NCBI GenBank assembly: GCA_049177215.1
Contig: CP185379.1
Span: forward strand, 2,921,549 to 2,985,548
DNA: 64,000 nt
From: Candidatus Pollutiaquabacter aromativorans
GTDB taxonomy: Bacteria > Bacteroidota > Bacteroidia > AKYH767-A > 2013-40CM-41-45
Direction of reading: 5' to 3'
Part shown: in pieces, positions 1 through 64,000 of the stretch
How positions within the stretch are numbered: position 1 is the first letter of the stretch
How the letters are laid out: every line of letters starts with the position of its first letter
Translations under genes and position numbers: made by a program
Notes under the pieces: generated by a model
Database searches by the model: none
Told to the model about the DNA's origin: nothing
What the model saw: only the letters and a program-made list of their open reading frames with translations

Positions 1-669
1 AGCGTCGACAAGGCCGTGGAGCGCCTGCGCCAGCAGGAGGTGATGATCCATACGATCTACTGCGTCGCGCCCGGCGAACGCAAGGCGGTACGCGGCTGGC
101 AGCGCATCGCGCAATACAGCGGCGGCAAGCACGACGCCATCTCGCTCCGCACCCGGTACTTCGACAATGTCGCGGGCTTCAACCTGCAGCGCTTCCGCGC
201 GCTGAACCGGAAGTTCAACGCCACCTACCTCTATTACGGTGTCGGCGGGGCCAAGCGCTGGCGGATGCAGACGGAAGAAGACAACCACATCTACGTCACC
301 AACACCGAAGGCTATCGCTTCCGGGCGCTGTACAAGATCTCGGACGATTACCAGCAGAAGAACGCCGACTGGGACCTCGTCGATCTCTACTACCGCAACC
401 CGGTCGCCTTCATGCAGGTGGACCGCAAGACGCTGAACGACTCCTGCAGGAAGATGACCAACGCGCAGTTGAAGTCGTACATCATCTACAAGAAATACGA
501 ACGCAAGAAACTCGCGGCGCTGATCGCCGACATGGTCACCGAGAAAGAACTGAAAGACCGCGAAGCGGGCCGACTCACCCAGAAACGCATGCCGACACTC
601 GACGTGGTCAGCCTGCGCATGCTGCGGGAGATCCTGGTGCCCCGCGGCATCCAATGTCCGGAATACTGA
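1..669 (+). CDS. hypothetical protein (5'-truncated by window edge)
   Basis: The open frame runs from nt 1 to the stop at 667-669. Codon usage is coherent. No motif was recognised. Confidence 0.45.
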
Positions 670-670
670 G

Positions 671-1390
671 ATGAGCGCATTCAACAAATGGATCTTCGGC
701 GGGCTCGGCTGGGCCCTGGGCGGACCGATCGGCGGCATCCTCGGCTTCGCCCTGGGCGCGATCACCGAAGAATCCGGCAAGACCTACAAGGCCGAGCCGC
801 AACGCATGCTGCCGAACGACTTCAGCGCGGCGCTGTTGGTACTGTGCGCGGCGGTGATGAAAGCCGACCAGAAGGTGATGCGCTCGGAGCTGGAGTTCGT
901 CCGGCAATTCTTTGCGCGTCAGTTCGGCGAGCAGATCACCCAGGACCGCATGCTGTTGTTCCGGGAGATCCTGAAGCAGGACATCGCCATCGGCGCCGTC
1001 TGCGGACAGGTACGCCAGATGGTGGACCCGCCCTCCCGCCTGCAACTGCTGCACCTGCTGTTCGGCCTGGCCGCGTCCGACGGACAAGTCTCCAAGCCGG
1101 AGCTCACCGTGCTGGAACAGATCGCCCACCTGATCGGCATCGCCGGAAAAGATTTTGAGAGCATCAAAGCCATGTTCGTCTCCGATCCCGACGCGGCCTA
1201 CCGCATCCTCGAGATCGAACGCACGGTCAGCGACGACGAAGTCAAGAAGGCCTACCGCCGCATGGCGATGAAATACCATCCCGACAAAGTCCACCACCTC
1301 GGTCCCGAGTACCAGAAAGACGCCCAGGAAAAGTTCAAGAAGATCAACGAGGCGTATGAGGAGGTGAAGCGGGAGCGGGGGATGAAGTGA
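671..1390 (+). CDS. djlA: DjlA-like co-chaperone with an N-terminal Gly-zipper TM helix, a TerB-like domain and a C-terminal J-domain
   Basis: The N-terminus reads [21 protein letters not shown]. The C-terminus carries the J-domain motif [15 protein letters not shown]. This three-part architecture matches E. coli DjlA. Confidence 0.75.
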
Positions 1391-1576
1391 GTTTCCGGTT
1401 TCGAGTTTCGGGTTTCGGGTTAGTTGAAGGTTGAAGGTTGAAGGTTGAAAGTTGAAGGTTGAAAGTTGAAAGTTGAAAGTTGCGTTTCGGCTCACTGCTC
1501 ACATCCCGCGTCCCTCCATAATAACAACTGGAAACCCGAAACCGGAAACCCGAAACTGCAAACCACAAAACCCGAG
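1391..1576. repeat. long imperfect palindrome built from heptamer tandem repeats: (GTTTCGG)x4, then (GGTTGAA/GGTTGAAA)x9, then a (CCGAAAC)-type right arm
   Basis: Read directly from the sequence. The left arm is gtttccggtttcgagtttcgggtttcgggtt. The right arm is ggaaacccgaaaccggaaacccgaaac. It lies between the djlA stop and the cvpA start. Confidence 0.85.
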
Positions 1577-1607
1577 CACCAAATCTGCGTACAAGCAGTT
1601 CCTATCC

Positions 1608-2075
1608 ATGAACCTGCTCGATCTCCTCCTCGCCCTCATCCTGCTCATCGGACTGGTGAAGGGGTTCATCAACGGTTTCATTTATGAGCTGGCGGTGGTG
1701 GCGAGTTTTTTTCTGGGGATCTACCTGGGCTGGCGACTGGCGGATACGGTGGCTCCGAAAGTCGCGTCGATGCTAGACACTTCCCCGACCACGACGCATT
1801 ACATCGCATTCTTCCTGGTGTTCCTGGCGGTATCGGTGGGGATCTTCTTCCTGGCGAAGTTGCTGGAAGGACTGATCGGCATCGCGGCGCTGGGGATCTT
1901 CAACAAACTACTCGGCGCCCTGTTCGGCTTCGGCAAGTACCTGCTCATCACCAGCGTGGCCCTCTACTTTTTTCACAAGGCCGATGCAAAGTTCCACTGG
2001 CTCAAAGCGGACACTAAGGCGGAGTCGGTCTTGTATTATCGGGTGTTGAAGGTAGCGCCGGCGCTGTGGAAGTAG
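1608..2075 (+). CDS. cvpA: CvpA family membrane protein (colicin V production protein-like)
   Basis: The protein starts MNLLDLLLALILLIGLVKGF and has several TM helices typical of CvpA. The annotated ORF at 1473 starts inside the repeat, so the internal ATG at 1608 is preferred. Confidence 0.7.
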   Translation: MNLLDLLLALILLIGLVKGFINGFIYELAVVASFFLGIYLGWRLADTVAPKVASMLDTSPTTTHYIAFFLVFLAVSVGIFFLAKLLEGLIGIAALGIFNKLLGALFGFGKYLLITSVALYFFHKADAKFHWLKADTKAESVLYYRVLKVAPALWK

Positions 2076-2210
2076 GGACGAGGGACGAGACCGAGGGACG
2101 AGTGTGTTCCGAGTTTCGGGTTCCGAGTTTCGGGTTTCGTGTTAAAATAGCTCTCCCGTACGTTGTATTGTTAAAATTCTATTCACTGTTCACTTTTCAC
2201 TGTTTACTGA
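2076..2210. repeat. heptamer tandem arrays: (GGGACGA)n, then (GTTYCGA/GTTTCGG)n, then (TGTTCAC/TATTCAC)n
   Basis: Read directly from the sequence. Examples are gggacgagggacgagaccgagggacgag and gttccgagtttcgggttccgagtttcgggtttcgtgtt. Confidence 0.8.
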
Positions 2211-2426
2211 AACAAAACGTCCCGGCATCGACTCATCGGGGACCGATCTACGGCCATTTCATGCCTCATACCTGATGGATCATTTCCGCGACCCCTACGG
2301 GGCCGAAATAAAAAATGGATTCTCGGTGCCAGGATACCGTGACCCCTACGGGGTCATCGTTAGCTCAACGACTGGCGTTGCGTTAATCCGCCCGCCCAGG
2401 CATGCTACAGGCAAGGGCAAACTGCC

Positions 2427-2508
2427 TACTGTTTACTGTTTACTGTTTACTGTTCACTATTCGCTATTCGCTATTCGCTATTCGCTCCACACTGTTCACT
2501 GTTCACTC
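2427..2508. repeat. heptamer tandem array (TGTTTAC)x3 (TGTTCAC) (TATTCGC)x4 (TGTTCAC)x2 that overlaps the last about 12 nt of pgk
   Basis: Read directly from the sequence. The pgk C-terminus LSEQ and its stop are encoded within the terminal (TGTTCAC) units. Confidence 0.85.
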
Positions 2509-3713
2509 AAAACAGCCGCTACTCCCGGCAGCACCTTTCCCTCAAAATACTCCAGCAGTGCTCCACCGCCGGTGGAAACATAGGAGACTTTGTCGCCGAA
2601 ACCGAATTGGTTGACGGCCGCGGCGGAGTCGCCACCGCCGATGAGGGAGTACGCGCCCTTGACCGTCGCTTCCGCGATGGCTTCCGCGACTTTGCGGGTA
2701 CCGTTGGCGAACTTTTCCATTTCGAACACGCCCATCGGTCCGTTCCAGAGGATGGTCTTCGATTCGCGGATCACCTGCTGGAAGTCGGCCACGGCCTGCG
2801 GGCCGATGTCGAGTCCCATCCAGCTGTCGGGGATCGCGTTGTTGGCCGCGATGGAGGTGTTGGCGTCCTTGTCGAACTTGTCGCCGAGCACCGAGTCCGC
2901 TGGCAGGAGCAGTCGACAACCTTTCGCCTTTGCCTTTTCGATCAGTGATTTGGCCAGGTCGAGCTTGTCTTCTTCCACAAGCGAGTTGCCGACCTGTCCG
3001 CCCATGGCTTTGAAGAACGTATACGCCATCCCGCCGCCGATGAGAATGTTGTCGGCCTTGTCGAGGAGGTTTTCGATGATGAGGATCTTATCGCTCACCT
3101 TCGCTCCGCCCATCACCGCGGTATACGGACGGGCGGGCTGGTGCATGACCTTCTCAGCATTGTCGAGCTCGGCGGCCATGAGGTAGCCGAAGCATTTCTT
3201 GCCGGGGAAGCTGGAGGCGATGACGGCGGTGGAAGCATGCGCACGGTGCGCGGTACCGAAGGCGTCGTTCACGTAGAAGTTGCCGTGCCGCGCGAGTTGC
3301 GCGGCGAATTCCGCGTCGCCTTTCTCTTCCTGCTTGTAGAAGCGCAGGTTCTCCAGCAGCAGCACTTCACCCGGCTTCAGGGCAGCCGATTGAGCGTAGG
3401 CGTCGTCGCCGATGCAATCGTCGGAAAAGCGGACCGGCCGACCGAGCAGTTCGGCGGTGCGTTGTACGGCATGCCGCAGGGTGAATTTCTCACGATCGAT
3501 GGATCCATCTTCTTTCAGCTTCTTGAGCGGGCGGCCCAGGTGGGAAAGCAGGACCACCGATCCTCCGTCGGCGAGGATCTTGTTGATGGTCGGCAGGGCA
3601 GCCCGGATACGGGTATCGTCGGTGATCCGGAAAGACTTATCCAGGGGAACATTGAAATCCACACGCACCAGCACCCGCAGGCCGGCGAAGTTGAACGAAT
3701 CGACGGTTTTCAT
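2496..3713 (-). CDS. pgk: phosphoglycerate kinase
   Basis: The N-terminus [25 protein letters not shown] is the Pgk hallmark. The length is about 405 aa. The internal ATG at 3711-3713 on the minus strand is chosen rather than the 3776 ORF start. Confidence 0.92.
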
Positions 3714-3766
3714 GGGTGCGAAGGTAAAAAACGTGAAAGGCACCTGACCGCTCCGTGTCAAGTTGA

Positions 3767-4540
3767 TTACTGACACGCAACCACCAACCGCAACGCCCCA
3801 TCAAAGAACGGCCCACTGCGGTAGTGCCCGAACCGGCGTTCCCATTCGCCGTTTTGGAGGGCGGTGGCGAGGCGCTCGACCAGCACGGCTTCCTGCCCGG
3901 CCGGCAGGAAACCCCAGGCCGATTGCGCCTTGCGGACTTCCGCCCGCAGAAAGGCTTCGGGCCGGGCGTAGAAGGCTTCCTGGAATCCGTCGACGCAATC
4001 GATCGGAATCGGCACGCGGATGATCTCGGCTGCGCCGCCCAATGCCGCTGCGATCGTATCGAGCTTCGGATAACGCGCACGCTCTACGGCAACGAGTTCG
4101 GGGAAGTAGTGGGCGTTCCAGAAATCGTCCAGCCCGTCGGGATCGTAAGTCATGATCACTACCGGTCCGCGCGTCACCCTCCGCATCTCCCGCAAACCGG
4201 CGGGAAGGTCGGGCCAGTGGTGCACGCTGAGCAACGACATGGAAGCATCGAACGCGTTATCGTCGAACGGAAGCTGATCCGCGCGTGCGTCGATGGCGGG
4301 AACGCGACCGGCAGACAGGCGTTGCACACGCATGCTGGCCGAGGGTTCTACCGCAACCACATAACGATCATCCGGCTCGTACGAACCCGCACCCGCGCCG
4401 ACGTTCAGGATGGTCCGGGCTTTCCCAAGCGCCCGATGGATGTACGCCGCGATACGCGGATCGGTCCGGCGATGCCGGGCATAGTGAACCGGAGCGGCGT
4501 CGTAGTCGAAGCCGGGGTGGTGGAAGTCGGGATCCTGCAT
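3767..4540 (-). CDS. class I SAM-dependent methyltransferase
   Basis: The motif LNVGAGAG is SAM-binding motif I. The length is 257 aa. Confidence 0.7.
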
Positions 4541-4586
4541 GTTCAGGTAGAATAGACTAGCGAGAACGGTTACGAAGTTGATTTAT

Positions 4587-5042
4587 TCAAGTGCGCTGAT
4601 TCCATTCCATCTCCACCAGGTCGTACCCGGGCGCCCAGAAATCGGGAACGGTTCGCAGGGTTCGAAAACCGTTCTTTTCGTAGAAGCCATAACTGATCTG
4701 ACTGGTCCTGACCTTTACCACCTGAATGCGCGGATCGGCCGCCAGCCGGAGCAGACGATGCTGCAACAAACGTGTTCCATAGCCTTTCCCCTGCGCGTCG
4801 GGGTGGAAAACATCCCAACTGATGCGGGCGCATCGCTCCTCCGGAAAATAATTGATGCCGCCGCAACCGATGATCCGCTCCGCTTCACACGCCACAGCAT
4901 AGTCTTCGCGTTCCGAGTCGAGGTAACGCGCAAAGTCGTCCGCTTCGGTCGGCGCGAAGAAGGTCGGAATGTTCAACGCCAGCAGCGAAAGCAGCACCGG
5001 CCGGTCGGCCGGCACGTACGGTCGGATAGAAAAATCGGGCAT
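4587..5042 (-). CDS. GNAT family N-acetyltransferase
   Basis: The protein is about 150 aa and has an acetyl-CoA binding region resembling (Q/R)xxGxG (RLLQHRLLRLAA..GYG). The fold is GNAT-like. Confidence 0.6.
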   Translation of the reverse strand: MPDFSIRPYVPADRPVLLSLLALNIPTFFAPTEADDFARYLDSEREDYAVACEAERIIGCGGINYFPEERCARISWDVFHPDAQGKGYGTRLLQHRLLRLAADPRIQVVKVRTSQISYGFYEKNGFRTLRTVPDFWAPGYDLVEMEWNQRT

Positions 5043-5094
5043 CGCTCCGTAAAGGTACGCGATGCCCGAGGGTGAAGGCGGATGCGGGCAGGAA

Positions 5095-5601
5095 TTAACG
5101 ATGCTGCGCCAGCAATTCGTCGAGGTTGCCGTGCGCCATGGTGAAGCCTTCTTCGAAGCCGAGCTCGATGATGCGCTGCAGGTCTTCTTCCGAATTGAAG
5201 GTCACATCCACCGTCACTTCCGTGCCTTCCGGAACCGGACGGAATTCATTCTTCCACGCCATACCGGGGAACGCATCGGTGCGTACGCCCTGCTCGTCGC
5301 AAAAGAAATCGTCGCCGGTGAATTCGCGTTGCGGCCGGATCGTGTGGAAATTGAAGCACGCGAACATTTTGGAACCGTCCGGCCCGAGCATGTAATAGAG
5401 CCAGTGTCCGCCTTCGCGGAAGTCGTACGATTTGGTGACCGCCTTGAAGGGCTTCGGCGCCCACCATTGTTCGAGCAGGTCTTTTTCCGTCCATGCACGC
5501 CAGACCAGGTCGATCGGACCCAGGAACGTACGGTGGATGATCAGTTTGCGGTTCGCGAGATCCTTAACAATTCGCGTCGGAGGAGGGGTTGTCATTTGCA
5601 T
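5095..5601 (-). CDS. SRPBCC/AHSA1 (activator of Hsp90 ATPase homolog-like) domain protein
   Basis: The protein is 168 aa. It lies downstream of and overlaps an ArsR-family regulator, which is typical for this family. Confidence 0.6.
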
Positions 5602-5929
5602 TGGTTTTGTTTTTTAGTTGAAGGAGGAGGTCGTCGAGCTGGGTGTAACGTTGTTCCCAGAGTTGACGGAATTGTTCGATCCAGTCGGCCACTGACTTCA
5701 GCTTCTCGGGCGGTACCTGATAATAGATCTCGCGACCCTGCTGCCTGCTCTCGATGATGCCGCATTCGTCGAGGATGCGGACGTGCTTGGATATCGCCTG
5801 ACGGGAGACGGAGAAATTCTCGGCCAAGGCGTTCGGCGTCATGGCTTGCAGGACCAACAGACTGATGATCGCGCGCCGGGTGGGATCGGCAATGGCCTGG
5901 AAAATATCGCGGCGTGGTTGGGGTGACAT
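5564..5929 (-). CDS. ArsR/SmtB family transcriptional regulator
   Basis: A winged HTH is present ([46 protein letters not shown]). The internal ATG start at 5927-5929 is preferred. Confidence 0.8.
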
Positions 5930-5976
5930 TGTGCAACTATATGGTTGCAAATATATGTGCAATTATATGGTTGCAA
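5929..5976. promoter_or_regulatory. candidate ArsR operator: two direct copies of TGTGCAAyTATATGGTTGCAA, each containing TGCAA...TTGCA inverted half-sites
   Basis: Seen in the sequence immediately 5' of the arsR-like start codon on the minus strand. Confidence 0.45.
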
Positions 5977-5994
5977 AAGGAGTGGAGAATAAAA

Positions 5995-6018
5995 ATTAGT
6001 AATTAGTAATTAGTAATT
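5995..6018. repeat. (ATTAGTA)x3 heptamer array
   Basis: Read directly from the sequence. Confidence 0.8.
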
Positions 6019-6037
6019 GAAAATCAATGATTTAAAA

Positions 6038-6700
6038 TTACAAAGTGGCGAAGAACCCGATTTGGGCCCTGCAAATCATGATTTCGTAGCGGACATTTCC
6101 CGCGTCGGGGTGTACGGTCCAGGTGTCTGTTAGTTGGAATCCTTCGTTGGCCAGATCCGCTCGGAGGGCTTCCGGTTCGTGGTTATTGAACCACACCCGA
6201 TCGCCGGTGCTACCGGTACGAAAGCCGGTCTCGCCTCCGGGTTCGACCACGATGCTGAGGTAGAGTTGTCCGTTGGCGACCAGGTTCGCCCGACAGTAGC
6301 GTAAGAACTCGCGCACCTCCGCGCCGGACAGATACGGCAGGCCGAAGCCGCACACGATCGCATGATAGGGTTGCGCCGGTATCGGCAAGGAACGAAGATC
6401 CCCCTGTACGAATTGCGCAGCCGGCACGAGGTGTCGTGCCTGCTCAACCATGGCAGGGGCATAGTCGATGCCGGTGATACGCAGATCGGGTCGCTGTTTT
6501 AAAAAGTAGTGGGCCATGATGCCGGGACCGCAGGCAGCATCCAGCACACGCGCCTCTTTTGGTAAACGCGACAAGAGTGCATCGTATCCCGTCTTGTAAA
6601 GCGCAGGGTCGAGAAATTTCTCCGCGTATAAGGCGGCGTTTTTATCCCAACTGGACTGGGATTCCGCTTCATCAAACGAGTCTTTATCCTTCGAATGCAT
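6038..6700 (-). CDS. class I SAM-dependent methyltransferase
   Basis: The motif VLDAACGPG is motif I. The start at MHSKDKD (cat at 6698-6700) is chosen to avoid overlapping the divergent holB promoter region. Confidence 0.65.
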   Translation of the reverse strand: MHSKDKDSFDEAESQSSWDKNAALYAEKFLDPALYKTGYDALLSRLPKEARVLDAACGPGIMAHYFLKQRPDLRITGIDYAPAMVEQARHLVPAAQFVQGDLRSLPIPAQPYHAIVCGFGLPYLSGAEVREFLRYCRANLVANGQLYLSIVVEPGGETGFRTGSTGDRVWFNNHEPEALRADLANEGFQLTDTWTVHPDAGNVRYEIMICRAQIGFFATL

Positions 6701-6761
6701 AACCAAGTGCAAGATAAGGTTACAGGGTACTCCAAGGCGGCATTTCGTAACTTCGCCACCC

Positions 6762-7901
6762 ATGCGGTTCGCAGCGGTTATCGGCCACAAATCCGTGAAG
6801 GAAAAACTCACGGCTACCGCCCGGGAAGGGCGGGTGAGCCATGCGCAGCTTTTTTTGGGACCCGAAGGCGCGGGCAACCTGGCCATGGCCCTTGCCTATG
6901 CGCAGTTCCTCGTCTGTGAAAACCGCGAAGCGGCCGATTCCTGTGGCACGTGTCCGGCCTGTGTGAAGATGAGCCGCATGGTCCATCCGGATGTTTCGTA
7001 TAGTTATCCGGTGGCGGGCAAGGAAAAGATCAAGAATCCGAAGAGCGTCGACTTCGTGGAAGAATGGCGCAAAGCGGTGACCGACAATCCGTATCTCGGC
7101 TACGCCGAATGGGTCGAACAACTCGACATCGAGAACAAGCAAGGACTCATTTCCGTCGACGAAGCGGCCGACATCCTGCGCCGGCTCAGCCTGAAAGCGG
7201 TGGAGGCGCCGTATCGGATCGTCCTCATCTGGTGTCCGGAAAAGATGAATGCGCAATCGGCGAACAAATTGCTCAAGATCATCGAAGAGCCGCCGGTCGA
7301 CACGGTCTTCCTGCTCGTCGCCAGCCAGTACGAACAACTGCTTCCTACCATCACCTCGCGTACGCAACTCGTCAAGGTGAACCGCCTCCGCGACGACGAA
7401 CTGACTACCGCGCTCGTCGAACGACACGGGCTCAGCCGGGACGACGCGAAGAAAGTGGCGCACCGTTCCGACGGCAGCTACCGGCAGGCGCAGCTCATCT
7501 TATCGGAAGAGACGCCCGAATCGGATCCGGCCGCGCAGTTCCTTGCCTGGATGCGCGCCTGCCTGCAACTCAACGTTGGCGCACTGTCCAAACAGATGGA
7601 CGAATTCGCGAGCGAGTCGCGCGAACGACAGAAGTCCTACCTGCAATTCTGTCTGCAGATCGTGCGCGAATGCGTGTTGCTGCAATACGGCGACGAACGG
7701 TTGGTGCGACTGGAAGGAAAAGACATGGAAGCCTACCGGAAGTTCGCGCCTTTCGTGCATACCGGCAACATGGACATCTTTTCAAAAACGCTCAACGACG
7801 CCATCTTCCACCTCGAGCGCAACGCCAACGCGAAGATCCTGTTCATGGACGTTTCGTTTTCCATCCACCGGCTGTTGCAGCTGAAGGCGGTTCCCGCCTG
7901 A
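6762..7901 (+). CDS. holB: DNA polymerase III subunit delta prime
   Basis: The N-terminus reads GHKSVKEKL...HAQLFLGPEGAGNLAMALAYAQFLVCEN...CGTCPACVKM. This is a clamp-loader AAA+ domain with a zinc module. Confidence 0.85.
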   Translation: MRFAAVIGHKSVKEKLTATAREGRVSHAQLFLGPEGAGNLAMALAYAQFLVCENREAADSCGTCPACVKMSRMVHPDVSYSYPVAGKEKIKNPKSVDFVEEWRKAVTDNPYLGYAEWVEQLDIENKQGLISVDEAADILRRLSLKAVEAPYRIVLIWCPEKMNAQSANKLLKIIEEPPVDTVFLLVASQYEQLLPTITSRTQLVKVNRLRDDELTTALVERHGLSRDDAKKVAHRSDGSYRQAQLILSEETPESDPAAQFLAWMRACLQLNVGALSKQMDEFASESRERQKSYLQFCLQIVRECVLLQYGDERLVRLEGKDMEAYRKFAPFVHTGNMDIFSKTLNDAIFHLERNANAKILFMDVSFSIHRLLQLKAVPA

Positions 7902-7909
7902 AGCCCGGC

Positions 7910-9835
7910 TCAGTCCGTTTTCAGGATGCGGCAATTACCTGCTTCTGTCTGCAACAAGTAAACTCCGCTGGCAAGTCCGTCAAGACTCAGGTGAAGATCG
8001 TGTTCTCCGGTAGCCGAACTTTCACGTAGCCGTCGTCCTTGCAGGTCGGTGATCAACAGCCGGCCCTGAATCGGTTGGTCCGAGATCACTTGAAGATCTC
8101 GCTGAGTCGGGTTCGGGAAAACACGGATACCGGAAGTCGGCGCGATTGAATTCAGGGCATTGACGATCTGCCGGATGTTGACCTGTAAACGGAAACCGAC
8201 GAACAGGTCCGAAGCTTCCATCGGCTGCCAGGACCCGAAGGAACTCTTCGCCCAGGCCTTGCGGTAACGGTAGTTCTTCCAGTTCGAAGACAGCGAAGCG
8301 CTGTTTGTGTGCTCGCGCAGACAAACGAAATACTCGCCATCATTCAAGGGGAATAAGCCCGATTCCAACGGCAAGGTAACCGGCGTGCCCGCAACATAAG
8401 CCGGGGGCACGTGATAGGTAAGCGTGCGGACGATCAGGTTGCCGGGTGCACCGTTGAATGTCCAGAGCTCCGCATACAAGCTGTCACCTGCAACAGGTGC
8501 TTCGAGTGAAAAGGTGATGGAAGAGATCTCCGCCCCGACCGGCAATTCGAAGGATTGTCCGACTCGACCACCATTGCCGAGTCCGAGACCTGTAAAAGCC
8601 GGTCCTTCATCATAGGCCAGGGTGGAATCACTTACCTCGAATCGATAGTCGAGCGAATCGTTTGGCGTGAACTGATCCGCGGGTGTACTGAGGAGACTGG
8701 CGACTACCCGGATGCGGCCTGTGGCCGAAGGATGGAACCCTGTAGGAAAGTACCCGGAAGATCGATCGGCAGGCGCCATCGCTGCAACACTTCGTGTCGT
8801 GTTCACGAGCAGGGACTGAAGCGAATCGTAGAGGGCAGCTTGCACTTCGACCACATCGAGGGTATCCGTACCGACATTTCGGAACTTACAGTTCCATTCC
8901 AGTTCATAAGCCTGTGCCAGCGCCAGCGGCACACGCGTATAGGGTGGCGAGAGCCGAAGGGTATCCATCGCGGCATCCGCTGCGAGCAGTGAATCCGAGC
9001 TGAGTTCGACCGAGAAGAGCAGATCGTCGGGAACTCCCTGCAGTACTCCGACCAGACTCAGGCGGCCGGGTGCGAGCCCGTTGGCAATGGACAAGCCTCC
9101 TGCCTGACCATAAGCGAGCTGATCGCCCAGTCGGTGCATGACGGGGAAAGAGACACCATCGGGAATACCGCTCGCGACCGGTATGCGTACGATCCGGTGG
9201 AGACCGTCCGGCGTGATCCGTGCAAATGCCCAGAGGTATGGCCCACCGGACGTCACCGCGTCGAATGCAAGGCCGTAGATGCCGGCCAGTCCGTGCACGG
9301 CAGACGGAATGGTCTGCAAGGTCGCGCCAGTCCGGTCGAAGAGCACCATGGGATAATCGTCGTATGCCACCCAGAACGCGTCGCGGGTGGAATCATACGC
9401 GACGCCTTTCGGGAACAAGGGCAGCAGAATGGAATCCGTAACGGCTAAGGTGGAAGGATTGACTTCGTAGAGGTAGATGCCCTGGTCCTGCGCGATGTAG
9501 AGACTACTGCCATCCGTCGTGATCGCGGTGGTACCGGTGTCGGGCAAGCCGGTAATGGTGAGCGAATCCACCAGGCTGCCACCGACGGAAAAGCGGCGGA
9601 TCATGGGCCCGTCGAATCCGCCGGTCCAGAATCGCCCCTGGAAGTAGAGCGCGCAGGTGTAAGCATCGTTACCGGAAGGTGCACTGAGGTTGAAGCCGGA
9701 CTGCGGGTCGAACAGGCGAGCCGAAGATGGCTCGGTGTGAAAACCGGACATCCTGAAGCGAAGGTCCTGGTCGGATTGCGCAGCGAGCCGGAGTGTGATG
9801 CCCGCAATCAGGAAGAGTGTCAAACGAAGGTTCAT
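7910..9835 (-). CDS. secreted protein with a T9SS C-terminal sorting domain
   Basis: A signal peptide MNLRLTLFLIAGITLRLAAQ is present. The C-terminal CTD reads GVYLLQTEAGNCRILKTD. Confidence 0.7.
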   Translation of the reverse strand: MNLRLTLFLIAGITLRLAAQSDQDLRFRMSGFHTEPSSARLFDPQSGFNLSAPSGNDAYTCALYFQGRFWTGGFDGPMIRRFSVGGSLVDSLTITGLPDTGTTAITTDGSSLYIAQDQGIYLYEVNPSTLAVTDSILLPLFPKGVAYDSTRDAFWVAYDDYPMVLFDRTGATLQTIPSAVHGLAGIYGLAFDAVTSGGPYLWAFARITPDGLHRIVRIPVASGIPDGVSFPVMHRLGDQLAYGQAGGLSIANGLAPGRLSLVGVLQGVPDDLLFSVELSSDSLLAADAAMDTLRLSPPYTRVPLALAQAYELEWNCKFRNVGTDTLDVVEVQAALYDSLQSLLVNTTRSVAAMAPADRSSGYFPTGFHPSATGRIRVVASLLSTPADQFTPNDSLDYRFEVSDSTLAYDEGPAFTGLGLGNGGRVGQSFELPVGAEISSITFSLEAPVAGDSLYAELWTFNGAPGNLIVRTLTYHVPPAYVAGTPVTLPLESGLFPLNDGEYFVCLREHTNSASLSSNWKNYRYRKAWAKSSFGSWQPMEASDLFVGFRLQVNIRQIVNALNSIAPTSGIRVFPNPTQRDLQVISDQPIQGRLLITDLQGRRLRESSATGEHDLHLSLDGLASGVYLLQTEAGNCRILKTD

Positions 9836-10061
9836 GATGGGTGTGAATTCGGTTAAAGCGATCGAAAGTTAAAATAAAACCGCAGCTCACAAGCGTACCC
9901 GAATTGTCATATTAGCGAACCGGCCTTCATCCTCCTTCCGACAAAGAATACGCGCCTTTCAACAATCACTTGCTGGAAAACCGGGCCCGGCTTCCGGCCG
10001 GAAAGCTGAAGCATTTCTTTCTTTCGCAACATCATCCAACCTTTCACCAAACCCACGCACC

Positions 10062-10916
10062 ATGCATCGTCCTTTACATTCACTTTCGTTCGTACTGCTG
10101 TTCGTCGCTCTTCAGTTGTCCGTTACTGCACAACAGGTATGCGACTCCGTTTTCACACCCTGCTTCAATACGACTTCCGGCACCGGCTTCTTCCTCGACC
10201 TGGAAGCCGCGACCGATGTGACCATTGAGGGCTTTTCCACCATGTCGCAGGGAGCCGGAACCCGCGATGTGGAATTGTACTATCGTCCCGGTGGTTTTGC
10301 CGGATACGAAACCGACGCCGCTGCCTGGACGCTCGCCGGCAGTGCCAGCGGCTTTGATCCTGTGAGTGCCATTTCATGTCCCATTCCGGTGACACCGCTG
10401 CCAATCACCTTCAACGTCTGTATCCCGGCAGGAGAGCGCTACGGTTTTTACCTCGCCAGCACGAGCGGTTCCGGTTCCTTTGAACTGTATGATACGCTCA
10501 CGACCGGGACCCTGTTCTCGGACGACGGTACGCTGCGTCTGTACGTCGGCAAAGGCGCCTTTGCTTTCGGAGCATTCACCGGATTTGTCACGCAGAACAA
10601 ACTCATGCAGGGTACGATCCAGTATTCCTGCGGCTGCTCGACCGGACTGCAGCATCCATCGGCTGCATCGAACGTGCGCTTGTTCCCTTCCATCGTGACG
10701 CGCGAATTCCAACTTGACCTTTCCAAGGCACAGGGTGTTTATCAATCCGCACGCATACTGGACAGTGCCGGTCGACTGCTCGATCAGCTCGAACTGGACG
10801 CCACCGCGACCAGCATTCTCCGAAACGTCGCTTCGCTTTCGCCGGGTGTGTACACCCTGCAATTGACCGGTTTGAAATCCTCCGCGCAGCTCAAATTCGT
10901 GCGGAGCAGCGATTAA
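10062..10916 (+). CDS. secreted protein with a T9SS C-terminal sorting domain
   Basis: A signal peptide is followed by an AQQ cleavage site. The C-terminus reads PGVYTLQLTGLKSSAQLKFVRSSD. Confidence 0.7.
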   Translation: MHRPLHSLSFVLLFVALQLSVTAQQVCDSVFTPCFNTTSGTGFFLDLEAATDVTIEGFSTMSQGAGTRDVELYYRPGGFAGYETDAAAWTLAGSASGFDPVSAISCPIPVTPLPITFNVCIPAGERYGFYLASTSGSGSFELYDTLTTGTLFSDDGTLRLYVGKGAFAFGAFTGFVTQNKLMQGTIQYSCGCSTGLQHPSAASNVRLFPSIVTREFQLDLSKAQGVYQSARILDSAGRLLDQLELDATATSILRNVASLSPGVYTLQLTGLKSSAQLKFVRSSD

Positions 10917-11021
10917 TCGGTCACCCAAACACGACGTTCAAGCGTGCAGGGAATGCAGTGGATGCGTACGCGTGGATACCATTGCTTTACCTTATCATGG
11001 TCATGTATCTGACGATCAGCC

Positions 11022-11052
11022 TCTTAGCATTGGCGAAAATTCACTATTTTTG
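11022..11052 (+). promoter_or_regulatory. candidate Bacteroidota sigma-A promoter (-33 TTG, -7 TAtTTTTG) for the PSP1 gene
   Basis: The sequence cattggcgaaaattcactatttttg sits about 32 nt upstream of the ATG at 11084. It matches the TAnnTTTG consensus. Confidence 0.35.
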
Positions 11053-11083
11053 AACCTCATCAGAATTTCCTCCCCTATTTATT

Positions 11084-12688
11084 ATGGCTTGCGCTTCGTG
11101 CGGAACAGGAACAGACGGGAAACCGGGTGGGTGCCGCAGCAACGGCACCTGTAGCACAGGTGGCTGTAACAAGTTGAACGTCTACAATTGGTTGTCGGAT
11201 ATGGTGTTGCCCAACGGGCAGCAGTCGTTCGACGTTGTAGAAGTACGCTTCAAAGGCAGCCGCAAAGAATTTTTCCGGAACAAAGAGCTGCAGGACCTGC
11301 GTGTGGGTGATATGGTAGCGGTGGAAGGAAGTCCCGGTCACGACGTCGGCACGGTGTCGATGGTTGGCGAGTTGGTGCGCTTCCAGTTGCGCAAGAAGAG
11401 TCTGGCAGAGAATTCGGAGTCGATCAAAGCGCTCTACCGCAAAGCCAAGCCGGGCGATGTGGAGAAGTGGTGCGAGATGAAAGACAAAGAGCCCGCCACG
11501 CGCAAGCGCACGCGGGAGATCATCGAATCGCTCAAGCTCAACATGAAGTTGAGCGATGTCGAATTCCAGGGCGACGGCAAGAAAGCCACCTTCTACTATA
11601 CCGCTGAAGAGCGCGTCGATTTTCGAGAACTCATCAAGCGTCTCGCCGATGAGTTCCGTATCCGGGTCGAGATGCGGCAGATCGGCATGCGGCAGGAAGC
11701 CAGCCGCTTGGGCGGCATTGGTGTCTGTGGCCGTGAACTTTGCTGTTCCACCTGGCTCACCGATTTCAAGACCGTATCGACCAGCGCGGCGCGCTATCAG
11801 AATCTTGCGCTCAATCCCGCCAAGCTCGCGGGACAATGCGGCAAGCTCAAGTGTTGTCTTAACTACGAACTGGATTCGTACATGGACGCGGTACGCGACA
11901 TTCCGGCTTCGAACATCATCCTCGAAACCGAGAAAGGTCGCGCGTTCCACCGCAAGACCGATATCTTCAAGCGATTGATGTGGTACGCGTTCAGCGAGAA
12001 CGAGCGGAGAGGCGAAGGCGAACAAGCGTTCACCGGCGAAGGCAACTGGGTCGTCATGCCCGTCGATCGTGTGAAGGAGATCGTCGCGCTGAACAAAGAA
12101 GGCAAGAAGCCGGGCGAACTCATGGAAGGCGACTGGCTGGAAGTGGAGGTCGAAGAAGAACCGGACTACGCCAACGTGGTTGGTCAGGACCGGATCGACC
12201 GGATGGACAAGAAGAAGAAGAAAAAGAAGAAGAAGAAATCATCCGGCAGCGGCAACGCTCAACAGGCAGCTCCAACGGGTCAGGCACAGGGCGGACAACC
12301 CCAGGGTGGCCAACCGAAAGAACGCGGACAGCAAGGTGGTCAACAACGGCAGCGACCCGACAACCGTCCGCAAGGCGGCAAAGGAAGCGGGCCTCGTCCG
12401 CAGCAGAACCAGCAGCAAGGCGGCAAACCGCAGCAACAGGGTCAGCAACAGAACCAACAGCAACGTCAGCAACAGGGGCAGCGTCCCCAGCAGCAAGGAC
12501 AAAACAACAACCGTCAGCAGCAACAGGGACCGCGTCCGCAACAGCAACAAACTCCGCGTCCGCAGGGCGAACAGCGTCCGCAGCAGGAGCAGCGCCCACA
12601 GGGCGGAAACCGGGAGCCACGTCAGCGGCCTTCCGCACCTCCGCGTCAGTCGCCCGGACAATCAACGCCGCCGCCAGAATCGAACTGA
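11084..12688 (+). CDS. ricT: PSP1 C-terminal domain protein (RicT/YaaT homolog) with a Cys-rich N-terminus and a long Gln/Gly/Pro/Arg-rich low-complexity tail
   Basis: The N-terminus reads MACASCGTGTDGKPGGCRSNGTCSTGGCNKLNVYNW. The PSP1 core includes CCSTWLTDFKTVS and GKLKCCLNYE. The tail starts with KKKKKKKKKK and is followed by QQ/GQ/PQ repeats. Confidence 0.8.
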   Translation: MACASCGTGTDGKPGGCRSNGTCSTGGCNKLNVYNWLSDMVLPNGQQSFDVVEVRFKGSRKEFFRNKELQDLRVGDMVAVEGSPGHDVGTVSMVGELVRFQLRKKSLAENSESIKALYRKAKPGDVEKWCEMKDKEPATRKRTREIIESLKLNMKLSDVEFQGDGKKATFYYTAEERVDFRELIKRLADEFRIRVEMRQIGMRQEASRLGGIGVCGRELCCSTWLTDFKTVSTSAARYQNLALNPAKLAGQCGKLKCCLNYELDSYMDAVRDIPASNIILETEKGRAFHRKTDIFKRLMWYAFSENERRGEGEQAFTGEGNWVVMPVDRVKEIVALNKEGKKPGELMEGDWLEVEVEEEPDYANVVGQDRIDRMDKKKKKKKKKKSSGSGNAQQAAPTGQAQGGQPQGGQPKERGQQGGQQRQRPDNRPQGGKGSGPRPQQNQQQGGKPQQQGQQQNQQQRQQQGQRPQQQGQNNNRQQQQGPRPQQQQTPRPQGEQRPQQEQRPQGGNREPRQRPSAPPRQSPGQSTPPPESN

Positions 12689-12691
12689 TCC

Positions 12692-13183
12692 GTGAACAAA
12701 CCTTCACTTCGTACTCTCCTGCTGCTTACGATCCTGTCGTTGTCGCTGAGTTCGTGCGACCGTTCCGTACTGTTCGAAGAGAACGTTCGCATTCCCGACA
12801 ACCGCTGGGATGCCGCGAACGTCATCAAGCTTGAGGCGGATATTCCCGATACGGCTCAGTTGTACAATCTCTACGTGAACGTGCGCAATGCCGGCGGGTA
12901 TCCCTACTCCAACATCTTCCTTTTCCTCAACACCACCCTACCCGACGGCAAGCGTTCACGCGATACCCTCGAAGTGACCCTGGCCGACGACAAAGGACAA
13001 TGGCTGGGTGACGGCATGGGCGATATCTGGGACAACCGCGCACTCTTCCGCGAGCGGATGCGCTTCCCACAGAGCGGCCTTTACACGTTCGAGATCGAGC
13101 AGGCGATGCGACAGAATCCCCTTCCGCAGATCATGGATGTCGGCTTGCGCATCGAGCGATACGACGATCCGGCCGGGCGTTGA
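12692..13183 (+). CDS. gldH: gliding motility lipoprotein GldH
   Basis: A lipobox LSLSSC is present and the protein is 163 aa. The motifs LYNLYVNVRNAGGYPYSNIFLFL, LADDKGQWLGDGMGD and QAMRQN resemble Flavobacterium GldH as I remember it. The start lies 4 nt after the ricT stop. Confidence 0.65.
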   Translation: MNKPSLRTLLLLTILSLSLSSCDRSVLFEENVRIPDNRWDAANVIKLEADIPDTAQLYNLYVNVRNAGGYPYSNIFLFLNTTLPDGKRSRDTLEVTLADDKGQWLGDGMGDIWDNRALFRERMRFPQSGLYTFEIEQAMRQNPLPQIMDVGLRIERYDDPAGR

Positions 13184-13195
13184 TCCTGCTTCGCC

Positions 13196-13714
13196 TCAGG
13201 TTAATCTCCGCCCGCTGCTTTTTCTCAATCGGAGAATGATGGCTCCTTCCGCCAACGCGAGCAAGGCGAAGAACCACAGCCACGCGCTTCGACCGCTCCT
13301 TCCGGATTTATACTTCGTCAGCTCCGCCTCGTAACGCGCGGCACGGGCCGTCATCGTGTCGGATACGGCCTGCAGGTTCCGGATACGGTCCGCGTCGCGG
13401 GAGGCATCGTAGGTCATGCTGACCCGTTCGAAGGTGCGCTGGTCCAGCATACGATCGAGCAGCCGGATGATCTCGTTGTCGGTCTCTACGATCGCTGCCA
13501 GACGATCGTGCGAACCTTTCAGGTCGGTCTTGGTACGCTGGCCGAAGATTCCGCTTTTTTGCTGCAGGCTGCCCGTGTATTCCCGGAATTGCGCAGCGCG
13601 ACCTTCGAGCAGGTGGATCAGTTCAGCACGTTCGGCGGAGTTTCCGTTCGCAAAGGAATTCAGGGAATAGCAGCAGCAGACAAGGACCAGGAAGTGTCGT
13701 AGCATGGTAACCAT
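13196..13714 (-). CDS. hypothetical exported coiled-coil protein with a C-terminal TM anchor
   Basis: A signal peptide is present, along with the C-terminal TM helix WLWFFALLALAEGAIIL. Confidence 0.5.
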   Translation of the reverse strand: MVTMLRHFLVLVCCCYSLNSFANGNSAERAELIHLLEGRAAQFREYTGSLQQKSGIFGQRTKTDLKGSHDRLAAIVETDNEIIRLLDRMLDQRTFERVSMTYDASRDADRIRNLQAVSDTMTARAARYEAELTKYKSGRSGRSAWLWFFALLALAEGAIILRLRKSSGRRLT

Positions 13715-13804
13715 TAACGTAATTTAAGAATCCTTATTGGTCCTGCGATGAAACGGGTACCGCCTTTTCGATACCTTCGCAGTATATACATTCATCCTAA
13801 GTCC

Positions 13805-15277
13805 ATGAGAAGACTACTCTTATTGATATGCTGTAGCCTATGGTTAAGCACTTTGGCTCAGTCGCCCAAAAAGAAACCCATTCAGGTGGCTCCAGTCATT
13901 TCAAAGCCTTTACCCTCCGCTACTAAGCCCATTCAGCAGGCAAGTTCGGAAAAAGAGAAACCAAGCAACCGGGAAGGGGAGAAAATGACGTCCAGCGACA
14001 TTCTTCCATACCCTATTTACCAGAAGCGAATGGCAAATGGTTTGAACGTCGTAACAGTTCCTTATCCCAGCCCGGGCGTTGCAGCATTCTATATCATTGT
14101 GCGGGTTGGGTCGCGAGACGAGATTGAAATTGGCAAGTCCGGCTTTGCGCATTTTTTCGAACACATGATGTTCCGGGGAACGAAACGATTTCCAAAGGAA
14201 GCATACAGTGCAGCTTTAAAATCTACCGGAGCATCTGCAAATGCTAACACTAGTCTCGACCGCACAGTTTATCACATGACCGCTGATGCATCAAAATTAG
14301 ACCTACTGTTCGATCTGGAAGCAGACCGCTTCATGAATCTTGATTATTCAGAACAAGATTTTCGAACCGAAGCGGGCGCGGTAAAAGGTGAATACACCAA
14401 GAACTCCTCGAACCCGTATACCAAATTGAACGAGTTGATCCAGAATGCGGCTTTCGATCAACACACCTATAAACATACAACGATGGGCTTCTTAAAAGAC
14501 ATCATTGATATGCCTAACCAATTTGCATATTCCCGAAATTTTTTCAGCAGATTTTATCGACCGGAGTATACAACCATCCTCGTGGTTGGTGATGTAAAAC
14601 CGGGGGCGGTGGAAGGATTAGCCAATAAGTACTTTGGACGATGGGAAATGGGGAACTATAAATCTCCGGTACCCCAGGAACCAGCACAATCTGGTGTTCG
14701 TTTTGCGCACATGAAAAAACCAGGCTTCCCACCCTACCTGAGTTTGAACTACCGGGGCCCGGCCTATTCCGACAATTCGAAAGACCTTGCTGCGCTGAAT
14801 ATCCTTGGCGCGGTACTCTTCTCCGAGAACTCAACCCTTTATGAGGATCTGGTTATGAAGGACCAGACGGTACGTTCATTGGATGCTGGAATCTATCCAA
14901 CCCGAGATCCATTTCTATTTAGCGTAGAAGCTTCATTGGTCGCCGATTCCTCCATGATCTTGATTCAAAATCGTTTACTCGAAGCACTTGGACAAGCTAA
15001 GGTCAAGGCACTGGAATCGAAGAAAATTGATCAAGCTCGAGAAAACATCCGGAATTCTTTTGCCATGAGCATTGACAATCCAACTTCGATTGCGGAAGCA
15101 TTGAGTAGCGCCATTTGGTTAACAGGAGATCCCGAATCCCTGAACCGACAGTATCGTCAATACGAGCAAATCACCGCCGATGATATCCAACGCGTAGCCA
15201 ACCAGTATTGCACGGAAGATCGTCTAACGATTGGAACCATATCCAGTGCTGAAAACTCCCCCTTCAAAAAGCCATGA
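13805..15277 (+). CDS. M16 family zinc peptidase (insulinase/pitrilysin-like), catalytic subunit
   Basis: The inverted zinc motif HFFEH is present (GFAHFFEHMMFRGT). A signal peptide is present. Confidence 0.85.
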   Translation: MRRLLLLICCSLWLSTLAQSPKKKPIQVAPVISKPLPSATKPIQQASSEKEKPSNREGEKMTSSDILPYPIYQKRMANGLNVVTVPYPSPGVAAFYIIVRVGSRDEIEIGKSGFAHFFEHMMFRGTKRFPKEAYSAALKSTGASANANTSLDRTVYHMTADASKLDLLFDLEADRFMNLDYSEQDFRTEAGAVKGEYTKNSSNPYTKLNELIQNAAFDQHTYKHTTMGFLKDIIDMPNQFAYSRNFFSRFYRPEYTTILVVGDVKPGAVEGLANKYFGRWEMGNYKSPVPQEPAQSGVRFAHMKKPGFPPYLSLNYRGPAYSDNSKDLAALNILGAVLFSENSTLYEDLVMKDQTVRSLDAGIYPTRDPFLFSVEASLVADSSMILIQNRLLEALGQAKVKALESKKIDQARENIRNSFAMSIDNPTSIAEALSSAIWLTGDPESLNRQYRQYEQITADDIQRVANQYCTEDRLTIGTISSAENSPFKKP

Positions 15278-16833
15278 ATAAACGTATGTTATTCCGATTT
15301 ATCTTCCATGTGGTGCTCATGACGGGCTTCCCCATCCTAGCCTTTGGCCAGGAAGTGATTGAAATACCTGATTTACAATCCAACAAAGTCGTCATACGCC
15401 TGGTATTCCGGAATGGGTCGATTTGCGACCCTCCCGGCAAAGAGGGCATCACTGATGTCACGACTTCCCTAATAGCAGAAGGAGGTACCCAGAAACTTAG
15501 CTCCACTGAAATCACCCGTACCATCTATCCATGGGCGGTTCGCATGTACTCTTCTACTGATAAAGAAACGTCAACATTTAGTTTTGAGGTTCTTACAAAA
15601 CACCTTGATCAATTTTACCCGATCATCCGCGATCTGTTGCTTTCACCAGGATTTCGGGAGGACGACTTCTCAAGAGTGATTTCGAACCAGAGAAATTATG
15701 TTGATGAAGTTATTCGTCAATCATCAGACGAGGAGTATGGTAAGAAGTACCTCGAGTATAAGCTGTTCGGAGGTTGCCCCTACGCCCATCTTACTGCCGG
15801 AACATCTTATAGTTTGGCGGAGCTATCTCTCGAAGACATTAAAACGCATTACAAAAATTACTTTACATCCGGGAAACTTCTGATCGGATTAGCCGGCAAC
15901 TACCCGGCATCGTTGAAAGAACAGATCCTAAACGATTTCAAATCATTCAATGCACATACACCATTTTGTGAAGTCGGTGACGCCCGTACCCCGGAGGGCC
16001 TTCAACTCAGTATCATTTCAAAAGAAGGCGCTATGGGCTCTGCGATTTCTGCAGGGTTCCCACTTAACCTTACACGATCAGACGACGAATTCGCTGCGTT
16101 AATGGTTGCCAATTCCTGGCTAGGCGAACATAGAAAATCCTACTCTCGCCTTTATCAAAAAATCAGAGAAGCTCGATCCATGAACTACGGAGATTACACG
16201 TATATTGAATGGTACGAGAACGGGGGTTCAAATATGCTCCCACCACCCGGAACTCCCCGCTCATTGAATTATTTCAGCATATGGTTACGACCAGTTCAAA
16301 CGGCCGCCAGCCTTCGTAAACAATATGAAGAACTCAAGGATATTCAATTTGGACATGCTCCCTTCGCCCTGAAGATGGCTATCCGAGAGATCGATGCCCT
16401 CATTAAAAATGGAATGAGTCAGGAGGATTTTGAGGAAACACGTGAATTCCTAAAGAGTTACACTAAGTTATATGCTCAAACTCCCGCGCGACGTCTTGGA
16501 TACCTGATGGATTCCAGGTTTTATGGGCGCGAGGATTGGCTAACGACGCTTCAAAAATTACTATCAGGACTAACATTAGAAGACGTCAATTCCGTGATCC
16601 GAAAATTTTTACAGACACAGAATATGTTCGTGGTGATTGTTACTGACCCTGAGGAGGCGAAAGCAATCAACAAAGCACTGGGCTCCGGCAGCGTAACACC
16701 TGTAGCATACTCCGACCAAATGAAGAAGTCCCTCAGCGTAAGTATTCTCAAGGAAGATAATGAAGTTGAAGCCTATCCATTAAAAGTGAACACAATTGAA
16801 ATCGTCAATTCCCTGGACACCTTTAGAAAATAA
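15274..16833 (+). CDS. M16 family peptidase, second (non-catalytic M16B-like) subunit
   Basis: The start overlaps the upstream stop in an ATGA arrangement. The overall M16 architecture is present without HxxEH. Confidence 0.75.
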   Translation: MNKRMLFRFIFHVVLMTGFPILAFGQEVIEIPDLQSNKVVIRLVFRNGSICDPPGKEGITDVTTSLIAEGGTQKLSSTEITRTIYPWAVRMYSSTDKETSTFSFEVLTKHLDQFYPIIRDLLLSPGFREDDFSRVISNQRNYVDEVIRQSSDEEYGKKYLEYKLFGGCPYAHLTAGTSYSLAELSLEDIKTHYKNYFTSGKLLIGLAGNYPASLKEQILNDFKSFNAHTPFCEVGDARTPEGLQLSIISKEGAMGSAISAGFPLNLTRSDDEFAALMVANSWLGEHRKSYSRLYQKIREARSMNYGDYTYIEWYENGGSNMLPPPGTPRSLNYFSIWLRPVQTAASLRKQYEELKDIQFGHAPFALKMAIREIDALIKNGMSQEDFEETREFLKSYTKLYAQTPARRLGYLMDSRFYGREDWLTTLQKLLSGLTLEDVNSVIRKFLQTQNMFVVIVTDPEEAKAINKALGSGSVTPVAYSDQMKKSLSVSILKEDNEVEAYPLKVNTIEIVNSLDTFRK

Positions 16834-16851
16834 GAACCATATCCGCACAGA

Positions 16852-16888
16852 AAAAAGGCCGACACTAATAAATGTCGGCCTTTTTCAT
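16852..16888. terminator. bidirectional rho-independent terminator
   Basis: The hairpin is aaaaaaGGCCGACActaataaaTGTCGGCCttttt. It lies between the convergent M16B and ferritin genes. Confidence 0.8.
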
Positions 16889-16902
16889 ACCTGTTTTTTC
16901 AT

Positions 16903-17412
16903 TCACTCTCCAGCCCCGTCTGCCGGCGTCATCTGCAACAGATCACGATCGAACAGGTACATGCCGCTCTTGTCGCCGCCGATCATCTTCAGCTTGTCGA
17001 GCACCGTACGCGCAAGGCGCTCTTCCTCGATCTGTTCGGATACATACCACTGGAGGAAGTTGTGCGTGGTGTAGTCTTTTTCCTTCAGGCACTCATCGAC
17101 CAGCTTGTTGATCTCGGCCGAAACGCCGACCTCGTGCTCGAGGATCTGCTCGAACAACTGTTGTACGTTCTTATAGGAGGATTGAACGGCTTTGAGGGTG
17201 GGCACCAGCGCGTGTCCACCACGCTCGTTGATGAACTTCATCAACTTGAGCATGTGCATCCGCTCTTCGTCGGAATGCTTATACAGGAAGTTGCTCACGC
17301 CTTCGAATCCCTGTACCTCCGCCCAGGAAGCCATGGCAAGGTAAACGTTGGAGGAGGAAGCCTCCAGTTCGACCTGCTTGTTCAACAGGGTATTGATCTT
17401 CTTGGAAAGCAT
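16903..17412 (-). CDS. ftnA: ferritin (non-heme, Ftn-like)
   Basis: Ferroxidase-centre residues are in an E...ExxH arrangement (LEASSSNVYLAMASWAE, EERMHMLKL). The length is 169 aa. Confidence 0.8.
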   Translation of the reverse strand: MLSKKINTLLNKQVELEASSSNVYLAMASWAEVQGFEGVSNFLYKHSDEERMHMLKLMKFINERGGHALVPTLKAVQSSYKNVQQLFEQILEHEVGVSAEINKLVDECLKEKDYTTHNFLQWYVSEQIEEERLARTVLDKLKMIGGDKSGMYLFDRDLLQMTPADGAGE

Positions 17413-17559
17413 ATTGTCGGTTCTGTTTTTCTCAGCAACAAAATTAGTCGAAAAATAGTTTACCCGGCGGCGCTTGCCCGGCGGGACGCAATGAAATGTT
17501 GGTTCTTCCGTTGAATACTCGGCGATCCCGGAGGGGCTGCCCCCTTCGAAATCCGTAAT

Positions 17560-19794
17560 TTGGAACCCTTATTCCCCAGATCCCACATGCCTGCCGCCTC
17601 CGGTAATAAATCACGCCTCGTCCTGCTTATCTGGATCGTGGTCCTCGGCCCCTTGCTCCTGCTATCCGGCCTGATGTTCTTTGCCTACAAAGGGTGGGTC
17701 GGAGAACAGTTGCCCAGCTTTGAGGAACTGGAAAACCCGAAGAGCGCCCTGGCCTCGGAGATCATCTCTTCCGACCAGCAATTGCTGGGAAAGTATTTCA
17801 TTGAAAACCGTACCAACGCGCACTACTACGAACTGTCGCCCAACGTCATCCAGGCGCTCAAAGCCACGGAGGATATCCGTTTTGAGGAGCATAGCGGCGT
17901 GGATCTGCGCGGTTTGTTACGGGCGGTATTTCGCGCAGGTACCGCTGGTGGCGGCAGTACCATCACTCAGCAATTGGCAAAGAATCTCTTCCACGAAAAA
18001 CCCGGCAATAAGATCGAGCGGGTTATCCAGAAGATACAGGAATGGATCATTGCCGTACGCCTCGAACGCCGGTACACCAAGGAAGAGATCATGGCCATGT
18101 ACCTGAACACGGTCGAATTCAGCAGCAACGCCTTTGGTATCAAATCCGCTGCCCGGACTTATTTCGGAAAGGGTCCGGACAGCCTGAATGTGCAGGAGTC
18201 GGCATTGCTGGTAGGCATGTTACAAGCCCCGACACGGTACAACCCTGTACGGAATCCGAAGAACAGCTTTGCCCGCCGAAACGTCGTACTGGGACAGATG
18301 AAGAAGTACGACTTTCTCACCGAGGAGGCGTTCGACTCGATCAGCGCCTTGCCCATCCGGCTGAACTACCATCAGGAGGACCACAACTTCGGACTTGCCA
18401 CTTACTTCCGGGAAGTGATGCGGGAAGAATTGTTGAAGTGGTGCAAAGAGCATATCAACAATTCAACCGGTAAGCCTTACAGCCTCTATACCGACGGTCT
18501 GCGTATATACACCACCATCGATTCGCGGATGCAACGGTATGCCGAAGAAGCCCTGCGCGAGCACCTGACGGAGAAGCAAAAGCAATTCTTCGAACACTGG
18601 AAAGGCAAAGAACCCTGGAAAGAACATCCCGAAGTCGTAACGGAAGGAATGAAACGTTCCGACCGCTACATCACCATGAAGGCTGCCGGCGCATCGGATA
18701 AGGAGATCCAGAAAGCCTTCAACAAGAAAACGGAGATGACCGTCTTTTCCTGGAAAGGTCCGATCGACACCGTCATGACCCCGCTGGATTCGGTCAAGTA
18801 TCACAAGAAGATCCTCCAGGGTGGATTCATGGCCATGGAACCGCAGACCGGTTATGTACGGGCCTGGGTGGGCGGCAACGATTATCGCTTCTTCAAGTAC
18901 GACCACGTAAAAGCGGGTCGTCGCCAGGTCGGTTCGACCTTCAAGCCTTTCCTCTATACGCTGGCGATGCAGGAAGGCTATTCACCCTGTTACAAAGTAC
19001 CGAACGCCCGCGTCTATTTCGATCTTCCGACCGGTGAAACCTGGTCGCCCGAAAACGCCGACGCCAAATACGGAGGCATGCTGACCCTGAAAGAAGGACT
19101 GGCGGAATCGGTGAACTGCGTATCGGCTTACCTGATGAAGCAATTCGGTCCTCAGGCCATGATCGAGATCTGCCGGAAGATGGGTATCTCCGCCCCGATC
19201 GATGCCGTACCGGCGATCTGCCTCGGCACGCCCGACGTATCCGTGTACGAAATGGTCGGAGCCTACTGCAGCTTCGCGAACAAAGGCGTCTGGACGGAGC
19301 CGACCTACATCACGCGCATCGAAGACAAGAACGGCAACATCCTGCAGGAATTCGTGCCGCGCAAAGTGGAAGCCATCAATGAAGAGACCGCCTACCTGAT
19401 GCTCAACCTGATGCAGGGCGTGGTACAATTCGGCACCGGAGCGCGGCTGCGCGGACAATACAAACTACCCTACCCGATTGCCGGTAAAACCGGAACGACG
19501 CAGAATCAGAGCGACGGCTGGTTCATGGGCATCACGCCCGACCTGGCCGCAGGTTGCTGGGTCGGCTGCGAGGACCGGATTGTTCACTTCCGGACACTGG
19601 AACTCGGGCAGGGCGCCCGTACCGCCATGCCCATCTGGGCCTTGTTCATGCAAAAAGTCTATGCAGATGCCAACATCAAGATCTCCAAGGGCGAATTTGA
19701 AGCGCCCAAAGAGAAGCTGAGCGTTGAGCTCAATTGCGACAGGTACGTGCAGCAGGGCGGTAGTTCCGGAGAAAATCCCGACAAGGATTTCTAA
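17560..19794 (+). CDS. mrcA: class A penicillin-binding protein (transglycosylase/transpeptidase), PBP1A
   Basis: GT51 motifs are present ([12 protein letters not shown], [15 protein letters not shown]). The transpeptidase motifs STFKP and KTGTT are present. Confidence 0.9.
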
Positions 19795-19840
19795 GCGGAA
19801 TGCCGCCGGTTGCTTAATTTCGTCAAAGATTTCCTGCGAT

Positions 19841-20539
19841 ATGAAGAAAGTCGTCAAAGACGCGGACGCCGCCATTGAAGGCATCCAGGATGGTATGACC
19901 CTGCTGGTGGGAGGCTTCGGACTCTGCGGCATACCGGAGAATTGCATTGCCGCGCTGGTACGCAAAGGCGTAAAAGGGCTGACCTGTATTTCCAATAATG
20001 CAGGAGTCGATGATTTCGGCCTGGGGCTGCTCCTGCAGCATCGTCAGATCAGGAAAATGATCTCGTCCTACGTAGGAGAGAACGCGGAGTTTGAACGTCA
20101 GATGCTGAGTGGTGAGCTGGAAGTGGAATTGATTCCGCAGGGAACGCTGGCTACCCGTTGTCTTGCCGCAGGATACGGCATGCCCGCGGTGTTCACGCCC
20201 GCCGGAGTAGGCACCGAGGTCGCGGAAGGAAAAGAAACCCGCACCTTCAACGGAAAAGAATACCTGCTGGAGTACGCGTTCGACGCGCCCTTCGCCATTG
20301 TGAAAGCCTGGAAAGGCGATACCGACGGCAACCTGATCTTCCGGGAGACCGCCCGCAACTTCAATCCGCTCATGGCGATGGCCGGCAAGGTGACCATCGC
20401 GGAAGTGGAAGAACTCGTTCCCGCGGGCGAACTGGATCCCGATCACATCCACACGCCGGGCATCTACGTCCATCGCATCTTCCAGGGTCCCGTGTACGAG
20501 AAACGCATCGAACAGCGGACGGTCCGGAAGCGGGGCTGA
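19841..20539 (+). CDS. 3-oxoacid CoA-transferase subunit A
   Basis: The protein starts [33 protein letters not shown], which is the CoA-transferase A signature. Confidence 0.85.
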
Positions 20540-20614
20540 TCGAAGGTCTTAGCCGATTTTCCCAGATGAGTAATTGGAATTGCCACAAGTTTCTAAAGTC
20601 AATCATCGCGAGCC

Positions 20615-21274
20615 ATGTTAGATAAGAACGGAATCGCCAAACGCATCGCCCGGGAAGTAAAGGACGGGATGTACGTCAACCTCGGCATCGGGATCCCTAC
20701 CCTGGTTGCCAATTACATTCCCGCCGGCGTGGAAGTAGTGTTGCAATCTGAAAATGGATTGCTCGGTATCGGACCTTTTCCGTTCGAAGGCGAAGAAGAT
20801 CCTGATCTGATCAACGCCGGCAAGCAGACCGTTACGACGCTGAAAGGCTCCTCGTTCTTCGATTCCGCCATGAGCTTCGGCATGATCCGCGCCGGAAAGG
20901 TCGATCTCACCATCCTGGGCGCCATGGAAGTAAGCGAACAGGGCGACATCGCCAACTGGATGATCCCGGGCAAGATGGTCAAGGGCATGGGCGGGGCGAT
21001 GGACCTGGTCGCTTCCGCCAAGCACATCATCGTGGCCATGCAACACGTCAACAAGGCCGGCGAATCGAAGTTGCTGCCGGAATGTTCACTTCCCCTCACC
21101 GGTCGCAGGTGCGTCAAGAAGATCGTCACCGAACTGGCCGTATTGGACGTACTGCCTGAAGGAGGCTTCAAACTACTCGAACGCGCTCCGGGGGTAAGCG
21201 TCGAAGAGATCGTACGCTCGACCGCCGGCAAGTTGATTGTCGAGGGCGAGATCCCGGAAATGAAACTGGATTAA
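20615..21274 (+). CDS. 3-oxoacid CoA-transferase subunit B
   Basis: The protein starts [36 protein letters not shown]. The sequence ENG contains the catalytic Glu. Confidence 0.85.
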
Positions 21275-21312
21275 GTAAGCAAAGTAGACGTACCGTATCG
21301 TGCTTATTCGTT

Positions 21313-21831
21313 TCAGTAAACAAAGCTGATCTCCACGTCATCCACATCCACCGGAAAACGGCTGGTATTATACACGTACAGTTTTACTCGACTATCGCGA
21401 TCCAGTCCCTTTGGAAAATCACAATGCAAGTGATATTGAATCCAACGACCTGTATCAGCAGAAGTCGGTCGGAAGTCTTGAGAACAGTGCACGGTGTTTT
21501 TCCCTTCTTTCTCCACCGTACAAACCAGATTAAAGAAACCTCCAGCCTCCCGAACCCGAACCCAGGCGGAATACTCTGCTACGTTCATTTGTTGTGGCCC
21601 CAGTTCGAAAATCGTCCTTGAAAAGGTGATGCTATAGGGATTCAGGCTGTCGGTCGCTGAATAATGGAAACCCGAATGTCCTTCTCCGATCTGTAAGGTC
21701 GGCACCCAGTACCAGTTACCCAATTCCTCGAAATCGTTGGAGAAAACCATCTCCGTCGCCGGTTTTTTACAGGCCGAAAAAAGGATACCGGATATGAGCA
21801 GGATGAAAAACGCTCGAACCTTGGAAATCAT
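21313..21831 (-). CDS. hypothetical lipoprotein
   Basis: The lipobox LFSAC follows MISKVRAFFILLISGI. The internal start at 21829-21831 is preferred. Confidence 0.5.
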   Translation of the reverse strand: MISKVRAFFILLISGILFSACKKPATEMVFSNDFEELGNWYWVPTLQIGEGHSGFHYSATDSLNPYSITFSRTIFELGPQQMNVAEYSAWVRVREAGGFFNLVCTVEKEGKNTVHCSQDFRPTSADTGRWIQYHLHCDFPKGLDRDSRVKLYVYNTSRFPVDVDDVEISFVY

Positions 21832-21910
21832 CGTATTGCAAAGGTAAGAATTGGTGCCGGGGAAAGGGTCGTTCCGGGGGGATTTTCTATTTTTCGGGCC
21901 TGATTTTCCC

Positions 21911-22858
21911 ATGAAAACACTATCGGTCATCATCCCCATTTACAATGAGGAAGGCAATATCCCGCGGCTGTACGAACGCCTGAACGGGGTTGTGCAGCAA
22001 TTGGGAGTCGATACCGAGTTTGTTTTCATCAACGACGGTAGCCGCGACCGATCCATCGAACTCATCCGGGGATTAGCGAGCCGTGACCGCAATGTCCGGT
22101 TCATTGATTTCTCCCGGAACTTCGGTCACCAGATCGCTGTCACCGCCGGACTCGATCATTGTACCGGTAAAGCCGCCGTCATCATCGACGCCGATCTGCA
22201 GGACCCGCCCGAACTGATCCTCGACCTCTTCGCCAAATGGCAGGAAGGTTACGAGGTGGTCTATGCGAAACGTCGCGCGCGCCAGGGCGAGGGCTTTTTG
22301 AAAAAGTTGACGGCCCGGTATTTCTACCGCACACTGAAAAAGATCACCTCGATCAACATTCCCGTCGATACCGGCGACTTCCGCATCATCGACCGTAAGA
22401 TCATCGAGGTGCTGAAGCAGATGCCGGAGCAACAGAAGTTCCTGCGCGGGCAAATTAGCTGGATTGGCTTCCATCAGACCTATGTGGAGTACGACCGGGA
22501 TGCGCGTCACTCGGGGGAGACCGGTTATACCTACAAGAAAATGATCCGCTTCGCGCTCGACGGGATCACTTCGTTCTCGAACCTGCCCCTGAAGTTCGCC
22601 ACCATGGCGGGCTTCTTCGTCTCCGGTGTCGCCTTTCTGCTCATCCTCTATGCCTTGTACGCGCGTTTCGTCACGCGCGACTATGTTCCGGGCTGGACTT
22701 CCCTGATGCTGGCCGTGCTGTTCATCGGCGGAGTACAGTTGATCTCACTGGGTGTGATCGGAGAGTATATCAGTCGCCTAAGCGCCAATATCCGCAACCG
22801 TCCGCTCTACATCGTACGCGATTCGAATACCGAATCGGCCGGCGGCGAAACACAATAA
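21911..22858 (+). CDS. GT2 family polyprenyl-phosphate glycosyltransferase (DPM1/ArnC/GtrB-like)
   Basis: The motifs VIIPIYNEEGNI, FINDGSRD and DADLQD are present. There are C-terminal TM helices. Confidence 0.8.
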   Translation: MKTLSVIIPIYNEEGNIPRLYERLNGVVQQLGVDTEFVFINDGSRDRSIELIRGLASRDRNVRFIDFSRNFGHQIAVTAGLDHCTGKAAVIIDADLQDPPELILDLFAKWQEGYEVVYAKRRARQGEGFLKKLTARYFYRTLKKITSINIPVDTGDFRIIDRKIIEVLKQMPEQQKFLRGQISWIGFHQTYVEYDRDARHSGETGYTYKKMIRFALDGITSFSNLPLKFATMAGFFVSGVAFLLILYALYARFVTRDYVPGWTSLMLAVLFIGGVQLISLGVIGEYISRLSANIRNRPLYIVRDSNTESAGGETQ

Positions 22859-22867
22859 GCTTTCTCC

Positions 22868-24757
22868 ATGACCCTACCGAACAATGCCTCCGCCAGGAAT
22901 CGTACCTCGCTCGTAGCGCTCTTCCTGGTGTTGGCCGGCATCCTCGTCGGACATTTCACGCTACCCCGGCTCAAGCATCAGTACTATACACAGGAACTCA
23001 CTTTCGATGTAACCTCGTATTACCTGTACCTGCCGATGACCTTCATCTACGATGATCCCGGCATCCGCAACAAGGCAACCATCGACACTCTCTTTGCCCG
23101 CTATAACCCCAGCCCGACCTTTTACCAGGCCTTCGAACTGGAGAACGGCAACCGGGTGATGAATTACACCTGTGGTTTCGCGTACGCCTACGCGCCCTTC
23201 TTCTTCTTAGCGCACTCCTGGGCCACCGGCAGCAACTATCCGGCTGATGGATTTTCATTCCCTTATCAGTTCCTGGTCGGACTGGGCGTCTATTGCTACA
23301 TACTATTCGGCTGGATCATCCTTCGAAGACTCCTGCTGCGCTATTTCAGCGACACGGTAACAGCCTTCGTGCTCTTGTTCACGTGTTTCGGAACCAACTA
23401 CTTCTCCGAAGCGGTCAACAATTACCTCCAGCCGCACGCGATGCTCTTCACCGGTTATGCGGTACTCCTGTACTGCATATCGAAATGGCACGAACAACCG
23501 AAACGCAAGTACATGGTCGCAGGCGGTCTGGTCATGGGCTGGATGGTGCTGTCAAGACCCAGCGAGATCGTTTGCGTGTTACTACCCTTGCTATGGGGCG
23601 TTTACGACAAAGAGAGTCTGCGGGCCAAGTGGGAATTGGTCCGGAAAAACTTCTCCCATGTGTTGATCCTGGTTGTCTGCGGAATTGTCGTGTTCATCCC
23701 GCAGTTTATCTACTGGCACAAGGTGACGGGCAGTGCGATCTTTTTCAGTTATCAGCGGACAGAAGGATTCGACTTTTTGAAACCGCATATTCTGAACAAC
23801 CTGTTTTCCTTCAAGAAAAGTCTTTTCGTTTATACGCCGATCCTGATCTTCCCGTTGATCGGATTATTCCTGATCCGCCGCTACAACCGCTATATCCAGT
23901 GGGCCGTTGTCGCTTACGCAGCCGTCAATTTTTATTTGCTGGCCAGTTGGGCGGCCTGGTGGAACGGCGGAAGCTTCGGGATGCGCTACTTCGCAGAATC
24001 GTATGCGGTAATGACGCTTCCCTTCGGCTACGTCATCACCGAACTGGGCAAACGTCAACGCTGGCTACGTCTGTTGTCGGGCGCGGCCTTGAGCTTCTTT
24101 GTTTTCCTTAATCTTTTCCAGACCTGGCAGTTCCTGCACTGGATCATCCCGGACGACCGGATGACCTATGCCTACTACAAGCGGATTTTCCTGAAGACCA
24201 AGGTCACAGACGAAGACCGAAAGCTCATGGAAGTGGAACGTTCGTTCGCCGCGACCGAAACCTTCGACAACGAACAGGAGTACGATCATTTCACCCAGGC
24301 GTTCTACGACTTCGACAGCCTGAACTCCGGTGTGCTGGATCCTGCACGGACTGATACCACATTCGCTTACTCCGGCAAACATTCGTGTAAGCTGTCTCCT
24401 GAGTATCCCTACTATCCAACCTACCGGATCCGTTACGACCAATTGGTCCCCTGGAACAAGGACCATGTATGGTTGCGGGTCTCGTGTTGGTATTATTCGA
24501 AAATCGATATCCGGGAAAATCCCGCATCGCTGGTCATCGTGATGCCGCATAAGAAGTATAACCTCAAATACCGGGCATTCGACTTCGAACAGCAACCCTT
24601 CGTACCGGGCCAGTGGAATAAGATAACGGCCGATTACATGACGCCGAGACCGTATTCCGAAGCTGATAAATTCGAGATCTATGCCTGGTACCGCGGCAAT
24701 TCAGAAATCTGGATTGACAACTTTCAGGTTGAAGCTTTCGTAAGAAAAGATCCATGA
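22868..24757 (+). CDS. polytopic membrane protein, a candidate GT-C fold glycosyltransferase (ArnT/PMT-like), with a C-terminal soluble domain
   Basis: At least ten predicted TM helices lie in the N-terminal 420 aa, followed by a 200-aa hydrophilic domain. It is flanked by two DPM1-like GT2 genes, and its stop overlaps the next start (ATGA). Confidence 0.5.
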   Translation: MTLPNNASARNRTSLVALFLVLAGILVGHFTLPRLKHQYYTQELTFDVTSYYLYLPMTFIYDDPGIRNKATIDTLFARYNPSPTFYQAFELENGNRVMNYTCGFAYAYAPFFFLAHSWATGSNYPADGFSFPYQFLVGLGVYCYILFGWIILRRLLLRYFSDTVTAFVLLFTCFGTNYFSEAVNNYLQPHAMLFTGYAVLLYCISKWHEQPKRKYMVAGGLVMGWMVLSRPSEIVCVLLPLLWGVYDKESLRAKWELVRKNFSHVLILVVCGIVVFIPQFIYWHKVTGSAIFFSYQRTEGFDFLKPHILNNLFSFKKSLFVYTPILIFPLIGLFLIRRYNRYIQWAVVAYAAVNFYLLASWAAWWNGGSFGMRYFAESYAVMTLPFGYVITELGKRQRWLRLLSGAALSFFVFLNLFQTWQFLHWIIPDDRMTYAYYKRIFLKTKVTDEDRKLMEVERSFAATETFDNEQEYDHFTQAFYDFDSLNSGVLDPARTDTTFAYSGKHSCKLSPEYPYYPTYRIRYDQLVPWNKDHVWLRVSCWYYSKIDIRENPASLVIVMPHKKYNLKYRAFDFEQQPFVPGQWNKITADYMTPRPYSEADKFEIYAWYRGNSEIWIDNFQVEAFVRKDP

Positions 24758-25486
24758 GCACGATGAGCCCTTATACCCTTTCCATCATCGTTCCCGCGTA
24801 CAACGAGGAGAAAACCATTCGCACCATCCTGGAAGAAGGTGCACGAAGTGACGTTGATTGGCGGCGGGAAAAAAGAGATCGTGGTGGTCAACGATTGTTC
24901 ACGCGACAAGACCCGGGAAACCGTCGAGGCGTACAAATCCGAACACCCGGACCAGCACATCAGCCTGTTCAACCAACCCGTCAACATGGGGAAAGGCGCC
25001 GCGCTACGCAAGGGCATCGAGCTGGCTACCGGTGATTTCATCATCGTGCAAGATGCCGACCTGGAATACGATCCGCACGAATTCAATTTGTTGCTTCGCC
25101 CCTTGATCGAAGACAAGGCCGACGTAGTCTACGGGTCCCGGTTCATGGGCGGACGTCCGCACCGGATCCTCTTCTTCTGGCATTCGCTCGGGAATAAATT
25201 CCTGACGATGTTATCGAATGCCTTCACCAATCTCAACCTCACCGACATGGAAACCTGCTACAAGATGTTCCGTGCACCGGTGATCAAGGGATTGCAGTTA
25301 AAGGAGAACCGCTTCGGTTTTGAACCGGAGGTGACAGCCAAGATGTCGCGGGTAAAAGGCGTGCGGATCTATGAAGTGGGCATCTCTTATTATGGCCGCA
25401 CGTACGCCGAAGGAAAAAAGATCGGCTGGAAGGATGGCTTCCGGGCGATCTGGTGTATTATCAAGTACAACCTGTTTTCGCGTTGA
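24754..25486 (+). pseudogene. GT2 family glycosyltransferase (DPM1-like) interrupted by a +1 frameshift near 24836-24840
   Basis: The N-terminus [20 protein letters not shown] is in one frame. The remainder [27 protein letters not shown] continues in the +1 frame. Confidence 0.7.
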
Positions 25487-25613
25487 GTAGTGGTAGGATA
25501 CTATTTACTAACCGCCGCTATGTAGTTCTTTGCGTTTTCCTAACCGGGAAAGTCTAATTTTTGCCCGGCAACCAGTATCTGGTTATTCAGTTTTTCAAAT
25601 TGATTGGTGTACA

Positions 25614-26453
25614 TCATCGTATCACCACGGTGCTAACGGCTCGAAACCGATCAGATTCAAGTTTCAAAAAGTAAAATCCCGAAGCCAGTGCATCGACAGA
25701 CAATCGAATAGGACCTGTCGATTTCACTTGTTCAGAAATAAGTATCCGGCCGAATCCGTCTAAAAGACGTAACCGGCCGCCAACAGCCGGAAATGGTGCT
25801 TCAATAGTAATGATGTCTCTGGCCGGGTTCGGGAAAACGTGCAGGGTCAGAACTTCCGGAGCATCATTGAGCCCGACGACCTGACCCGCACACATAGAAT
25901 CTCCACTTACCAGGTTGATCGCACCGTCATAGATTGTCAATGCCCCAACGTTGGCACCAACTCTGAGCCATCCGTAATGGGGTTGGTTCTGAATCAACAT
26001 CTTGAATGGATAATATTCAGGATTGATTGATTCCGGTTCACACAAACCGGCGGGACCCATCTGGCCGAACATGATCGCATTGTAAATATTCGTGGAACCA
26101 AAACAGGATCCCGAATCAAGATAAAGCGGACTACAGGCGGAGGGTGAATCCGCAAACGCATTGCCGGTGTCGGTTCCGGTAATGTAAGCGCGATAATTCC
26201 AACAACACTGCTGATGAATAAACTGAAACCACGACCAGGCCGCAGCGGTGAAGTCCGTCACACCATCCTCATTCATGTCCAATGCAAAAGTGTCCCGATT
26301 TCCTTCAGGGTAAGCGGACAATTCGATATCCGGATTGAAGTCAATATAGTGAATCTGCGCATCGGACCTGGAAAAGATCAGCAGCAATAACAATGTAAGT
26401 ATGCATTGTTTCGACTTAATGAACTTGGTAAATTGAAGAAGCAAGCTGAACAT
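25614..26453 (-). CDS. secreted protein with a T9SS C-terminal sorting domain
   Basis: A signal peptide is present. The C-terminus reads ASGFYFLKLESDRFRAVSTVVIR. GC is about 47%. Confidence 0.65.
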   Translation of the reverse strand: MFSLLLQFTKFIKSKQCILTLLLLLIFSRSDAQIHYIDFNPDIELSAYPEGNRDTFALDMNEDGVTDFTAAAWSWFQFIHQQCCWNYRAYITGTDTGNAFADSPSACSPLYLDSGSCFGSTNIYNAIMFGQMGPAGLCEPESINPEYYPFKMLIQNQPHYGWLRVGANVGALTIYDGAINLVSGDSMCAGQVVGLNDAPEVLTLHVFPNPARDIITIEAPFPAVGGRLRLLDGFGRILISEQVKSTGPIRLSVDALASGFYFLKLESDRFRAVSTVVIR

Positions 26454-26569
26454 GATGGAAGATTTCAGATGTTTTTCCTGAAGTAATATTGTCGCACTAT
26501 TAGCAAAGATAATTGTCTAAATGTTGCAATATCCTCTGTTGAAGCTACAGCTCAGGCTAAGGGATAATT

Positions 26570-26941
26570 CTACACATGTTGATCGATCAGAATCACATTC
26601 CCATCCGGATCGCTGATCACGAAGTGCGCCGGCCCGCTCGGTCCGGCCTCTACCCGCTTGACCGGTGAAAAGCCCGCGGCCATCACCTTCTTTTCAATTT
26701 CGCGAACATCGGTAAATCCCGGAATCGTCTGCGCGCTCTCATCCCAACCGGGATTGAAGGTGAGCATGTTTCCATCAAACATACCCTGGAACAAGCCAAC
26801 CAACGCGTTTCCGTTTTTCATGATGTAATACCGATGCTCTTTCGTTCCGGCAAACGCGCTGAAACCAAGCGCTTCATAGAACTTCTTACTGGCTTCGAGA
26901 TCTTTTACGTTCAGGCTGATGGAAAAGGCTCCCAGGTGCAT
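26570..26941 (-). CDS. VOC family protein (glyoxalase/bleomycin-resistance fold)
   Basis: The protein is 123 aa. Sequences such as MHLGAFSISLNVKDLEASKKFYEALGF are typical of the VOC fold. Confidence 0.65.
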   Translation of the reverse strand: MHLGAFSISLNVKDLEASKKFYEALGFSAFAGTKEHRYYIMKNGNALVGLFQGMFDGNMLTFNPGWDESAQTIPGFTDVREIEKKVMAAGFSPVKRVEAGPSGPAHFVISDPDGNVILIDQHV

Positions 26942-27039
26942 GGTGTTTGAGTTTTAGGAGCATTAAGTTAGCGCTTTCCCCTGAATGAACTGAGCAGTTG
27001 GAAAATATCCTATTGAAATCGTGCCAATGGGCTGGCATC

Positions 27040-27324
27040 TCATTTACTTTTAATGTTTATCTCGGTAACCTTGTCGTTTTCAAAAACAATTCTGATCGGA
27101 AAAACATCCCTTCCGCGGATGCTCTGAGGCTTCCCGAATAATAGGGCTTCTCGCCTATAATTTTGCTTTATTGTCACCCCTTCAGATGCCCTGGGGGGGC
27201 CAAGAAGTTTTCTAACATCTTGTTGTGTCATGCCAATTCGAACTTTATCTACACGGTTACTTGGCTCGGAATAGACCCAATAAACGAACAACAAAGCTGC
27301 GATGAAACCTAAGATAAAAATCAT
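27040..27324 (-). CDS. small membrane-anchored hypothetical protein
   Basis: An N-terminal TM helix MIFILGFIAALLFVYWVY is present. The start overlaps the upstream stop (ATGA). The region is low in GC. Confidence 0.45.
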   Translation of the reverse strand: MIFILGFIAALLFVYWVYSEPSNRVDKVRIGMTQQDVRKLLGPPRASEGVTIKQNYRREALLFGKPQSIRGRDVFPIRIVFENDKVTEINIKSK

Positions 27325-27980
27325 CTGCTATTGAAATCATTCAACAATTTTACTGCTGCTTCCCACGTCAACCTCCTTGATTGTCTTTCTAATGGGTAGT
27401 TCGGGTGAGGCAGAAACACAATTGGATAGCTCCCAGATTTACCTCTTAACTTGCCTACTAATACTACCAAATTACCTCTTTTTGAAACTACACTTTCCCT
27501 TTGCACCCCCACCATTACTTTGGCATGATCGATTAACCAATTTCTAAGAACTGTTGAAAAACAGATCATTAATTTTGGTCTAATAAAATCAATGAGTTCA
27601 AGAAAAATTGATGCGCAGGAAACAATATCCTGCTCAGGAATATCCTTCTGTTTCTCTGATCTAAAGAAGCAAAAATTCGTTTGCATCAAATCCCGCTCTC
27701 CAATATTGAAATACTGTTCAATTAAAGGTAAAACTCGTTTCAATGAACCCCAATCATCAGATTTCAAAGGAATCGAAGTTTGTTTTTCGTAAGTATGCCC
27801 TTTCCGTGCGCCCCAATTAAAGCCTACCATCAGCGCTCCGCCACACCGGATTGGGCTTCCCATCAAGGCGTAATTCCACCTTGCAGCCTTCGGATTTTGT
27901 GAAATTTTCGATTGATTCCAAGCCGAGTCCAGTTGTTCGTATAAATTTCTCAGAAACTGATTCTCTGAACTCATCATCAT
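27321..27980 (-). CDS. divergent protein of the uracil-DNA glycosylase superfamily (MUG/SMUG-like GxNxG motif)
   Basis: Spacing and motifs parallel those of the UDG fold. These are ALMVGFNWGARKG (motif A position), TNFCFFR (the ITNVVKCR position), IRPKLMICFS (IRPKVIVALG) and PIVFLPHPNYP (the HPS motif B). GC is about 40%. Confidence 0.4.
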   Translation of the reverse strand: MMMSSENQFLRNLYEQLDSAWNQSKISQNPKAARWNYALMGSPIRCGGALMVGFNWGARKGHTYEKQTSIPLKSDDWGSLKRVLPLIEQYFNIGERDLMQTNFCFFRSEKQKDIPEQDIVSCASIFLELIDFIRPKLMICFSTVLRNWLIDHAKVMVGVQRESVVSKRGNLVVLVGKLRGKSGSYPIVFLPHPNYPLERQSRRLTWEAAVKLLNDFNSR

Positions 27981-28153
27981 TCTTATTCCATTCCTTGATC
28001 GATGATCAAAACTACAAAATATCCAGCTTCATTGATTGAAGCTTCAATTGCTCTTTCATTTTTTAAAAATGGAAATCTTTTCGACAAACTCAGTGTGAAG
28101 AATTCATCCTGCGAAGTTACCGGAGTATTCGAAGATCAGCTAGCTTAGCACAG

Positions 28154-29935
28154 ATGCTTCCCTTGCTCCAGGTAGCCCATCTCATCACCGAATTCCCTTC
28201 GGATGAAGGCACGTTCACAGCTGTGAACGACGTCAGTTTTTCCCTCCAACAGGGGGAGACCGTCGGCATCGTGGGTGAATCCGGATCGGGAAAGTCGGTA
28301 ACCTCGCTCTCGATCATGCGGCTATTGGCTTCGCCGGGACGTATCCGCTCAGGCTCCATCGTTTACCAGGCACCCGGTAAAGAAGCGGTGGATCTTACGC
28401 GTATGGAGGAAGCGGCACTGTGTCGTTATCGGGGCAAGGAGATCGCCATGATTTTTCAGGAGCCCATGACCTCCCTTAACCCGGTTTATTCATGCGGCTT
28501 CCAGGTGGCTGAGGCACTTATCCTGCACGAAAAGCTCAACAAACGGGAGGCACGCGAACGAACGATCGAACTCTTTAAAGAGGTCGCACTACCCCGGCCC
28601 GAACAACTTTATGACGCGTATCCGCACCAGTTATCGGGCGGACAAAAACAACGTGTCATGATCGCGATGGCCATGAGTTGCCGGCCTAAGGTGCTCATTG
28701 CGGACGAACCGACTACCGCGCTCGATGTGACGGTACAGGCGACCATCCTCGACCTCATGCGCCGGCTGCAGGAAGAGCATCGCATGGGCATGCTGTTCAT
28801 CACCCACGACCTGGGTGTCATTGCAGAAATCGCCCAGCGCGTTGTGGTCATGTACAAAGGGCGCGTGGTCGAACAAGGGACCGTACAGGAGATTTTCGCC
28901 AACCCGAAACATCCTTATACGAAAAGCCTGCTGGCCTGCCGACCGCCGCTCGATCGCCGGTTGCGTCGACTTCCGGTCGTGAACGACTTCCTCGAAGAAC
29001 AAGCCGACGGATCATTCACGGACAAGCAAGGTGTGGTCGAACACCTGAATGCGCAGGTGATATCGTCCGAAGAACGCGCCGCCCAGCACCAGGAGCTCTA
29101 CAAAACCGAACCGATCCTTCGGGTCGATCACCTGAATACCTGGTTTCCCATTCGAAAGGGATTATTCGGAAAGACCAACGACTATGTGCGTGCGGTCGAT
29201 GACGTCAGCCTGGTCGTTCATCCCGGCGAAACACTCGGACTGGTCGGCGAATCCGGCTGCGGCAAGACCACCCTCGGCCGTTCCATCCTCCGACTTATCG
29301 AACCTACTTCCGGTTCAGTACATTTCAAGGGGACCGACTTCCTCGCTCTTCAAGGTGAGGAACTCCGCAGGATGCGTCGCCACATCCAGATCATCTTTCA
29401 GGATCCGTATTCGTCACTCAACCCCCGTTTGACCATCGGCGCCGCGATACTGGAACCGATGCAAGTCCACCGGCTTCACGCGAACGATCGTTCCCGTAAA
29501 GAAAAAGTGATGGACCTGTTGCGCAAAGTCGGATTGCGCGAAGAACACTACGATCGCTATCCGCATGAATTCAGTGGCGGGCAACGCCAGCGGGTCTGTA
29601 TCGCGCGGGCACTTTCGCTGGAACCCGAATTCATCATCTGCGACGAGTCCGTTTCTGCACTGGATGTCTCGGTTCAAGCCCAGGTCCTTAACCTGCTGAA
29701 TGACCTGAAACGGGAATTCGGATTCACCTACATTTTCATTTCACATGATCTGAGTGTGGTACGCTTCATGAGCGATCGAATGATCGTAATGAATAAAGGT
29801 AAGATCGAAGAACAAGGCGATCCCGATCAGATTTATCAATCGCCCTCAACCGAATACACCAAACGCCTGATCGCGGCCATACCGGCAGCCGACCCCGAAG
29901 CGGCGGCCCGCAAGCGCTTGTTGGCCACACGTTAA
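28154..29935 (+). CDS. ABC transporter ATP-binding protein with duplicated ATPase domains (Dpp/Opp/YejF-like)
   Basis: There are two Walker A motifs (GESGSGKS and GESGCGKT), two LSGGQ signatures and two Walker B motifs. Confidence 0.85.
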
Positions 29936-29971
29936 CCCTACCCTGCTGTTTTTCTTACCTTCGCCCGGCGT

Positions 29972-30712
29972 ATGTCCAGGTTTCCGAACATGAACTGGGC
30001 CGTGGTGGTTCCCATGGCGAATGAAGAGCCCGACTTCGCGCCGTTTGTCGAAGCGTTGACCGCTCAACTCGATGCACTCGGTTCGGGCAAGGTCTACTTT
30101 GTCGTTGACAACGTTTCCAAAGACCGGACCCTCGAACTTTGCAGAAAACTCAGTGCACAGGATGCCCGCTTTGTCACGATCTGGGCACCGGAGAACCGCT
30201 GCGTAGTCGATGCCTACCTCCGGGGGTACAGGGAAGCATTACGAAACGGTCACGAATTCATCCTCGAAATGGATGCAGGCCTCTCACACGATCCGGCAAC
30301 ACTGCCGGCCTTTCTCGAAAAGCTTGCCGGGGGTTACGAATGCGTATTCGGTAGTCGGTTCATTGAGGGGGGATCGATGGGGGACTCGCCACCAAAACGT
30401 GTACTGCTTTCTCGAACCGGTACAGTGCTTTCCAATCTGTTGCTGGGTACGACCCTGCACGATATGACCTCCGGCTATCAGGGATTTCACCGCAGAATCG
30501 TCGAGCGGTTTTGTGAAAAGCCACTCTTGTCACGCGGGCATTTTTACCAGACCGAATTGCGTTACCTGCTCCGTCGATACAAGGGAGTCGAAGTGCCGAT
30601 TCGTTATAAAGCCCCATCTCCCCGGGTATCCGGCGGCTCGATCCGGAATTCACTCGAGACCCTGCTGCATTTCTGGTGGCGTCGGCTTACCTTTCGGGCA
30701 CAATCACTTTGA
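29972..30712 (+). CDS. GT2 family polyprenyl-phosphate glycosyltransferase (DPM1-like)
   Basis: The motifs AVVVPMANEE, VVDNVSKDRT and EMDAGLSHD are present. Confidence 0.7.
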   Translation: MSRFPNMNWAVVVPMANEEPDFAPFVEALTAQLDALGSGKVYFVVDNVSKDRTLELCRKLSAQDARFVTIWAPENRCVVDAYLRGYREALRNGHEFILEMDAGLSHDPATLPAFLEKLAGGYECVFGSRFIEGGSMGDSPPKRVLLSRTGTVLSNLLLGTTLHDMTSGYQGFHRRIVERFCEKPLLSRGHFYQTELRYLLRRYKGVEVPIRYKAPSPRVSGGSIRNSLETLLHFWWRRLTFRAQSL

Positions 30713-30717
30713 TCTGT

Positions 30718-31704
30718 ATGACCAGTCTGATCATCACCTCTATCTCCGCTCCGAATGCCGTGCTGCGTCGATTTGCGGAAGCCTGTCCCCAACATGGCCT
30801 TGACTTTGTTGTCATTGGAGACGTAAAATCGCCTGCCGATTTCTCGCTACCGGGTTGCCGGTTCGTATCCATCGAGGAGCAAGACACGCTCAACTTCCGG
30901 CTGGCCCGGATTCTTCCCAAGAAACACTACGCGCGCAAAAATCTGGGCTACCTGCTGGCCTGGAAAAGCGACTGCATCATCGAAACGGATGATGATAATT
31001 TTCCGTACGACACGTTCTTCACACCACGTAACCGATCGGTTGATGCATTCACCGTTGGCGGAAAAGGCTGGGTGAATGCGTATGACTATTATTCCGACGA
31101 CAAGCTTTGGCCGCGTGGGTTGCCCCTGGAGGCGATCCACAACCCTACACCTCCGCTTTCCCTGACACGACAAGCCGTCCTTGCTCCGGTCCAGCAGGGA
31201 CTTGCCAATGAAAATCCCGATGTTGACGCGGTGTTTCGTATGACACGGGAACTCCCGGTGAATTTTCGTTCGGCGCCCCCGGTAGCACTGGGCGAAGGCG
31301 CCTGGTGCCCCTTCAACAGCCAGAACACTACCTGGTTTCCGGAAGCTTTCCTGCTGCTCTACCTGCCTTCCTATTGCAGTTTCCGCATGACCGATATCTG
31401 GCGCAGCTTTGTCGCACAACGGCTGCTGTGGACCTGCGGCTGGCCCATGCTTTTTCACGAAGCGACCGTTTGGCAGGAACGGAACGAACACAACCTGCTG
31501 CGCGATTTCTCGGACGAAGTGCCGGGATACCTGCACAATGCAGCGATGGCACATGCGCTGGAGGAACTTGACCTGAAATCCGGGCAAGAACACCTTTCCG
31601 AAAATTTATTCCGTTGCTACCAGACACTCACTGAACGGGGCTGGGTCGGAAAAGAAGAGCTACCGCTGGTAGAAGCCTGGATCCAGGACGCGGAAATCCG
31701 TTGA
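30718..31704 (+). CDS. hypothetical protein with a DDD motif, possibly a glycosyltransferase-associated (DUF288/STELLO-like) enzyme
   Basis: It starts 6 nt after the GT2 stop. The sequence CIIETDDDNFPYD suggests a nucleotide-sugar binding acidic motif. The family assignment is tentative. Confidence 0.35.
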   Translation: MTSLIITSISAPNAVLRRFAEACPQHGLDFVVIGDVKSPADFSLPGCRFVSIEEQDTLNFRLARILPKKHYARKNLGYLLAWKSDCIIETDDDNFPYDTFFTPRNRSVDAFTVGGKGWVNAYDYYSDDKLWPRGLPLEAIHNPTPPLSLTRQAVLAPVQQGLANENPDVDAVFRMTRELPVNFRSAPPVALGEGAWCPFNSQNTTWFPEAFLLLYLPSYCSFRMTDIWRSFVAQRLLWTCGWPMLFHEATVWQERNEHNLLRDFSDEVPGYLHNAAMAHALEELDLKSGQEHLSENLFRCYQTLTERGWVGKEELPLVEAWIQDAEIR

Positions 31705-31705
31705 T

Positions 31706-31820
31706 GGTTTCGAGTTTCCGGTTTCGAGCTTCATGTTAGATGAAGTATATTGAATGTAGGTGGAAATCCTAAACATCGGAAATCCAATTTCAACGCGAAA
31801 CCCGGAACCCGGAACCCACG
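31706..31820. repeat. palindromic heptamer-repeat element (GTTTCGA GTTTCCG GTTTCGA ... CGAAACC CGGAACC CGGAACC) with a central hairpin CTTCATgttagATGAAG
   Basis: Read directly from the sequence. It lies between convergent genes. Confidence 0.85.
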
Positions 31821-31823
31821 ACC

Positions 31824-32462
31824 TTATTCATCCTTCCATTGCCACAGATACATGCTCGCCACCGTCCGATAAGGCGACCAGGCTGAAGCGATCTTCTCCA
31901 TACGGGCGATCATTTTTTTCTTGTCGGTCGTACGGAGTTTGTACAACTTGATCATTGCCTGCTGAATTCCGAAATCTCCCGATGGAAACACATCCGGGCG
32001 GGCGAGCGAAAACATGAGGATCATCTGCACGGTCCATACGCCAACGCCCTTGATCTTGGTCAGTTCTTCGATCACCTCCGCGTCGCTCATCTTTAGGAGC
32101 AGCGCGTCGCTTAATCCCTGCTCGATAAAATGTCGGGCCACTTCTTTTACATAGATCGCCTTCGCATTTGACAGGCCTATTGCGCGCAAGGTCTCGTGAG
32201 GGGTTTCGAGAATTTGTTCGGGCGTAGGCTCTGCTTCGCCGTAGAGTTCCAAAAACCTTCGGTGCAAGGTGTCCGCCACCTTCGTGGATAACTGTTGCGA
32301 CATGATGGCAGAACAGATGCGTAAATAGATCTGCTTCTTGCGACGCAATTTCTTCGGGCTGAATTGACGATGCAATCCGGCCATGACCGGATCACGTTCA
32401 AATACTTGATCTATGGAAGGAGTCATCACGGGCGGCATCGCGATCATGCGCGACTTTTTCAA
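31824..32462 (-). CDS. DNA-3-methyladenine glycosylase II family protein (HhH-GPD, AlkA-like)
   Basis: The HhH-GPD signature is IKGVGVWTVQMILMFSLARPDVFPSGDFGIQQA. Confidence 0.75.
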   Translation of the reverse strand: MKKSRMIAMPPVMTPSIDQVFERDPVMAGLHRQFSPKKLRRKKQIYLRICSAIMSQQLSTKVADTLHRRFLELYGEAEPTPEQILETPHETLRAIGLSNAKAIYVKEVARHFIEQGLSDALLLKMSDAEVIEELTKIKGVGVWTVQMILMFSLARPDVFPSGDFGIQQAMIKLYKLRTTDKKKMIARMEKIASAWSPYRTVASMYLWQWKDE

Positions 32463-32499
32463 GATACCCGTTTCGTATCAAGTACACAACCAATTGCCA

Positions 32500-33192
32500 T
32501 TACAGCAGGGTTGCTCCTACCATATTTCCACGCATTCGCAGGTAAACCTGCACGAGCGTTTCGACGTCCTTTCGGCAATAGCGTACTATTCGTGGAAGGT
32601 CCTGTTCCACCCAATAGGTCTCACCGACCATGCTGCCGTCCAGATCGTCCTTCGGACTGGGCAGGTTAAACAATTGAGCCAGCAGGGTAAGCGAAGTAAA
32701 CGCTTTGTAATCGCCGAATTTCCAAAGCTCCATGGTATCCAGGTGCTGAACCTCCCAGGGTTTTCGACCTGCCGTATCAAGGGCATCGGGTAGTGGCAAT
32801 CCATTTACCAGCATCCTTCTGGCAATGAACGGAAAGTCGAACTCTTTCCCGTTGTGCGCGCACAACCACTTTCGTCCGCTTCGAAACGCGGTGTGCAGAA
32901 ACAATCCGAAACTTCTTAAGAGTGTCGCCTCATCGGGATCGTCGAATACTTCGTACTGGATGGCACCGAAACGATCCGGTATGGCCACCACGATGCAGAT
33001 TACTTTCCCAAATTCGGCGTAAATGCCTGCCTTGCGATAGCTATCCTCCGGAGGTTCCGGATCGCGAAAGCCGACCGACTTTCGCCTCCACAACTGCTGC
33101 CAGGCTTCCGGCATCGACTCGAAGGAAGGATAAACAGCCGCCGTCTCAATATCCAGAAACGCGATCTCATGCAGGGGAATAGTGCGTTGCAT
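32500..33192 (-). CDS. 3'-5' exonuclease (DnaQ-like, RNase H fold)
   Basis: The sequence FLDIETAAV carries the DxE of Exo I. HNGKEFDFPFI corresponds to Exo II, and YCRKDVETL is Exo III-like. Confidence 0.6.
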   Translation of the reverse strand: MQRTIPLHEIAFLDIETAAVYPSFESMPEAWQQLWRRKSVGFRDPEPPEDSYRKAGIYAEFGKVICIVVAIPDRFGAIQYEVFDDPDEATLLRSFGLFLHTAFRSGRKWLCAHNGKEFDFPFIARRMLVNGLPLPDALDTAGRKPWEVQHLDTMELWKFGDYKAFTSLTLLAQLFNLPSPKDDLDGSMVGETYWVEQDLPRIVRYCRKDVETLVQVYLRMRGNMVGATLL

Positions 33193-33252
33193 GCCACAAG
33201 ACTACGCGGATGCGCGGTCGCTGGCAACCAATCTATGCAGTTTCTTTTAGGA

Positions 33253-33329
33253 GGGGCGAGGGACGAGGGACGGGGGACGGGGGACGAGGGACGGGGGACG
33301 AGGGACGAGGGACGAGGGACGGGGGACGA
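33253..33329. repeat. (GGGACGR)x11 heptamer tandem array
   Basis: Read directly from the sequence. Confidence 0.9.
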
Positions 33330-33393
33330 AAAAAATGACGCGTTTATAAGAAACGGGATAATTCCAGGACGCGATGGTTGGTATAAACCTTGG

Positions 33394-33914
33394 CTATTGC
33401 TTTATCATACGTAAGGTTGCCAGGCGATCACCGGATGTAACTTGTATCAGGTAAACTCCGTTTGGAATGTGGCTGCAGTCGAGCGTTTCTGAGATAGCTA
33501 GCCGTCCGCTCTGAGCCTTGACCAGTCGTCCGGTGGCATCGAAGATTTGAATGCTTCCTTCGCCCGGTTCACATTATCGAATCGAATCTCCTGCACATTC
33601 TCCTGGGCATTGTTATTCCCCGAAACGGTCATCCACTGAAGAAACCCCGTGGAATCGGCTTTGCAGGTCAGTCCGTTTTCATACCAATATCCGTCAAAAC
33701 TCAGGTTCCCAAACGGATCCGTACCGGTAGCGTTTCTTGGACCCACATAACCCGAGAAGAGCAGATTGCCCTGGTCATCGAAATCATAATCGCTGAAGCG
33801 CGAGAGGGTGCTATCATAAACATACACATCACCGATGTGTTGTCCGTACACATCTAATACGGAATGGATCAGCAGGAAAACAAGTAAGTAGAAATTAAGT
33901 CGCATGTCGATCAT
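33394..33914 (-). pseudogene. small secreted protein with a T9SS C-terminal sorting domain, interrupted by a -1 frameshift near 33549-33560
   Basis: The signal peptide and body are in one frame up to NVNRAKE. A complete CTD follows in the adjacent frame and ends at the stop 33394-33396. It reads IQIFDATGRLVKAQSGRLAISETLDCSHIPNGVYLIQVTSGDRLATLRMIKQ. Confidence 0.7.
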
Positions 33915-34142
33915 TTTCGGAAAGAAATGAAAAAACCACTAAAGTGCCATGCGGTCTCCAACCTATTCCGGTACTGTCATCCAAGCAAAGGCGAACGCAA
34001 CAATTCAGGAGGTAAAAGGAAGAAAAGACGTACTTGGTGGGCTTCGCTTCGGATTCATGATCCGTCATTCATCCCAAGGTGCGGCAAGAAACCGGCATTC
34101 CAGTCACCAAATTCCAATCACTAATAACAAATCTCCAACCTC

Positions 34143-34550
34143 TCACCTCAACATCACTCCCCGCTTATTCAGCACCGGGATGTTGGTGAAATTTTCTTCC
34201 TTGATTGACTCCGGTAAAAAGATGTACTTCTTGTCGTACATATCGGAACCCATATAGAAACTGACCCAATACTCGTTACTCAATCCGAACAGGTTGTCCA
34301 TGATCATCTCGATGCGCGCATAATCCTGCGGATCCACATTCCCGATAAGGTGGCGAAGGATGGATGTTTTCACTTCTTTCCCGTCGAGTTCGCCATACCC
34401 TTTCGAGCTCACCAATACTCCGCGGATCACTTCATCGTTCAGGTTGACGAGGTACACATGCCATTCCATGGTACCGGATTCTTCGTTCGGCTCCTTCACA
34501 GCAGCAAGGACGATATTCTTGACTTCAGGCCGGTGAATGTCTTTCAGCAT
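34143..34550 (-). CDS. hypothetical protein
   Basis: An ORF of 135 aa with coherent codon usage. No motif was recognised. Confidence 0.45.
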   Translation of the reverse strand: MLKDIHRPEVKNIVLAAVKEPNEESGTMEWHVYLVNLNDEVIRGVLVSSKGYGELDGKEVKTSILRHLIGNVDPQDYARIEMIMDNLFGLSNEYWVSFYMGSDMYDKKYIFLPESIKEENFTNIPVLNKRGVMLR

Positions 34551-34682
34551 AGGAAGCGTAAAGGTACGGAAAAGTTGGGGCGGGGTGGATTGGATATTGG
34601 AGGTTGGTTATTCGTGATTTAATATCCGCGATTGGCGGTGGGTCGGGTTGAAAGATCATTCCAAACTCTACAAGCAATAAAA

Positions 34683-34750
34683 CTGGAAACGCGGAACTCG
34701 AAACCCGCCTGCCTGCCGCAGCTTTAGCGTAGGCAGGGAACCCGGAACCA
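34683..34750. repeat. heptamer-repeat palindromic element (GGAAACG CGGAACT CGAAACC ... GGGAACC CGGAACC) with an internal hairpin CCTGCCtgccgcagctttagcgtaGGCAGG
   Basis: Read directly from the sequence. It sits at the 3' end of the serine hydrolase gene. Confidence 0.75.
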
Positions 34751-34769
34751 GTTCGTCACACCTCCCTCC

Positions 34770-35927
34770 TTACCGGACCATCTCGACAGCTCCCCGCACG
34801 TAGGCCTTGAAGTCGCTGTAATGCTGGTCTTCCTCTTTGGTGCCGCGTTCAATGCCGAGCCGCACCACGACGAGTTGCAGATCCGGGATCACGATGATGT
34901 ATTGACCAAGGATTCCTCTTGCATACACGACCCGATGACCATCCACGGTTGCAAGCCACCAGTGATAACCATAATAATCAGTGACCGCTCCCCGCTCATC
35001 CGGCAAGCCGATGGGCGTGGTCATTTGTCGGATATAATCTTTCGACACTATTTGCCTGCCTTGAGACATTCCACTGTCAAGCACCAACTGTCCGATCCGG
35101 GCAAAATCGCGGGCATTGGAATAGAAACAACAATACGCCTTTTCAATTCCGTCGGCGTGATCGAGCGACCAGAACGCGGGAGCGGTTGCCCCCAGCGGCT
35201 TCCACAGTTTTTTCGCAGCGTAATCAGACAAACGTTCGCCCGTGGCTCGTTCAAGGATCATTCCCAACAACAACGTGTTGCCGCTCATGTACCGGAACAC
35301 GGAACCGGGCTCCTCGATCACCTTGAGCTTATTCGTCAGTGCCGGTAAGTCGGTTCCATAATACGCCTCGGTAGTATAGGAGAAGAGCGAAGCATACGAT
35401 TCATCCCAGTTCAGGCCGGAGCTCATCATCAACAACTCCCGGATGCTGCAGCTGTTTCCCGCATCGGTATTGAAATGCGGCAGATAGCGCCCGATCGGCT
35501 GGTCGAGTTCCAGGAGGTGTTCATCGGCCGCGATCCCCACGAGCAACCCGACAATGCTCTTTGCAACGGAAAAAGAATTGCTGGGCGATACCGTATCGTA
35601 GCGGTCCCAGTATTGTTCGTACAACAAGCTGTCGTTGCGAACTACCAGGTAGGCAACGCTTTTGTTCTTCTCCAACTCCCCGCTGAGCGGTGCGGAGGGC
35701 CGGCGGTCCTGATAGTCGGATGCATAGGGCCAACGAACGGGTGCCGGATCGTCGATGATGCGGGTGGAAAACAGCTCCAGATCATCGATACCCGGATAGG
35801 TATAGACCAGTGTTTTGAAAACGTAGCTGTAACCGGTAATCATCAGGGCCACCGAGCCACTGAGGAGAAACAAGAAGATCAGCCCGAGTGTTCGAAACAG
35901 GATCCGACGGAAGCGTGCGTTAGCCAT
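34770..35927 (-). CDS. serine hydrolase of the beta-lactamase family
   Basis: An SxxK motif is present (FSVAKS). An N-terminal TM anchor is present. Confidence 0.7.
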   Translation of the reverse strand: MANARFRRILFRTLGLIFLFLLSGSVALMITGYSYVFKTLVYTYPGIDDLELFSTRIIDDPAPVRWPYASDYQDRRPSAPLSGELEKNKSVAYLVVRNDSLLYEQYWDRYDTVSPSNSFSVAKSIVGLLVGIAADEHLLELDQPIGRYLPHFNTDAGNSCSIRELLMMSSGLNWDESYASLFSYTTEAYYGTDLPALTNKLKVIEEPGSVFRYMSGNTLLLGMILERATGERLSDYAAKKLWKPLGATAPAFWSLDHADGIEKAYCCFYSNARDFARIGQLVLDSGMSQGRQIVSKDYIRQMTTPIGLPDERGAVTDYYGYHWWLATVDGHRVVYARGILGQYIIVIPDLQLVVVRLGIERGTKEEDQHYSDFKAYVRGAVEMVR

Positions 35928-35980
35928 GCTCTCAAGTTAGGCATCGCACTGCCGTGTCAGTAATCGTCCGGAAGAGTTTT

Positions 35981-36199
35981 TCAGCCTTCCGTTGTTGGCT
36001 TCAGACTGCGTAACGCATCGATCGTCGCCTGCCCGATATCACAGGGGGCCTTCGGTTCAAAATTCTTCGTCTTGGAAATGACCGCGTCCATCCAGGTATC
36101 GAACTCTGCAGGCGAAATATCCCGCCCACGATCCGGATGGTCATCGTCGGGTAACTGGCGTTCATCCAATTGGCGCAACGCTACAATGGATCTGTTCAT
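35981..36199 (-). CDS. small hypothetical protein that may be co-transcribed downstream of lipB
   Basis: The ORF lies 1 nt after the lipB stop. The start at MNRSIV was chosen. Confidence 0.3.
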   Translation of the reverse strand: MNRSIVALRQLDERQLPDDDHPDRGRDISPAEFDTWMDAVISKTKNFEPKAPCDIGQATIDALRSLKPTTEG

Positions 36200-36254
36200 G
36201 TTTTTTGAAGGTACGAAAAATTTGTCGGAATTCCAAATGCGAGAATAGGGCAAT

Positions 36255-36971
36255 TCACCCCAGCTCCGCCGGTTCCAACTGCATACCGAAAAGCGCGGCC
36301 AGCTCGTGTTTCAATCTGTGACTCACTTCTGACATATCGATTGCCCGGCCCAATTCCCGTTGCAGCGAGGTCACATCCTTGTCTTTGATTCCGCAGGGTA
36401 CGATGTGTTCGAAATAGGAAAGGTCCGTATTGACATTGAACGCGAAACCGTGCATGGTAACCCAGCGGGAGCAACGCACACCCATCGCGCAGATCTTACG
36501 GGCCTTCGCATCATCTTCCGGGTCGATCCAGACACCTGTATAGCCGGGATAACGACCAGCTTTCACACCATAGGAACCGAGCACGCGGATGATGGCCTCT
36601 TCCAAATACCGGAGGTAGCGGTGTATATCGGTGAAAAAATCGTCGAGGTCGAGGATCGGATAGCCTACCAGCTGCCCGGGACCGTGATACGTGATATCGC
36701 CGCCCCGGTTATTCTTAATGAAAATCGCTCCAATTTCCTTTAACGTTTGTTCATCCGCCAATAAATGACCGGCATCCCCGCTTCTACCCAGGGTGAATAC
36801 GTGGGGGTGCTCGCAGAAAAGGAGATAATGATGGAGTGGCTCCTGTTCTTCCTGCCGAAGATTTCGGTTCCGAAGTTTGCGATCTACCAATTCCTGGAAC
36901 AGCCGTTCCTGTAAATCCCAGGCCTCCTGGTATCCGAAACGCCCCAACTCGCTGAACAATACTCGCGGCAT
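36255..36971 (-). CDS. lipB: lipoyl(octanoyl) transferase
   Basis: The sequences HPHVFTLGRSGDAGHLL, GGDITYHGPGQLVGYPILDL and KICAMGVRCSRWVTMHGFAFNV are LipB signatures with the catalytic Cys and Lys. Confidence 0.88.
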   Translation of the reverse strand: MPRVLFSELGRFGYQEAWDLQERLFQELVDRKLRNRNLRQEEQEPLHHYLLFCEHPHVFTLGRSGDAGHLLADEQTLKEIGAIFIKNNRGGDITYHGPGQLVGYPILDLDDFFTDIHRYLRYLEEAIIRVLGSYGVKAGRYPGYTGVWIDPEDDAKARKICAMGVRCSRWVTMHGFAFNVNTDLSYFEHIVPCGIKDKDVTSLQRELGRAIDMSEVSHRLKHELAALFGMQLEPAELG

Positions 36972-37154
36972 CGCGCAAAGTTAAATGTTTCGAGTCTTCC
37001 TCCTCCTTTACTCCAGGCCGAAGCGATTCTTCGAATTTCAAACTTTAACAAATCCGATTCGAAAGCCTTTGAATCTCCGATAACATTTCTCTTTCCCTTC
37101 TCCTCTGGAATCAATCGATCCGCCTACAAATGCAAGTCTCCGCTTCCGATTCCC

Positions 37155-37162
37155 TACTTTTG
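37155..37162 (+). promoter_or_regulatory. candidate -7 element TAcTTTTG for the outer-membrane protein gene
   Basis: It matches TAnnTTTG about 50 nt upstream of the ATG at 37212. No clean -33 TTG was found. Confidence 0.25.
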
Positions 37163-37211
37163 CACGGTCGCGATTTGACCCAACCGTTCGCTTCGCGACA
37201 TCATACGAACT

Positions 37212-40037
37212 ATGCGTACTTCCCTCTGCCTGCTCCTGCTGTTTCTACTTTTACCACTTTTCCTTTCAGCCCAATCTCATTCCGTCAGCGGCAAGCTGTC
37301 CGGATCCGATGGCAGCGCGTTGATTGGCGCCTCCGTCATTCTGCAACGACTTCCCGACTCCTCCTTCGTAGCAGGAACGGTTACGGATGCAACCGGCAAT
37401 TTCTCGCTCCTGGCACCCCGGCCTGGAGACTATGTTATCAAACTCGCGTTTGTCGGCTTCGAAGATCTTTTCATTCGACGAAACATCACTACGAACATCG
37501 AATTAGGGACCCTGAAGCTGCGCGACAAAGCCACGGTCTTATCGACTGTCAATATTGTAGAACTCACGCCTCCCGCGCTCCAGAAAGGCGACACCACCGA
37601 ATACAACAGTAAAGCGTTCAAGACACAGCCCGATGCCAATGCCGAGGACCTGGTAACAAAAATGCCGGGCATCCAACAAGGAACCGACGGCAAGGTGCAG
37701 GCGCAGGGCGAAAACGTGCAACGCGTGTTGGTCGACGGCAAGCCGTTCTTTGGCGACGATCCCAATGCCGTGCTGAAGAATCTGCCGGCGGAAGTCATTG
37801 ACCGTATTCAGGTCTTCGATCAACGCAGTGATCAGAGTCAGTTCACCGGATTTGACGACGGCAACAGCTTAAAGACGCTCAACATCATTACGAAGCCGCA
37901 GTTCCGCGACGGTGTTTTCGGACGCGCATTCGCCGGGGCAGGAACCGAAGACCGCTGGAAAGGCGGCGCTACCGTCAACCTCTTCAACAAGAATCGTCGC
38001 CTCACTTTCCTGCTAAACGGCAATAACATCAACGAGCAAAACTTCTCTACCGAGGATCTGCTGGGTGTGATGAGCGGTAGCAGTAACAATAACCGGCCGC
38101 AAGGTATGCGCGGGGGTTTCGGTGGACGTGGAGGCGGGCGCGGGCGCGGAGGTGAAAACTTCTATAACCCGGCTGACAATTTCCTCGTCGATCAGCGAAA
38201 CGGCATCAGCACCACACAATCGTTCGGTGTGAACTATGCCAATAAATGGAAAACAGTCGATGCCAGTTTCAGCTACTTCTTCAACCGGAGTGAAAACGAA
38301 GCGGTTTCAGACCTCTATCGAACCTACATCACGGCGGAGAACAGTGACCTGGCCTACATGGAGACCTCGAACACCAATTCGATCAACCTGAACCATCGCT
38401 TCAGTTCGCGCGTGGAATGGAAACTCGACTCCCTCAATTCATTCATCATCCAGCCGAAGTTCTCTCTTCAGCATAATGAGGGGGACCGGGTCTTGCTCGG
38501 AAGCAACATTTCCGGTTCATCGATTACCGGTTTCACCGACACGCAGAATGGCTCTGATCTGGACGGGATCAACACCAGCGTTTCGCTCCTCTGGCGCCAC
38601 AGTTTCCAAAAACGTGGTCGCTCGCTAAGCCTTTCCATGACGCCAGGCTTTAACAATCAAAAGGGGAATAACTATCTGCTCTCCTTACTCGACAGCTACA
38701 ACGATACGCTCGCGGCAGACAAAACCGATCAGGTCGGAAGAATCGACAAGCAAGGTCTTACCCTGAACACACAAGTGAACTATACTGAACCACTGAGCGA
38801 ACGCAGCCAACTTCAAGTCAGCTATGGCGGAAATTACCAACGGAACACCTCCGACAAAGCGACGTTCAACTATGTGGCGGCCACACGCGACTACATCGAC
38901 AAAGACTCGAGCCTTTCCAACAACTTCCGAACGGAGTATGTTTCGCATCAGGGCGGACTGACCTATCGATACAACAAACAAAAGTGGAACCTGGGTATCG
39001 GCGCCAACTATCAGCAGGCATCGCTTGACAACACGTTCATTGATCCCGAGCGAGAACCGGTTGCCCGCAACTTTTCCTCCGTTTTGCCGAACGCTTTCTT
39101 CCAGTACCGATTCAGTCAGCGTAAAAGCCTGCGGGCGAATTATCGCTCGAACAATAACGCCCCGACAGCCGACCAATTACAATCCGTCATCAACAACAGC
39201 AATCCCCTGCAACTCACTTCCGGCAACCCGGACTTGTCGCAGGACTTTCAAAACAATCTCAGCATTCGCTATTCGGCGGTGAATACCGAGAAGAATTCGT
39301 CTTTCTTCGCCTTGCTTGCAGGCTCCTACACGTTCGATTATATCGGCAACAGCACCTTTGTCGCGTTTTCTGACACCGTTCTGAGCAGCACGGTCACACT
39401 TGCCAGCGGATCCCAGTACACTCGTCCGGTTAACCTTGACGGTTACTACAACCTGCGTTCGTTCATGAATTACAGCTTTCCGGTGAAATTCCTGAAGTCC
39501 AACCTCAACCTGAACGCGTCTCTTAACTACAACCTGACACCGAGCCTGATCAACGAGTTGAAAAACGAAGCGGGCAGCGGCACCTACGGCGCCGGCGTGT
39601 TACTCAGCAGTAACATCAGCGAGAAAGTGGACTTCAGCATCGGCACTAATTTTTCCTACAATTCCCTGCACAATACCCTACAGGCTTCTGCCGACAACGA
39701 ATACTACTCACAAACCAGCAGGGCCAAAATCCAGGTGATGCCGTGGAAAGGGCTGGTCCTGCTTTCGGAGTGGAACTATACGTACAACACGGGGCTTAGC
39801 AGCAGCATCAACCAGAACATCCTCTTGTGGAATGCCGGGATCGGATACAAATTCGGCAAGGACCGTGCATTCGACTTGCGACTGACGGCCTTCGACCTGC
39901 TCGAAGAAAACACCAGTGTAACCCGTACCACCACGGATACCTATTTTGACGATAGCCGTACGAACATCCTGCAACGGTATTTCATGCTGACACTGACCTA
40001 TAATTTCAAGAAATTCCGCGAAGCGGAAGGACAGTGA
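37212..40037 (+). CDS. outer-membrane beta-barrel protein similar to TonB-dependent receptors, with an N-terminal carboxypeptidase-regulatory-like domain
   Basis: A signal peptide is present. The sequence SGKLSGSDGSALIGASVIL is CarbopepD_reg-like. A plug-like region follows. The length is 941 aa and the C-terminus ends in an aromatic-rich beta-barrel. Confidence 0.7.
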   Translation: MRTSLCLLLLFLLLPLFLSAQSHSVSGKLSGSDGSALIGASVILQRLPDSSFVAGTVTDATGNFSLLAPRPGDYVIKLAFVGFEDLFIRRNITTNIELGTLKLRDKATVLSTVNIVELTPPALQKGDTTEYNSKAFKTQPDANAEDLVTKMPGIQQGTDGKVQAQGENVQRVLVDGKPFFGDDPNAVLKNLPAEVIDRIQVFDQRSDQSQFTGFDDGNSLKTLNIITKPQFRDGVFGRAFAGAGTEDRWKGGATVNLFNKNRRLTFLLNGNNINEQNFSTEDLLGVMSGSSNNNRPQGMRGGFGGRGGGRGRGGENFYNPADNFLVDQRNGISTTQSFGVNYANKWKTVDASFSYFFNRSENEAVSDLYRTYITAENSDLAYMETSNTNSINLNHRFSSRVEWKLDSLNSFIIQPKFSLQHNEGDRVLLGSNISGSSITGFTDTQNGSDLDGINTSVSLLWRHSFQKRGRSLSLSMTPGFNNQKGNNYLLSLLDSYNDTLAADKTDQVGRIDKQGLTLNTQVNYTEPLSERSQLQVSYGGNYQRNTSDKATFNYVAATRDYIDKDSSLSNNFRTEYVSHQGGLTYRYNKQKWNLGIGANYQQASLDNTFIDPEREPVARNFSSVLPNAFFQYRFSQRKSLRANYRSNNNAPTADQLQSVINNSNPLQLTSGNPDLSQDFQNNLSIRYSAVNTEKNSSFFALLAGSYTFDYIGNSTFVAFSDTVLSSTVTLASGSQYTRPVNLDGYYNLRSFMNYSFPVKFLKSNLNLNASLNYNLTPSLINELKNEAGSGTYGAGVLLSSNISEKVDFSIGTNFSYNSLHNTLQASADNEYYSQTSRAKIQVMPWKGLVLLSEWNYTYNTGLSSSINQNILLWNAGIGYKFGKDRAFDLRLTAFDLLEENTSVTRTTTDTYFDDSRTNILQRYFMLTLTYNFKKFREAEGQ

Positions 40038-40040
40038 GGC

Positions 40041-40160
40041 AGGGGTTGGGGGTTTCGGGTTCCCGGTTTCGCGTTTGTTCTGAACTAATTCAACCTGAAT
40101 ATTCCAGAGCTCGAAACCCGGAACCCAAAACCCGGAACTTCCAACCAATTCAACATCGGT
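40041..40160. repeat. palindromic heptamer-repeat element (GGTTGGG GGTTTCG GGTTCCC GGTTTCG ... CGAAACC CGGAACC CAAAACC CGGAACT TCCAACC)
   Basis: Read directly from the sequence. It sits at the 3' end of the OM protein gene. Confidence 0.85.
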
Positions 40161-40287
40161 ATATTCCACCATTTCGTCGGTCATTCCTCATGGTAGTTCC
40201 CGAAAAGGTTAAACCTTTGTGAACGATTGAAATCCAAGGAAGCCGCTACCTTAGCTGGAAGCGGTTCCACCGTCTAACCAACCACAC

Positions 40288-42627
40288 ATGAAGAAATTTA
40301 CTGCGATCCTGCTTGTTTTTGCAGGATTCCTGGGCGCGACCGATAGCCGCGGCCAGGGAATGCCGGATGAGATGTACCTGTCTCCGGACGGGCGAACACT
40401 CTATACCGGCGGACAGGCTCCCAGCGGCTTGTATGAACCCTACCTGGTCCGTCGGGTCGATCTGCAATTCTCACAGTCCAACTACTGGACGCTGCTGACC
40501 CAGGGTTATCAGAATCACACCGACCTGCCTGCGACCATGATCGTCGATGGTGTGACCTACGATAGCGTGGGTGTCCGCTTCAAGGGACAGACTTCCTACA
40601 ATACCGGGAGCTCCCAAAAGAAGTCATTCAATATCACGACCAATTCCTTCGTATCCGGTCAGGACCTCATGGGGTATCAGATCCTGAATTTCAACAACGC
40701 GTTTCAGGATGAATCCTTCCTTCACGAAGTCATTTACCAGCACCAGATCCGTCGGCATATTCCGTCGGCCAAATCGAACTTCATTAAACTCTATATCAAC
40801 GGCGGCAACTGGGGACTCTACCCCAACGTGCAGCAACTGAATAAAGAGTTTCTGAAAGAATGGTTCCTGACCAACGACGGTTCCAACTGGCGCGCTGACC
40901 GTCCGCCGGGATCCGGTGGCGGCGGCGGCGGTGGCTGGGGCGATGGTACCGCGGCCATGAACTACCGCGGTCCGGACAGTACCGACTACCAGCCTTATTA
41001 TACCCTGAAGTCATCGACCAAGCCGCAACCCTGGGATGACCTGGTGCACACCTGCGATGTGCTGAACAACACGGCAGCCGGCGACCTCGATTCCTTGTTG
41101 CCTGCCGTGCTGGATGTGGACCGCACCTTATGGCATCTCGGTTCGGAGATCCTGTTCTCCGACGATGACAGCTACGTCTACAAGGGAAAGATGGATTACT
41201 ATACTTTTTACGAGATCGAGACCGGTCGCATGACGCCGCTGGAGTATGACGGAAACAGCGTCATGGAATCCATGGCTCAGAATTGGAGCGTGTTTTACAA
41301 TGCCAACAACGCTAATTATCCATTGTTGAATCGTCTGCTCAACAATGCCGAGTGGCGTCAGCGTTACCTCGCCCATTTCCGTACCCTCATCCAGGATGAA
41401 ATGGACACGACGACGCTCTTTCCGTTGATCGACGATTATGTAAGCCTGATCGACACCATCGTTCAGAACGACCCGAAGAAACTGTACAGCTATGCCCAGT
41501 TTCAAACCGGGGTGGCAGGTGTCAAATCGTTCATCCGAAATCGTCGCAGCTATGTACTCAGCAATTCCGAGGTGAACCGCCCGGTGCCCAGCCTGAGCAA
41601 TGCAGCCTGGTCGGTAGCCGGCACATCCTTCGGTCGCCCGAACGCGGGTCAGTCGGTGGATGTACAGGTCGAAGCATCCGCTACGGCCGGAATCCAGACG
41701 GTGAACCTGTATTACGCGAGCGGCATCGTCGGCAACTTCGCCAAGACGAGCATGTATGATGACGGGGCACACAACGACGGCGCTGCCGGCGACGGCGTTT
41801 GGGGCGGAACGATCCCGGGCTTTGATGCAGGCTTCTGGGTTCGGCACTATTTTGAAGCGGTTGCAGCGGATGCTTACAATACCGTCAGCTATCTGCCTGC
41901 CGGAGCCGAACACGATGTGTTCGTTTATCAGGTCAACCTCGAACGTGCAACGGATACGAGCGTAGTGATCAACGAAGTGATGGCGATCAACCAGAGCACC
42001 ATCACGGATTCCGCCGGACAGTACGAAGACTGGATCGAATTGTACAACAACGGTTCACAGGCTGTCGACCTGAGCGGATACTGGCTCACCGACAACGCCT
42101 TCAACCTGCGCAAGTGGCAGATGCCTGCGGGTACCACCATCCTGCCGAACGAGTACCTCATCATCTGGGCCGATGAAGACGGCGGCCAGGGTGACTACCA
42201 TTGCAACTTCAAACTTTCGGCATCAGGCGAAGATCTGTTGCTCATCAACCCTGCCGGGCAGTTGGTGGATGAAGTGCTCTTCGGACAACAGACAGCCGAT
42301 CAGGGATATGCCCGCGTACCGAACGGAACCGGTCCGTTCGTGATCCAGGATCCGACCTTCGGAGCGAACAACAACCTGAGTACGGAGGTTTCCACACTGG
42401 ATGCTCCCGTGCGACTGCTCGTTTATCCGAATCCGGCCAACGGCTACGTAACCATCGCGGGCAAGAACCGAAACGGCGAACTCGTGGAGGTATACGACAT
42501 GGTCGGTCGTGCCGTATTCAGCGGACGCATGCAGGAGACGCTGACCATCGACACCCAGTCGTGGACGGCGGGCATCTACACCCTGCGCTGCGGTTCCGAA
42601 TCGCGCAAGCTACTGGTCAAGCATTGA
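40288..42627 (+). CDS. CotH family protein with a lamin-tail domain and a T9SS C-terminal sorting domain
   Basis: A signal peptide is present. The CotH-like core includes YNTGSSQKKSFNI and LHEVIYQ. The LTD reads VINEVMAINQS..YEDWIELYNNGSQAVDLSGYWLTDN..LIIWAD. The CTD reads LVYPNPANGYVTIAG...GIYTLRCGSE. Confidence 0.65.
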   Translation: MKKFTAILLVFAGFLGATDSRGQGMPDEMYLSPDGRTLYTGGQAPSGLYEPYLVRRVDLQFSQSNYWTLLTQGYQNHTDLPATMIVDGVTYDSVGVRFKGQTSYNTGSSQKKSFNITTNSFVSGQDLMGYQILNFNNAFQDESFLHEVIYQHQIRRHIPSAKSNFIKLYINGGNWGLYPNVQQLNKEFLKEWFLTNDGSNWRADRPPGSGGGGGGGWGDGTAAMNYRGPDSTDYQPYYTLKSSTKPQPWDDLVHTCDVLNNTAAGDLDSLLPAVLDVDRTLWHLGSEILFSDDDSYVYKGKMDYYTFYEIETGRMTPLEYDGNSVMESMAQNWSVFYNANNANYPLLNRLLNNAEWRQRYLAHFRTLIQDEMDTTTLFPLIDDYVSLIDTIVQNDPKKLYSYAQFQTGVAGVKSFIRNRRSYVLSNSEVNRPVPSLSNAAWSVAGTSFGRPNAGQSVDVQVEASATAGIQTVNLYYASGIVGNFAKTSMYDDGAHNDGAAGDGVWGGTIPGFDAGFWVRHYFEAVAADAYNTVSYLPAGAEHDVFVYQVNLERATDTSVVINEVMAINQSTITDSAGQYEDWIELYNNGSQAVDLSGYWLTDNAFNLRKWQMPAGTTILPNEYLIIWADEDGGQGDYHCNFKLSASGEDLLLINPAGQLVDEVLFGQQTADQGYARVPNGTGPFVIQDPTFGANNNLSTEVSTLDAPVRLLVYPNPANGYVTIAGKNRNGELVEVYDMVGRAVFSGRMQETLTIDTQSWTAGIYTLRCGSESRKLLVKH

Positions 42628-42640
42628 TCACCACCCTGAT

Positions 42641-42675
42641 AAAAAAAGCCCGCTCAGTTGAGCGGGCTTTTTTTA
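42641..42675. terminator. bidirectional rho-independent terminator
   Basis: The hairpin is aaaaaaaGCCCGCTCAgttgAGCGGGCttttttt. It lies between convergent genes. Confidence 0.85.
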
Positions 42676-43356
42676 TCACTTTCCCGGGTAGAGTTTCGCA
42701 TGCCACCTCACCATAGCCTTCGAAATTTCCGCCGGATTACCCATGCGTTGTTGCTTGTCTGGGCCGAAGAAGATGAACTCACCGGTCAGCAGGTCCAGGT
42801 TCTCCATCAATTCCCGCATGTACAGATCGTGAATGGTGGCGTTCTCACTGCCGGGAATATCATGCGGCGTACGCTCCATGATCTCCAGGAAGAAGCGGCC
42901 ACTGACCCTGTTCTCTTCCACGCGCCGACCATTCCTCAGTTTTTTATCATTGATCAACAAACCGATTCTGGCCCGGGTCAACCGTGCCTGGAGCGCCTTA
43001 ATACGAACGTCGGGGTTGCAATGGACCGCCAGCGCCGTCAACGTAGCGACCAGATCATGCCGTGAACAATAATCGATCACCTCTTCGCCCTGCATCAGGT
43101 GCCTGAAATTCGCAGGAGATACTTCAACAAATAAAAGAGATAGGGAATCGGAACGATTGAATTCATCCTGCATCAACGCTAAGACCGGATCGGTGACGGC
43201 AATAGGCTTCGGATAATCCCAATAACGGTTGGTGGTGTCGACCAGAACCGCTTCCACCATGCTCCTGAACCCGGGAGTAACTTGCGCGCGTGTTATCAGC
43301 GAACCGGTTGATAGCGCCAGCAAGCAGACAATCCGAAGTAACGTGATCCTTGACAT
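42676..43356 (-). CDS. hypothetical secreted protein
   Basis: A signal peptide MSRITLLRIVCLLALSTGSLITRAQ is present. The length is 226 aa. Confidence 0.5.
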   Translation of the reverse strand: MSRITLLRIVCLLALSTGSLITRAQVTPGFRSMVEAVLVDTTNRYWDYPKPIAVTDPVLALMQDEFNRSDSLSLLFVEVSPANFRHLMQGEEVIDYCSRHDLVATLTALAVHCNPDVRIKALQARLTRARIGLLINDKKLRNGRRVEENRVSGRFFLEIMERTPHDIPGSENATIHDLYMRELMENLDLLTGEFIFFGPDKQQRMGNPAEISKAMVRWHAKLYPGK

Positions 43357-43557
43357 CCGTTGAATAAATTAAAGGAATTAAACCACTGGTCTGCTATAGC
43401 GTCCAATATATTCGTGTCTTTTGTACAAACTTCGTGCCTGCTCAAGTTGTTAAGGCATATTTCCGCCTGCAACTGAAAAATGCCACCATTGCCTGAGAGC
43501 TACTCCACGAAAGACAATATTGATCGTATAACTTCCGAACCAGCATCCTGCGATACC

Positions 43558-44847
43558 ATGCGCTTCACGATCCTGTTACTACTTCTTCTGATCAAGCTTC
43601 CGGTAAACGGTCAAGCCTTGTATTTCCCGCCTCTGACGGGAACAAACTGGGACACCATTTCTCCCGCTTCGCTCGGCTGGTGTACGCAGTACGTCGATAC
43701 GATCGCGGACTTCAACGCTCAACGAGGCAGCAAAGCTTTTCTCATTCTCAAAGACGGTAAGATCGCCGTAGAACAGTACTATGGAACCTTTACCCGCGAT
43801 AGCCTTTGGTACTGGGCATCTGCCGGAAAAACCCTTACCTCTTTCCTGACGGGTATTGCACAAGAGGAAGGTTATCTCGACATCACCCGCCCGACGTCCG
43901 ATTACCTGGGTACCGGCTGGACCAGCGCACCGCTCGCGAAAGAGCAATTGATCACAGTGCGCAACCAATTGACCATGACCTCCGGTCTTGACGATCTCAC
44001 CGGCGATCCGTATTGCACGCTACCCTCCTGTCTGCAATACGAAGCGGATGCCGGCACGCGCTGGGCTTACCATAATGCACCGTACACGCTGCTGGATACA
44101 GTGATCGAGTCTGCAACCGGACAGAATTTCAACACGTACTTCAACTCCCGTATCCGGAACCGGATCGGTATGAACGGATTCTGGTTCCCGAACGGTTACA
44201 ACAACATTTACGGGAGTACGGCGCGCAGCATGGCACGATTCGGTTTGCTCATGCTCAATCGCGGTATCTGGGACCAGGATACGTTGTTGCACGACACAGC
44301 TTACTATCATGCGATGATCAACACCTCGCAGAACCTGAACAAATCGTACGGTTACCTCTGGTGGCTGAACGGAAAACAATCGTTCATGCTGCCCTATTCG
44401 CAGTTCGTCTTCGGCGGTTCCTTATCTCCGGACGCCCCTTCCGATATGTATTCGGGAATTGGAAAAAACAGCCAGGTAGTCAGCGTGATCCCCAGCCAGC
44501 AGATGGTCATCATCCGGATGGGAAATTCGCCCGACACCAATGACGTCTCGCTGATCTACGTCAACGAATTGTGGGAGGAGCTGAACAAACTGTTCTGCAC
44601 ACCCACAGGCATGCACGATCCCGTCAGTCGCTCCTTTGCACTTTATCCTAATCCCGCTAATGATGCGGTAATGATTCGTGGAGCGGCGGAAGATACTCGA
44701 ATCAGTGTCTACGACCTGGAAGGAGTTCTTCTGAAAGCGACCATAGGGAACACTTTCTCCGTCCGGCATTTTTCGCCCGGGATCTACCTGGTCAGTATTA
44801 CATTAAAAGATGGATCTCGAAGCATGCATCGACTGGCGATTGAATGA
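43558..44847 (+). CDS. serine hydrolase of the beta-lactamase family with a T9SS C-terminal sorting domain
   Basis: A signal peptide is present. The SxxK motif is WASAGKT. The C-terminus reads ALYPNPANDAVMI...GIYLVSITLKDGS. Confidence 0.7.
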   Translation: MRFTILLLLLLIKLPVNGQALYFPPLTGTNWDTISPASLGWCTQYVDTIADFNAQRGSKAFLILKDGKIAVEQYYGTFTRDSLWYWASAGKTLTSFLTGIAQEEGYLDITRPTSDYLGTGWTSAPLAKEQLITVRNQLTMTSGLDDLTGDPYCTLPSCLQYEADAGTRWAYHNAPYTLLDTVIESATGQNFNTYFNSRIRNRIGMNGFWFPNGYNNIYGSTARSMARFGLLMLNRGIWDQDTLLHDTAYYHAMINTSQNLNKSYGYLWWLNGKQSFMLPYSQFVFGGSLSPDAPSDMYSGIGKNSQVVSVIPSQQMVIIRMGNSPDTNDVSLIYVNELWEELNKLFCTPTGMHDPVSRSFALYPNPANDAVMIRGAAEDTRISVYDLEGVLLKATIGNTFSVRHFSPGIYLVSITLKDGSRSMHRLAIE

Positions 44848-44934
44848 TTACGGGAACCAGATAACCACAAAGGACACCGAGTACACACAGAGGATCACAG
44901 TGAAAAAGTGATGGTGGAGAGCGGGGGCGATAGA

Positions 44935-45065
44935 AACTGGTGGCTGGTAACTGGTAACTAGTAATTAGTAATTAGTGATTGGTGATTAATAATCAATAAC
45001 AGTTTACTATTCGCTATTCGCTATTCACTGTTTACTGTTCACTATTCACTGTTCACTGTTCACTC
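44935..45065. repeat. heptamer tandem arrays (CTGGTAA)x2, (TAGTAAT)x2, (TGATTGG)x2, (TATTCGC)x2 and (TGTTTAC/TATTCAC/TGTTCAC)x6, abutting the tolC 3' end
   Basis: Read directly from the sequence. Confidence 0.85.
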
Positions 45066-45067
45066 CC

Positions 45068-46363
45068 CTACTCCGGCAACCGATTCATCAACCGCTTCAA
45101 CTCCGTTTCCGCCAGCTTGGCTGTATAACGAACATTAGCAAGTGAAGCGGCTGTGGCTTCGTAGCTGGCCTGTGCGGCACGGAGGTCGAGTACGGTAGCC
45201 TGGCTGGTAGCGAATCGTTGCGAAAGGATATCCAGCAGGCGTCGCGAGAGTTGTTCGTTTTCTTCCTGCAAGCCGACTTGCTCGAGTGCTGTCCGATAGG
45301 CGGCATAGGTCTTCAAGGCCTCTGACAACAAACCCTGTTCGACGTTCTGTTGTTGTATCCGGGCGTTCTCGGTTTGCAACTTCGCTACGCGGTGCTGTCG
45401 TTCGAACGCCCCGCCGTTATAGATAGGTACTTGCAAGCTGAGTCCGATGTTCGGGCCGTAACTCTGGTTGATGAGCGAGAACCCGGCTTCGCTCTGGCTA
45501 CGCTGGAAATTGTAACCACCGTTGAGCCGCAGACTTGGGAGCCGTTGCGCGTTGATCTCCCGTTCGAGCTGTTCGTTGATCACCACCAGCGCACCGGCTG
45601 CTACGTAGTCCGGATTCCGTTGCAAATACGAGCGTACGGAATCCTGCCGGATGCTTTGATCGAGCATGAGCGAATCCGTCGGTGAAAGGGTCGAGTCGCC
45701 CGGTACGGCAAGCAACCTCGACAGGTCCAGCTTAGCCTGGCGGATCGCCAATTGTTGTGCGCTCAGCGCTTGCTCGGCGGCATTCAGATCGATGCGCGCC
45801 TGAAAAAGGTCGGCGTCATTGGCCAGCCCGACCCGCGCCCGTGTTTCCAACACCTTGACACGCTCCGCAACGAAATCCCGGCTGCGTGTAAGCGCCTGTC
45901 CCACCTGCTCCTGCCGCTGAACGTCGTAGTAGCGACCGATCACCGCGGCCAAGGTGCTTTGTATTTGCGACAACAACTGAGCGTCACCCGCTTCTTGCAG
46001 CCGGGCGAGTCGCTCGCGCGTGGCGCTGATGCGATACCCATTGAAAAGGGTATAGGAAACGGCGAGGGCGCCGTTCATCGTATTGCCGGCAGCGCCGTCG
46101 CGCTCGATGATCGTACCGTTGGCGAGTTTTTGATAGATGTTGGTACTCTGCTGCACATCGCCTCCCGACAGGTTCACGGTCGGCAGTGCGCCTGCCACAC
46201 CCGGATGGTTGTTCCATTCGGCCGCCTCCGCATTGTTCCTGGCCAGACGGACTTCGAGGTTGTTCTGCAAGGCACGATCCATCGCTTCCTTCAGTGAAAG
46301 GCCGGTTTGTCCCGTTGCAAACACCGGGAAGAAAAGCAGGATCAGGAGTCGTTTCAACTTCAT
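45068..46363 (-). CDS. TolC family outer-membrane efflux protein
   Basis: A signal peptide is present. The two-repeat TolC architecture is present. It is the last gene of the efflux operon. Confidence 0.8.
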   Translation of the reverse strand: MKLKRLLILLFFPVFATGQTGLSLKEAMDRALQNNLEVRLARNNAEAAEWNNHPGVAGALPTVNLSGGDVQQSTNIYQKLANGTIIERDGAAGNTMNGALAVSYTLFNGYRISATRERLARLQEAGDAQLLSQIQSTLAAVIGRYYDVQRQEQVGQALTRSRDFVAERVKVLETRARVGLANDADLFQARIDLNAAEQALSAQQLAIRQAKLDLSRLLAVPGDSTLSPTDSLMLDQSIRQDSVRSYLQRNPDYVAAGALVVINEQLEREINAQRLPSLRLNGGYNFQRSQSEAGFSLINQSYGPNIGLSLQVPIYNGGAFERQHRVAKLQTENARIQQQNVEQGLLSEALKTYAAYRTALEQVGLQEENEQLSRRLLDILSQRFATSQATVLDLRAAQASYEATAASLANVRYTAKLAETELKRLMNRLPE

Positions 46364-49300
46364 GCGGATTCGGATTCGTCGCCGGCCGTTACCCGATCAT
46401 GCCGCTTGCCGGTGATGACGAGGTAAAGCGACGGAATTACGAAGAGGGTCAGTACAAGCGAGAACAGCAGGCCGCCGACGATGACAATCCCGAGTGGGAT
46501 GCGGCTGGTGGCGGCGGCGCCCAGGCTGAGCGCGATCGGCAATGCACCGAGCGCCGTGGCCAGGCTGGTCATGAGAATCGGGCGGAGGCGATGCGAGGCT
46601 GCTTCCAGCACCGCTTCCCGCAAAGGCAAACCCGACGCTCGCTTTTGGTTCGCGAATTCAACGATGAGGATGCCGTTCTTCGTCACCAGGCCGATGAGCA
46701 TGATCATGCCGATCTGCGAGAAGATGTTGAGCGTCTGACCGAAGATCCACAAGCTCAGCAAGGCTCCGGCAAGCGCCAGCGGCACGGTGATCATGATCGT
46801 CAGCGGATCACGGAAACTCTCGAATTGCGCCGCGAGGATCAGGTAGATCAGCAAGAGGGCCAGCAGAAACGCGAAGAGGATGTTCGAAGAACTTTCCGCG
46901 AAGTCGCGCGAAGGACCACTGAGTGATGTCTGAAACGATTCGTCCAGCAAGGTATCCGCGATCCCGCGCATCACTTCAACGCCGTCTCCGATCGTCTTCC
47001 CTTCCGCGAGGGATGCCGAAACGGTAGCCGATTTGAATCGATTGAAATGATACAAGGTAGGCGGGCTGGCGGAAGGTTTCATCATCACCAAAGATGCCAT
47101 GGAAACCATTTCGCCGGCGGGCGTGCGAACATACAAGTCGGTGATGTCGGCAGGCTTCTGTCGATCAGAAAGATCCACCTGGGAATAAACCGAATACTGC
47201 TTCCCGTTCATCGTGAAATACGCGATGCGCCGGCCGGAAAATGCCGACTGGATCACCGTGGAGATATCGCTGACCGTCAGTCCCAACTCGCGCGCCTTGA
47301 TCCGGTCGATCTCGATGTTCATCTCCGGTCGGTTGAACTTGAGGTTCACGTCCACGTTCTGGAAGGTCTTGTTCGCGCGGGCTGCTTCGAGGAAACGAGG
47401 CAACACGCTTTTGATCTTGTCGAAGTCGAGGTTCTGCAAAACGAATTGTACCGGCAACGAACCGCGGGACCCAAGGCCGACGGAGATGGTTTGTTCTTCG
47501 ATCGGGAAGATGCGCAGGTTGTTGAACCGCGTGGCCTTTTTGGCCAGGTCGCGTGCGATCTCCGATTGCGAACGCTCGCGCTGATCCGGTGGCACCAATG
47601 CGGCACGGCCGAAACCTGAATTGATGCTGGTGCCGAAGAAGCTGGGCACTGCGAGGAAAGCGAACTCCTTTTCCTTCAACGAATCAATCAGGAAGTTGCC
47701 GAACTCCTCGCCCGCCTGCGACATGAAACCATAGCTCGCTCCTTCGGGACCGCTGATGGAAAAACGGATGCTGCTTTTGTCCTCCAGCGGCGCCAGCTCG
47801 CTTTGCAGGCTGCGGCCGATGAAGAAGATCAACGCAAGGCAAGCCAGCACGATGCCAACGGCCAGCCAGCGACGGTGCAGGAAACGGTCGAGGCGGCGGC
47901 GATAGCCGGACTCCATCGCCCGAAAGAATGGTTCGGTCCGCTCGTAAAACTTACCGTGACCTTTGTCCTTACTCTGCAAGAGTACATTGAGTACCGGAGT
48001 AATGGTCAGTGAAACGAACGCCGAGATCAAGACGGCCCCGGCCACGACGATGCCGAACTCGCGGAAGAGACTGCCGACAAAGCCCTCGAGGAAGATCACC
48101 GGCAGAAACACGATCGCCAGCGTAGCGGACGTAGAGACCACCGCGAAGAAGATCTCCTTCGATCCTTCCCGGGCGGCCTGCCGGATGGGCATCCCCTGCT
48201 CCAGCTTTCGGAAGATGTTCTCCGTGACCACGATCCCGTCATCTACAACGAGTCCGGTGGCCAGTACGATTCCCAGCAAGGTGAGGATGTTGATCGAGAA
48301 GCCTGCCAGGTACATGATGAAGAAGGTCGCGATGAGCGAGATCGGAATATCGATCAGCGGTCGCAGGGCGATCTTCCAGTTACGGAAGAAGAAAAAGATG
48401 ACGAGCACGACCAGGGAGAACGCGATCAGCAGCGTCTCTTCCACTTCGAGCAGGGAGCGTCGAACGTTTCGCGTACTGTCGATCAGTGTACTCAATTGAA
48501 TATCGGTGGCATTGCCTTTCTGGATCTCCGCCAGTCGCTTGTAATATTCGTCCGCGATCTTGATGTAGTTGGCGCCGGGCTGCGGGATGATCGCGAGCCC
48601 CACGCCGGGCAAGCCATTCAGCTTCCAACTCTGTTCGTATTGCTCCGGGCCCAGCTCGACCCTTGCCACATCTCCCAGGCGGACGATGCCGTCGGCGTCT
48701 TCGCGCAATACCAGTTGCCGAAACTCCTCTTCGGTACGCAGTCGTCCCATCGCACGAATAGTCAGTTCCGTCTGATTGCCGTACACCTTACCGGAGGGCG
48801 TTTCGACATTCTCCGCGTTCAATACCCGCGTAACGTCGTTGAACGCCAGGTTGAACGCGTTCAGGCGGTTCGGATCGATCCAGATGCGCATGGAAGGACG
48901 CTTCTGTCCGAAGATGTTCACGCCGCTGACATCCGGGATCGTCTGGAACTTGTTCTGCAGGACGTTCTCGGCATAGTCGCTGAGTTCCAGCAAGCCTTTC
49001 GTCTGGCTCTGCAAGGCGAGCAGAATGATGAAATCCGAATTCGCGTCGGCTTTGGTGACGACCGGAGGCGCGTCGATGTCTTGCGGAAGATTGCGCACCG
49101 CCTGGCTCACCTTGTCGCGTACATCGTTCGCGGCGGCTTCGAGTTCGGCATCGAGGTTGAACTCGACCGAGATGTTCGAGTTGCCGGTTGAACTGGTCGA
49201 CGAGATCGTCCGAATTCCCGGAATACCGTTGATCGCTTTCTCCAGCGGCTCGGTGATCTGACTCTCGACAATGTCGGCACTCGCGCCGGCATAACTGGTC

Positions 49301-49443
49301 GATACGGTGATCGTCGGCGGATCGATGGCGGGATACTCACGCACCCCGAGGAAGGTCATTCCGATGATGCCGAACAGGATGATGACCAGGTTCATCACCG
49401 TGGCCAGTACCGGTCGTCGCAGGGAAAGCTCGGAAATATTCAT
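46360..49443 (-). CDS. RND family efflux permease (AcrB/CzcA-like)
   Basis: The protein is 1027 aa with 12 TM helices. The N-terminus reads MNISELSLRRPVLATVMNLVIILFGI. Confidence 0.9.
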   Translation of the reverse strand: MNISELSLRRPVLATVMNLVIILFGIIGMTFLGVREYPAIDPPTITVSTSYAGASADIVESQITEPLEKAINGIPGIRTISSTSSTGNSNISVEFNLDAELEAAANDVRDKVSQAVRNLPQDIDAPPVVTKADANSDFIILLALQSQTKGLLELSDYAENVLQNKFQTIPDVSGVNIFGQKRPSMRIWIDPNRLNAFNLAFNDVTRVLNAENVETPSGKVYGNQTELTIRAMGRLRTEEEFRQLVLREDADGIVRLGDVARVELGPEQYEQSWKLNGLPGVGLAIIPQPGANYIKIADEYYKRLAEIQKGNATDIQLSTLIDSTRNVRRSLLEVEETLLIAFSLVVLVIFFFFRNWKIALRPLIDIPISLIATFFIMYLAGFSINILTLLGIVLATGLVVDDGIVVTENIFRKLEQGMPIRQAAREGSKEIFFAVVSTSATLAIVFLPVIFLEGFVGSLFREFGIVVAGAVLISAFVSLTITPVLNVLLQSKDKGHGKFYERTEPFFRAMESGYRRRLDRFLHRRWLAVGIVLACLALIFFIGRSLQSELAPLEDKSSIRFSISGPEGASYGFMSQAGEEFGNFLIDSLKEKEFAFLAVPSFFGTSINSGFGRAALVPPDQRERSQSEIARDLAKKATRFNNLRIFPIEEQTISVGLGSRGSLPVQFVLQNLDFDKIKSVLPRFLEAARANKTFQNVDVNLKFNRPEMNIEIDRIKARELGLTVSDISTVIQSAFSGRRIAYFTMNGKQYSVYSQVDLSDRQKPADITDLYVRTPAGEMVSMASLVMMKPSASPPTLYHFNRFKSATVSASLAEGKTIGDGVEVMRGIADTLLDESFQTSLSGPSRDFAESSSNILFAFLLALLLIYLILAAQFESFRDPLTIMITVPLALAGALLSLWIFGQTLNIFSQIGMIMLIGLVTKNGILIVEFANQKRASGLPLREAVLEAASHRLRPILMTSLATALGALPIALSLGAAATSRIPLGIVIVGGLLFSLVLTLFVIPSLYLVITGKRHDRVTAGDESESA

Positions 49444-49461
49444 AGGCTTCGCGGCGAAAGA

Positions 49462-50502
49462 TCAGGATGCGGTGAAAGAAGAACGGGTACGAACGCCGCG
49501 GACTTTGACCGGCGCATTGGGTCGCACGAACAATACACCGGTAACGACCACGGAATCACCCGGCGTCAGTCCTTCGGTGATCTCCACGAAATCAGGGGTA
49601 CGCACGCCGGTTTTAACATTCACGAATTTGCCTTTCCCTTCCCGTACCAACACCACCTTACTGGACAGAGCGTCGGGAATGATGGAAGCCGTGGGAACCA
49701 GGATCCCGTCGGCCGACTGGCGCAGCCGGACCTTTACAAAGGAGCCGGGAACGAGGTCATTCCCTTGCAGCACCGCGCGCACTTTGATGTTACGCGTATT
49801 GGCATTCACCAGCGGTTCGATGGCCGAGACACTGGCGGTGCTGGAGTTACCGTTCATGTCTTCGAGAAATACCGACATGCCCTTCTTCAGGTTGCGGCCG
49901 TATGTTTCCGGAACAGCGAAATCGACTTTGATACGATCGGTCGCCTGCAGGGTTGTGAGCAGGGTTGCCGGCGTGACGTAGGCACCGGGGCTGACTTGTC
50001 GCAAGCCCAGGCGACCGGCGAACGGAGCGCGGATCTCTGTTTTGTCCAATTGTGCCTGTGTGACCTTTACCGCAGCGTCAAGCGATGCAACCTGGCTGGT
50101 TGCCGCGTCGATGTCGGCCTGGTTGACGCCATTGATCGACAGCAACTGATTCAACCGCGCCAGGTTCTTTTGCGCGAGTTCGAGTTGAACCTCCTGTTGC
50201 CGCAACTGGGCGCGCAATTCGGCGTCGTTGACACGTGCCAGCAATGCGCCTTTGCTCACCACTGCACCGTCCTCCATCTCCAGGGCGATGATGCGGCCAC
50301 TGGTTTCCGGACGCAACTCGACGGACTCTTGCGCCAATACGGTTCCGTTGACCTCGATATCCTGCGGAACGGTATCCATCCCGGCGATCATCACATCGAC
50401 AGCCGCCGGCGCAGGACCACCTGCTCCTGCCGGAGGGCCGGATTGTTTACACGAACTGAAGATCAGGATGGAAAGCGGGAGGAATAAAAACCGGTAACGC
50501 AT
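49462..50502 (-). CDS. RND efflux periplasmic adaptor (membrane fusion protein)
   Basis: The lipobox is FSSC. The coiled-coil hairpin and beta-barrel regions are typical of the HlyD/AcrA family. Confidence 0.8.
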   Translation of the reverse strand: MRYRFLFLPLSILIFSSCKQSGPPAGAGGPAPAAVDVMIAGMDTVPQDIEVNGTVLAQESVELRPETSGRIIALEMEDGAVVSKGALLARVNDAELRAQLRQQEVQLELAQKNLARLNQLLSINGVNQADIDAATSQVASLDAAVKVTQAQLDKTEIRAPFAGRLGLRQVSPGAYVTPATLLTTLQATDRIKVDFAVPETYGRNLKKGMSVFLEDMNGNSSTASVSAIEPLVNANTRNIKVRAVLQGNDLVPGSFVKVRLRQSADGILVPTASIIPDALSSKVVLVREGKGKFVNVKTGVRTPDFVEITEGLTPGDSVVVTGVLFVRPNAPVKVRGVRTRSSFTAS

Positions 50503-50703
50503 GCGAGGAACGGATGAGGCTCAAAGGTAACAAAAACAGAGGCGCATGGTTTGACCGTACGGGTCCTGAGTTTACACGCTTCATCAGAAATTTAGGAATA
50601 CGAACATCATCGGAAGATAATCCATTCTTTCCTCCCTGACTTGTGGATAATTGCAAAGCCGACACGCATGCAGGTCTTGCAGCGACCGGTAATTTGCACA
50701 CGC

Positions 50704-51810
50704 ATGCCGAAGATCCGTTCCATCACGCTCTATGCGGCCCGTATCCCGCTTGTCGACCCCTTCATCATCTCCCTCGGCATGCTCGATCATGCGGAAAACG
50801 TCGTGGTCAGGATCGAAGCGGACGCGCTGACCGGATTCGGCGAATGCAGTCCTTTCCGCACCATTCACGGCGAGACGCAGGCCGGCTGCATGAGTGTCGG
50901 AAAAGAAATCGCGAAAGTATTGCTTGGCGCCGATGCAAGTAATCCGGTCGACTGTCTTTCGCGCATGGATAAACTCATCTTCGGCAATGCCTGCATCAAG
51001 AGCGCGTTCGATATGGCCATCCACGATCTGGCGGCGCAAGCTGCCGGATTACCGTTATGGCAATACCTCGGTGGAAAAGCCGGCGAGGAGCTCTTTACGG
51101 ATTACACGGTCAGCATCGGTCCGGTGGACCGGATGGTGAAGGATGCCGTATCGATCCGGGAACGCGGATTTCCGGTGGTGAAAGTGAAACTTGGCGAGCA
51201 CGCAGCGGCAGACATCCAACGGATGCGCGCGATCCGAGCAGCGATCGGCAACGATCTTCCCGTTCGCATCGACGCGAATCAGGGGTGGACAAAAAGCGAT
51301 GCCATCGAAGCGTTGCAACAAATGGAGTCGCTGAACATCCAGCATTGCGAAGAGCCCGTCTCACGTCGTGCCTTCTTCGAGCTGCCCGAGATCCGGAAAA
51401 ACGCTCCGATCCCGATCATGGCCGATGAGTCCTGTTGCGACGAGTATGACGCGCAAAATCTGTTAGCCCTGCAAGCGGTCGATAGTTTTAACATCAAGCT
51501 GAGTAAATCCTCGGGGCTTATCCGGGCGCGACGCATCGCGGTACTGGCGGAGCAGGCCGGGATGCGCCTGCAACTCGGTGGGTTTCTGGAGTCGCGCCTG
51601 GGCTTCACCGCCGCAGCACACTTCGCCTGGACGCTGCAAGAGACGCCGTATGTCGACTTCGACACCCCGCTGATGTTGTCGGCCGATCCGGTGGATGGCG
51701 GGATGCTGTATGGCCCGGGCGGCCGTATCCGGCTTCCGGAAGGTCCCGGGCTGGGGGCCGCCGTGGACGCGGCTTTCCTGCAGTCCTGCCCCCGGGAAGA
51801 GGTCCGCTGA
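50704..51810 (+). CDS. enolase-superfamily racemase/epimerase (L-Ala-D/L-Glu epimerase/MLE subgroup)
   Basis: The sequence KVKLG carries the catalytic Lys. The metal ligands are in IDANQGW, HCEEP and MADES. The second catalytic K is in KLSKSSG. Confidence 0.7.
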   Translation: MPKIRSITLYAARIPLVDPFIISLGMLDHAENVVVRIEADALTGFGECSPFRTIHGETQAGCMSVGKEIAKVLLGADASNPVDCLSRMDKLIFGNACIKSAFDMAIHDLAAQAAGLPLWQYLGGKAGEELFTDYTVSIGPVDRMVKDAVSIRERGFPVVKVKLGEHAAADIQRMRAIRAAIGNDLPVRIDANQGWTKSDAIEALQQMESLNIQHCEEPVSRRAFFELPEIRKNAPIPIMADESCCDEYDAQNLLALQAVDSFNIKLSKSSGLIRARRIAVLAEQAGMRLQLGGFLESRLGFTAAAHFAWTLQETPYVDFDTPLMLSADPVDGGMLYGPGGRIRLPEGPGLGAAVDAAFLQSCPREEVR

Positions 51811-51855
51811 GCCGCATTTCGGGCCTGTCCCGGCATTTCGTACCTTTCGCTCAGG

Positions 51856-52239
51856 ATGAAACAATCGGTCTATATCGTCGACGACGATCCCCTCTTCGCG
51901 CAGATGCTCCACGATCATATCACTGCCGATGGCATGCGAAAAGTGCGCGTATTCCATTCCGGTGAAGAGTGCCTGCAACATCTTTTCGAGAAGCCAAACA
52001 CGATCATCCTCGATTACCACCTGGACTCGGTACAAAAATCCGCCGCCAACGGACTTGCCATCCTTGAAAAGATCCGCAAGCACGACCGGAATGTCCACAT
52101 CATCGTCCTCAGTAGCCAGACCCGCTACGCGGTCGCCGCGGAAACCATCGCGAAAGGCGCCGAACAGTATGTCATCAAAGACGACGAGGCCTTTTCGAAG
52201 ATCGATGCCATGCTGCAGGAATTCGCGCGGGAAGACTGA
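51856..52239 (+). CDS. single-domain response regulator (CheY-like receiver)
   Basis: The acidic pocket is in VYIVDDDPL. The phospho-acceptor Asp is in ILDYHLD. Confidence 0.7.
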   Translation: MKQSVYIVDDDPLFAQMLHDHITADGMRKVRVFHSGEECLQHLFEKPNTIILDYHLDSVQKSAANGLAILEKIRKHDRNVHIIVLSSQTRYAVAAETIAKGAEQYVIKDDEAFSKIDAMLQEFARED

Positions 52240-52314
52240 TACCCGCTTCCCGACTTCACCAACTTTAGGATTCCCTTAACGCGGAAGGCCTTTCATTCGC
52301 CCTATACTAGCGAA

Positions 52315-53790
52315 ATGAAACACGGCTTCTCCACACTCGTCCTGCTGCTTTCCCTTCTCTTCAACGCAACCGCCGGCGAACCGGTATTGGTTGGCGACAC
52401 AGCCGTACGCATCGACCAGTGGCTGCAGCAACTGGAAAAAGAAAAGCACTTCTCCGGCGGGGTGCTCGTGATGAGCAAAGGGGCGACCATCCTCCGAAAA
52501 GGCTACGGATGGGCGAACCAGGCGCAGCGCATTCCATTCGACGAGCGGACACTGGCCTGTATGGGCTCCATCACTAAAACTTTCACCGCCATGGCGGTCC
52601 TGAAACTGGAGGAGCAGGGAAAACTGAAGGTGACGGACACGCTGGGAAAATTCTTTTCAAAGGTTCCTTCCGATAAATCCGGCATTACCCTGCACCAGTT
52701 GATGACGCATTCCGGAGGTTTTGCGGAGATCTTTGAAAACGATGGAGGAGATTACGCAAAGCTGACCAAGGAAGAATTTCTACAGCGCGCCTTTCGCGAA
52801 CCCTTGATGTACCAACCGGGTAGTCGTTCCCTGTACTCCAATGTAGGCATGAGCGTGGCAGCCGCGGTGATCGAGGAAGTCAGTCACCAGTCGTTTGAAT
52901 CGTTTGTCAGAGATGAACTGCTCCAACCGATCGGCATCGGGGACATCGCGTACGATTATCCCGACAGTGAAACGCGTCGCATCGCTCACGGCTACGACCA
53001 AGGCACGGACTGGGGAACGCTGATGGACCGTTACCGGGAATTCGGAGGACCTTACTGGAATCTTTACGGCAACGGCGGGTTCTATGCATCCATCAGCGCG
53101 ATGGAAACCTTCCTGCGCGCCATCCTGGATGAAAAGATCCTAACGCCTGCCGCGATTGCCAAACAACAGACGAAGCATATCGAAGAATGGGACACTGAAG
53201 GCCGATCGTTCTTCGGCTATGGTTGCGCCCTGGGACAATCGCGCCGGGGAACGCCGGTGATCCAGAATGGCGGCAGCAACGGCATCTACTTTGCCGACAT
53301 GCTGATCTATCCGAAAGACGATGTTGCCTTGTATGTCGTAACCAATGACAACCGGATGATCGCCAACCGCATAATGGCAGGCATTACCCAACTGGTGTTC
53401 CTGGGTAAGATCGAGCAGGACCCGCTCGTGGTGCAAGCGCGCTTTGAGAGCCCGCTCGCGGAAGCGATGTACGATGCGATTGGGAAGCGCGGAGCAGCAG
53501 AATTCCGCAAGAACGGAAACGGACTGATCGACTCACTGGGCGTGGGTGACAACGACATGATTCTCCTGGAAGTCGGGCAGCAGCTATCGCGGGAAAATCG
53601 CCGGGAAGAAACGATCGCGTTGTATGAGCTCTATACGCAACGCTACCCGTCCATCGTCGTTGCCTGGAATGACCTGGGAGACGCTTATCGGGCCGTCGGT
53701 CGAAAAACGGACGCCCGCCGATGCTATGAACAAGCCTTGAAACTGCGTCCGGGAAACCCCCGTGCTACGGAAGCGCTGAAATTGCTCTAA
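52315..53790 (+). CDS. serine hydrolase of the beta-lactamase family with a C-terminal TPR-like region
   Basis: A signal peptide is present. The SxxK motif is GSITKTF. The C-terminus has TPR-like helices. Confidence 0.65.
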   Translation: MKHGFSTLVLLLSLLFNATAGEPVLVGDTAVRIDQWLQQLEKEKHFSGGVLVMSKGATILRKGYGWANQAQRIPFDERTLACMGSITKTFTAMAVLKLEEQGKLKVTDTLGKFFSKVPSDKSGITLHQLMTHSGGFAEIFENDGGDYAKLTKEEFLQRAFREPLMYQPGSRSLYSNVGMSVAAAVIEEVSHQSFESFVRDELLQPIGIGDIAYDYPDSETRRIAHGYDQGTDWGTLMDRYREFGGPYWNLYGNGGFYASISAMETFLRAILDEKILTPAAIAKQQTKHIEEWDTEGRSFFGYGCALGQSRRGTPVIQNGGSNGIYFADMLIYPKDDVALYVVTNDNRMIANRIMAGITQLVFLGKIEQDPLVVQARFESPLAEAMYDAIGKRGAAEFRKNGNGLIDSLGVGDNDMILLEVGQQLSRENRREETIALYELYTQRYPSIVVAWNDLGDAYRAVGRKTDARRCYEQALKLRPGNPRATEALKLL

Positions 53791-54035
53791 AAAACGGAGT
53801 GTTTCCCGGTAAAAAACACATTCGAAATCTCATTTCGAATTGCCCTTCCTGTTGACCCGATTCATATAGAAGCCAAACTCTGTATCTAACATCGCATCCT
53901 CGGAAACACGAGTACTAGCAAGGGTTTCACGGACATCAACCCGATGTTCTCCCGGATGGATGAGTGAATATCCGTAGTACGCGACAAATCCGAGATCGCT
54001 GGCTTAATTAACCGACTAAACAGGAAACAAAGAAA

Positions 54036-55037
54036 ATGGCAAAGAAGTGGAACGTTCAGGGACTGTATCTCGCTCCGATCTTTTTACTGGCAAGTCTTAC
54101 ACTTTTCCTTACATCGTGTCAAAAGGAAGACCTGCTGACCGAATCCAATACTGCGGCAAGAATGGCTTCAACGTCATCCCCGACGCAAGTTCAAGTCCTG
54201 CCTGAATTGTTCGGATTTTATACTCATCCGAACAATCTGACCATCGGAAATGCCGCCAGTGAAGACAATGTCCTGAATTACCTGCGGAATAAAGGTGGCA
54301 ACATGCTGAATTGTTACGCGCGCAATTCCATGGCCACTGCTACGGAAAGAGCCAAGTTCGCCGCCTTTTGCCGCAAGGCTGTCAGCACGTACGGCATTCG
54401 ATTGATCACCTGCGACATCCGGGAGACGACCGAGCTTCCTACCTGGGATGCTTTGTACACCGCTTATCCTGATCTGCGAACCGTGGTTGCTCCGCTTACC
54501 GAAAAAGAGCCGTGGGTTACGAATGATTATGCCGGCTGTTTCTCGCTGTTACGATTGACCAAGGCGATGTGCAATCGCTATGGCGCCAAATTCTATTTCT
54601 ACGAGGGTTGGATGGGGAAGAATTATTCCAATCCCCAGGCGGCAGTAGATTCCATGGTGTACTATTGTGACGGTATATTCCTGTCGAACTACGTCAGCAC
54701 GGCAGACTATCTCTCAACCGCGCCGGGTTATGGCAAGTGGGACAACAGGATCAAGTACCGACTCGATCAGGGATCTTCCACTTACGGCGGGATTACCAAG
54801 GCAGCCAAGAAGTTCAACAAGCTCGATTATCCGATCATCGAACTGCAATCACTCCAACAGTCGTTCCTTTTCTCGATCTATGCTACCACGGGATCTTATC
54901 GGTCCTTTTATGGAGGCTTGTATAACGACGCGAAATCGCTTTACAATGCATCAAATTCAGACGTCTTAAAGTACACCGAGCTCAGAGGTAAGAGTTTGTT
55001 TTATCACCCGTACGTACTGCAAGCACAGCCGAATTGA
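54036..55037 (+). CDS. hypothetical lipoprotein
   Basis: The lipobox LFLTSC is present. The length is 333 aa. Confidence 0.5.
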   Translation: MAKKWNVQGLYLAPIFLLASLTLFLTSCQKEDLLTESNTAARMASTSSPTQVQVLPELFGFYTHPNNLTIGNAASEDNVLNYLRNKGGNMLNCYARNSMATATERAKFAAFCRKAVSTYGIRLITCDIRETTELPTWDALYTAYPDLRTVVAPLTEKEPWVTNDYAGCFSLLRLTKAMCNRYGAKFYFYEGWMGKNYSNPQAAVDSMVYYCDGIFLSNYVSTADYLSTAPGYGKWDNRIKYRLDQGSSTYGGITKAAKKFNKLDYPIIELQSLQQSFLFSIYATTGSYRSFYGGLYNDAKSLYNASNSDVLKYTELRGKSLFYHPYVLQAQPN

Positions 55038-55092
55038 TTCGGAGTGTACCAGGACGGATCCGAAGATTCATCTTCATCGTCTGTAGTTTTAA

Positions 55093-55140
55093 GACCGGGT
55101 GGATGTTTCCAATAGCTGGAAACATCCACCCGGTTCTTTT
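55093..55140. terminator. rho-independent terminator with a perfect 17-bp stem
   Basis: The hairpin is ACCGGGTGGATGTTTCCaatagctGGAAACATCCACCCGGTtctttt. Confidence 0.7.
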
Positions 55141-55255
55141 CTACATGCAAGCAGCCGGTTTTTAACGGGGATTCATGCGCTACCGTTACCCTAGATGACT
55201 TTTAGCATATCCGGCCCTTGCCGGCTGCCGTACATTTGCATTAGTAAAATACACT

Positions 55256-55468
55256 ATGAAATCCCGTTCCGACCTCGTCAAAGCCATAACACGTACGCGC
55301 GATCTGATCAAGATCACGACACAGGAAGTAGGCGAGCTATATCTTGAGTACCTGGAAACCCGTACCGAGCCCTTGCTCGAAACCGCACGACAGAAAGCCG
55401 TTTTCATCGGACAACTCAAAACCCGGGTTACCGAATTGGAGAACGCGTTCCTGACGGCCGATCATTGA
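55256..55468 (+). CDS. small hypothetical protein (70 aa)
   Basis: The ORF has coherent codon usage. Confidence 0.35.
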   Translation: MKSRSDLVKAITRTRDLIKITTQEVGELYLEYLETRTEPLLETARQKAVFIGQLKTRVTELENAFLTADH

Positions 55469-55625
55469 TTCAGGGTTTTAATTGGTTAAAGGTTTTTCGT
55501 GATAACACATTTTCGTTATCGTTTTTCCTCTGTGCGCACTTTGTGTCCTGCGTGGTTAAGTCCCTGATGAATCTTTGCTTCGATCAGCTAACGATTTACT
55601 CGGTTCCTTTTAGGAAATTCGTGGC

Positions 55626-56304
55626 GTGAAAGCACCACACCCCGCCCTTTCCCGACTGGCCACCATCTATCGATCTTCCGGCGATGCCGTCGTAGCCGCA
55701 GGCATGTCGGCTTACATGAAAGGATTATTCCCCTTTGCCGGCATCAAGAAGCCGCAACGGGCGGAATTGTCGAAGCCGTTTTTTACCGAGCTGAAGAACC
55801 TGGATGCCGACACGATGCGGGCTTCGGTGCGCTGGCTGTGGAAACAACCCGAACGCGAGTTCCAGTACTTCGCGATGGAGTTGTTGTGGAAGCATAAGAA
55901 GACCTGGGACGACGGGTATCTCGACCTCTTCGAAGAACTCGTGCTGACGAAGTCGTGGTGGGACACGGTCGACTTCATCGCGGCCACGCTGGTCGGGCAT
56001 TTTTTCGCAAAGCACCCGAAGCGCATCGCCGCGACGACGAAGGCCTGGTGCGCTTCCGAAAACATGTGGCTCAACCGGACGGCCATCCTCTTCCAGCTCA
56101 AGTACAAGGACAAGACCGATTTCGCGCTGTTGCAGCGCCTCATCCAGCCGCATCGCGGATCGAAGGAGTTCTTCCACCAGAAGGCGATCGGCTGGAGCCT
56201 TGCGGCAGTACGCCTACACCGACCCGAAGGCGGTCGTTGCTTATGTGAAACGTACCGAGCTGAAGCCTTTGAGCCGGCGGGAGGCGATGAAGCACCTTGC
56301 TTGA
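55626..56304 (+). pseudogene. AlkD-like DNA alkylation repair enzyme (HEAT-like repeats) with a 1-nt frameshift near 56196
   Basis: The body matches the AlkD family up to KAIGW. The expected C-terminus ALRQYAYTDPKAVVAYVKRTELKPLSRREAMKHLA* is intact in the +1 frame and ends at 56302-56304. Confidence 0.65.
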
Positions 56305-56398
56305 GTCACTTGCTTTTCGTTACATTTTACAATAGCACACGGAATACACGGATATCACGGATTTACACGGATCTCGATAGTCTTTAGCGAAGATTAAC

Positions 56399-58919
56399 AT
56401 GCATGGGACCCGCATTAACCTATCATTAACCGGCATGACCTGCTGGAACGAACGTAGGTTTGGTAACACCATTCCCTCCCCATCCATGCATACCCGTCTT
56501 GTTTTCCTCCTCTTCCTGCTTCTGCCTTTATTGAGCTTCGCCCGGACCAACCGGACGGTATCCGGCATCCTTCAGGGTCCCGACAAGCAGCCCCTCGCCT
56601 ACGCCACCGTGATGCTCCTGCAATCGGCCGACAGCAGCCTGGTCAAGGGCGCCATCACCGACGAGCAGGGCGCGTACCGTTTCGACGACCTGCAACCCGG
56701 CCGTTACCGCGTCAAGGCCTCCCAGATCGGCATGGAGACGACCCTGTCGGGCGAGTTCGAAGTGACGGAGACCGGCACCGGGCAGCAACTTCCCACGCTC
56801 GTGATGGGCGGCAAGTCGATCCAGCTCAAGGAAGCGACCATCGCGGGCGAGAAGCCCCTCTTCGAACACCGCGTCGACAAGATCGTGGTGAACGTGGAGA
56901 ACAGCATCGTGAACGCGGGCGGCACCGCCCTGGAGATCCTGCAGAAGTCGCCCGGCGTCACCGTCGACAACAACGGCACCATCTCCCTGCGCGGCAAACA
57001 GGGCGTGCTCGTGATGATGGACGGCAAGCCGACCTACCTCAGCGCGCAGGAACTCTACAACATGCTGCGCAACATGCCGGCCGACCAGCTCGCGCAGATC
57101 GAGATCATCACCAACCCTTCCGCCAAGTACGACGCGGCCGGCACCACGGGGATCGTCAACATCCGCCTGCGCAAGAACCGCAACTACGGCACCAACGGCG
57201 ACCTGCGCACGAGCTATGGGCAGGGCCGTTACCTCGACTACGGCTTCGGCGGCAGCCTCAACCACCGCAACAAACTCTTCAACGCCTACGGCAGCTACGA
57301 CTACGGCAATGGCTTCTATTTCGAAAGCACCGAGCTGCAGCGACGTTTCCGCGACGGGAACTTCATTTCGACCTTCAGGCAGGACAACTACGACAAAGGC
57401 GAATACATCAACCACAACTTCCGCGGCGGCCTGGACGTCACTCTGGCGCCGAAGCACACGATCGGAGTCCTGGTGCGCGGCACCTACAACACCGGCGAGA
57501 ACCACAACCGCAGCGTGACCGACATCCTCAACGGCTCCGGACATCGCCGACTCGGGCTACGTCACGCGCAACGACAACAGCAGCGAGTGGAACAACCTCA
57601 ACGGGAATTTCAACTACCGCTGGGCGATCGACAGCGCCGGACAGGAGCTGAGCCTCGACGCCGACCTCGGTCGCTTCGACAACAAGGCCGACTTCAACTT
57701 CTACACCGACCATTACGACTACACTGAACCGCGCCAACGACTGGGTGGAGCGCTCCTACAACCGGCAACCCGCGGTGATCGACATCCGCACGGCGAAGGT
57801 CGACTACGTGAAACCGATCGGCAAGAAGTCGCGCTTCGAAGCCGGGGCCAAGATCAGCGACGTGGATACCGACAGCGACGTGCGCTTCTTCAACATCGTA
57901 AACGGCGCCGACGTGGTGGACACCGGTAAGACGAACCATTTCGTGTACGAGGAGACGATCCGCGCCGGCTACATCAACGGCACGACCGAGTTCGGCAAGG
58001 TGGGCGTGCAGCTCGGCCTGCGCGCGGAGCAGACCATCGCGAAGGGCACCCAGCAAGTGAACAACTCCACCTTCTCGCGCGACTACACCCAGTTGTTCCC
58101 CACCGCCTTCCTGACGTACACGTTCAACGACACGCACCAGGTACACGTATCGTACGGCCGGCGCATCGACCGACCGGCGTACCAGCAGCTCAATCCGTTC
58201 AAGTTCTACCTGGACCCGTACACCTACCAGGAAGGCAACCCCCTCCTGATGCCGCAGCTCACCAACTTCTACGAAGTCGGCTACACCTTCCTGCAACGCT
58301 ACTCGGTCAACCTGAACTTCAGCCGGACGCACGACGCGATGACGCAGATCACGCGGCAGATCGATTCGCTGCGGACCACCTACGTCATCACGGAAAACCT
58401 GCAGACGAACGACAACCTGAGCGTGAACCTCAACCTGCCCTTCCAGCCGTTCGCCTGGTGGGAGATGAACAACAACCTGACCGTGTACAACACCCGCTTC
58501 AAAGGGCCGAGTTCGGCGGGGAACGTGGACGTGGCGCGTACGGCGGTCTCGTTCAACACCAACCACGCGATCCGCTTACCGAAGGACTGGGCCTTGGAGG
58601 TGAACGGTTATTTCAACAGCGCCTCGGTCTGGGGCACCTGGATGGTGCGGCCGTTCGGGTCGCATGTCGATGGGCTTTCCGCAAGCAGTTACTCGACGGC
58701 AGGGTGACGCTGCGCATCAACGTGAACGATCCGTTCTGGACGGACCGCATCCGCTCCACGGTGCGCATGGAGAACATCGACGCGCAGTTCAACCGCTTTT
58801 ACGACAGCCGCTTCGTGCGCCTCCATGTATCCTGGAAATTCGGGAAACAGACGGTGGCCGGCAACCGCCAACGCCGCACCAGCGCCGAAGAAGAACAGAA
58901 CCGGATCCAGCGGCGGTAA
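56399..58919 (+). pseudogene. outer-membrane beta-barrel/TonB-dependent receptor-like gene, paralog of 37212-40037, broken by at least three frameshifts near 57539, near 57723 and at 58660-58680
   Basis: Homologous segments are found in frames 2, 0, 1 and 0 in turn. Representative segments are SVTDILNGS, DIADSGYVTRNDNSSEWNNLNGNFNYRW, LNRANDWVERSYNRQPAVIDIRTAKVDY and FRKQLLDGRVTLRINVNDPFW. GC3 is very high. Confidence 0.65.
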
Positions 58920-59012
58920 GCGGTTCGTCCGCTTATGAATTGCACACGGATTCACCAGGCCATTCGTGGCAATGAATATGATCGCTCCGGCTTTTCAACC
59001 GGTCTGGACGAG

Positions 59013-60005
59013 TCACTGCTCGCCGAGCTTCGCGAGCGAGCCTTTGAGGTGGTTGATCACGTTGACCTCCACGGCGTCGATCGCCTTGCGGTCGGCCAGG
59101 TAGCAGGAGACCCAGTCGGTCAGGTGGATGAGGTAGAGCGAGCGTTCCAGCATCGAATCCCCGCGCGACCAGATCTCCCGGATGTGCGGCGTGCGCTGCG
59201 CGATGATCTCCTTGTTGATCTCGATGCGCGCCTGCGAACGGTAGTAGTCCGTGCTGTTGCGCAGGATCACGACGGCACACTCTTCGTGTTGTTCGGCCCA
59301 GCCCACCAGTTCGTTGTGGTTCATCTCGGGGATGATGTGGTGCCAGCAGAGCATCTTGGAGTTCTCGTTGATCTGCTGCCGGAAGCGCGTGGCCACGCCG
59401 TTGTAACCGTCGACCGCGTAGATCACCGGCAGTTTGCCGAAAAGAAAATCGGTGACTTCCTGCGCCTCGGACTTGATGGCCGCTTCTTCCATACGCATCC
59501 GGTCGATCGAAGCCCGGAGCTGCGCGACGAACGCGCCGCCGATGAGTCCTTTCTTATGCAGGATGAAAAAGAGCTGCGTGAGCGAATAACCGAGACAGGA
59601 ACGTGGCGGGTTGCCGCCGGGGATGAGGACGAGGTCGAGCCCGTGCTCGCGTGCGCGTTCGGCCACGCTGCCGCCGGAGGTGATGCAACTGATCTGCGCG
59701 CCTTTCTCCAGCGCGGCGTCCATGGCCTGCAGGGTCTCTTCGGTATTACCCGAATACGACGACACGATCACGAGCGTCTCCGGTCCGGTGAAAGCCGGCA
59801 GGAAATAATCCTTGTTGACGGTGACGGGTACCGGGCATTCGTTCGCGACGATCTCGGACACGATGGTGCCGCCGATACCCGAACCGCCCAGTCCGGTGAT
59901 GATGACATTGCGGATGGGGCGAATGGGACGGGAAATGCTGGCCTGCTCGCCAATGCGCAGGGCTTCTTCCAACTGCTCGGGGAATCGCTGTACGAGATCT
60001 TTCAT
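59013..60005 (-). CDS. bifunctional phosphoglucose/phosphomannose isomerase (SIS domain)
   Basis: The sequence ITGLGGSGIGG starts the first SIS domain. A second SIS domain follows. The length is 330 aa. Confidence 0.7.
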   Translation of the reverse strand: MKDLVQRFPEQLEEALRIGEQASISRPIRPIRNVIITGLGGSGIGGTIVSEIVANECPVPVTVNKDYFLPAFTGPETLVIVSSYSGNTEETLQAMDAALEKGAQISCITSGGSVAERAREHGLDLVLIPGGNPPRSCLGYSLTQLFFILHKKGLIGGAFVAQLRASIDRMRMEEAAIKSEAQEVTDFLFGKLPVIYAVDGYNGVATRFRQQINENSKMLCWHHIIPEMNHNELVGWAEQHEECAVVILRNSTDYYRSQARIEINKEIIAQRTPHIREIWSRGDSMLERSLYLIHLTDWVSCYLADRKAIDAVEVNVINHLKGSLAKLGEQ

Positions 60006-60166
60006 GACTATTAATGGAGTCCGGCGTATACGGCCGCAAAGGTAGGGGGTTACCGATTCCGGGCCGAACGCGCGTTGCGTGGACTTGTTGCAATTTATTG
60101 ATTCTGTATCGATTAACGTTTTGAGCCATCCGGCCTGAACCGCTATCTTTGCGAAAATTTCGCAGC

Positions 60167-61711
60167 ATGGAATTGCACGAGCAGGAACAGATCCGCCGCC
60201 AGAAGTTGGACGAACTCCAAAAACACGGCTACCAGGCCTATCCGGCCGACGCCTGGCCGGTCACCGTCAGCGCCCGCCAGATCCTCGACGGCTTCGACGC
60301 CAACCCCGACGGTTTCAAGGAGATGAGCTATGCCGGCCGGATCATGAGCGTACGCGACATGGGCAAGGCCCTGTTCGCAGTGCTGCAGGACGCCTCCGGA
60401 CGCATCCAGATCTACGTTCGCCGCGACGACATCTGTCCGGGCGAGGATAAATCGGATTACGATTTCCTGGTGAAGAAGATGCTCGACATCGGCGACATCA
60501 TCGGGATCAAGGGCTTCGTGTTCCGCACGAAGATGGGCGAGATCACCATCCACGCCACCGCCGTCAAGTTGCTTTCCAAGTCACTGCGTCCGTTGCCGAT
60601 CGTGAAGCAGGACGCCGACGGCAATGTGCACGACGCCTTTACCGATCCGGAGCAGCGCTACCGGATGCGGTACGTGGACCTCATCGTGAACCCGCAGGTG
60701 CGCGAGACATTTGTGAAGCGTACGCAACTCGTCAACTCGATGCGTTCGTTCCTGAACACCCGCGGCTACCTCGAGGTGGAGACGCCGATCCTGCAACCGC
60801 TCTACGGCGGCGCGGCGGCGCGGCCATTCAAGACGCACCACAACACGCTCGACATGACGCTGTACCTGCGTATCGCGAACGAGTTGTACCTCAAGCGCCT
60901 CATCGTGGGCGGCTACGACGGGGTGTACGAGTTCTCGAAGGACTTCCGGAACGAAGGCATGAGCCGGTTCCACAACCCGGAGTTCACCCAGATGGAACTC
61001 TACGTCGCTTACCAGGACTACGAATGGATGATGAACCTGGTGGAAGAGATGGTCGAGAAGATCGCACTCGACCTACACGGCAAGACCGAGGTGCAGGTGG
61101 GTGAACACGTGATCAACTTCCAGCGTCCGTGGAAGCGCTATACGATGTACGGCGCGATCGCGCACTATACAGGCATCGACATCTCCGGGATGGACGAAGC
61201 CGAACTGCGCAAGACGGCGCGGAGCATCGGCATTCATGTGGACGATACGATGGGCCGCGGTAAGCTGATTGACGAGATCTTCGGAGAGAAAGTGGAAGCG
61301 CACCTGATCCAGCCGACCTTCATCACCGACTATCCGCTGGAGATGAGTCCGCTTGCGAAGCAGCACCGCTCCAAGCCGGGGCTGGTGGAGCGTTTCGAGG
61401 CGATCTGCAACGGCAAGGAGATCTGCAACGCCTTCTCCGAGCTCAACGATCCGCTCGACCAGCGCAAGCGCTTCGAGGACCAGCTCGAACTCGGCAAGCG
61501 TGGCGACGAAGAAGCCATGCAGCTCGACGAGGATTTCCTGCGCGCGCTCGAGTTCGGCATGCCGCCTACGGCAGGCCTGGGTATCGGCATCGACCGCCTG
61601 AGCATGATCATGACGAACAGTCATTCGATCCAGGACGTGCTCTTCTTCCCGGCCATGCGCCCGGAGAAGAAAGAAACGCCGGCAGAGGGCACCGAAGCCG
61701 TTTCGAGTTGA
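60167..61711 (+). CDS. lysS: lysine--tRNA ligase (class II)
   Basis: Class II motifs are present ([20 protein letters not shown] and [14 protein letters not shown]). An anticodon-binding OB fold is present. Confidence 0.92.
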
Positions 61712-61734
61712 TTCATCATCAGAAAAAAGTCAAA

Positions 61735-61758
61735 AGGGCACCGAGCGTGCCCTTTTTT
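61735..61758. terminator. rho-independent terminator
   Basis: The hairpin is aaaaGGGCACcgagcGTGCCCtttttt, immediately after the lysS stop. Confidence 0.8.
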
Positions 61759-61819
61759 ATTTCCGGAAGCCGCTCCCTGCGACAAGGCTTGCGCGTCGAT
61801 TCCGTATCTTTATGCTGCA

Positions 61820-63517
61820 ATGAAACCGATCCGTTTCCTGACCCTGTTCTTCACCGCCCTCGCCCTGGCGGCGAACTTTTCCTGTTCCACCGTTTCCAAG
61901 ACGCCGCTCACCGAAGCGCAACTGGAAACGAAGCTGCGGGAACATATCAGCACACTCGCCAGCGACGCCTACGAGGGACGTGAAGCCGGCAGCGCCGGGG
62001 AAATCAAAGCGCGCGATTACATCGTGAAGTCGTTCAAGTCGGCGGGCCTGAAACCGAAAGGCGAGAAAGGCTTCCTGCAGCCGTTCACCTTCACCGCCGG
62101 CGCGACCTTCGGTCCGGGCACACAGTTGTACGTGAACAACTACAGCTTCAAGGTCAACGACGACTTCACGCCGCTCCCCTACTCCGGCAACGGCGTCATC
62201 ACCGGCTATGTGGCCCGGCTGGGCTACGGGATCGACGACAACAAACTCGGTCGTGAAGATTACAAAGGGAAGCTCAACATCGCCAAGAAGATCTTCGTGA
62301 TGGAATCGGGTACGCCGGACGGCGCGAACCCGCACGGTAAGTTCGGCGAGTGGTCCGACTTGCGGAAGAAACTCGACATCGCGATCCAGCGCGGGGCCAC
62401 GGCCGTGATCTTCATCAACAGCGACACAGCACAGGCGGATCCAAAAGCCGACTTCGATCACCGCATCTCGCCGGTGAGCATTCCTGTACTGTTCGCGAAG
62501 GGCAAGGCAGCGGAACTGTTGCGCGACAGCATCGTGACGAACTGTACGGTCGGAGCCGAGGTGATCAAAGTGACGAAGGACGCTTATAATGTCTGCGGCT
62601 ACATCGACAACGGCGCTGCCACGACGGTGGTGATCGGCGCGCACTACGATCACCTGGGTTACGGGCACGAAGGCTCGCTTTACCGGGGTGAGCCGGCGAT
62701 CCACAACGGCGCCGACGACAACGCGTCCGGCACGGCCGCCCTGATCGAGCTCGGCCGCGACCTGCGCATCCGCGGGCCGAAGCACAACAACTACCTGCTA
62801 TTGGCCTTTTCCGGAGAAGAAAAGGGCCTGCTCGGTTCGAATTACTACGTGAAGCACCCGACGGTGGATCTCACGAAGGTGAACTACATGCTGAACATGG
62901 ACATGGTCGGTCGCCTGAAAAAGGACGAGCCGGTGCTGATCCTGAGCGGCACGGGCACGAGTCCGCGCTGGAAAACGCTGGTCGATTCGATCGAAACGGA
63001 CCAGGTCGAGATCAAGGCGACGGAATCGGGTGTGGGGCCGAGCGATCATACGTCGTTCTATCTGCAGAATATTCCGGTGCTGCACTTTTTCAGCGGCACG
63101 CATGCCGATTACCACAAACCGAGCGACGACGAAGACAAGATCAATTACCCGGGCGCACTGGCGATCATCGGGATGATCCGCAAGACGATCGCGCTGGCGG
63201 ACGGTTCGGGGAAGCTGGTGTTCACCAAGACGAAGGACGAGTCGAACGAGGATGCGCCGAAATTCAAAGTGACCCTGGGTGTGGTGCCCGACTACGCGTT
63301 CGACGGCGAGGGCATGCGCATCGATGGCGTAAGTGACGGCAAGCCGGCGCAAAAAGCGGGGCTACTGGCCGGCGACGTAGTGGTCCAGATCGGCGACTAC
63401 AAAGTGGTGGACATGATGTCCTACATGAAAGCCCTCGGCAAATTCACCAAAGGCGAAACCACCACCGTAAAAGTCAAACGCGGTGCGGAGATGTTGGAGA
63501 AATCGATTACGTTTTGA
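61820..63517 (+). CDS. M28 family zinc peptidase with a C-terminal PDZ domain
   Basis: The lipoprotein or signal sequence ends in FSCS. The zinc ligands are in GAHYDHLG, NGADDNASG and SGEEKGLLGS. The PDZ region is GVSDGKPAQKAGLLAGDVVVQIG. Confidence 0.8.
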   Translation: MKPIRFLTLFFTALALAANFSCSTVSKTPLTEAQLETKLREHISTLASDAYEGREAGSAGEIKARDYIVKSFKSAGLKPKGEKGFLQPFTFTAGATFGPGTQLYVNNYSFKVNDDFTPLPYSGNGVITGYVARLGYGIDDNKLGREDYKGKLNIAKKIFVMESGTPDGANPHGKFGEWSDLRKKLDIAIQRGATAVIFINSDTAQADPKADFDHRISPVSIPVLFAKGKAAELLRDSIVTNCTVGAEVIKVTKDAYNVCGYIDNGAATTVVIGAHYDHLGYGHEGSLYRGEPAIHNGADDNASGTAALIELGRDLRIRGPKHNNYLLLAFSGEEKGLLGSNYYVKHPTVDLTKVNYMLNMDMVGRLKKDEPVLILSGTGTSPRWKTLVDSIETDQVEIKATESGVGPSDHTSFYLQNIPVLHFFSGTHADYHKPSDDEDKINYPGALAIIGMIRKTIALADGSGKLVFTKTKDESNEDAPKFKVTLGVVPDYAFDGEGMRIDGVSDGKPAQKAGLLAGDVVVQIGDYKVVDMMSYMKALGKFTKGETTTVKVKRGAEMLEKSITF

Positions 63518-63599
63518 GATTTCGCGCTTCGTATAAAAAAGGAGCACAGAGTCACGCAGAGGGCACACAGAGTTTCGCAGAGATTTGAATTCTGCTCTG

Positions 63600-64000
63600 T
63601 GCTACTCGTACGTTAGCGCCATTCCTTAAAAGTAGGAAATTAGAGGCAAGGTTGATAAGTAAGGTGGCGGGAGGTGATCCGTGCCCAAGCAGTCCGTGAG
63701 ACATGCTCTCACAGAGATATGCCCCCGTCATCTTCTTACTCTTTAGAGTCTGAACAGAATCCAAGGCGTCCTGGATGTCAGAGACAGCTTGAGTAGGTTA
63801 CGAGTAAAGACGAGGGGGAGTATGCTTATCATCCGAGATCAAAACCCATTCAGTCATGGAGAACGTTATTCGCCAATGCATTGGAATTGATTGCGGGATG
63901 AAGGAGCATGTTGCCAGCTTCAGCCGCATGTATGCCGACCTTCGGGTGGAGTGTTTATCCACGCTGGCCATCCCCAATGGTCCGGGAGGCTTCGTTAAGC
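63600..64000 (+). mobile_element. IS110-family insertion sequence (5' UTR plus transposase N-terminus), truncated by the window edge
   Basis: An ORF starts at the ATG at 63856 and reads MENVIRQCIGIDCGMKEHVASF...LAIPNGPGGF. This matches the IS110 DEDD transposase N-terminus patterns GIDxxK and NxxxGF. It is preceded by a 250-nt untranslated leader. Confidence 0.4.

Follow-up and report, generated by a model that had tools for sequence, protein, structure and literature searches.

Heptanucleotide tandem arrays and their inverted pairs behind genes of Candidatus Pollutiaquabacter aromativorans

What builds long palindromes out of tandem GTTTCGG and CCGAAAC heptamers directly behind genes, and what might such palindromes do there? 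The question is raised by a stretch of the genome of Candidatus Pollutiaquabacter aromativorans (the window, by which we mean the whole 64-kb stretch of DNA analyzed here), in which four elements of this kind were originally predicted to form one special, REP- or MITE-like family with a dedicated generating mechanism, such as slippage or a heptamer-recognizing protein. Our analysis retains the slippage and abandons the special family. We consider it probable that the elements are compound heptanucleotide microsatellites, of the STRR or long-SSR class, in a heptamer-rich Bacteroidota genome, with a putative role as stem-loops at the 3′ ends of genes.

Period-7 arrays in the window

Tandem GTTTCSR-type heptamers or their complements occur at all four of the sites examined (loci 1–4; Table 1), and the arrays claimed for these loci lie far above chance. 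The two-unit motif GGTTTCSRGTTTC, with at most one mismatch, was found 17 times in the 64-kb window, against 0.51 expected from shuffles. The enrichment is restricted to period 7, for which a scan of the window gave 15 runs covering 540 nt; period 6 gave four runs, period 9 gave one, and periods 4, 5, 8, and 10–12 gave none. The same picture emerges from Tandem Repeats Finder and from an autocorrelation scan, with 13–15 arrays of period 7, at most one of period 9, and none of period 5, 8, 10, or 11.

Altogether, about 16 period-7 arrays are present, in about six unit families (GTTTCGG, RGTTGAA, GAGGGAC, TTCACTG/CTATTCG, AATTAGT, and AACTGGT). All 16 are confined to the non-coding ~10% of the window, and most of them lie directly after a stop codon and touch it. 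The fifth GTTYCGR array (2106–2144) and about 10 arrays of other units had been absent from the first description. Within a tract the unit sequence drifts, and in long tracts a single 7-nt register is held throughout. In the tract at 44931–45067, for example, the unit passes from ACTGGTA through ATTAGTA, ATTGGTG, and CTATTCG to ACTGTTC, and the array ends where the minus-strand gene at 45068 has its stop codon. At pgk (minus strand, 2496–3713), the stop codon and the last codons (2496–2510) are themselves composed of AGTGAAC units. The array at 33249–33330 consists of tracts of three to five G residues with 4-nt loops and therefore could form a G-quadruplex.

Table 1. Heptamer arrays, array pairs, and associated features in the window and in contigs of the same lineage
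Feature	Position	Strand	Remarks
Locus 1 left arm, ~4.4 GTTTCSR units	1390–1421	+	pairs with 1526–1564 in the minimum-energy fold
RGTTGAA array, ~8.7 units	1422–1482	+	most of the locus 1 loop
Locus 1 right arm, ~5 SYGAAAC-type units	1526–1564	+	44 nt upstream of the cvpA start codon (1608)
GGGACGA array, ~4 units	2068–2102	+	overlaps the cvpA stop codon
Fifth GTTYCGR array, ~5 units	2106–2144	+	sense orientation after cvpA; without inverted partner
TTCACTG array, ~4 units	2178–2210	+	left boundary of the ~200-nt dispersed repeat module
Compound ACTGTTY/CTATTCG array, ~12 units	2420–2510	+	abuts the pgk stop codon and enters the last pgk codons
AATTAGT array, ~3.6 units	5988–6024	+	~50 nt downstream of a minus-strand methyltransferase gene
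Locus 2 left arm, ~3.7 GGTTTCS units	31706–31732	+	2 nt past the stop of a STELLO-like gene (30718–31704)
Locus 2 inner hairpin, CTTCAT-gttag-ATGAAG	31729–31745	+	in the spacer; present in the predicted fold
Locus 2 right arm (GCGAAACCCGGAACCCGGAACCC)	31795–31817	+	6 nt from the stop of a convergent minus-strand HhH-GPD glycosylase gene
(GAGGGAC) array, 11 units	33249–33330	+	between two minus-strand genes
Locus 3, two same-orientation arrays	34685–34749	−	minus strand: GGTTCCGGGTTCC ... GGGTTTCGAGTTCCGCGTTTCC
Locus 4 left arm (GGGGTTGGGGGTTTCGGGTTCCCGGTTTCGCG)	40043–40073	+	6 nt past the stop of an outer-membrane receptor gene (37212–40037)
Locus 4 right arm (CGAAACCCGGAACCCAAAACCCGGAACTTCCAACC)	40112–40146	+	~140 nt upstream of the next plus-strand gene (40288)
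Compound period-7 tract, ~19 units, continuous	44931–45067	+	occupies most of the space between two convergent genes
GTTTCG inverted pair	L002 6972–7041		flanked by the PPIase stop codon and the pheS start codon
AGTAATT inverted pair	L003 7158–7302		
GGGACGA inverted pair	L239 1591–1924		

Each of loci 1–4 begins about 0–20 nt past a stop codon, in agreement with the earlier claim that the elements sit just after genes; at locus 1, the left arm begins on the A of the TGA stop codon of djlA (TerB+DnaJ; 671–1390). The claim of a shared inverted-arm architecture holds for three of the four. Loci 1 (1390–1564), 2 (31706–31817), and 4 (40043–40146) are true inverted array pairs, and their minimum-energy RNA folds pair arm with arm, with z-scores against dinucleotide shuffles of −2.25 at locus 1, −3.4/−2.8 at locus 2, and −4.5/−5.4 at locus 4. 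At locus 3, both arrays are GAAAC-type on the plus strand and flank a hairpin of 7–9 bp at 34708–34737, so that there is no inverted pair; the fold of this locus does not stand out from shuffles (z of −0.8/−1.2). This locus lies 20 nt past the stop of a beta-lactamase-fold gene (34770–35927), in sense orientation, and its sequence is unchanged in three other strain contigs. The inner hairpin foreseen in the locus 2 spacer does appear in the predicted fold. The GGTTGAA units described after the left arms are found at locus 1 and at none of the other loci, and a single locus, rather than two, lies between convergent genes (locus 2); loci 1, 3, and 4 lie between co-directional genes.

A G/T-rich array, a spacer of 5–110 nt, and a complementary array would together form a long imperfect hairpin, in the transcript or in single-stranded DNA. 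The predicted hairpin consists of 5-bp GUUUC/GAAAC blocks with one or two mismatched positions between blocks. Many arrays have no partner, such as those at 2106–2144 (fold z of +1.2), 33249–33330, and 44931–45067, which counts against our preferred explanation.

Several searches for a known identity came back empty. A scan of the whole 64-kb window against Rfam 15 at the gathering score gave zero matches, and a full-text literature search with the exact repeat sequences returned unrelated eukaryotic or primer matches only. CRISPR arrays have direct repeats of 23–50 nt and unique spacers; the units here are 7 nt long and contiguous, without spacers between them.

Variation between strains and relatives

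The djlA-like and beta-lactamase-fold proteins match, without a difference, proteins listed at NCBI under Candidatus Pollutiaquabacter. Copies of the djlA protein are present on many metagenome contigs, with 671 blocks of the contig collection indexing it, and the same intergenic regions could thus be aligned across independent assemblies of this species in which the neighboring genes encode identical proteins. Whole 7-nt units are gained and lost between strains, as strand slippage in replication predicts. In all the strains compared, eight of eight indels within arrays measure 7 or 14 nt, and thus copy number changes by whole-unit slippage, as the original prediction had proposed. In the spacer of locus 1, the RGTTGAA array is the sole polymorphic part and carries 0, +1, or +2 units (+7 or +14 nt) depending on the strain, for a spacer of 217, 224, or 231 nt. 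The array at 2106–2144 is shorter by 14 nt (two units) in five other strain contigs, and that at 2420–2510 lacks 7 nt at 2440 in other strains. Larger differences are seen for CTATTCG, with ~16 units in strain L004 versus 4 in the window, and for the AATTAGT array (5988–6024), which reaches ~11 units in L239 and has ~3.6 in the window. Loops larger than ~4 nt escape MutS-dependent mismatch repair, and 7-nt slippage products would consequently be hard to repair. Slippage accounts for the change in copy number; it does not account for the period of 7 or for the origin of the inverted copies.

The two arms of a pair evolve largely independently between strains. At locus 2, contig L127 has lost 14 nt (two units) from the left arm and gained 7 nt (one unit) in the right arm; at locus 4, the right arm alone is shorter by 14 nt (two units) in L244, and two left-arm substitutions in L242 are uncompensated in the right arm. 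Across the three variant haplotypes, no compensatory arm changes were found. The locus 2 spacer is swapped for unrelated sequence in three of the five other strain contigs that span the locus.

Flanking sequence of the same lineage is denser still in arrays than the window. At a strict threshold, the 64-kb window yields 13 arrays, and 61 were counted across 48 kb drawn from three contigs of that lineage that partly overlap. Further inverted pairs there are built from GTTTCG, AGTAATT, GGGACGA, and TTAGTGG units. Relatives whose DjlA is 72–79% identical carry heptamer arrays at the matching intergenic sites, made of different units (GAGGGAC, TTAGTGC, or GAGTTGC). One relative, L254, has compact spacers and zero arrays at those sites, which counts against the reading that we prefer. 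The search in relatives thus recovered heptamer arrays at the same sites, in other units, and none in L254.

These comparisons bear on the strongest rival explanation, in which the elements are a neutral mutational by-product, the outcome of slippage and template switching in unconstrained DNA, without function and found at gene 3′ ends because junk is tolerated there. The independent variation of the arms with its uncompensated substitutions, the wholesale replacement of a spacer between strains, and the array-free relative L254 are all as such a process would have it. Since the arms show no covariation and a relative lacks the arrays, a purely neutral origin stays plausible.

Distribution across phyla and arm polarity

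When one genome per species was scanned for four GTTTCSR units, at least 119 stretches were found, in Acidobacteriota, Bacteroidota, Desulfobacterota, Planctomycetota, Verrucomicrobiota, Chloroflexota, Cyanobacteria, and other phyla. In many of the stretches listed, the layout is the same: a stop codon is followed by an array, a short spacer, and an inverted YCGAAAC array. Among the matches listed, an inverted array of at least three units lies within 300 nt downstream of 23 of 110 GTTTCSR arrays, versus 4 of 444 background windows, and within 300 nt upstream of 8 of 110, versus the same 4 of 444. An array start falls within 15 nt past the stop codon of a sense-strand long ORF in 21 of 104 cases among the matches listed, versus 4.4% of the background; gene 3′ ends in these foreign loci were defined by distance to long-ORF stop codons in place of greedy longest-ORF calling, which is unreliable there because the arrays, open in every frame, lengthen spurious ORFs.

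The multi-phylum stretches raised the suspicion that the GTTTCGR unit is special and conserved. We rejected this idea on the basis of controls in viral contigs, where GTTTCSR was found in 39 stretches; for two scrambled heptamers with its composition, the counts were 26 and 36, and inverted partners were similarly present in all three sets. Because viral contigs contain scrambled heptamers about as often, the GTTTCGG unit is nothing special. Another candidate explanation, that arrays arise as a by-product of convergent 3′ UTRs, was rejected as a general cause in the lineage itself, as loci 1 and 4 and the PPIase–pheS element of L002 lie between co-directional genes, and also across phyla, where two flanking stop codons are found in only 37% of the pairs whose G/T-rich arm comes first.

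Of 104 inverted pairs, 99 fold arm to arm. The lengths of the two arms are weakly matched (Spearman 0.16, p = 0.11), and their mean difference is slightly below that of permuted pairs (p = 0.009).

The order of the arms is far from random. In inverted pairs of any unit, the G-rich (G/T-rich) arm is the 5′ arm in 38 pairs versus 9 at genome loci (p = 2.5e-5), in 28 versus 13 at viral loci, and in seven of seven in the Pollutiaquabacter lineage. A palindrome is identical on both strands, so this polarity is independent of strand. Of the G/T-first pairs, about 81% adjoin one gene 3′ end or more, and 37% have a stop codon on each side. A G/T-rich 5′ arm in nearly every pair is possibly a new rule, and the polarity points to a process that runs 5′ to 3′, such as transcription, rather than to a strand-symmetric property of DNA.

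For the neutral by-product explanation, the surveys cut both ways. Unit identity is irrelevant, with scrambled controls as common as GTTTCSR, and arm lengths are weakly matched, both as expected from mutation alone. Oppositely, a strand-symmetric DNA process does not predict the strong strand-independent polarity (38 versus 9, 28 versus 13, and 7 of 7); arrays stand 0–8 nt from stop codons far above background; and even unpaired GTTTCSR arrays beside stop codons favor the sense orientation, by 20 versus 9. On balance, neutrality seems to us possible and yet doubtful as the whole account.

A bolder extension of the stem-loop idea would take polarity as its starting point. Inverted heptad hairpins might be polar 3′-end elements shared across phyla, lacking a U-tract and subject to selection at the RNA level. 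In such elements, the G/U-rich arm would always be made first, a few nucleotides from the stop codon, and the C/A-rich, rut-like arm would be made second and sequestered at once. Slippage in steps of 7 nt would tune the length of the stem, and selection could act, for example, by shielding C-rich RNA from Rho or by setting the mRNA 3′ end. If this were true, heptamer arrays would be an evolvable way to build such stems. We offer the extension tentatively and think it rather unlikely in this full, cross-phylum form.

Known heptamer repeats and the likely role of the elements

STRR (short tandemly repeated repetitive) heptanucleotide sequences in heterocystous cyanobacteria were reportedly described by Mazel et al. 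in 1990. In Calothrix PCC 7601, they are three tandem heptanucleotides, as cited in PMC4692102. Like STRR, the present elements consist of 7-nt units in tandem, draw on several unit families within one genome, are intergenic, and reach high copy number; the window differs in belonging to a Bacteroidota genome and in its units. For the window elements, in comparison with STRR, a strain polymorphism in 7-nt steps, inverted pairing by stop codons, and G/T-first polarity are documented as well.

Three further kinds of heptamer repeat invite comparison. First, in the long-SSR survey of Mrazek et al. 2007, as summarized in PMC4679880, heptamers are the most abundant class, period 7 is over-represented and excluded from coding DNA, and polymerase slippage is the proposed origin; that summary presents a statistical survey, without a hairpin architecture or an association with stop codons. 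Second, the GGGAATC and GGGGAYT repeats of Xanthomonas and Nostoc form intergenic arrays of 2–26 units that vary widely in length and sequence among close relatives, and a subset of them forms plus/minus-strand inverted pairs able to adopt stem-loops or cruciforms (Rehm et al. 2015, PMC4692102). The GAGGGAC arrays of the window are likewise G-quadruplex-capable. The GTTTCGG units, in contrast, cannot form G-quadruplexes, and in their family inverted pairs dominate, close to stop codons. Third, TAACTGA direct repeats occur in Beggiatoaceae, Cyanobacteria, and some Bacteroidetes, and candidate proteins similar to CspB have been proposed to bind them (MacGregor 2015, PMC4679880). They too are intergenic heptamer direct repeats, stand beside other heptamer repeats in Bacteroidetes, and are missing from close relatives at the same site. 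Most TAACTGA sets, however, lie just upstream of start codons and use a single unit, whereas the window arrays mostly follow stop codons and use many.

The phenomenon described here is a member of this heptanucleotide SSR class (STRR, long SSRs, TAACTGA, and GGGAATC). The arrays have head-to-tail units of 7 nt, are non-coding, belong to several families, and are polymorphic by whole units. With some inverted pairs that fold, in the minimum-energy models, into hairpins just after genes, they are a rich new example of a known repeat class and no new mobile element. New are the organism, the very high density, and the direct evidence that arrays vary between strains in steps of 7 nt, as are their closeness to stop codons and the G/T-first polarity.

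If the hairpins have a role, it is likely that of a 3′ stem-loop without a U-tract. We regard this as their most likely effect because the predicted hairpins stand at gene 3′ ends and lack a U-tract. Such a stem-loop would block 3′-to-5′ exonucleases or mark or assist the end of the transcript, in the manner of the protective stem-loops of Rho-dependent transcripts, and slippage would make the length of its stem adjustable. The likeness to the latter, which is structural only and concerns predicted stems, lies in a stable stem-loop downstream of a gene without a U-rich tract and, at locus 1, in the rut-like, C-rich and G-poor sequence past the hairpin (the 43 nt after the right arm hold 15 C versus 6 G). 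Protective stem-loops of that kind are short and non-repetitive, unlike the elements in the window.

Alternatively, selection could maintain the period itself. The arrays might be multimeric sites for a protein that binds single-stranded RNA or DNA with ~7 nt per domain, for example an OB-fold of the cold-shock or S1 type. The strict 7-nt register survives changes of unit family, as at 44931–45067, and CspB is noted to bind direct repeats of heptamers, one protein to each (MacGregor 2015, PMC4679880). At least six unrelated units are present in this one genome, however, and the units differ between relatives at the same site, which argues against one sequence-specific reader; moreover, the arrays in paired elements are predicted to be double-stranded. 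We therefore regard such binding as unlikely to be what keeps the arrays.

That the elements are ordinary intrinsic (Rho-independent) terminators that merely happen to be built from repeats seems less probable still. Such terminators would be expected right after stop codons, one element does lie between convergent genes, and the predicted stems are stable. None of the right arms, however, including that of locus 1, is followed by a T-run, and the loops measure 33–110 nt rather than 3–8 nt; on these grounds, the elements are not canonical intrinsic terminators, just as the original prediction held. The U-rich arm, moreover, is the 5′ arm and not the 3′ arm, and canonical terminators with a GC stem and a T-run are present at other places in the window (near 16850, 55100, and 61725). 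A simple terminator and promoter scan of the window flagged, within these elements, just a self-fold of the locus 4 left arm; its site counts equal those of shuffles, and it missed the obvious terminator near 16850.

REPs are copies of a conserved sequence of 20–40 nt, carry a defined head motif, and have RAYT as partner, and the REP, BIME, and REPIN elements of Proteobacteria can stabilize upstream mRNA. The window elements resemble them as extragenic palindromes at gene 3′ ends; they differ in sharing no unique sequence and in being built in place from microsatellite units. In a blastn comparison of five GTTTCGG-type elements, similarity was confined to the arrays and the four spacers matched nothing else in the window; a REP or REPIN identity was rejected because this comparison revealed no conserved unique palindrome, and a MITE identity because the cores (spacers) bear no relation to one another, the arms have no direct duplication beside them, and they carry in-place indels of units. 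Thus, although the elements are palindromic, extragenic, and multi-copy, and although a dispersed module of ~200 nt with TTCACTG-type borders in this genome means that some arrays may travel with a mobile unit, it is very improbable that they are REP/REPIN- or MITE-type palindromes spread by RAYT or another transposase, since they share low-complexity heptamers alone that align in many registers, have spacers that match neither each other nor the rest of the window, lack a conserved head motif and a target-site duplication, vary in arm copy number in situ between strains, and recur with the same architecture in many phyla and with scrambled units. The GTTTCGG elements are no copies of a mobile element. 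With unrelated spacers, independently varying arms, and other units that pair too, the single special family of the original prediction falls away.

We return to the compound microsatellite reading and its consequences. If the hairpins turn out to be functional 3′ ends, they would illustrate how microsatellite dynamics can build and tune RNA structure. Hundreds of wastewater metagenomes contain Candidatus Pollutiaquabacter, and its DNA is very rich in arrays; it therefore offers a natural population-genetic system for the slippage spectrum, for selection on hairpin stability, and for the polarity rule.

Two smaller observations concern the arrays as sequence features. The ~200-nt module lies at 2205–2405, where it behaves as a dispersed repeat bounded by TTCACTG-type arrays and is separate from the GTTTCGG elements. 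Because the arrays are open in all frames, they also break short-read assemblies and create spurious ORFs.

Dispersed module in the cvpA–pgk spacer

Between the TTCACTG-type arrays of the cvpA–pgk spacer lies a dispersed repeat of about 200 nt (see table). At least seven more copies, in both orientations and with 79–92% identity, are found in the same genome just upstream of the window, and some of them form tandem modules of about 340 nt within a 1.7-kb stretch that contains no genes. Every copy has ACTGTTY/AGTGAAY heptamer arrays at its boundaries, and the small hairpin that occurs twice inside the window's module is found again in the other copies. The cvpA–pgk spacer of strain L004 lacks the segment, as do the relatives L252–L255. 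The segment may be a small mobile element, one that either carries heptamer arrays with it or inserts into them.

At the far side of this spacer, the last four codons and stop of pgk (..LSEQ*, 2496–2510) are made of AGTGAAC units, and thus the array reaches a few codons into the gene.

Repeat features and their coordinates (window positions unless a contig of the Pollutiaquabacter lineage, L239 or L002, is named)
Feature	Coordinates	Description
Dispersed repeat, ~200 nt	2205–2405	cvpA–pgk spacer, between TTCACTG-type arrays
Same repeat, further locations	L239 3177–4005 and 7089–7793; L002 4188–5242	
Hairpin GACCCC-TAC-GGGGYC, two copies	2290–2304 and 2341–2355	Inside ~200-nt module
Period-14 repeat TGCAAATATATGGT, ~3.4 copies	5932–5977	Directly upstream of ArsR/HTH_5 regulator start codon
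Several short in-frame repeats, periods 3, 9, 12, 15 and 18	12188–12605	Inside PSP1-domain gene (11084–12688)
(GAGGGAC) array, 11 units	33249–33330	G3–5 tracts with 4-nt loops

Polarity of inverted array pairs

Whatever the unit, inverted heptamer-array pairs across loci L007–L238 and the window have a G/T-rich 5′ arm much more often than a C/A-rich one (38 versus 9 pairs; 28 versus 13 pairs); in the window's own lineage, seven of seven pairs have a G/T-rich 5′ arm. An extreme case of the paired architecture occurs in a Cyclobacteriaceae metagenome-assembled genome (L028, 4600–5000), where a run of about 36 GTTYCNG units leads straight into some 20 complementary units of the AACYCYG type.

Other repeats in the window

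A minus-strand gene has its start codon 57 nt downstream of the (GAGGGAC) array. Because of its G tracts and short loops, this array could form a G-quadruplex on the plus strand, and it can be compared with the Xanthomonas GGGAATC repeats. The period-14 repeat looks like an operator; the ArsR/HTH_5 regulator gene next to it is on the minus strand and starts near 5915. The repeats in the PSP1-domain gene are coding low-complexity sequence, in contrast to the period-7 arrays, which are non-coding.

Follow-up and report, generated by a model that had tools for sequence, protein, structure and literature searches.

Heptanucleotide tandem arrays and the mosaic non-coding elements they form downstream of genes in a Bacteroidota lineage from wastewater

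The window (the whole 64,000-nt stretch of DNA analysed here), which shares 95-98% nucleotide identity with 'Candidatus Pollutiaquabacter', carries numerous arrays of tandem 7-nt units, and this 7-nt period is a strongly non-random property of the genome. With a probability of roughly three in four, we consider the arrays to be slippage-driven heptanucleotide repeats of the STRR or heptameric LSSR kind that have spread as mosaic elements, and not contingency loci. Intergenic location, proximity to stop codons, depletion from divergent spacers, inverted pairs and copy-number variation are already known for heptameric repeats (Mrazek 2007; Rehm 2015; MacGregor 2015; cyanobacterial STRRs) and are not new; the present arrays add an example from wastewater Bacteroidota, in which they make up mosaic non-coding elements past the ends of genes.

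Seven-nucleotide periodicity in the window and the genus

TRF and an independent period scan identified 10 strong period-7 arrays in the window, 412 nt in total, with the units contiguous and head-to-tail (Table 1); inclusion of weaker arrays raises the count to 15-16. Each other period from 2 to 21 gave 0-2 arrays, those at 14 and 21 being re-detections of period-7 arrays. First-order Markov simulations put the chance expectation at 0.045 period-7 arrays per window on average, with no more than 2 in any of 200 runs, and at 0.016 when confined to non-coding DNA. The original prediction, that a shared 7-nt period exceeds random expectation, is thus borne out, and the arrays it named were all recovered, in place or within a few bases, with TTCACTG-type units at 2182-2209, 2427-2508 and 45002-45064 and AACTGGT / GTAATTA / TTGGTGA-type units at 44935-44993. 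Outside the detected arrays there is essentially no period-7 signal in the window, so the rest of the intergenic DNA does not consist of decayed arrays.

Period-7 arrays beyond those originally named lie at 1391-1421, 1422-1482, 1526-1575 and 2106-2143, and also at 31706-31732, 31797-31817, 40050-40076 and 40113-40140.

Relatives give the same picture. Per 20 kb there are 20 period-7 arrays in L081 and 22 in L082, with 1-2 arrays at other non-multiple periods in L081 and none in L082, and in five metagenome contigs of the genus all arrays, 4-11 per contig, have period 7. These densities are biased upwards, because some of the genus loci were reached via repeat-bearing regions. The spike at 7 that had been expected of a genome-wide period spectrum was accordingly seen across the window and the genus contigs.

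Table 1. Heptamer arrays and associated modules in the window
Feature	Coordinates	Strand	Evidence and context
(GTTTCGG)4.4 array, left arm of long hairpin	1391..1421	+	TRF; directly after TerB-DnaJ stop codon (1388-1390)
(AGTTGAA)8.7 array in hairpin loop	1422..1482	+	TRF, period scan
(GAAACCC/GAAACCG) array, right hairpin arm	1526..1575	+	Reverse complement of GTTTCGG; TRF; array end to CvpA start (1608), 33 nt
(GGGACGA) array overlapping CvpA stop, also (AGGGACG)4.3 at 2074-2102	2074..2103	+	TRF
(GTTCCGAGTTTCGG)2.2 / (GTTTCGG) array, second composite module	2106..2143	+	TRF, alignment
Non-repetitive composite linker between GTTTCGG-type and CTATTCR-type arrays	2140..2181	+	Alignment A6
(TTCACTG/TTTACTG)4 array, left flank of core 'P'	2178..2209 (TTCACTG-type units 2182-2209)	+	TRF
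~220-nt multi-copy core 'P'	2207..2426	+	Alignment A1, 10 copies
(TACTGTT)4 (CACTATT)(CGCTATT)3 ... (CACTGTT)2 array	2427..2508	+	TRF, period scan
(AATTAGT)3.6 array	5994..6018	+	TRF; ~20 nt downstream of minus-strand methyltransferase stop
GGTTTCG-type array, left hairpin arm	31706..31732	+	Directly after stop of glycosyltransferase gene (30676-31704)
CGAAACC/AACCCGG array, right hairpin arm	31796..31817	+	Abuts stop of minus-strand HhH-GPD gene (31824)
(GAGGGAC/GGGGGAC)11.3 array, G-rich on antisense strand	33251..33329	+	59 nt upstream of minus-strand exonuclease gene
GGGTTTC-type array, left hairpin arm	40044..40076	+	7-13 nt past OMP stop (40035-40037)
CGAAACC/GGAACCC array, right hairpin arm	40112..40146	+	Sequence, inverted-repeat and fold analysis
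CTGGTAA > CTAGTAA > TTAGTAA > TTAGTGA > TTGGTGA stepwise arrays	44935..44993	+	Convergent spacer; TRF; roughly reverse complement of arrays to their right
(CTATTCG)2 (CTATTCA)(CTGTTTA)(CTGTTCA)... array	45002..45064	+	TRF, period scan; ends 3 nt from stop (45068) of minus-strand outer-membrane efflux gene

Copy number, families and composite modules

The same arrays recur in independent assemblies of close strains: an NCBI MAG (L081), a long ENA contig (L082) and short-read contigs (L083, L085, L093 and L095). Six orthologous arrays vary between strains, by whole units only (7, 14, 21 or 49 nt), with flanks that are ~96-99% identical; variation in copy number had been proposed as a check, and it takes this form throughout. 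Exact copy numbers in L081 and L082 are somewhat uncertain, as both have the appearance of long-read assemblies with small homopolymer errors. In these two, the AGTTGAA array at 1422..1482 has one extra unit (+7 nt, L082), the 2106..2143 array lacks one 14-nt unit (both), the 2427..2508 array has one unit fewer (-7 nt, both), and the AATTAGT array at 5994, with 3.6 units in the window, reaches 6.6 in L082 (+21 nt) and 10.6 in L081 (+49 nt). The short-read contigs agree with these two assemblies where they overlap. At 33251 the window has 11 units and a 99% strain (L095) has 13, and an 84% species (L097) carries a degenerate related array; the 40044..40076 array is identical in strains L085 and L086. 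Such arrays would grow by replication slippage in a 7-nt register, uncorrected by mismatch repair.

Could the arrays be an artefact of assembly, or chance low-complexity sequence? Short-read contigs (L083, L086, L088, L089 and L096) do often end inside arrays, but identical or near-identical arrays are present in several independent assemblies made by different methods, and chance would supply ~0.05 per window. The independent assemblies refute an assembly artefact, one of two outcomes that had been named as overturning the original prediction, and we regard this explanation as a whole as vanishingly improbable.

One spacer illustrates such a gain. The distance between the PGK and CvpA genes is 4 nt in the nearest other genus (L001) versus 420 nt here, and the arrays of this spacer are a lineage-specific gain.

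Across the genus, 38 arrays fall into 7 families, with 31 of the 38 in just three. Variant units within an array lie in blocks separated by one-step transitions, neighbouring arrays differ by single substitutions, and the families are linked by single substitution, rotation or reverse complement. The heptamers are consequently not the unrelated sequences they were first taken for; nor are the arrays independent of one another, given the concentration in three families and the membership of some arrays in one dispersed composite element. New families may originate when a unit changed by point mutation is amplified again. The idea that what unites the units is a stop codon in every frame was rejected, since GTTTCGG and GGGACGA units lack stop codons on both strands.

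One possibility is that the arrays provide binding sites for a protein that reads 7-nt units; candidates would include nucleoid proteins and single-strand binders, cold-shock-like proteins among them. The idea has been proposed before, for TAACTGA repeats (PMC4679880) and for Nostoc heptamers (bioRxiv 10.1101/2022.06.06.494920), and it would fit the preservation of the same few motifs across species of 80-100% identity. However, at least seven families have length alone in common, with G+C contents from 14% (AATTAGT) to about 86% (GGGGGAC), and sequence at array borders, for instance the GCCTACT end of core 'P', has been amplified into new arrays, which points to a process that depends on unit length and not on sequence. 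We identified no candidate protein, and judge such a role distinctly unlikely.

The dispersed composite element, 'C', of which some arrays are fixed parts, consists of a GGGACGA array, an irregular core, a GTTTCGG array, a unique linker and a CTATTCR array. Its irregular signature, CGAGACCGAGGGAC, lies within the 2074..2103 array; this 13-mer occurs 27 times in 7 genus loci and is absent from 80 other Bacteroidota loci, and a search of viral contigs gave no match to the signature. Irregular core and linker are conserved at at least five loci in at least three species. Alignment A6 places homologous linkers at ~7270-7310 in L081 and at two sites in L091; BLAST-short with the 42-nt linker returned orthologous copies only, the diverged copies being seen by alignment.

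Core 'P' has arrays of one type on its two flanks, and elsewhere in the genus it occurs as head-to-tail copies, spaced ~260-290 nt apart and joined by heptamer arrays. It forms several hairpins, two of them GACCCCTACGGGG hairpins, and covariation across the 10 copies is negligible (consensus folding; the copies are too similar), a result that speaks neither for nor against an RNA gene. Rfam gave no gathering-score match in the window and none to the L081 core copies at E<=1, and a tRNA and tmRNA search of the window found nothing. A metagenome scan for the core matched five contigs, all of the same genus, so it is not a widespread element. CRISPR arrays, in which repeats of 24-48 nt alternate with unique spacers of about equal length, were considered and rejected, as the units are 7 nt and contiguous and the core 'P' repeats have no unique spacers.

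What can be said of how these modules came to be dispersed? The limited set of families may result from the copying of composite modules between loci, by recombination or some form of mobilisation, rather than from independent origins; this step is suggested by shared irregular sequence alone, as we found neither an enzyme that would mobilise the modules nor any target-site duplication or empty-site allele. A stronger version makes the arrays components of a non-autonomous, MITE-like mosaic that is actively mobile, with heptamers serving as the ends or preferred targets of a putative transposase or recombinase. The invariant irregular core and unique linker at many loci speak for such an element, as do the array type shared by the two sides of the repeated core 'P', expected if it had been inserted repeatedly into an array, and the presence of three different families at the identical spot after the OMP stop codon in three related species. 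Against this, target-site duplications, defined termini and empty sites were not seen at the compared loci, no transposase is consistently linked (apart from a single unrelated IS3 in L091, the adjacent genes are housekeeping ones), core 'P' has no match in plasmid, phage or viral contig collections, and the order of the array mosaic around pheS is conserved between species, which indicates vertical inheritance. Active mobility is, on balance, somewhat unlikely.

Gene ends, predicted folds and possible function

On a gene map made by codon-usage-scored calling with Pfam support, arrays are present in 3 of the window's 8 convergent spacers and in 4 of its 23 co-directional ones, but in none of the 10 divergent ones. 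Most abut stop codons, and all are non-coding except for the last 12 nt of the 2427..2508 array, which encode LSEQ and the stop of the minus-strand PGK. Neighbouring genes are housekeeping in character (PGK, CvpA, an efflux pump and others). Selection would restrict arrays to DNA behind genes, where ancestral spacers were tiny.

This placement bears directly on phase or contingency variation, for which a test was originally proposed and in which copy number would switch adjacent genes. Contingency microsatellites of Haemophilus and Neisseria have units of 1-5 nt (sometimes 7 nt) located in reading frames or core promoters, and their target genes are surface or restriction genes (PMC2651432, PMC11868660). 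Hypermutable whole-unit changes by slippage are common to those loci and the present arrays, copy number does vary between strains, Nostoc heptamer repeats affect promoter activity (bioRxiv 10.1101/2022.06.06.494920), and one array, at 33251-33329, lies close upstream of a gene start and beside a conserved block. That array is nevertheless outside the putative core promoter, and the others are found mostly past stop codons or between convergent genes; divergent promoter spacers are free of them, no reading frame contains one (the 12 nt of PGK excepted) in which a 7-nt step would shift the frame, and the adjacent genes are housekeeping rather than surface or restriction genes. A switching role is very unlikely, and we retain slippage-driven repeats as the preferred reading.

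Four spacers hold opposed arrays that fold as long hairpins starting 0-13 nt past stop codons. Compared with shuffled sequences, the fold of the hairpin at 1391-1575, whose 1391 arm is 84-88% complementary to 1526-1569, has a z of -2.25, that at 31706-31817 a z of -3.77 and that at 40044-40146 a z of -4.69; 44935-44993 and 45002-45064 together form an imperfect hairpin of ~55 bp (z = -3.46). Opposed pairs recur elsewhere in the genus with an AATTAGT pair in L087 and a GTTTCGG pair in L084. The array at 33251-33329 contains the window's only G-quadruplex motif (G3+N1-7 x4), and ViennaRNA with the G-quadruplex option gives a predicted -28.3 versus -9.2 kcal/mol; at 2074-2102 there are three G3 tracts in regular spacing and a further unit that is interrupted.

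These folds raise the possibility that the arrays, and chiefly the opposed pairs, are selected structural modules of the 3' end, which might act as terminators, shield the 3' ends of mRNAs or insulate convergent genes from each other. The active form would be a hairpin, as RNA or DNA, or a G-quadruplex in the case of the GGGACGA arrays, with slippage as a means of tuning; so framed, the idea is compatible with slippage-driven repeats as an added function. It draws on the four opposed-array spacers and their z-scores, on the recurrence of pairing with other families, on the lack of arrays in divergent spacers, and on the siting of GGGACGA arrays, after the sense stop or upstream on the antisense strand, as in the G4 heptamers of Rehm et al. 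Several observations weigh on the other side. There is no U-tract after the array hairpins, and a terminator scan was not enriched (13 found versus 8.4 +/- 3.1 in shuffles), on which grounds we rejected intrinsic (Rho-independent) terminators. The hairpins fold about equally well on the two strands, which gives no indication of selection on the RNA, no compensatory changes between strains were seen, many arrays are unpaired, and proximity to stops is expected anyway if ancestral spacers were a few nt long. Sigma-70 promoters, too, were not enriched in array spacers. We therefore treat selected 3'-end modules as possible but doubtful; any function of slippage-driven repeats would probably be structural (3' hairpins, G-quadruplex) and not gene on/off switching.

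Slippage alone leaves the 7-nt unit size unexplained, and likewise the three families at one OMP spot and the frequency of opposed arrays. A dedicated mechanism working in a 7-nt register, whether an array-building or array-moving enzyme or a factor that recognises the arrays, might re-seed shared families behind stop codons, often as opposed pairs, and so make slippage-tunable 3' hairpin modules that replace conventional terminators. We offer this as a speculation that is unlikely to be correct.

Relation to known repeats and wider meaning

Mazel et al. in 1990, a study cited in PMC4692102, reportedly described the cyanobacterial STRR heptamers CCCCAGT, TTGGTCA and CAACAGT. The present arrays resemble STRRs in comprising few families, each with many intergenic copies, and in the frequent adjacency of different families; the families proper, which belong to heterocystous cyanobacteria, can be set aside, as the host is a member of the Bacteroidota and the window motifs differ. 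At 3211-3247, L084 has CCCTAGT/CCCCAGT units that match STRR1 exactly or with a single mismatch, which may be coincidence. A further parallel is with the REP/BIME elements of enterobacteria, mosaics of opposed short motifs behind genes that form hairpins, in which the REP unit is a palindrome of 20-40 nt. The present arrays work alike, as mosaics with opposed motifs and hairpins, but consist of tandem 7-mers, no RAYT-like transposase was seen, and they are not members of that family.

That heptamers are over-represented among the long repeats of prokaryotes was shown by Mrazek 2007, as that study is summarised in PMC4679880 and PMC4692102; the idea that the 7-nt unit reflects polymerase contact is also attributed to Mrazek 2007. 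Going by the same two accounts, the heptameric LSSRs of Mrazek, Guo and Shah (2007) and the present arrays are alike in 7-nt tandems beyond chance and heptamer dominance, in a mostly intergenic location, in a free-living, non-pathogenic host and in slippage as the proposed driver. Tandem 7-nt units, their excess, non-coding location and whole-unit polymorphism, the marks of heptameric LSSRs, were all found here. Unlike the LSSRs described, those here belong to a Bacteroidota genus from wastewater-type metagenomes, reach a local density of about 1 array per kb and form composite dispersed modules.

G-rich heptamer repeats (GGGNATC and GGGGA(C/T)T) have been reported from Xanthomonas and Nostoc (Rehm 2015; PMC4692102). 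As in those, the G-rich units here (GGGACGA / GGGGACG) have one G3+ tract each, are intergenic and rare between divergent genes, lie upstream of genes when on the antisense strand and no more than ~50 nt from a stop when on the sense strand, vary in copy number among relatives and include some inverted pairs. The 33251-33329 array has the run of at least three G per unit and the at least four units of Rehm-type repeats, the quadruplex itself being a prediction. Motif and phylum are different, and the G-rich family is one of several here, most of them not G-rich.

TAACTGA repeats are reported from Beggiatoaceae, from cyanobacteria and from five Bacteroidetes (MacGregor 2015; PMC4679880), among which Gramella and Aequorivita have long arrays in spacers together with other heptamer repeats, absent from close relatives. 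Intergenic heptamer direct repeats, mixed with other heptamers in Bacteroidetes spacers, are thus common to both, but TAACTGA arrays of Beggiatoaceae stand just upstream of start codons (PMC4679880) and those here behind stop codons, and TAACTGA itself was not seen among the arrays.

The arrays have practical consequences, in that they break short-read assemblies of wastewater Bacteroidota and yield spurious ORFs that annotation pipelines may call, such as the one that runs through the 33251-33329 array (33169-33414) and arises from it. Among the long microsatellites of bacteria, heptanucleotide repeats form the most frequent class. This lineage is an unusually dense natural system, with many families, strain-level unit changes, gene-end hairpins and composites that show array spread. 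If a dedicated 7-nt mechanism did exist, the long-standing question 'why seven?' would become directly testable in a single lineage.

Period-7 arrays in the window and in the lineage

Every heptamer array named in the original prediction was re-detected by Tandem Repeats Finder and by our own period scans, which also revealed further arrays (see table). With a single scoring rule applied to all periods from 2 to 21, the window holds 10 period-7 arrays (412 nt) and 0-2 arrays at each other period, those at periods 14 and 21 being the same arrays found again. In 200 runs of a first-order Markov simulation, a window contained on average 0.045 period-7 arrays and at most 2, the mean for non-coding DNA alone being 0.016; these values uphold the claim that the shared period is not random; no residual period-7 signal was seen in the window outside the detected arrays.

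Coordinates of arrays and associated elements (window positions unless stated; z for opposed pairs against dinucleotide shuffles)
Feature	Position	Remark
Period-7 array	1391-1421	added here
Period-7 array	1422-1482	added here
Period-7 array	1526-1575	added here
Period-7 array	2074-2102	predicted
Period-7 array	2106-2143	added here
Period-7 array	2182-2209	predicted
Period-7 array	2427-2508	predicted
Period-7 array	5994-6018	predicted
Period-7 array	31706-31732	added here
Period-7 array	31797-31817	added here
Period-7 array	33251-33329	predicted
Period-7 array	40050-40076	added here
Period-7 array	40113-40140	added here
Period-7 array	44935-44993	predicted
Period-7 array	45002-45064	predicted
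Opposed pair	1390-1421/1526-1569	z = -2.25
Opposed pair	31706-31726/31796-31816	z = -3.77
Opposed pair	40044-40076/40112-40146	z = -4.69
Composite element	2072-2210	
Core, ~220 nt	2207-2426	
Core block (+)	6140-6920	in L081
Core block (-)	2207-3069	in L081

Two other compositional features of the window may be recorded. Repeats of period 3, 9, 12, 15 and 18 at 12188-12605, including (AAG)9.7 and CAGCAACAGGGT, lie inside a PSP1-domain ORF (11084-12688) and are coding low-complexity sequence unrelated to the heptamers. G+C falls to 0.43-0.49 at 14000-18000 (two M16 peptidases) and 26000-28000 (a T9SS-tailed protein and small ORFs), versus about 0.55-0.60 elsewhere, and these stretches may be acquired DNA or merely local compositional variation.

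T9SS sorting domains in window proteins, together with a search with phosphoglycerate kinase (PGK), place the window in Bacteroidota; the best species representative for PGK is a MAG at 78% identity, and Dawidia, Chryseolinea and Ohtaekwangia come next at ~70%. A CvpA search recovered a protein of 95% identity in 'Candidatus Pollutiaquabacter sp.' (GCA_016713765.1, 2.7-Mb contig; locus L081, 95.8% nucleotide identity), several short contigs, and a 397-kb ENA contig (L082) that is 97.9% identical to window 1-12079 at the nucleotide level. Since the same arrays recur in these independent assemblies, the possibility that they are assembly artefacts can be dismissed. Short-read metagenome contigs (L083, L086, L088, L089, L096) tend to stop within heptamer arrays; these systematically break up short-read assemblies of the lineage and should therefore be under-represented in such MAGs.

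L081 and L082, each covering ~20 kb, carry 20 and 22 period-7 arrays; at periods that are not multiples of 7, L081 has one each at 2 and 8 and L082 none. Period-7 arrays number 4-11 in each of five metagenome contigs from the genus, which show arrays at no other period. In 1.18 Mb of other Bacteroidota (80 loci), 21 arrays have period 7, 17 have the coding-compatible period 6, and no more than 5 occur at any of periods 4, 5 and 8-12. Array density relative to these loci is ~9-fold in the window and ~20-fold in the genus, the genus sample being partly biased. The 7-nt period is a property of the lineage, and a heptamer preference is present, weakly, across the phylum.

Families, modules and opposed arrays

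The heptamers are not, as had been supposed, independent sequences. Allowing rotation, reverse complement and one mismatch, the 38 arrays in ~99 kb of non-redundant genus DNA fall into seven families, three of which (CTGTTCA/CTATTCG, GTTTCGG and GGGACGA) account for 31. The stretch 2072-2210 as a whole is one copy of a composite element that comprises a GGGACGA array, an irregular core (CGAGACCGAGGGACGAGG..), a GTTTCGG-type array, a non-repetitive linker of roughly 40 nt and a CTATTCR array; in alignment, it recurs at no fewer than five other loci in at least three species, where the irregular core is the same and the linker can still be recognised as homologous. The 13-mer GAGACCGAGGGAC occurs 27 times at seven genus loci and not once in the 80 other-Bacteroidota loci. 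Families from AATTAGT to GGGGGAC have length alone in common, which points to length-specific rather than sequence-specific amplification.

Between two TTCACTG-type arrays lies a conserved non-coding core that contains several hairpins, two of them GACCCCTACGGGG hairpins. The window has one copy; in relatives, two opposed blocks near pheS each contain three head-to-tail copies, with heptamer arrays as joints. The 3' bases of the core (GCAAACT GCCTACT GTTTACT) are degenerate heptamers, and GCCTACT is amplified into separate arrays at the borders of core clusters. The core is limited to this genus, has no match in Rfam, phage, plasmid or viral collections, and may be an RNA gene, a satellite or a mobile element.

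Two observations concern related species. At 3100-3320 of L084 (83% relative), a spacer holds TTGGAAT/TTGAAAC-like periodic units, (CCTAGTC)4 plus CCCAGTC, then CTCGTCC units; its CCCTAGT/CCCCAGT units match the STRR1 unit of cyanobacteria, CCCCAGT, with one mismatch or none. At 3766-5226 of L091, an IS3-family transposase pair (HTH_Tnp_1 and rve) directly adjoins a (GAATAGT)6 array, with no sign of a role in mobilising arrays.

Absent from the original prediction are opposed arrays: in three spacers (GGTTTCG)n faces (CGAAACC)n, the arms being 21-33 nt long and 76-88% complementary. A fourth instance occupies the 44935-45064 spacer, where the left arrays approximate the reverse complement of the right and fold into a ~55-bp imperfect hairpin (z = -3.46). 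The theme recurs with other families in the relatives L084 and L087. The site just past the OMP stop codon is occupied by a GGGTTTC pair in the window species, by an AATTAGT pair with degenerate GTTTCG-like remnants in an 87% species, and by a GGGACGA array in an 80% species, so that families replace one another at a fixed position. That the hairpins might act as terminators or stabilisers is plausible but unproven: they fold equally well on either strand, no T-run follows them, a terminator scan found no enrichment, and no compensatory changes were seen.

Placement relative to genes

On a codon-usage-scored, Pfam-backed gene call the arrays are non-coding throughout, save 12 nt at the end of the 2427-2508 array that form the last four codons (LSEQ) and stop of PGK on the minus strand. 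This C-terminus (2496-2508) reads ...PGVTAIQG in the nearest other genus, so the array has replaced the native end. An 81-codon ORF (33169-33414, plus strand) through the (GAGGGAC)n array at 33251, translating as EGRGTRDEGRGTGD... (EGRGTRDEGRG...), was rejected as an artefact; it overlaps the 5' end of the exonuclease gene, and annotation pipelines could call it as a gene, probably falsely.

Arrays occur in none of 10 divergent spacers (0/1,449 nt), in 3 of 8 convergent spacers (21% of spacer DNA) and in 4 of 23 co-directional ones (6.6%), and 8 of ~15 start no more than 20 nt from a stop codon. In L001, from the nearest other genus, the convergent genes for PGK and CvpA are separated by a 4-nt spacer, versus 420 nt in the window; arrays are therefore lineage-specific additions to once-tiny spacers, and tiny ancestral spacers suffice alone to explain why arrays touch stop codons.

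TerB-DnaJ and CvpA, which share one orientation in the window (671-2075), are convergent in L084 (114-1516), with array-bearing spacers at the breakpoints; the repeats may mediate such rearrangements. A ~22-nt palindromic unit (TGCAACTATATGGTTGCA-like; period 14 in Tandem Repeats Finder) is present twice at 5932-5977, where a promoter-like match overlaps it, and immediately precedes the gene for a 121-aa regulator of the ArsR/HTH_5 family (5567-5929, minus strand). The two copies look like the regulator's own putative operator, outside the heptamer phenomenon.

Copy number, class membership and proposed mechanism

Comparison between strains, as the original prediction had proposed, reveals that copy number varies, always in whole units, with flanks ~96-99% identical. 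The AGTTGAA array has 8.7 units in the window versus 9.6 in L082; L081 and L082 are each short of a 14-nt GTTCCGAGTTTCGG unit and of a TACTGTT unit; an AATTAGT array has 3.6, 6.6 and 10.6 units across strains; and the array at 33251 has 11 units versus 13 in a strain of 99% identity, its place being taken in a species of 84% identity by a degenerate related array. Variant units are grouped in blocks (CTATTCG x20 then CTATTCA x5; CAGTGAA / CAGTAAA / TAGTGAA / TAGCGAA), and adjacent arrays differ by one-base steps (CTGGTAA > CTAGTAA > TTAGTAA > TTAGTGA > TTGGTGA). Such patterns are the hallmark of slippage that duplicates and deletes units locally. A contingency-locus reading is unlikely; the arrays do not fit contingency loci, intrinsic terminators, CRISPR or known RNA families.

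Cyanobacterial STRRs are the classical case of heptamer repeats. As cited in later papers (PMC4679880, PMC4692102), Mrazek et al. 2007 found heptanucleotides to be the most abundant class of long simple-sequence repeats in most prokaryotic genomes and proposed slippage tied to the DNA length held by polymerase. G-rich heptamers of Xanthomonas and Nostoc are 89-93% intergenic, rare between divergent ORFs, within 50 bp of stop codons (sense) or upstream (antisense), transcribed, variable in copy number among relatives and sometimes in inverted pairs (Rehm et al. 2015, PMC4692102). Both GGGACGA arrays of the window match that placement, and 33251-33329 is the sole G4 motif in the window. TAACTGA arrays occur in five Bacteroidetes, and in Gramella and Aequorivita their spacers contain other heptamer repeats too, the corresponding spacers of close relatives being short and devoid of repeats (MacGregor 2015, PMC4679880). 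Our literature search found no paper mentioning Pollutiaquabacter by name. The arrays agree with heptameric long simple-sequence repeats in every test applied, and belong to an already known class.

We favour, at a probability of about three in four, a combination of processes in which arrays would grow and shrink by slippage in 7-nt register, units would mutate and be re-amplified, composite modules would be copied between loci, and selection would confine arrays to DNA behind genes. A dedicated mechanism working in a 7-nt register is improbable, and is kept in play because the slippage-based account gives no reason for a 7-nt unit, and leaves the frequency of opposed arrays and the differing families at one site in related species without explanation. 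If true, such a mechanism would be considerably more interesting.

Follow-up and report, generated by a model that had tools for sequence, protein, structure and literature searches.

A mosaic low-GC islet in Candidatus Pollutiaquabacter carries a recently spread cassette for a putative antiphage DNA glycosylase

The low-GC islet at positions 25490-28150 of the window, which is the whole 64-kb stretch of DNA that we analyzed, is a patchwork of three pieces with different histories and not one module. One of these pieces, a cassette made up of a 219-aa gene and a coupled 94-aa open reading frame (ORF), has spread recently within the species without polymorphism, and its horizontal acquisition is well supported. 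By analogy with the glycosylases Brig1, Brig2, and Brig3, the 219-aa protein, which we call UDGl (UDG-superfamily glycosylase-like), probably serves in antiphage defense. To the explanation as a whole, a mosaic islet with an acquired UDGl cassette acting as an antiphage base-excision enzyme, we assign a probability of about one half.

Composition and layout of the islet

The islet has a GC content of 43.7% against 54.65% for the whole window, and it is the lowest-GC segment of 2,660 bp in the 64 kb (z ~ -2.9); the drop in GC reported in the original prediction is therefore real, while its figure of about 57% elsewhere was too high. The compositional scan that was run thus finds the region statistically deviant at the scale of the islet. 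Low GC by itself is not unique to the islet in the window, since another tract at 13.7-17 kb, which carries two M16 peptidase genes, has 45-46% GC. As predicted, the islet holds four genes, all on the minus strand: a T9SS-cargo gene of 279 aa (25614-26453), a VOC/glyoxalase-fold gene of 123 aa (26570..26941), the 94-aa ORF (27040..27324), and the 219-aa UDGl gene (27321..27980). The AT-rich border spacers were also confirmed, at 127 bp with 40% GC and 173 bp with 36% GC, the latter being the divergent spacer upstream of UDGl (27981..28153, minus strand).

The deviation in composition is clear at 26.95-28.15 kb, weak for the T9SS gene, and absent for the VOC gene. Among segments of 950 bp, the GC minimum starts at 27201 (38.4%; z ~ -3.6), and tetranucleotide distance reaches its maximum in 1-kb segments starting at 26751-27251 (0.58-0.61, with a mean of 0.338 and a standard deviation of 0.056; z ~ +4.9), so that the unit of UDGl and the 94-aa ORF is the strongest tetranucleotide outlier in the 64 kb. 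The GC3 values are 0.50 for the T9SS gene, 0.64 for the VOC gene, 0.41 for the 94-aa ORF, and 0.38 for the UDGl gene (overall GC, 39%), compared with 0.60-0.73 in neighboring genes.

The VOC gene (Pfam Glyoxalase, E=9e-9) has 52% GC and a composition like that of its neighbors, and it lies in the most polymorphic part of the islet, with ~18 SNPs in ~420 bp (26580-26999) and 14 variable codons out of 124 (9 synonymous and 5 non-synonymous). Given its native composition and high polymorphism, this gene is resident and older and not compositionally foreign. The 279-aa ORF encodes a T9SS type A cargo protein with a C-terminal Por_Secre_tail sorting domain (E=4e-8) at residues 206-278, where it scores 33.8 bits with PF18962 (cut-off, 27) and 25.9 with TIGR04183 (cut-off, 23). 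Together with its spacers, this gene forms a segment on the minus strand (25487..26571) that varies in presence among assemblies; it is swapped for ~71 bp in the one strain without the gene (L008; GCA_017996235.1) and shows just 2 SNPs in 25637-26579 (~940 bp; 11 assemblies), which makes horizontal acquisition of the T9SS gene plausible. A TAnnTTTG promoter-like motif lies within it at 26504-26511. The earlier proposal of a horizontally acquired module thus survives for the UDGl/94-aa unit and is plausible for the T9SS gene, but it fails as a single four-gene module because the VOC gene is native.

To the left, outside the islet, lies a GT2 glycosyltransferase gene (24754..25486, plus strand) that is split into 24754-25035 and 24839-25486 by a single extra base at ~24835-24839; Pfam Glycos_transf_2 matches both pieces. 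The extra base is private to the present assembly, and in all other same-species assemblies compared it is missing and the gene is intact (240-243 aa). The original prediction had the left border follow this disrupted gene; the frameshift is there, but it is a 1-bp insertion in this assembly only, ~650 bp away, and is unrelated to the islet insertion. To the right lies a native double ABC-ATPase gene (28154..29935, plus strand; Pfam ABC_tran x2). Marks of insertion at the borders, which the prediction had suggested looking for, did not appear: flanking repeats were only at chance level (12-17 nt), no tRNA was found in a search of 20-34 kb, Rfam gave no match, and no recombinase (integrase or transposase) was present among the window ORFs.

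Acquisition and recent spread of the UDGl cassette

The longest polymorphism gap in the region, at 26999-28255, spans 1,256 bp with zero SNPs among 12 same-species assemblies, all of them metagenome assemblies and hence consensus sequences. Flanking sites differ at ~2% among the same assemblies, with 150 polymorphic sites in the 7,001 bp from 23500 to 30500; after it, the longest gaps in this interval measure 457 and 448 bp, each within the T9SS segment, and outside that segment no other gap exceeds 231 bp. No codon varies in either UDGl or the 94-aa ORF, compared with 69 of 630 in the PMT gene and 41 of 594 in the ABC gene; the 94-aa sequence is invariant across all assemblies and the UDGl ORF is intact in every one. 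When strains without UDGl were sought via the VOC protein, all ten places listed carried UDGl. With 1.26 kb lacking any SNP amid ~2% variable sites, the locus offers a clear case, in nature, of a gene-specific sweep.

Synteny was derived via homologs of the 629-aa PMT-like protein. In two relatives (L096 and L097; PMT protein 66% identical) the islet site reads GT2b> <MOSC <ABC, and a third (L098) has a different arrangement again. In related species the ABC-ATPase ortholog is encoded on the other strand, beside a MOSC gene. A scan of a genome collection with the ABC ATPase gave best matches of only 65% identity, too far for close synteny, with GT2b near ABC in only two loci (L015 and L031). 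The original prediction would have been refuted had related genomes carried the same genes in the same context; the nearest related species available carry MOSC there and not the cassette, although the comparison reaches only distant relatives, among which the site has been rearranged. Horizontal acquisition of the cassette thus rests on its foreign composition, the 1,256-bp SNP-free tract, and the lack of the cassette at the equivalent site of the nearest relatives. The donor was low in GC and probably another Bacteroidota member, as all sampled UDGl relatives lie in contigs of 30-43% GC; in other hosts, too, UDGl-family genes are lower in GC than their flanks.

TAnnTTTG is the Bacteroidota -7 consensus, and it is matched by TAGTTTTG at 28007-28014, 26 nt before the UDGl ATG, although across all 64 kb the motif is no more frequent than chance would give. 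A sigma-70 promoter scan was also run, the sigma-70 consensus being uninformative for Bacteroidota. In our reading, the islet lies in a cell-envelope glycosylation locus of Candidatus Pollutiaquabacter that is prone to rearrangement, and it is a mosaic in which the older resident VOC gene is flanked by two young low-GC insertions, the T9SS cargo gene and a cassette of ~1.15-1.25 kb. The latter has its own AT-rich promoter region, followed by UDGl and then the coupled 94-aa membrane-anchored ORF.

Resistance loci contain both VOC-fold drug-binding proteins and adduct-removing glycosylases, and the VOC gene, of a bleomycin-resistance fold, is found 98 bp downstream in the same orientation, and no strong terminator intervenes. 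The two genes might on these grounds be a genotoxin self-protection pair, that is, a bleomycin/mitomycin-type binder and a glycosylase that removes the adduct. We regard this as highly improbable: the VOC gene is native and polymorphic whereas UDGl is foreign and invariant, which points to separate histories, and of the Pfam families that recur in at least 2 of the 137 neighbors of other family members, none is Glyoxalase. To our knowledge, known adduct glycosylases all have folds other than UDG.

Fold, family, and coupled partner of UDGl

That the 219-aa protein is a divergent member of the UDG superfamily, as first proposed, is borne out by the fold and profile matches of a remote-homology search, with the Pfam score below cut-off (PF03167, 19.9 bits against a gathering cut-off of 24.3; some family members come near it, P0074 for example at 24.1 bits). 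The AF2 model, of moderate confidence (pLDDT, 78.8; pTM, 0.81), has the alpha/beta UDG fold. In a Foldseek search of the PDB, its leading matches (E <= 0.009) were all of the UDG superfamily, headed by 4ZBY (E=7.7e-5), and all matches with E <= 0.001 belonged to UDG families 4, UdgX, TDG/MUG, or SMUG1. A second independent model gave only UDG-superfamily proteins among the 50 Foldseek PDB matches listed, and the BFVD matches were also UDGs; TM-scores of the models to solved UDGs are low (~0.45-0.59).

In an alignment of 93 family sequences that are 21-38% identical to the UDGl query, N55, N102, P191, P193, and W206 are invariant and H192 is near-invariant (at least 90%). The sequences conserve G53-F-N55-W-G57 and L-P-H192-P-N, and the motif set of the family is GFNWG, QTN-x-C-F-F-R-S, and LPHPN. 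We take GFNWG and LPHPN to be the canonical UDG motifs A (G-x-x-x-G, including a residue that positions water) and B (a loop of the His/Asn-Pro-Ser type). In hhalign, motif A of the family aligns with GLNPG of Brig1, and the family profile matches 4ZBX, the UDG of S. tokodaii (E=1e-4); in this match N102 falls on N82, a base-contacting residue according to the Brig1 paper (PMC11078745).

The best sequence and structure matches of UDGl are family 4 UDG (UDGa; TIGR00758, 4ZBX/4ZBY, 1L9G) and family 2 TDG/MUG, with which it shares the central block TN-x-x-x-C/F-R-x. Its motif-B His is as in family 4 and its motif-A Asn as in family 2, whereas motif A itself is GFNWG in place of GE(A/G)PG or GINPG. 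We rejected assignment to family 4, since UDGl scores far below the family-4 models (TIGR00758, 21 bits against a cut-off of 125.3; NF040953, 19.9 against 250) and the set of four Cys ligands is lacking; only C104 is conserved among the Cys residues of the UDGl family, which rules out the 4Fe-4S cluster of family 4. The UDGl family is small, with ~270 clusters (273 among 1.84 billion representatives), and has no model in Pfam, NCBIfam, or PADLOC. Searches of PADLOC, PHROGs, and NCBIfam with UDGl and the 94-aa protein returned nothing meaningful, an RmrA match at E=0.011 being taken as noise. Fused multi-domain versions exist that keep the same motifs, and their N-terminal extension domain has no Pfam match.

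UDGl is thus likely, though by prediction, an active monofunctional DNA glycosylase, in which the base would be flipped into a UDG-type pocket formed by N55 in motif A (G-F-N-W-G), by N102 as the base contact, and by H192 in motif B (L-P-H-P-N). Features of the same protein could instead suggest a catalytically dead UDG-fold protein, whether it binds DNA or bases, acts in regulation, or is a remnant in decay, its low GC coming from a selfish or neutral insertion: UDGl falls below the family cut-offs of UDG models, it has Trp in motif A where known families have Pro, and model confidence is low in the loop beside motif A (residues 56-63, pLDDT below 50). Such a loss of activity is quite improbable in our view, given that N55, N102, and H192 are held as described across such divergent sequences, that the ORF is intact in all assemblies, and that the motifs are retained even in the fused versions.

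The ATGA overlap of the 219-aa and 94-aa genes was read directly in the sequence, as stated in the original prediction. At its N-terminus the 94-aa ORF has a hydrophobic anchor, and it contains a short motif of the BamE/SmpA-OmlA type, its match to BamE PF04355 (25.2 bits) covering residues 23-47 only and its match to PDB BamE chains (E ~0.03) residues 22-48. Direct reading finds no Cys at all and hence no lipobox. A full BamE lipoprotein was rejected, as the match extends over 25 residues only, the NCBIfam BamE score is 15 against a cut-off of 93, and Cys is lacking. A BamE-like partner was found beside none of 41 other UDGl-family loci, the 94-aa ORF being present in this locus only, and the coupled pair is therefore not a conserved cassette. 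The 94-aa partner is lineage-specific and probably dispensable for enzyme activity. All-against-all clustering of neighbors at the 41 loci brought out no partner gene conserved across them, in keeping with a single-gene system.

These counts also bear on whether UDGl and the 94-aa protein form an obligate two-component unit, either toxin/immunity or envelope sensor/effector. The ATGA overlap, the common composition, and the common SNP-free tract agree with such a unit, as do the unrelated small membrane proteins that adjoin three relatives (258 aa in L099, bPH_2 in L100, and 67 aa in L130) and the precedent of Brig3-BapA for an overlapping accessory ORF (PMC13160076). We nevertheless find obligate coupling very doubtful: besides the absence of the BamE-like ORF from the other 41 loci, most members stand alone, it is hard to see how a BamE-like domain facing the periplasm could act with a DNA enzyme, and BapA, with >250 aa and two beta-barrels, is unlike the 94-aa ORF.

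Family neighborhoods and relation to Brig-type glycosylases

Genes of defense systems or mobile elements adjoin UDGl-family members in at least 9 of the 22 loci with usable flanks, a count that can be set only against published figures for other glycosylases and not against matched control loci; for housekeeping glycosylases, mobile elements occur in 0.03-8% of the surrounding 20-kb windows (Table S8 in 10.1101/2025.10.29.685425). UDGl relatives lie beside BREX PglZ/BrxL, WYL, and AAA-M41 (L091); HicA, WYL-WCX, and AAA-M41 (L092); a Gp49/HigB-like toxin (L099); a type IIG restriction-modification system (L111); type I HsdR and Schlafen/AlbA (L137); WYL-WCX, Shedu SduA, and AbiEii (L113); RmrA, a Rosmer antitoxin (L122); and PDC-M33A (L118). 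In L112, UDGl is the cassette adjacent to an integron-type integrase and is followed by a RelE-like ORF. Several members have housekeeping neighborhoods (L100, L101, L116, and L127), and the present locus lies outside any defense island, its neighbors being glycosyltransferases, the ABC ATPase, the VOC gene, and the T9SS cargo gene. No match to the UDGl-family pattern, the 94-aa protein, or the UDGl 5' DNA was found in viral contigs, and phage and plasmid records, searched with tblastn, contained no UDGl relatives; a phage-borne or anti-defense origin was dropped on these grounds. Of the resemblance to compact defense or anti-defense cassettes first noted, then, the defense half gains support at the level of the family, and the anti-defense half gains none from the viral, phage, and plasmid sequences searched.

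The same neighborhoods bear on a plainer reading, in which UDGl is an ordinary repair glycosylase (backing up the removal of uracil, hypoxanthine, or oxidized pyrimidines) acquired by chance and serving genome maintenance. The UDG-superfamily fold with catalytic-type residues retained, the lack of defense genes around UDGl locally, and the housekeeping contexts of some family members would all suit this reading, which we consider unlikely. It sits poorly with so small a family, with the occurrence of that family in low-GC patches of different hosts, with the defense or mobile-element genes beside at least 9 of 22 loci, set against the mobile-element figures published for housekeeping glycosylases (10.1101/2025.10.29.685425), and with the zero-SNP sweep, which suggests strong recent selection.

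The antiphage reading draws on the precedent of UDG-fold defense enzymes in AT-rich acquired regions (PMC11078745, 10.1101/2025.10.29.685425, PMC13160076). Brig1 (Hossain et al. 2024, PMC11078745) is, like UDGl, a stand-alone protein in the range of ~220-260 aa that adopts a UDG-superfamily fold; the two share their top solved structural match (S. tokodaii family-4 UDG 4ZBY) and a motif A of the form G-x-N-x-G (GLNPG in Brig1 and GFNWG in UDGl), and relatives of both occur in defense islands. Brig1 differs in having E147 where the UDGl family and family-4 UDG have Asn, and in its hosts, its homologs coming from Actinobacteria, Proteobacteria, and Firmicutes whereas the UDGl family lies mostly in low-GC contigs with Bacteroidota-type neighbors. 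An hhalign comparison of Brig1, its sequence taken from a machine-read supplement, with the 93-sequence profile of UDGl gave a probability of 1% over 27 columns, motif A only, and UDGl is thus not a Brig1-family member by sequence homology. The Brig1 family is further characterized by its excision of alpha-glucosyl-5hmC and by protection against T-even phages.

Brig2 and the other UDG-like proteins of integrons (Getz et al. 2025, 10.1101/2025.10.29.685425) have a UDG fold with <= 20% identity to Brig1 and occupy integron cassettes as well as acquired regions rich in AT, ~41% of them near mobile elements or defense systems. Their integron habitat is matched by the UDGl-family member beside an integron-type integrase (L112). 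Brig2 homologs, which we compared with UDGl by description only, come chiefly from Pseudomonadota and Bacillota, and 32 of them belong to Bacteroidota; UDGl-family accessions were not among the entries listed in the part of the Getz et al. tables available to us. Brig3-BapA (Mejia-Pitta et al. 2026, PMC13160076), compared by its published description only, resembles the present pair in that a UDG-superfamily gene overlaps a downstream accessory ORF in a two-gene operon. BapA is a DNA-acting deglucosylase (residues to at least Q252), whereas the partner here is a TM-anchored ORF of 94 aa that carries a BamE-like motif and is not conserved with the UDGl family; by that description, the 94-aa ORF is not a BapA homolog.

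By analogy with Brig1, Brig2, and Brig3, UDGl would excise a non-canonical base (a modified pyrimidine) from invading DNA, and the abasic sites left behind would block replication of the invader. Given how often its relatives lie among phage-defense genes, UDGl probably represents a new family of "Brig"-type antiviral DNA glycosylases. A bolder version, which we hold to be distinctly unlikely, is that this is a mostly Bacteroidota-borne antiviral family apart from Brig1, Brig2, and Brig3 (the last two judged by description) that would read a base modification of phages infecting environmental Bacteroidota, with the 94-aa protein of Candidatus Pollutiaquabacter completing a two-layer cassette of envelope exclusion and DNA attack.

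As seen here, segments with separate histories can together make up a "low-GC islet". If the antiphage reading is true, UDGl would add to the UDG-fold defense glycosylases a further sequence family, of ~270 clusters, that is missing from current domain and defense databases. It would also extend the Brig principle to environmental Bacteroidota and would point to still-unknown DNA modifications in the phages of these bacteria.

Composition and variation of the low-GC segment

The segment at 25490-28150 has a GC content of 43.7% and is the lowest-GC 2,660-bp window of the 64 kb (z about -2.9), confirming the drop described in the original prediction, although the background is about 55% (54.65% for the whole window) rather than 57% and the drop is uneven, the VOC gene having 52% GC. 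At a finer scale the minimum is a 950-bp window from 27201 (38.4% GC, z about -3.6), and tetranucleotide usage, counted symmetrically over both strands, departs most from the window mean in 1-kb windows starting at 26751-27251 (distance, 0.58-0.61; mean, 0.338; sd, 0.056). Low GC is not limited to this segment, as a second tract at 13748-16833 (45-46% GC) holds two adjoining M16 peptidase genes of 509 and 519 aa.

Four minus-strand ORFs of the predicted types are present, and domain searches agree: a T9SS cargo gene (25614-26453; 279 aa) with a Por_Secre_tail sorting domain, a VOC gene (26570-26941; 123 aa) with a Glyoxalase/VOC domain, a 94-aa ORF (27040-27324) whose N-terminus is hydrophobic and whose BamE-like match spans 25 residues, and a 219-aa UDG-like gene (27321-27980) with subthreshold matches to UDG models (PF03167, 19.9 bits, cut-off 24.3; TIGR00758, 21, cut-off 125). 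The ATGA overlap of the 219-aa stop with the 94-aa start can be read in the sequence, and both border spacers are AT-rich as proposed (127 bp at 40% GC and 173 bp at 36% GC). The Bacteroidota -7 consensus, TAnnTTTG, has exact matches at 28007-28014(-) and 26504-26511(-), which precede the ATG of the UDG-like gene by 26 nt and that of the T9SS gene by about 50 nt; it is absent from the 98-bp spacer upstream of the VOC gene, and its total across the window is at chance level.

GC at third codon positions (GC3) is 0.38 in the UDG-like gene, 0.41 in the 94-aa gene, 0.50 in the T9SS gene, 0.64 in the VOC gene, and 0.60-0.73 in flanking genes. The host is a wastewater member of Bacteroidia, and many assemblies of its species match the window at 98.6-99.1% identity. 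In 12 assemblies compared over 23500-30500, 150 of the 7,001 sites vary, and the longest SNP-free run (26999-28255; 1,256 bp) covers precisely the UDG-like and 94-aa genes with their spacers; under a simple Poisson model, a gap of this length is expected at about e^-27. This gene-specific polymorphism deficit accompanies the foreign composition. Over about 940 bp the T9SS segment shows 2 SNPs, against about 18 over 420 bp of the VOC region, and one assembly (L008, GCA_017996235.1) lacks 25487-26571, with an unrelated spacer of ~71 bp instead. Together, GC3, the SNP pattern, and this absence show that the islet is a mosaic in which two young pieces, T9SS and UDG-like/94-aa, flank an older resident VOC gene. 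It was therefore not acquired as one horizontal module, since the VOC gene in its middle has native GC3 and high polymorphism; the predicted observation holds, and its interpretation is only partly supported. A genotoxin-resistance pair made up of the VOC enzyme and the glycosylase, which share the islet, is highly improbable given these differing histories. In the T9SS cargo gene, all 4 of 4 variable codons are nonsynonymous and none is synonymous, a pattern that differs in flanking genes.

Borders and surroundings of the insertion site

We compared the site with the closest relatives available, L096 and L097, which match the window's 629-aa PMT-like protein at 66% identity and in which the order is GT2, PMT, and GT2b on one strand, followed on the other by MOSC, ABC, an RNaseH-like gene and, further on, beta-lactamase and LplA. 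In the window, the ABC-GT2c-STELLO block (28154-31704) is inverted onto the other strand, there is no MOSC, which lies between GT2b and ABC in those relatives, and the GT2b-ABC interval holds the four islet genes. Yet another arrangement is seen in a third relative (L098, 63%), and more distant Flavobacteriales keep a convergent ABC> <GT2b <PMT order. These differing orders mark the site as a rearrangement hotspot from which the islet genes are absent in relatives, with the limited weight that such distant relatives carry. No direct repeat, tRNA, integrase, or Rfam element marks the islet borders.

The disrupted glycosyltransferase placed at the left border does contain an extra base (~24835-24839), which falls in a small patch of polymorphism and is the only indel separating the window from the other assemblies in 24-30 kb. 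Because GT2 is called intact elsewhere (240-243 aa), the disruption belongs to this assembly alone, either as a genuine mutation or as an error of the consensus; it is unrelated to the islet, whose border is about 650 bp away. Elsewhere, an intergenic patch at 31724-31766 shows dense small indels and substitutions relative to all other same-species assemblies, with flanks about 99% identical. GCA_016713765.1 (L001 16588-19453) carries an ALGX and MBOAT insertion of about 2.9 kb without counterpart at window ~21272-21392; the pair also occurs at the equivalent place in the related species L096 and is a further strain-variable piece of the envelope locus.

A UDG fold with a conserved pocket

AlphaFold2 models of the 219-aa protein (pLDDT 78.8, pTM 0.81) and a fused homologue, P0003 (pLDDT 87.6), both ranked UDG-superfamily enzymes first in Foldseek searches of the PDB (family 4 [4ZBY, E=7.7e-5], UdgX, SMUG1, and TDG/MUG), with few unrelated folds, only at E above 0.009; UDGs were also matched in a viral structure library. 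Among 93 sequences 21-38% identical to the window protein, N55 (G-F-N-W-G), N102 (Q-T-N-F-C-F-F-R-S), P135, P191, P193, and W206 are invariant, and G53, G57, C104, F106, R107, D118, H192 (L-P-H-P-N), and R202 are at least 90% conserved. A motif-A Asn is typical of MUG, SMUG1, and Brig1, and a motif-B His of families 1, 3, and 4; this family has both, without the four-Cys set of family 4. The 93-sequence profile matched Sulfolobus tokodaii UDG (E=1e-4), aligning invariant N102 with N82, a base-contacting residue (PMC11078745). The predicted superfamily is thus borne out: the protein has a UDG fold with conserved pocket residues, whose pattern is that of a putatively active UDG-type pocket, and base-excision activity would be expected. 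An inactive UDG-fold protein is, with such conservation, rather improbable.

The first homologue search gave only six matches (32-36% identity). When a profile was run exhaustively against 1.84 billion cluster representatives, 273 matched at E <= 1e-3, 197 of them at E <= 1e-10. Most members stand alone at about 215 aa; some have a 150- to 250-aa N-terminal or a C-terminal extension. A 5.8-billion-sequence collection, also searched with a profile, yielded 65 members, none with a precomputed Pfam domain and one labelled "uracil-DNA glycosylase family 4" by JGI. One subfamily (P0003, P0008-P0018) has an N-terminal domain of ~150 aa with the motif HPFIFDxRLIP and no Pfam match, confidently folded in the P0003 model (pLDDT 87.6); at two loci it is a separate ORF just upstream of the UDG-like gene (L132 3-416; L139 5360-5806). 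In P0033, a C-terminal piece (residues 296-391) matches the DNA polymerase III alpha finger domain.

Family neighborhoods and antiphage glycosylases

UDG-fold antiphage glycosylases are now established: Brig1 targets alpha-glucosyl-5hmC (PMC11078745), the integron-borne Brig2 modified thymidines (10.1101/2025.10.29.685425), and Brig3-BapA, an overlapping two-gene operon, 5hmC (PMC13160076). We inspected 41 further UDG-like loci, 22 with usable flanks, of which at least 9 have defense or mobile-element genes nearby. Neighbors include BREX PglZ/BrxL, WYL, and a soluble AAA-M41 protein (L091); HicA, WYL-WCX, and AAA-M41 (L092); a Gp49/HigB-like toxin (L099); type IIG restriction-modification (L111); an integron-type integrase with the UDG-like gene as adjacent cassette, then a RelE-like ORF (L112); Shedu SduA, AbiEii, and WYL-WCX (L113); PDC-M33A (L118); Rosmer antitoxin RmrA (L122); WYL and an AAA ATPase (L129); and type I HsdR with a Schlafen/AlbA-Fic protein (L137), besides JukA and PDC-M64B. 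Published proximities are about 50% for Brig1 homologues and about 41% for Brig2, with mobile elements in 0.03-8% of 20-kb windows for housekeeping glycosylases (10.1101/2025.10.29.685425). Gauged against these figures for other glycosylases, the neighborhoods are defense-biased, and an acquired repair glycosylase is an unlikely reading of the same fold. In all hosts examined, the GC content of the UDG-like gene falls below that of its flanks, apart from the L092-L094 contigs, where GC is low throughout. Searches of viral contigs, phage records, and plasmids brought up no family member.

The proposed likeness to a compact defense cassette gains support from these family neighborhoods but does not extend to the gene pair, as all-against-all clustering of neighbors gave no conserved partner, and no BamE-like ORF accompanies other members in the 41 loci. 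Despite the ATGA overlap, an obligate pair with the membrane ORF is therefore improbable; the 94-aa ORF is probably dispensable, and it is not BapA-like, going by the published description of BapA. Two loci with upstream WYL regulators have a soluble AAA+/Peptidase_M41 (FtsH-like) gene directly 3' of the UDG-like gene (L091 8627-10711; L092 2874-4994), which could be a multigene system, and a DnaE2-like gene lies near the L112 member (1546-4659), beside the integron-type integrase.

On all indirect criteria the family resembles Brig1, Brig2, and Brig3. Membership in the Brig1 family was rejected (hhalign probability 1%, motif A alone aligned). The gene, caught soon after its acquisition, probably represents a sequence family new to an established class of defense enzymes, distinct from Brig1 by sequence and compared with Brig2 and Brig3 through their published descriptions; such an enzyme would act against phage by making abasic sites in modified invading DNA. 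After 2024-2026 the concept of UDG-fold defense is no longer surprising; the family itself is unannotated, and its population signature is unusually clean.
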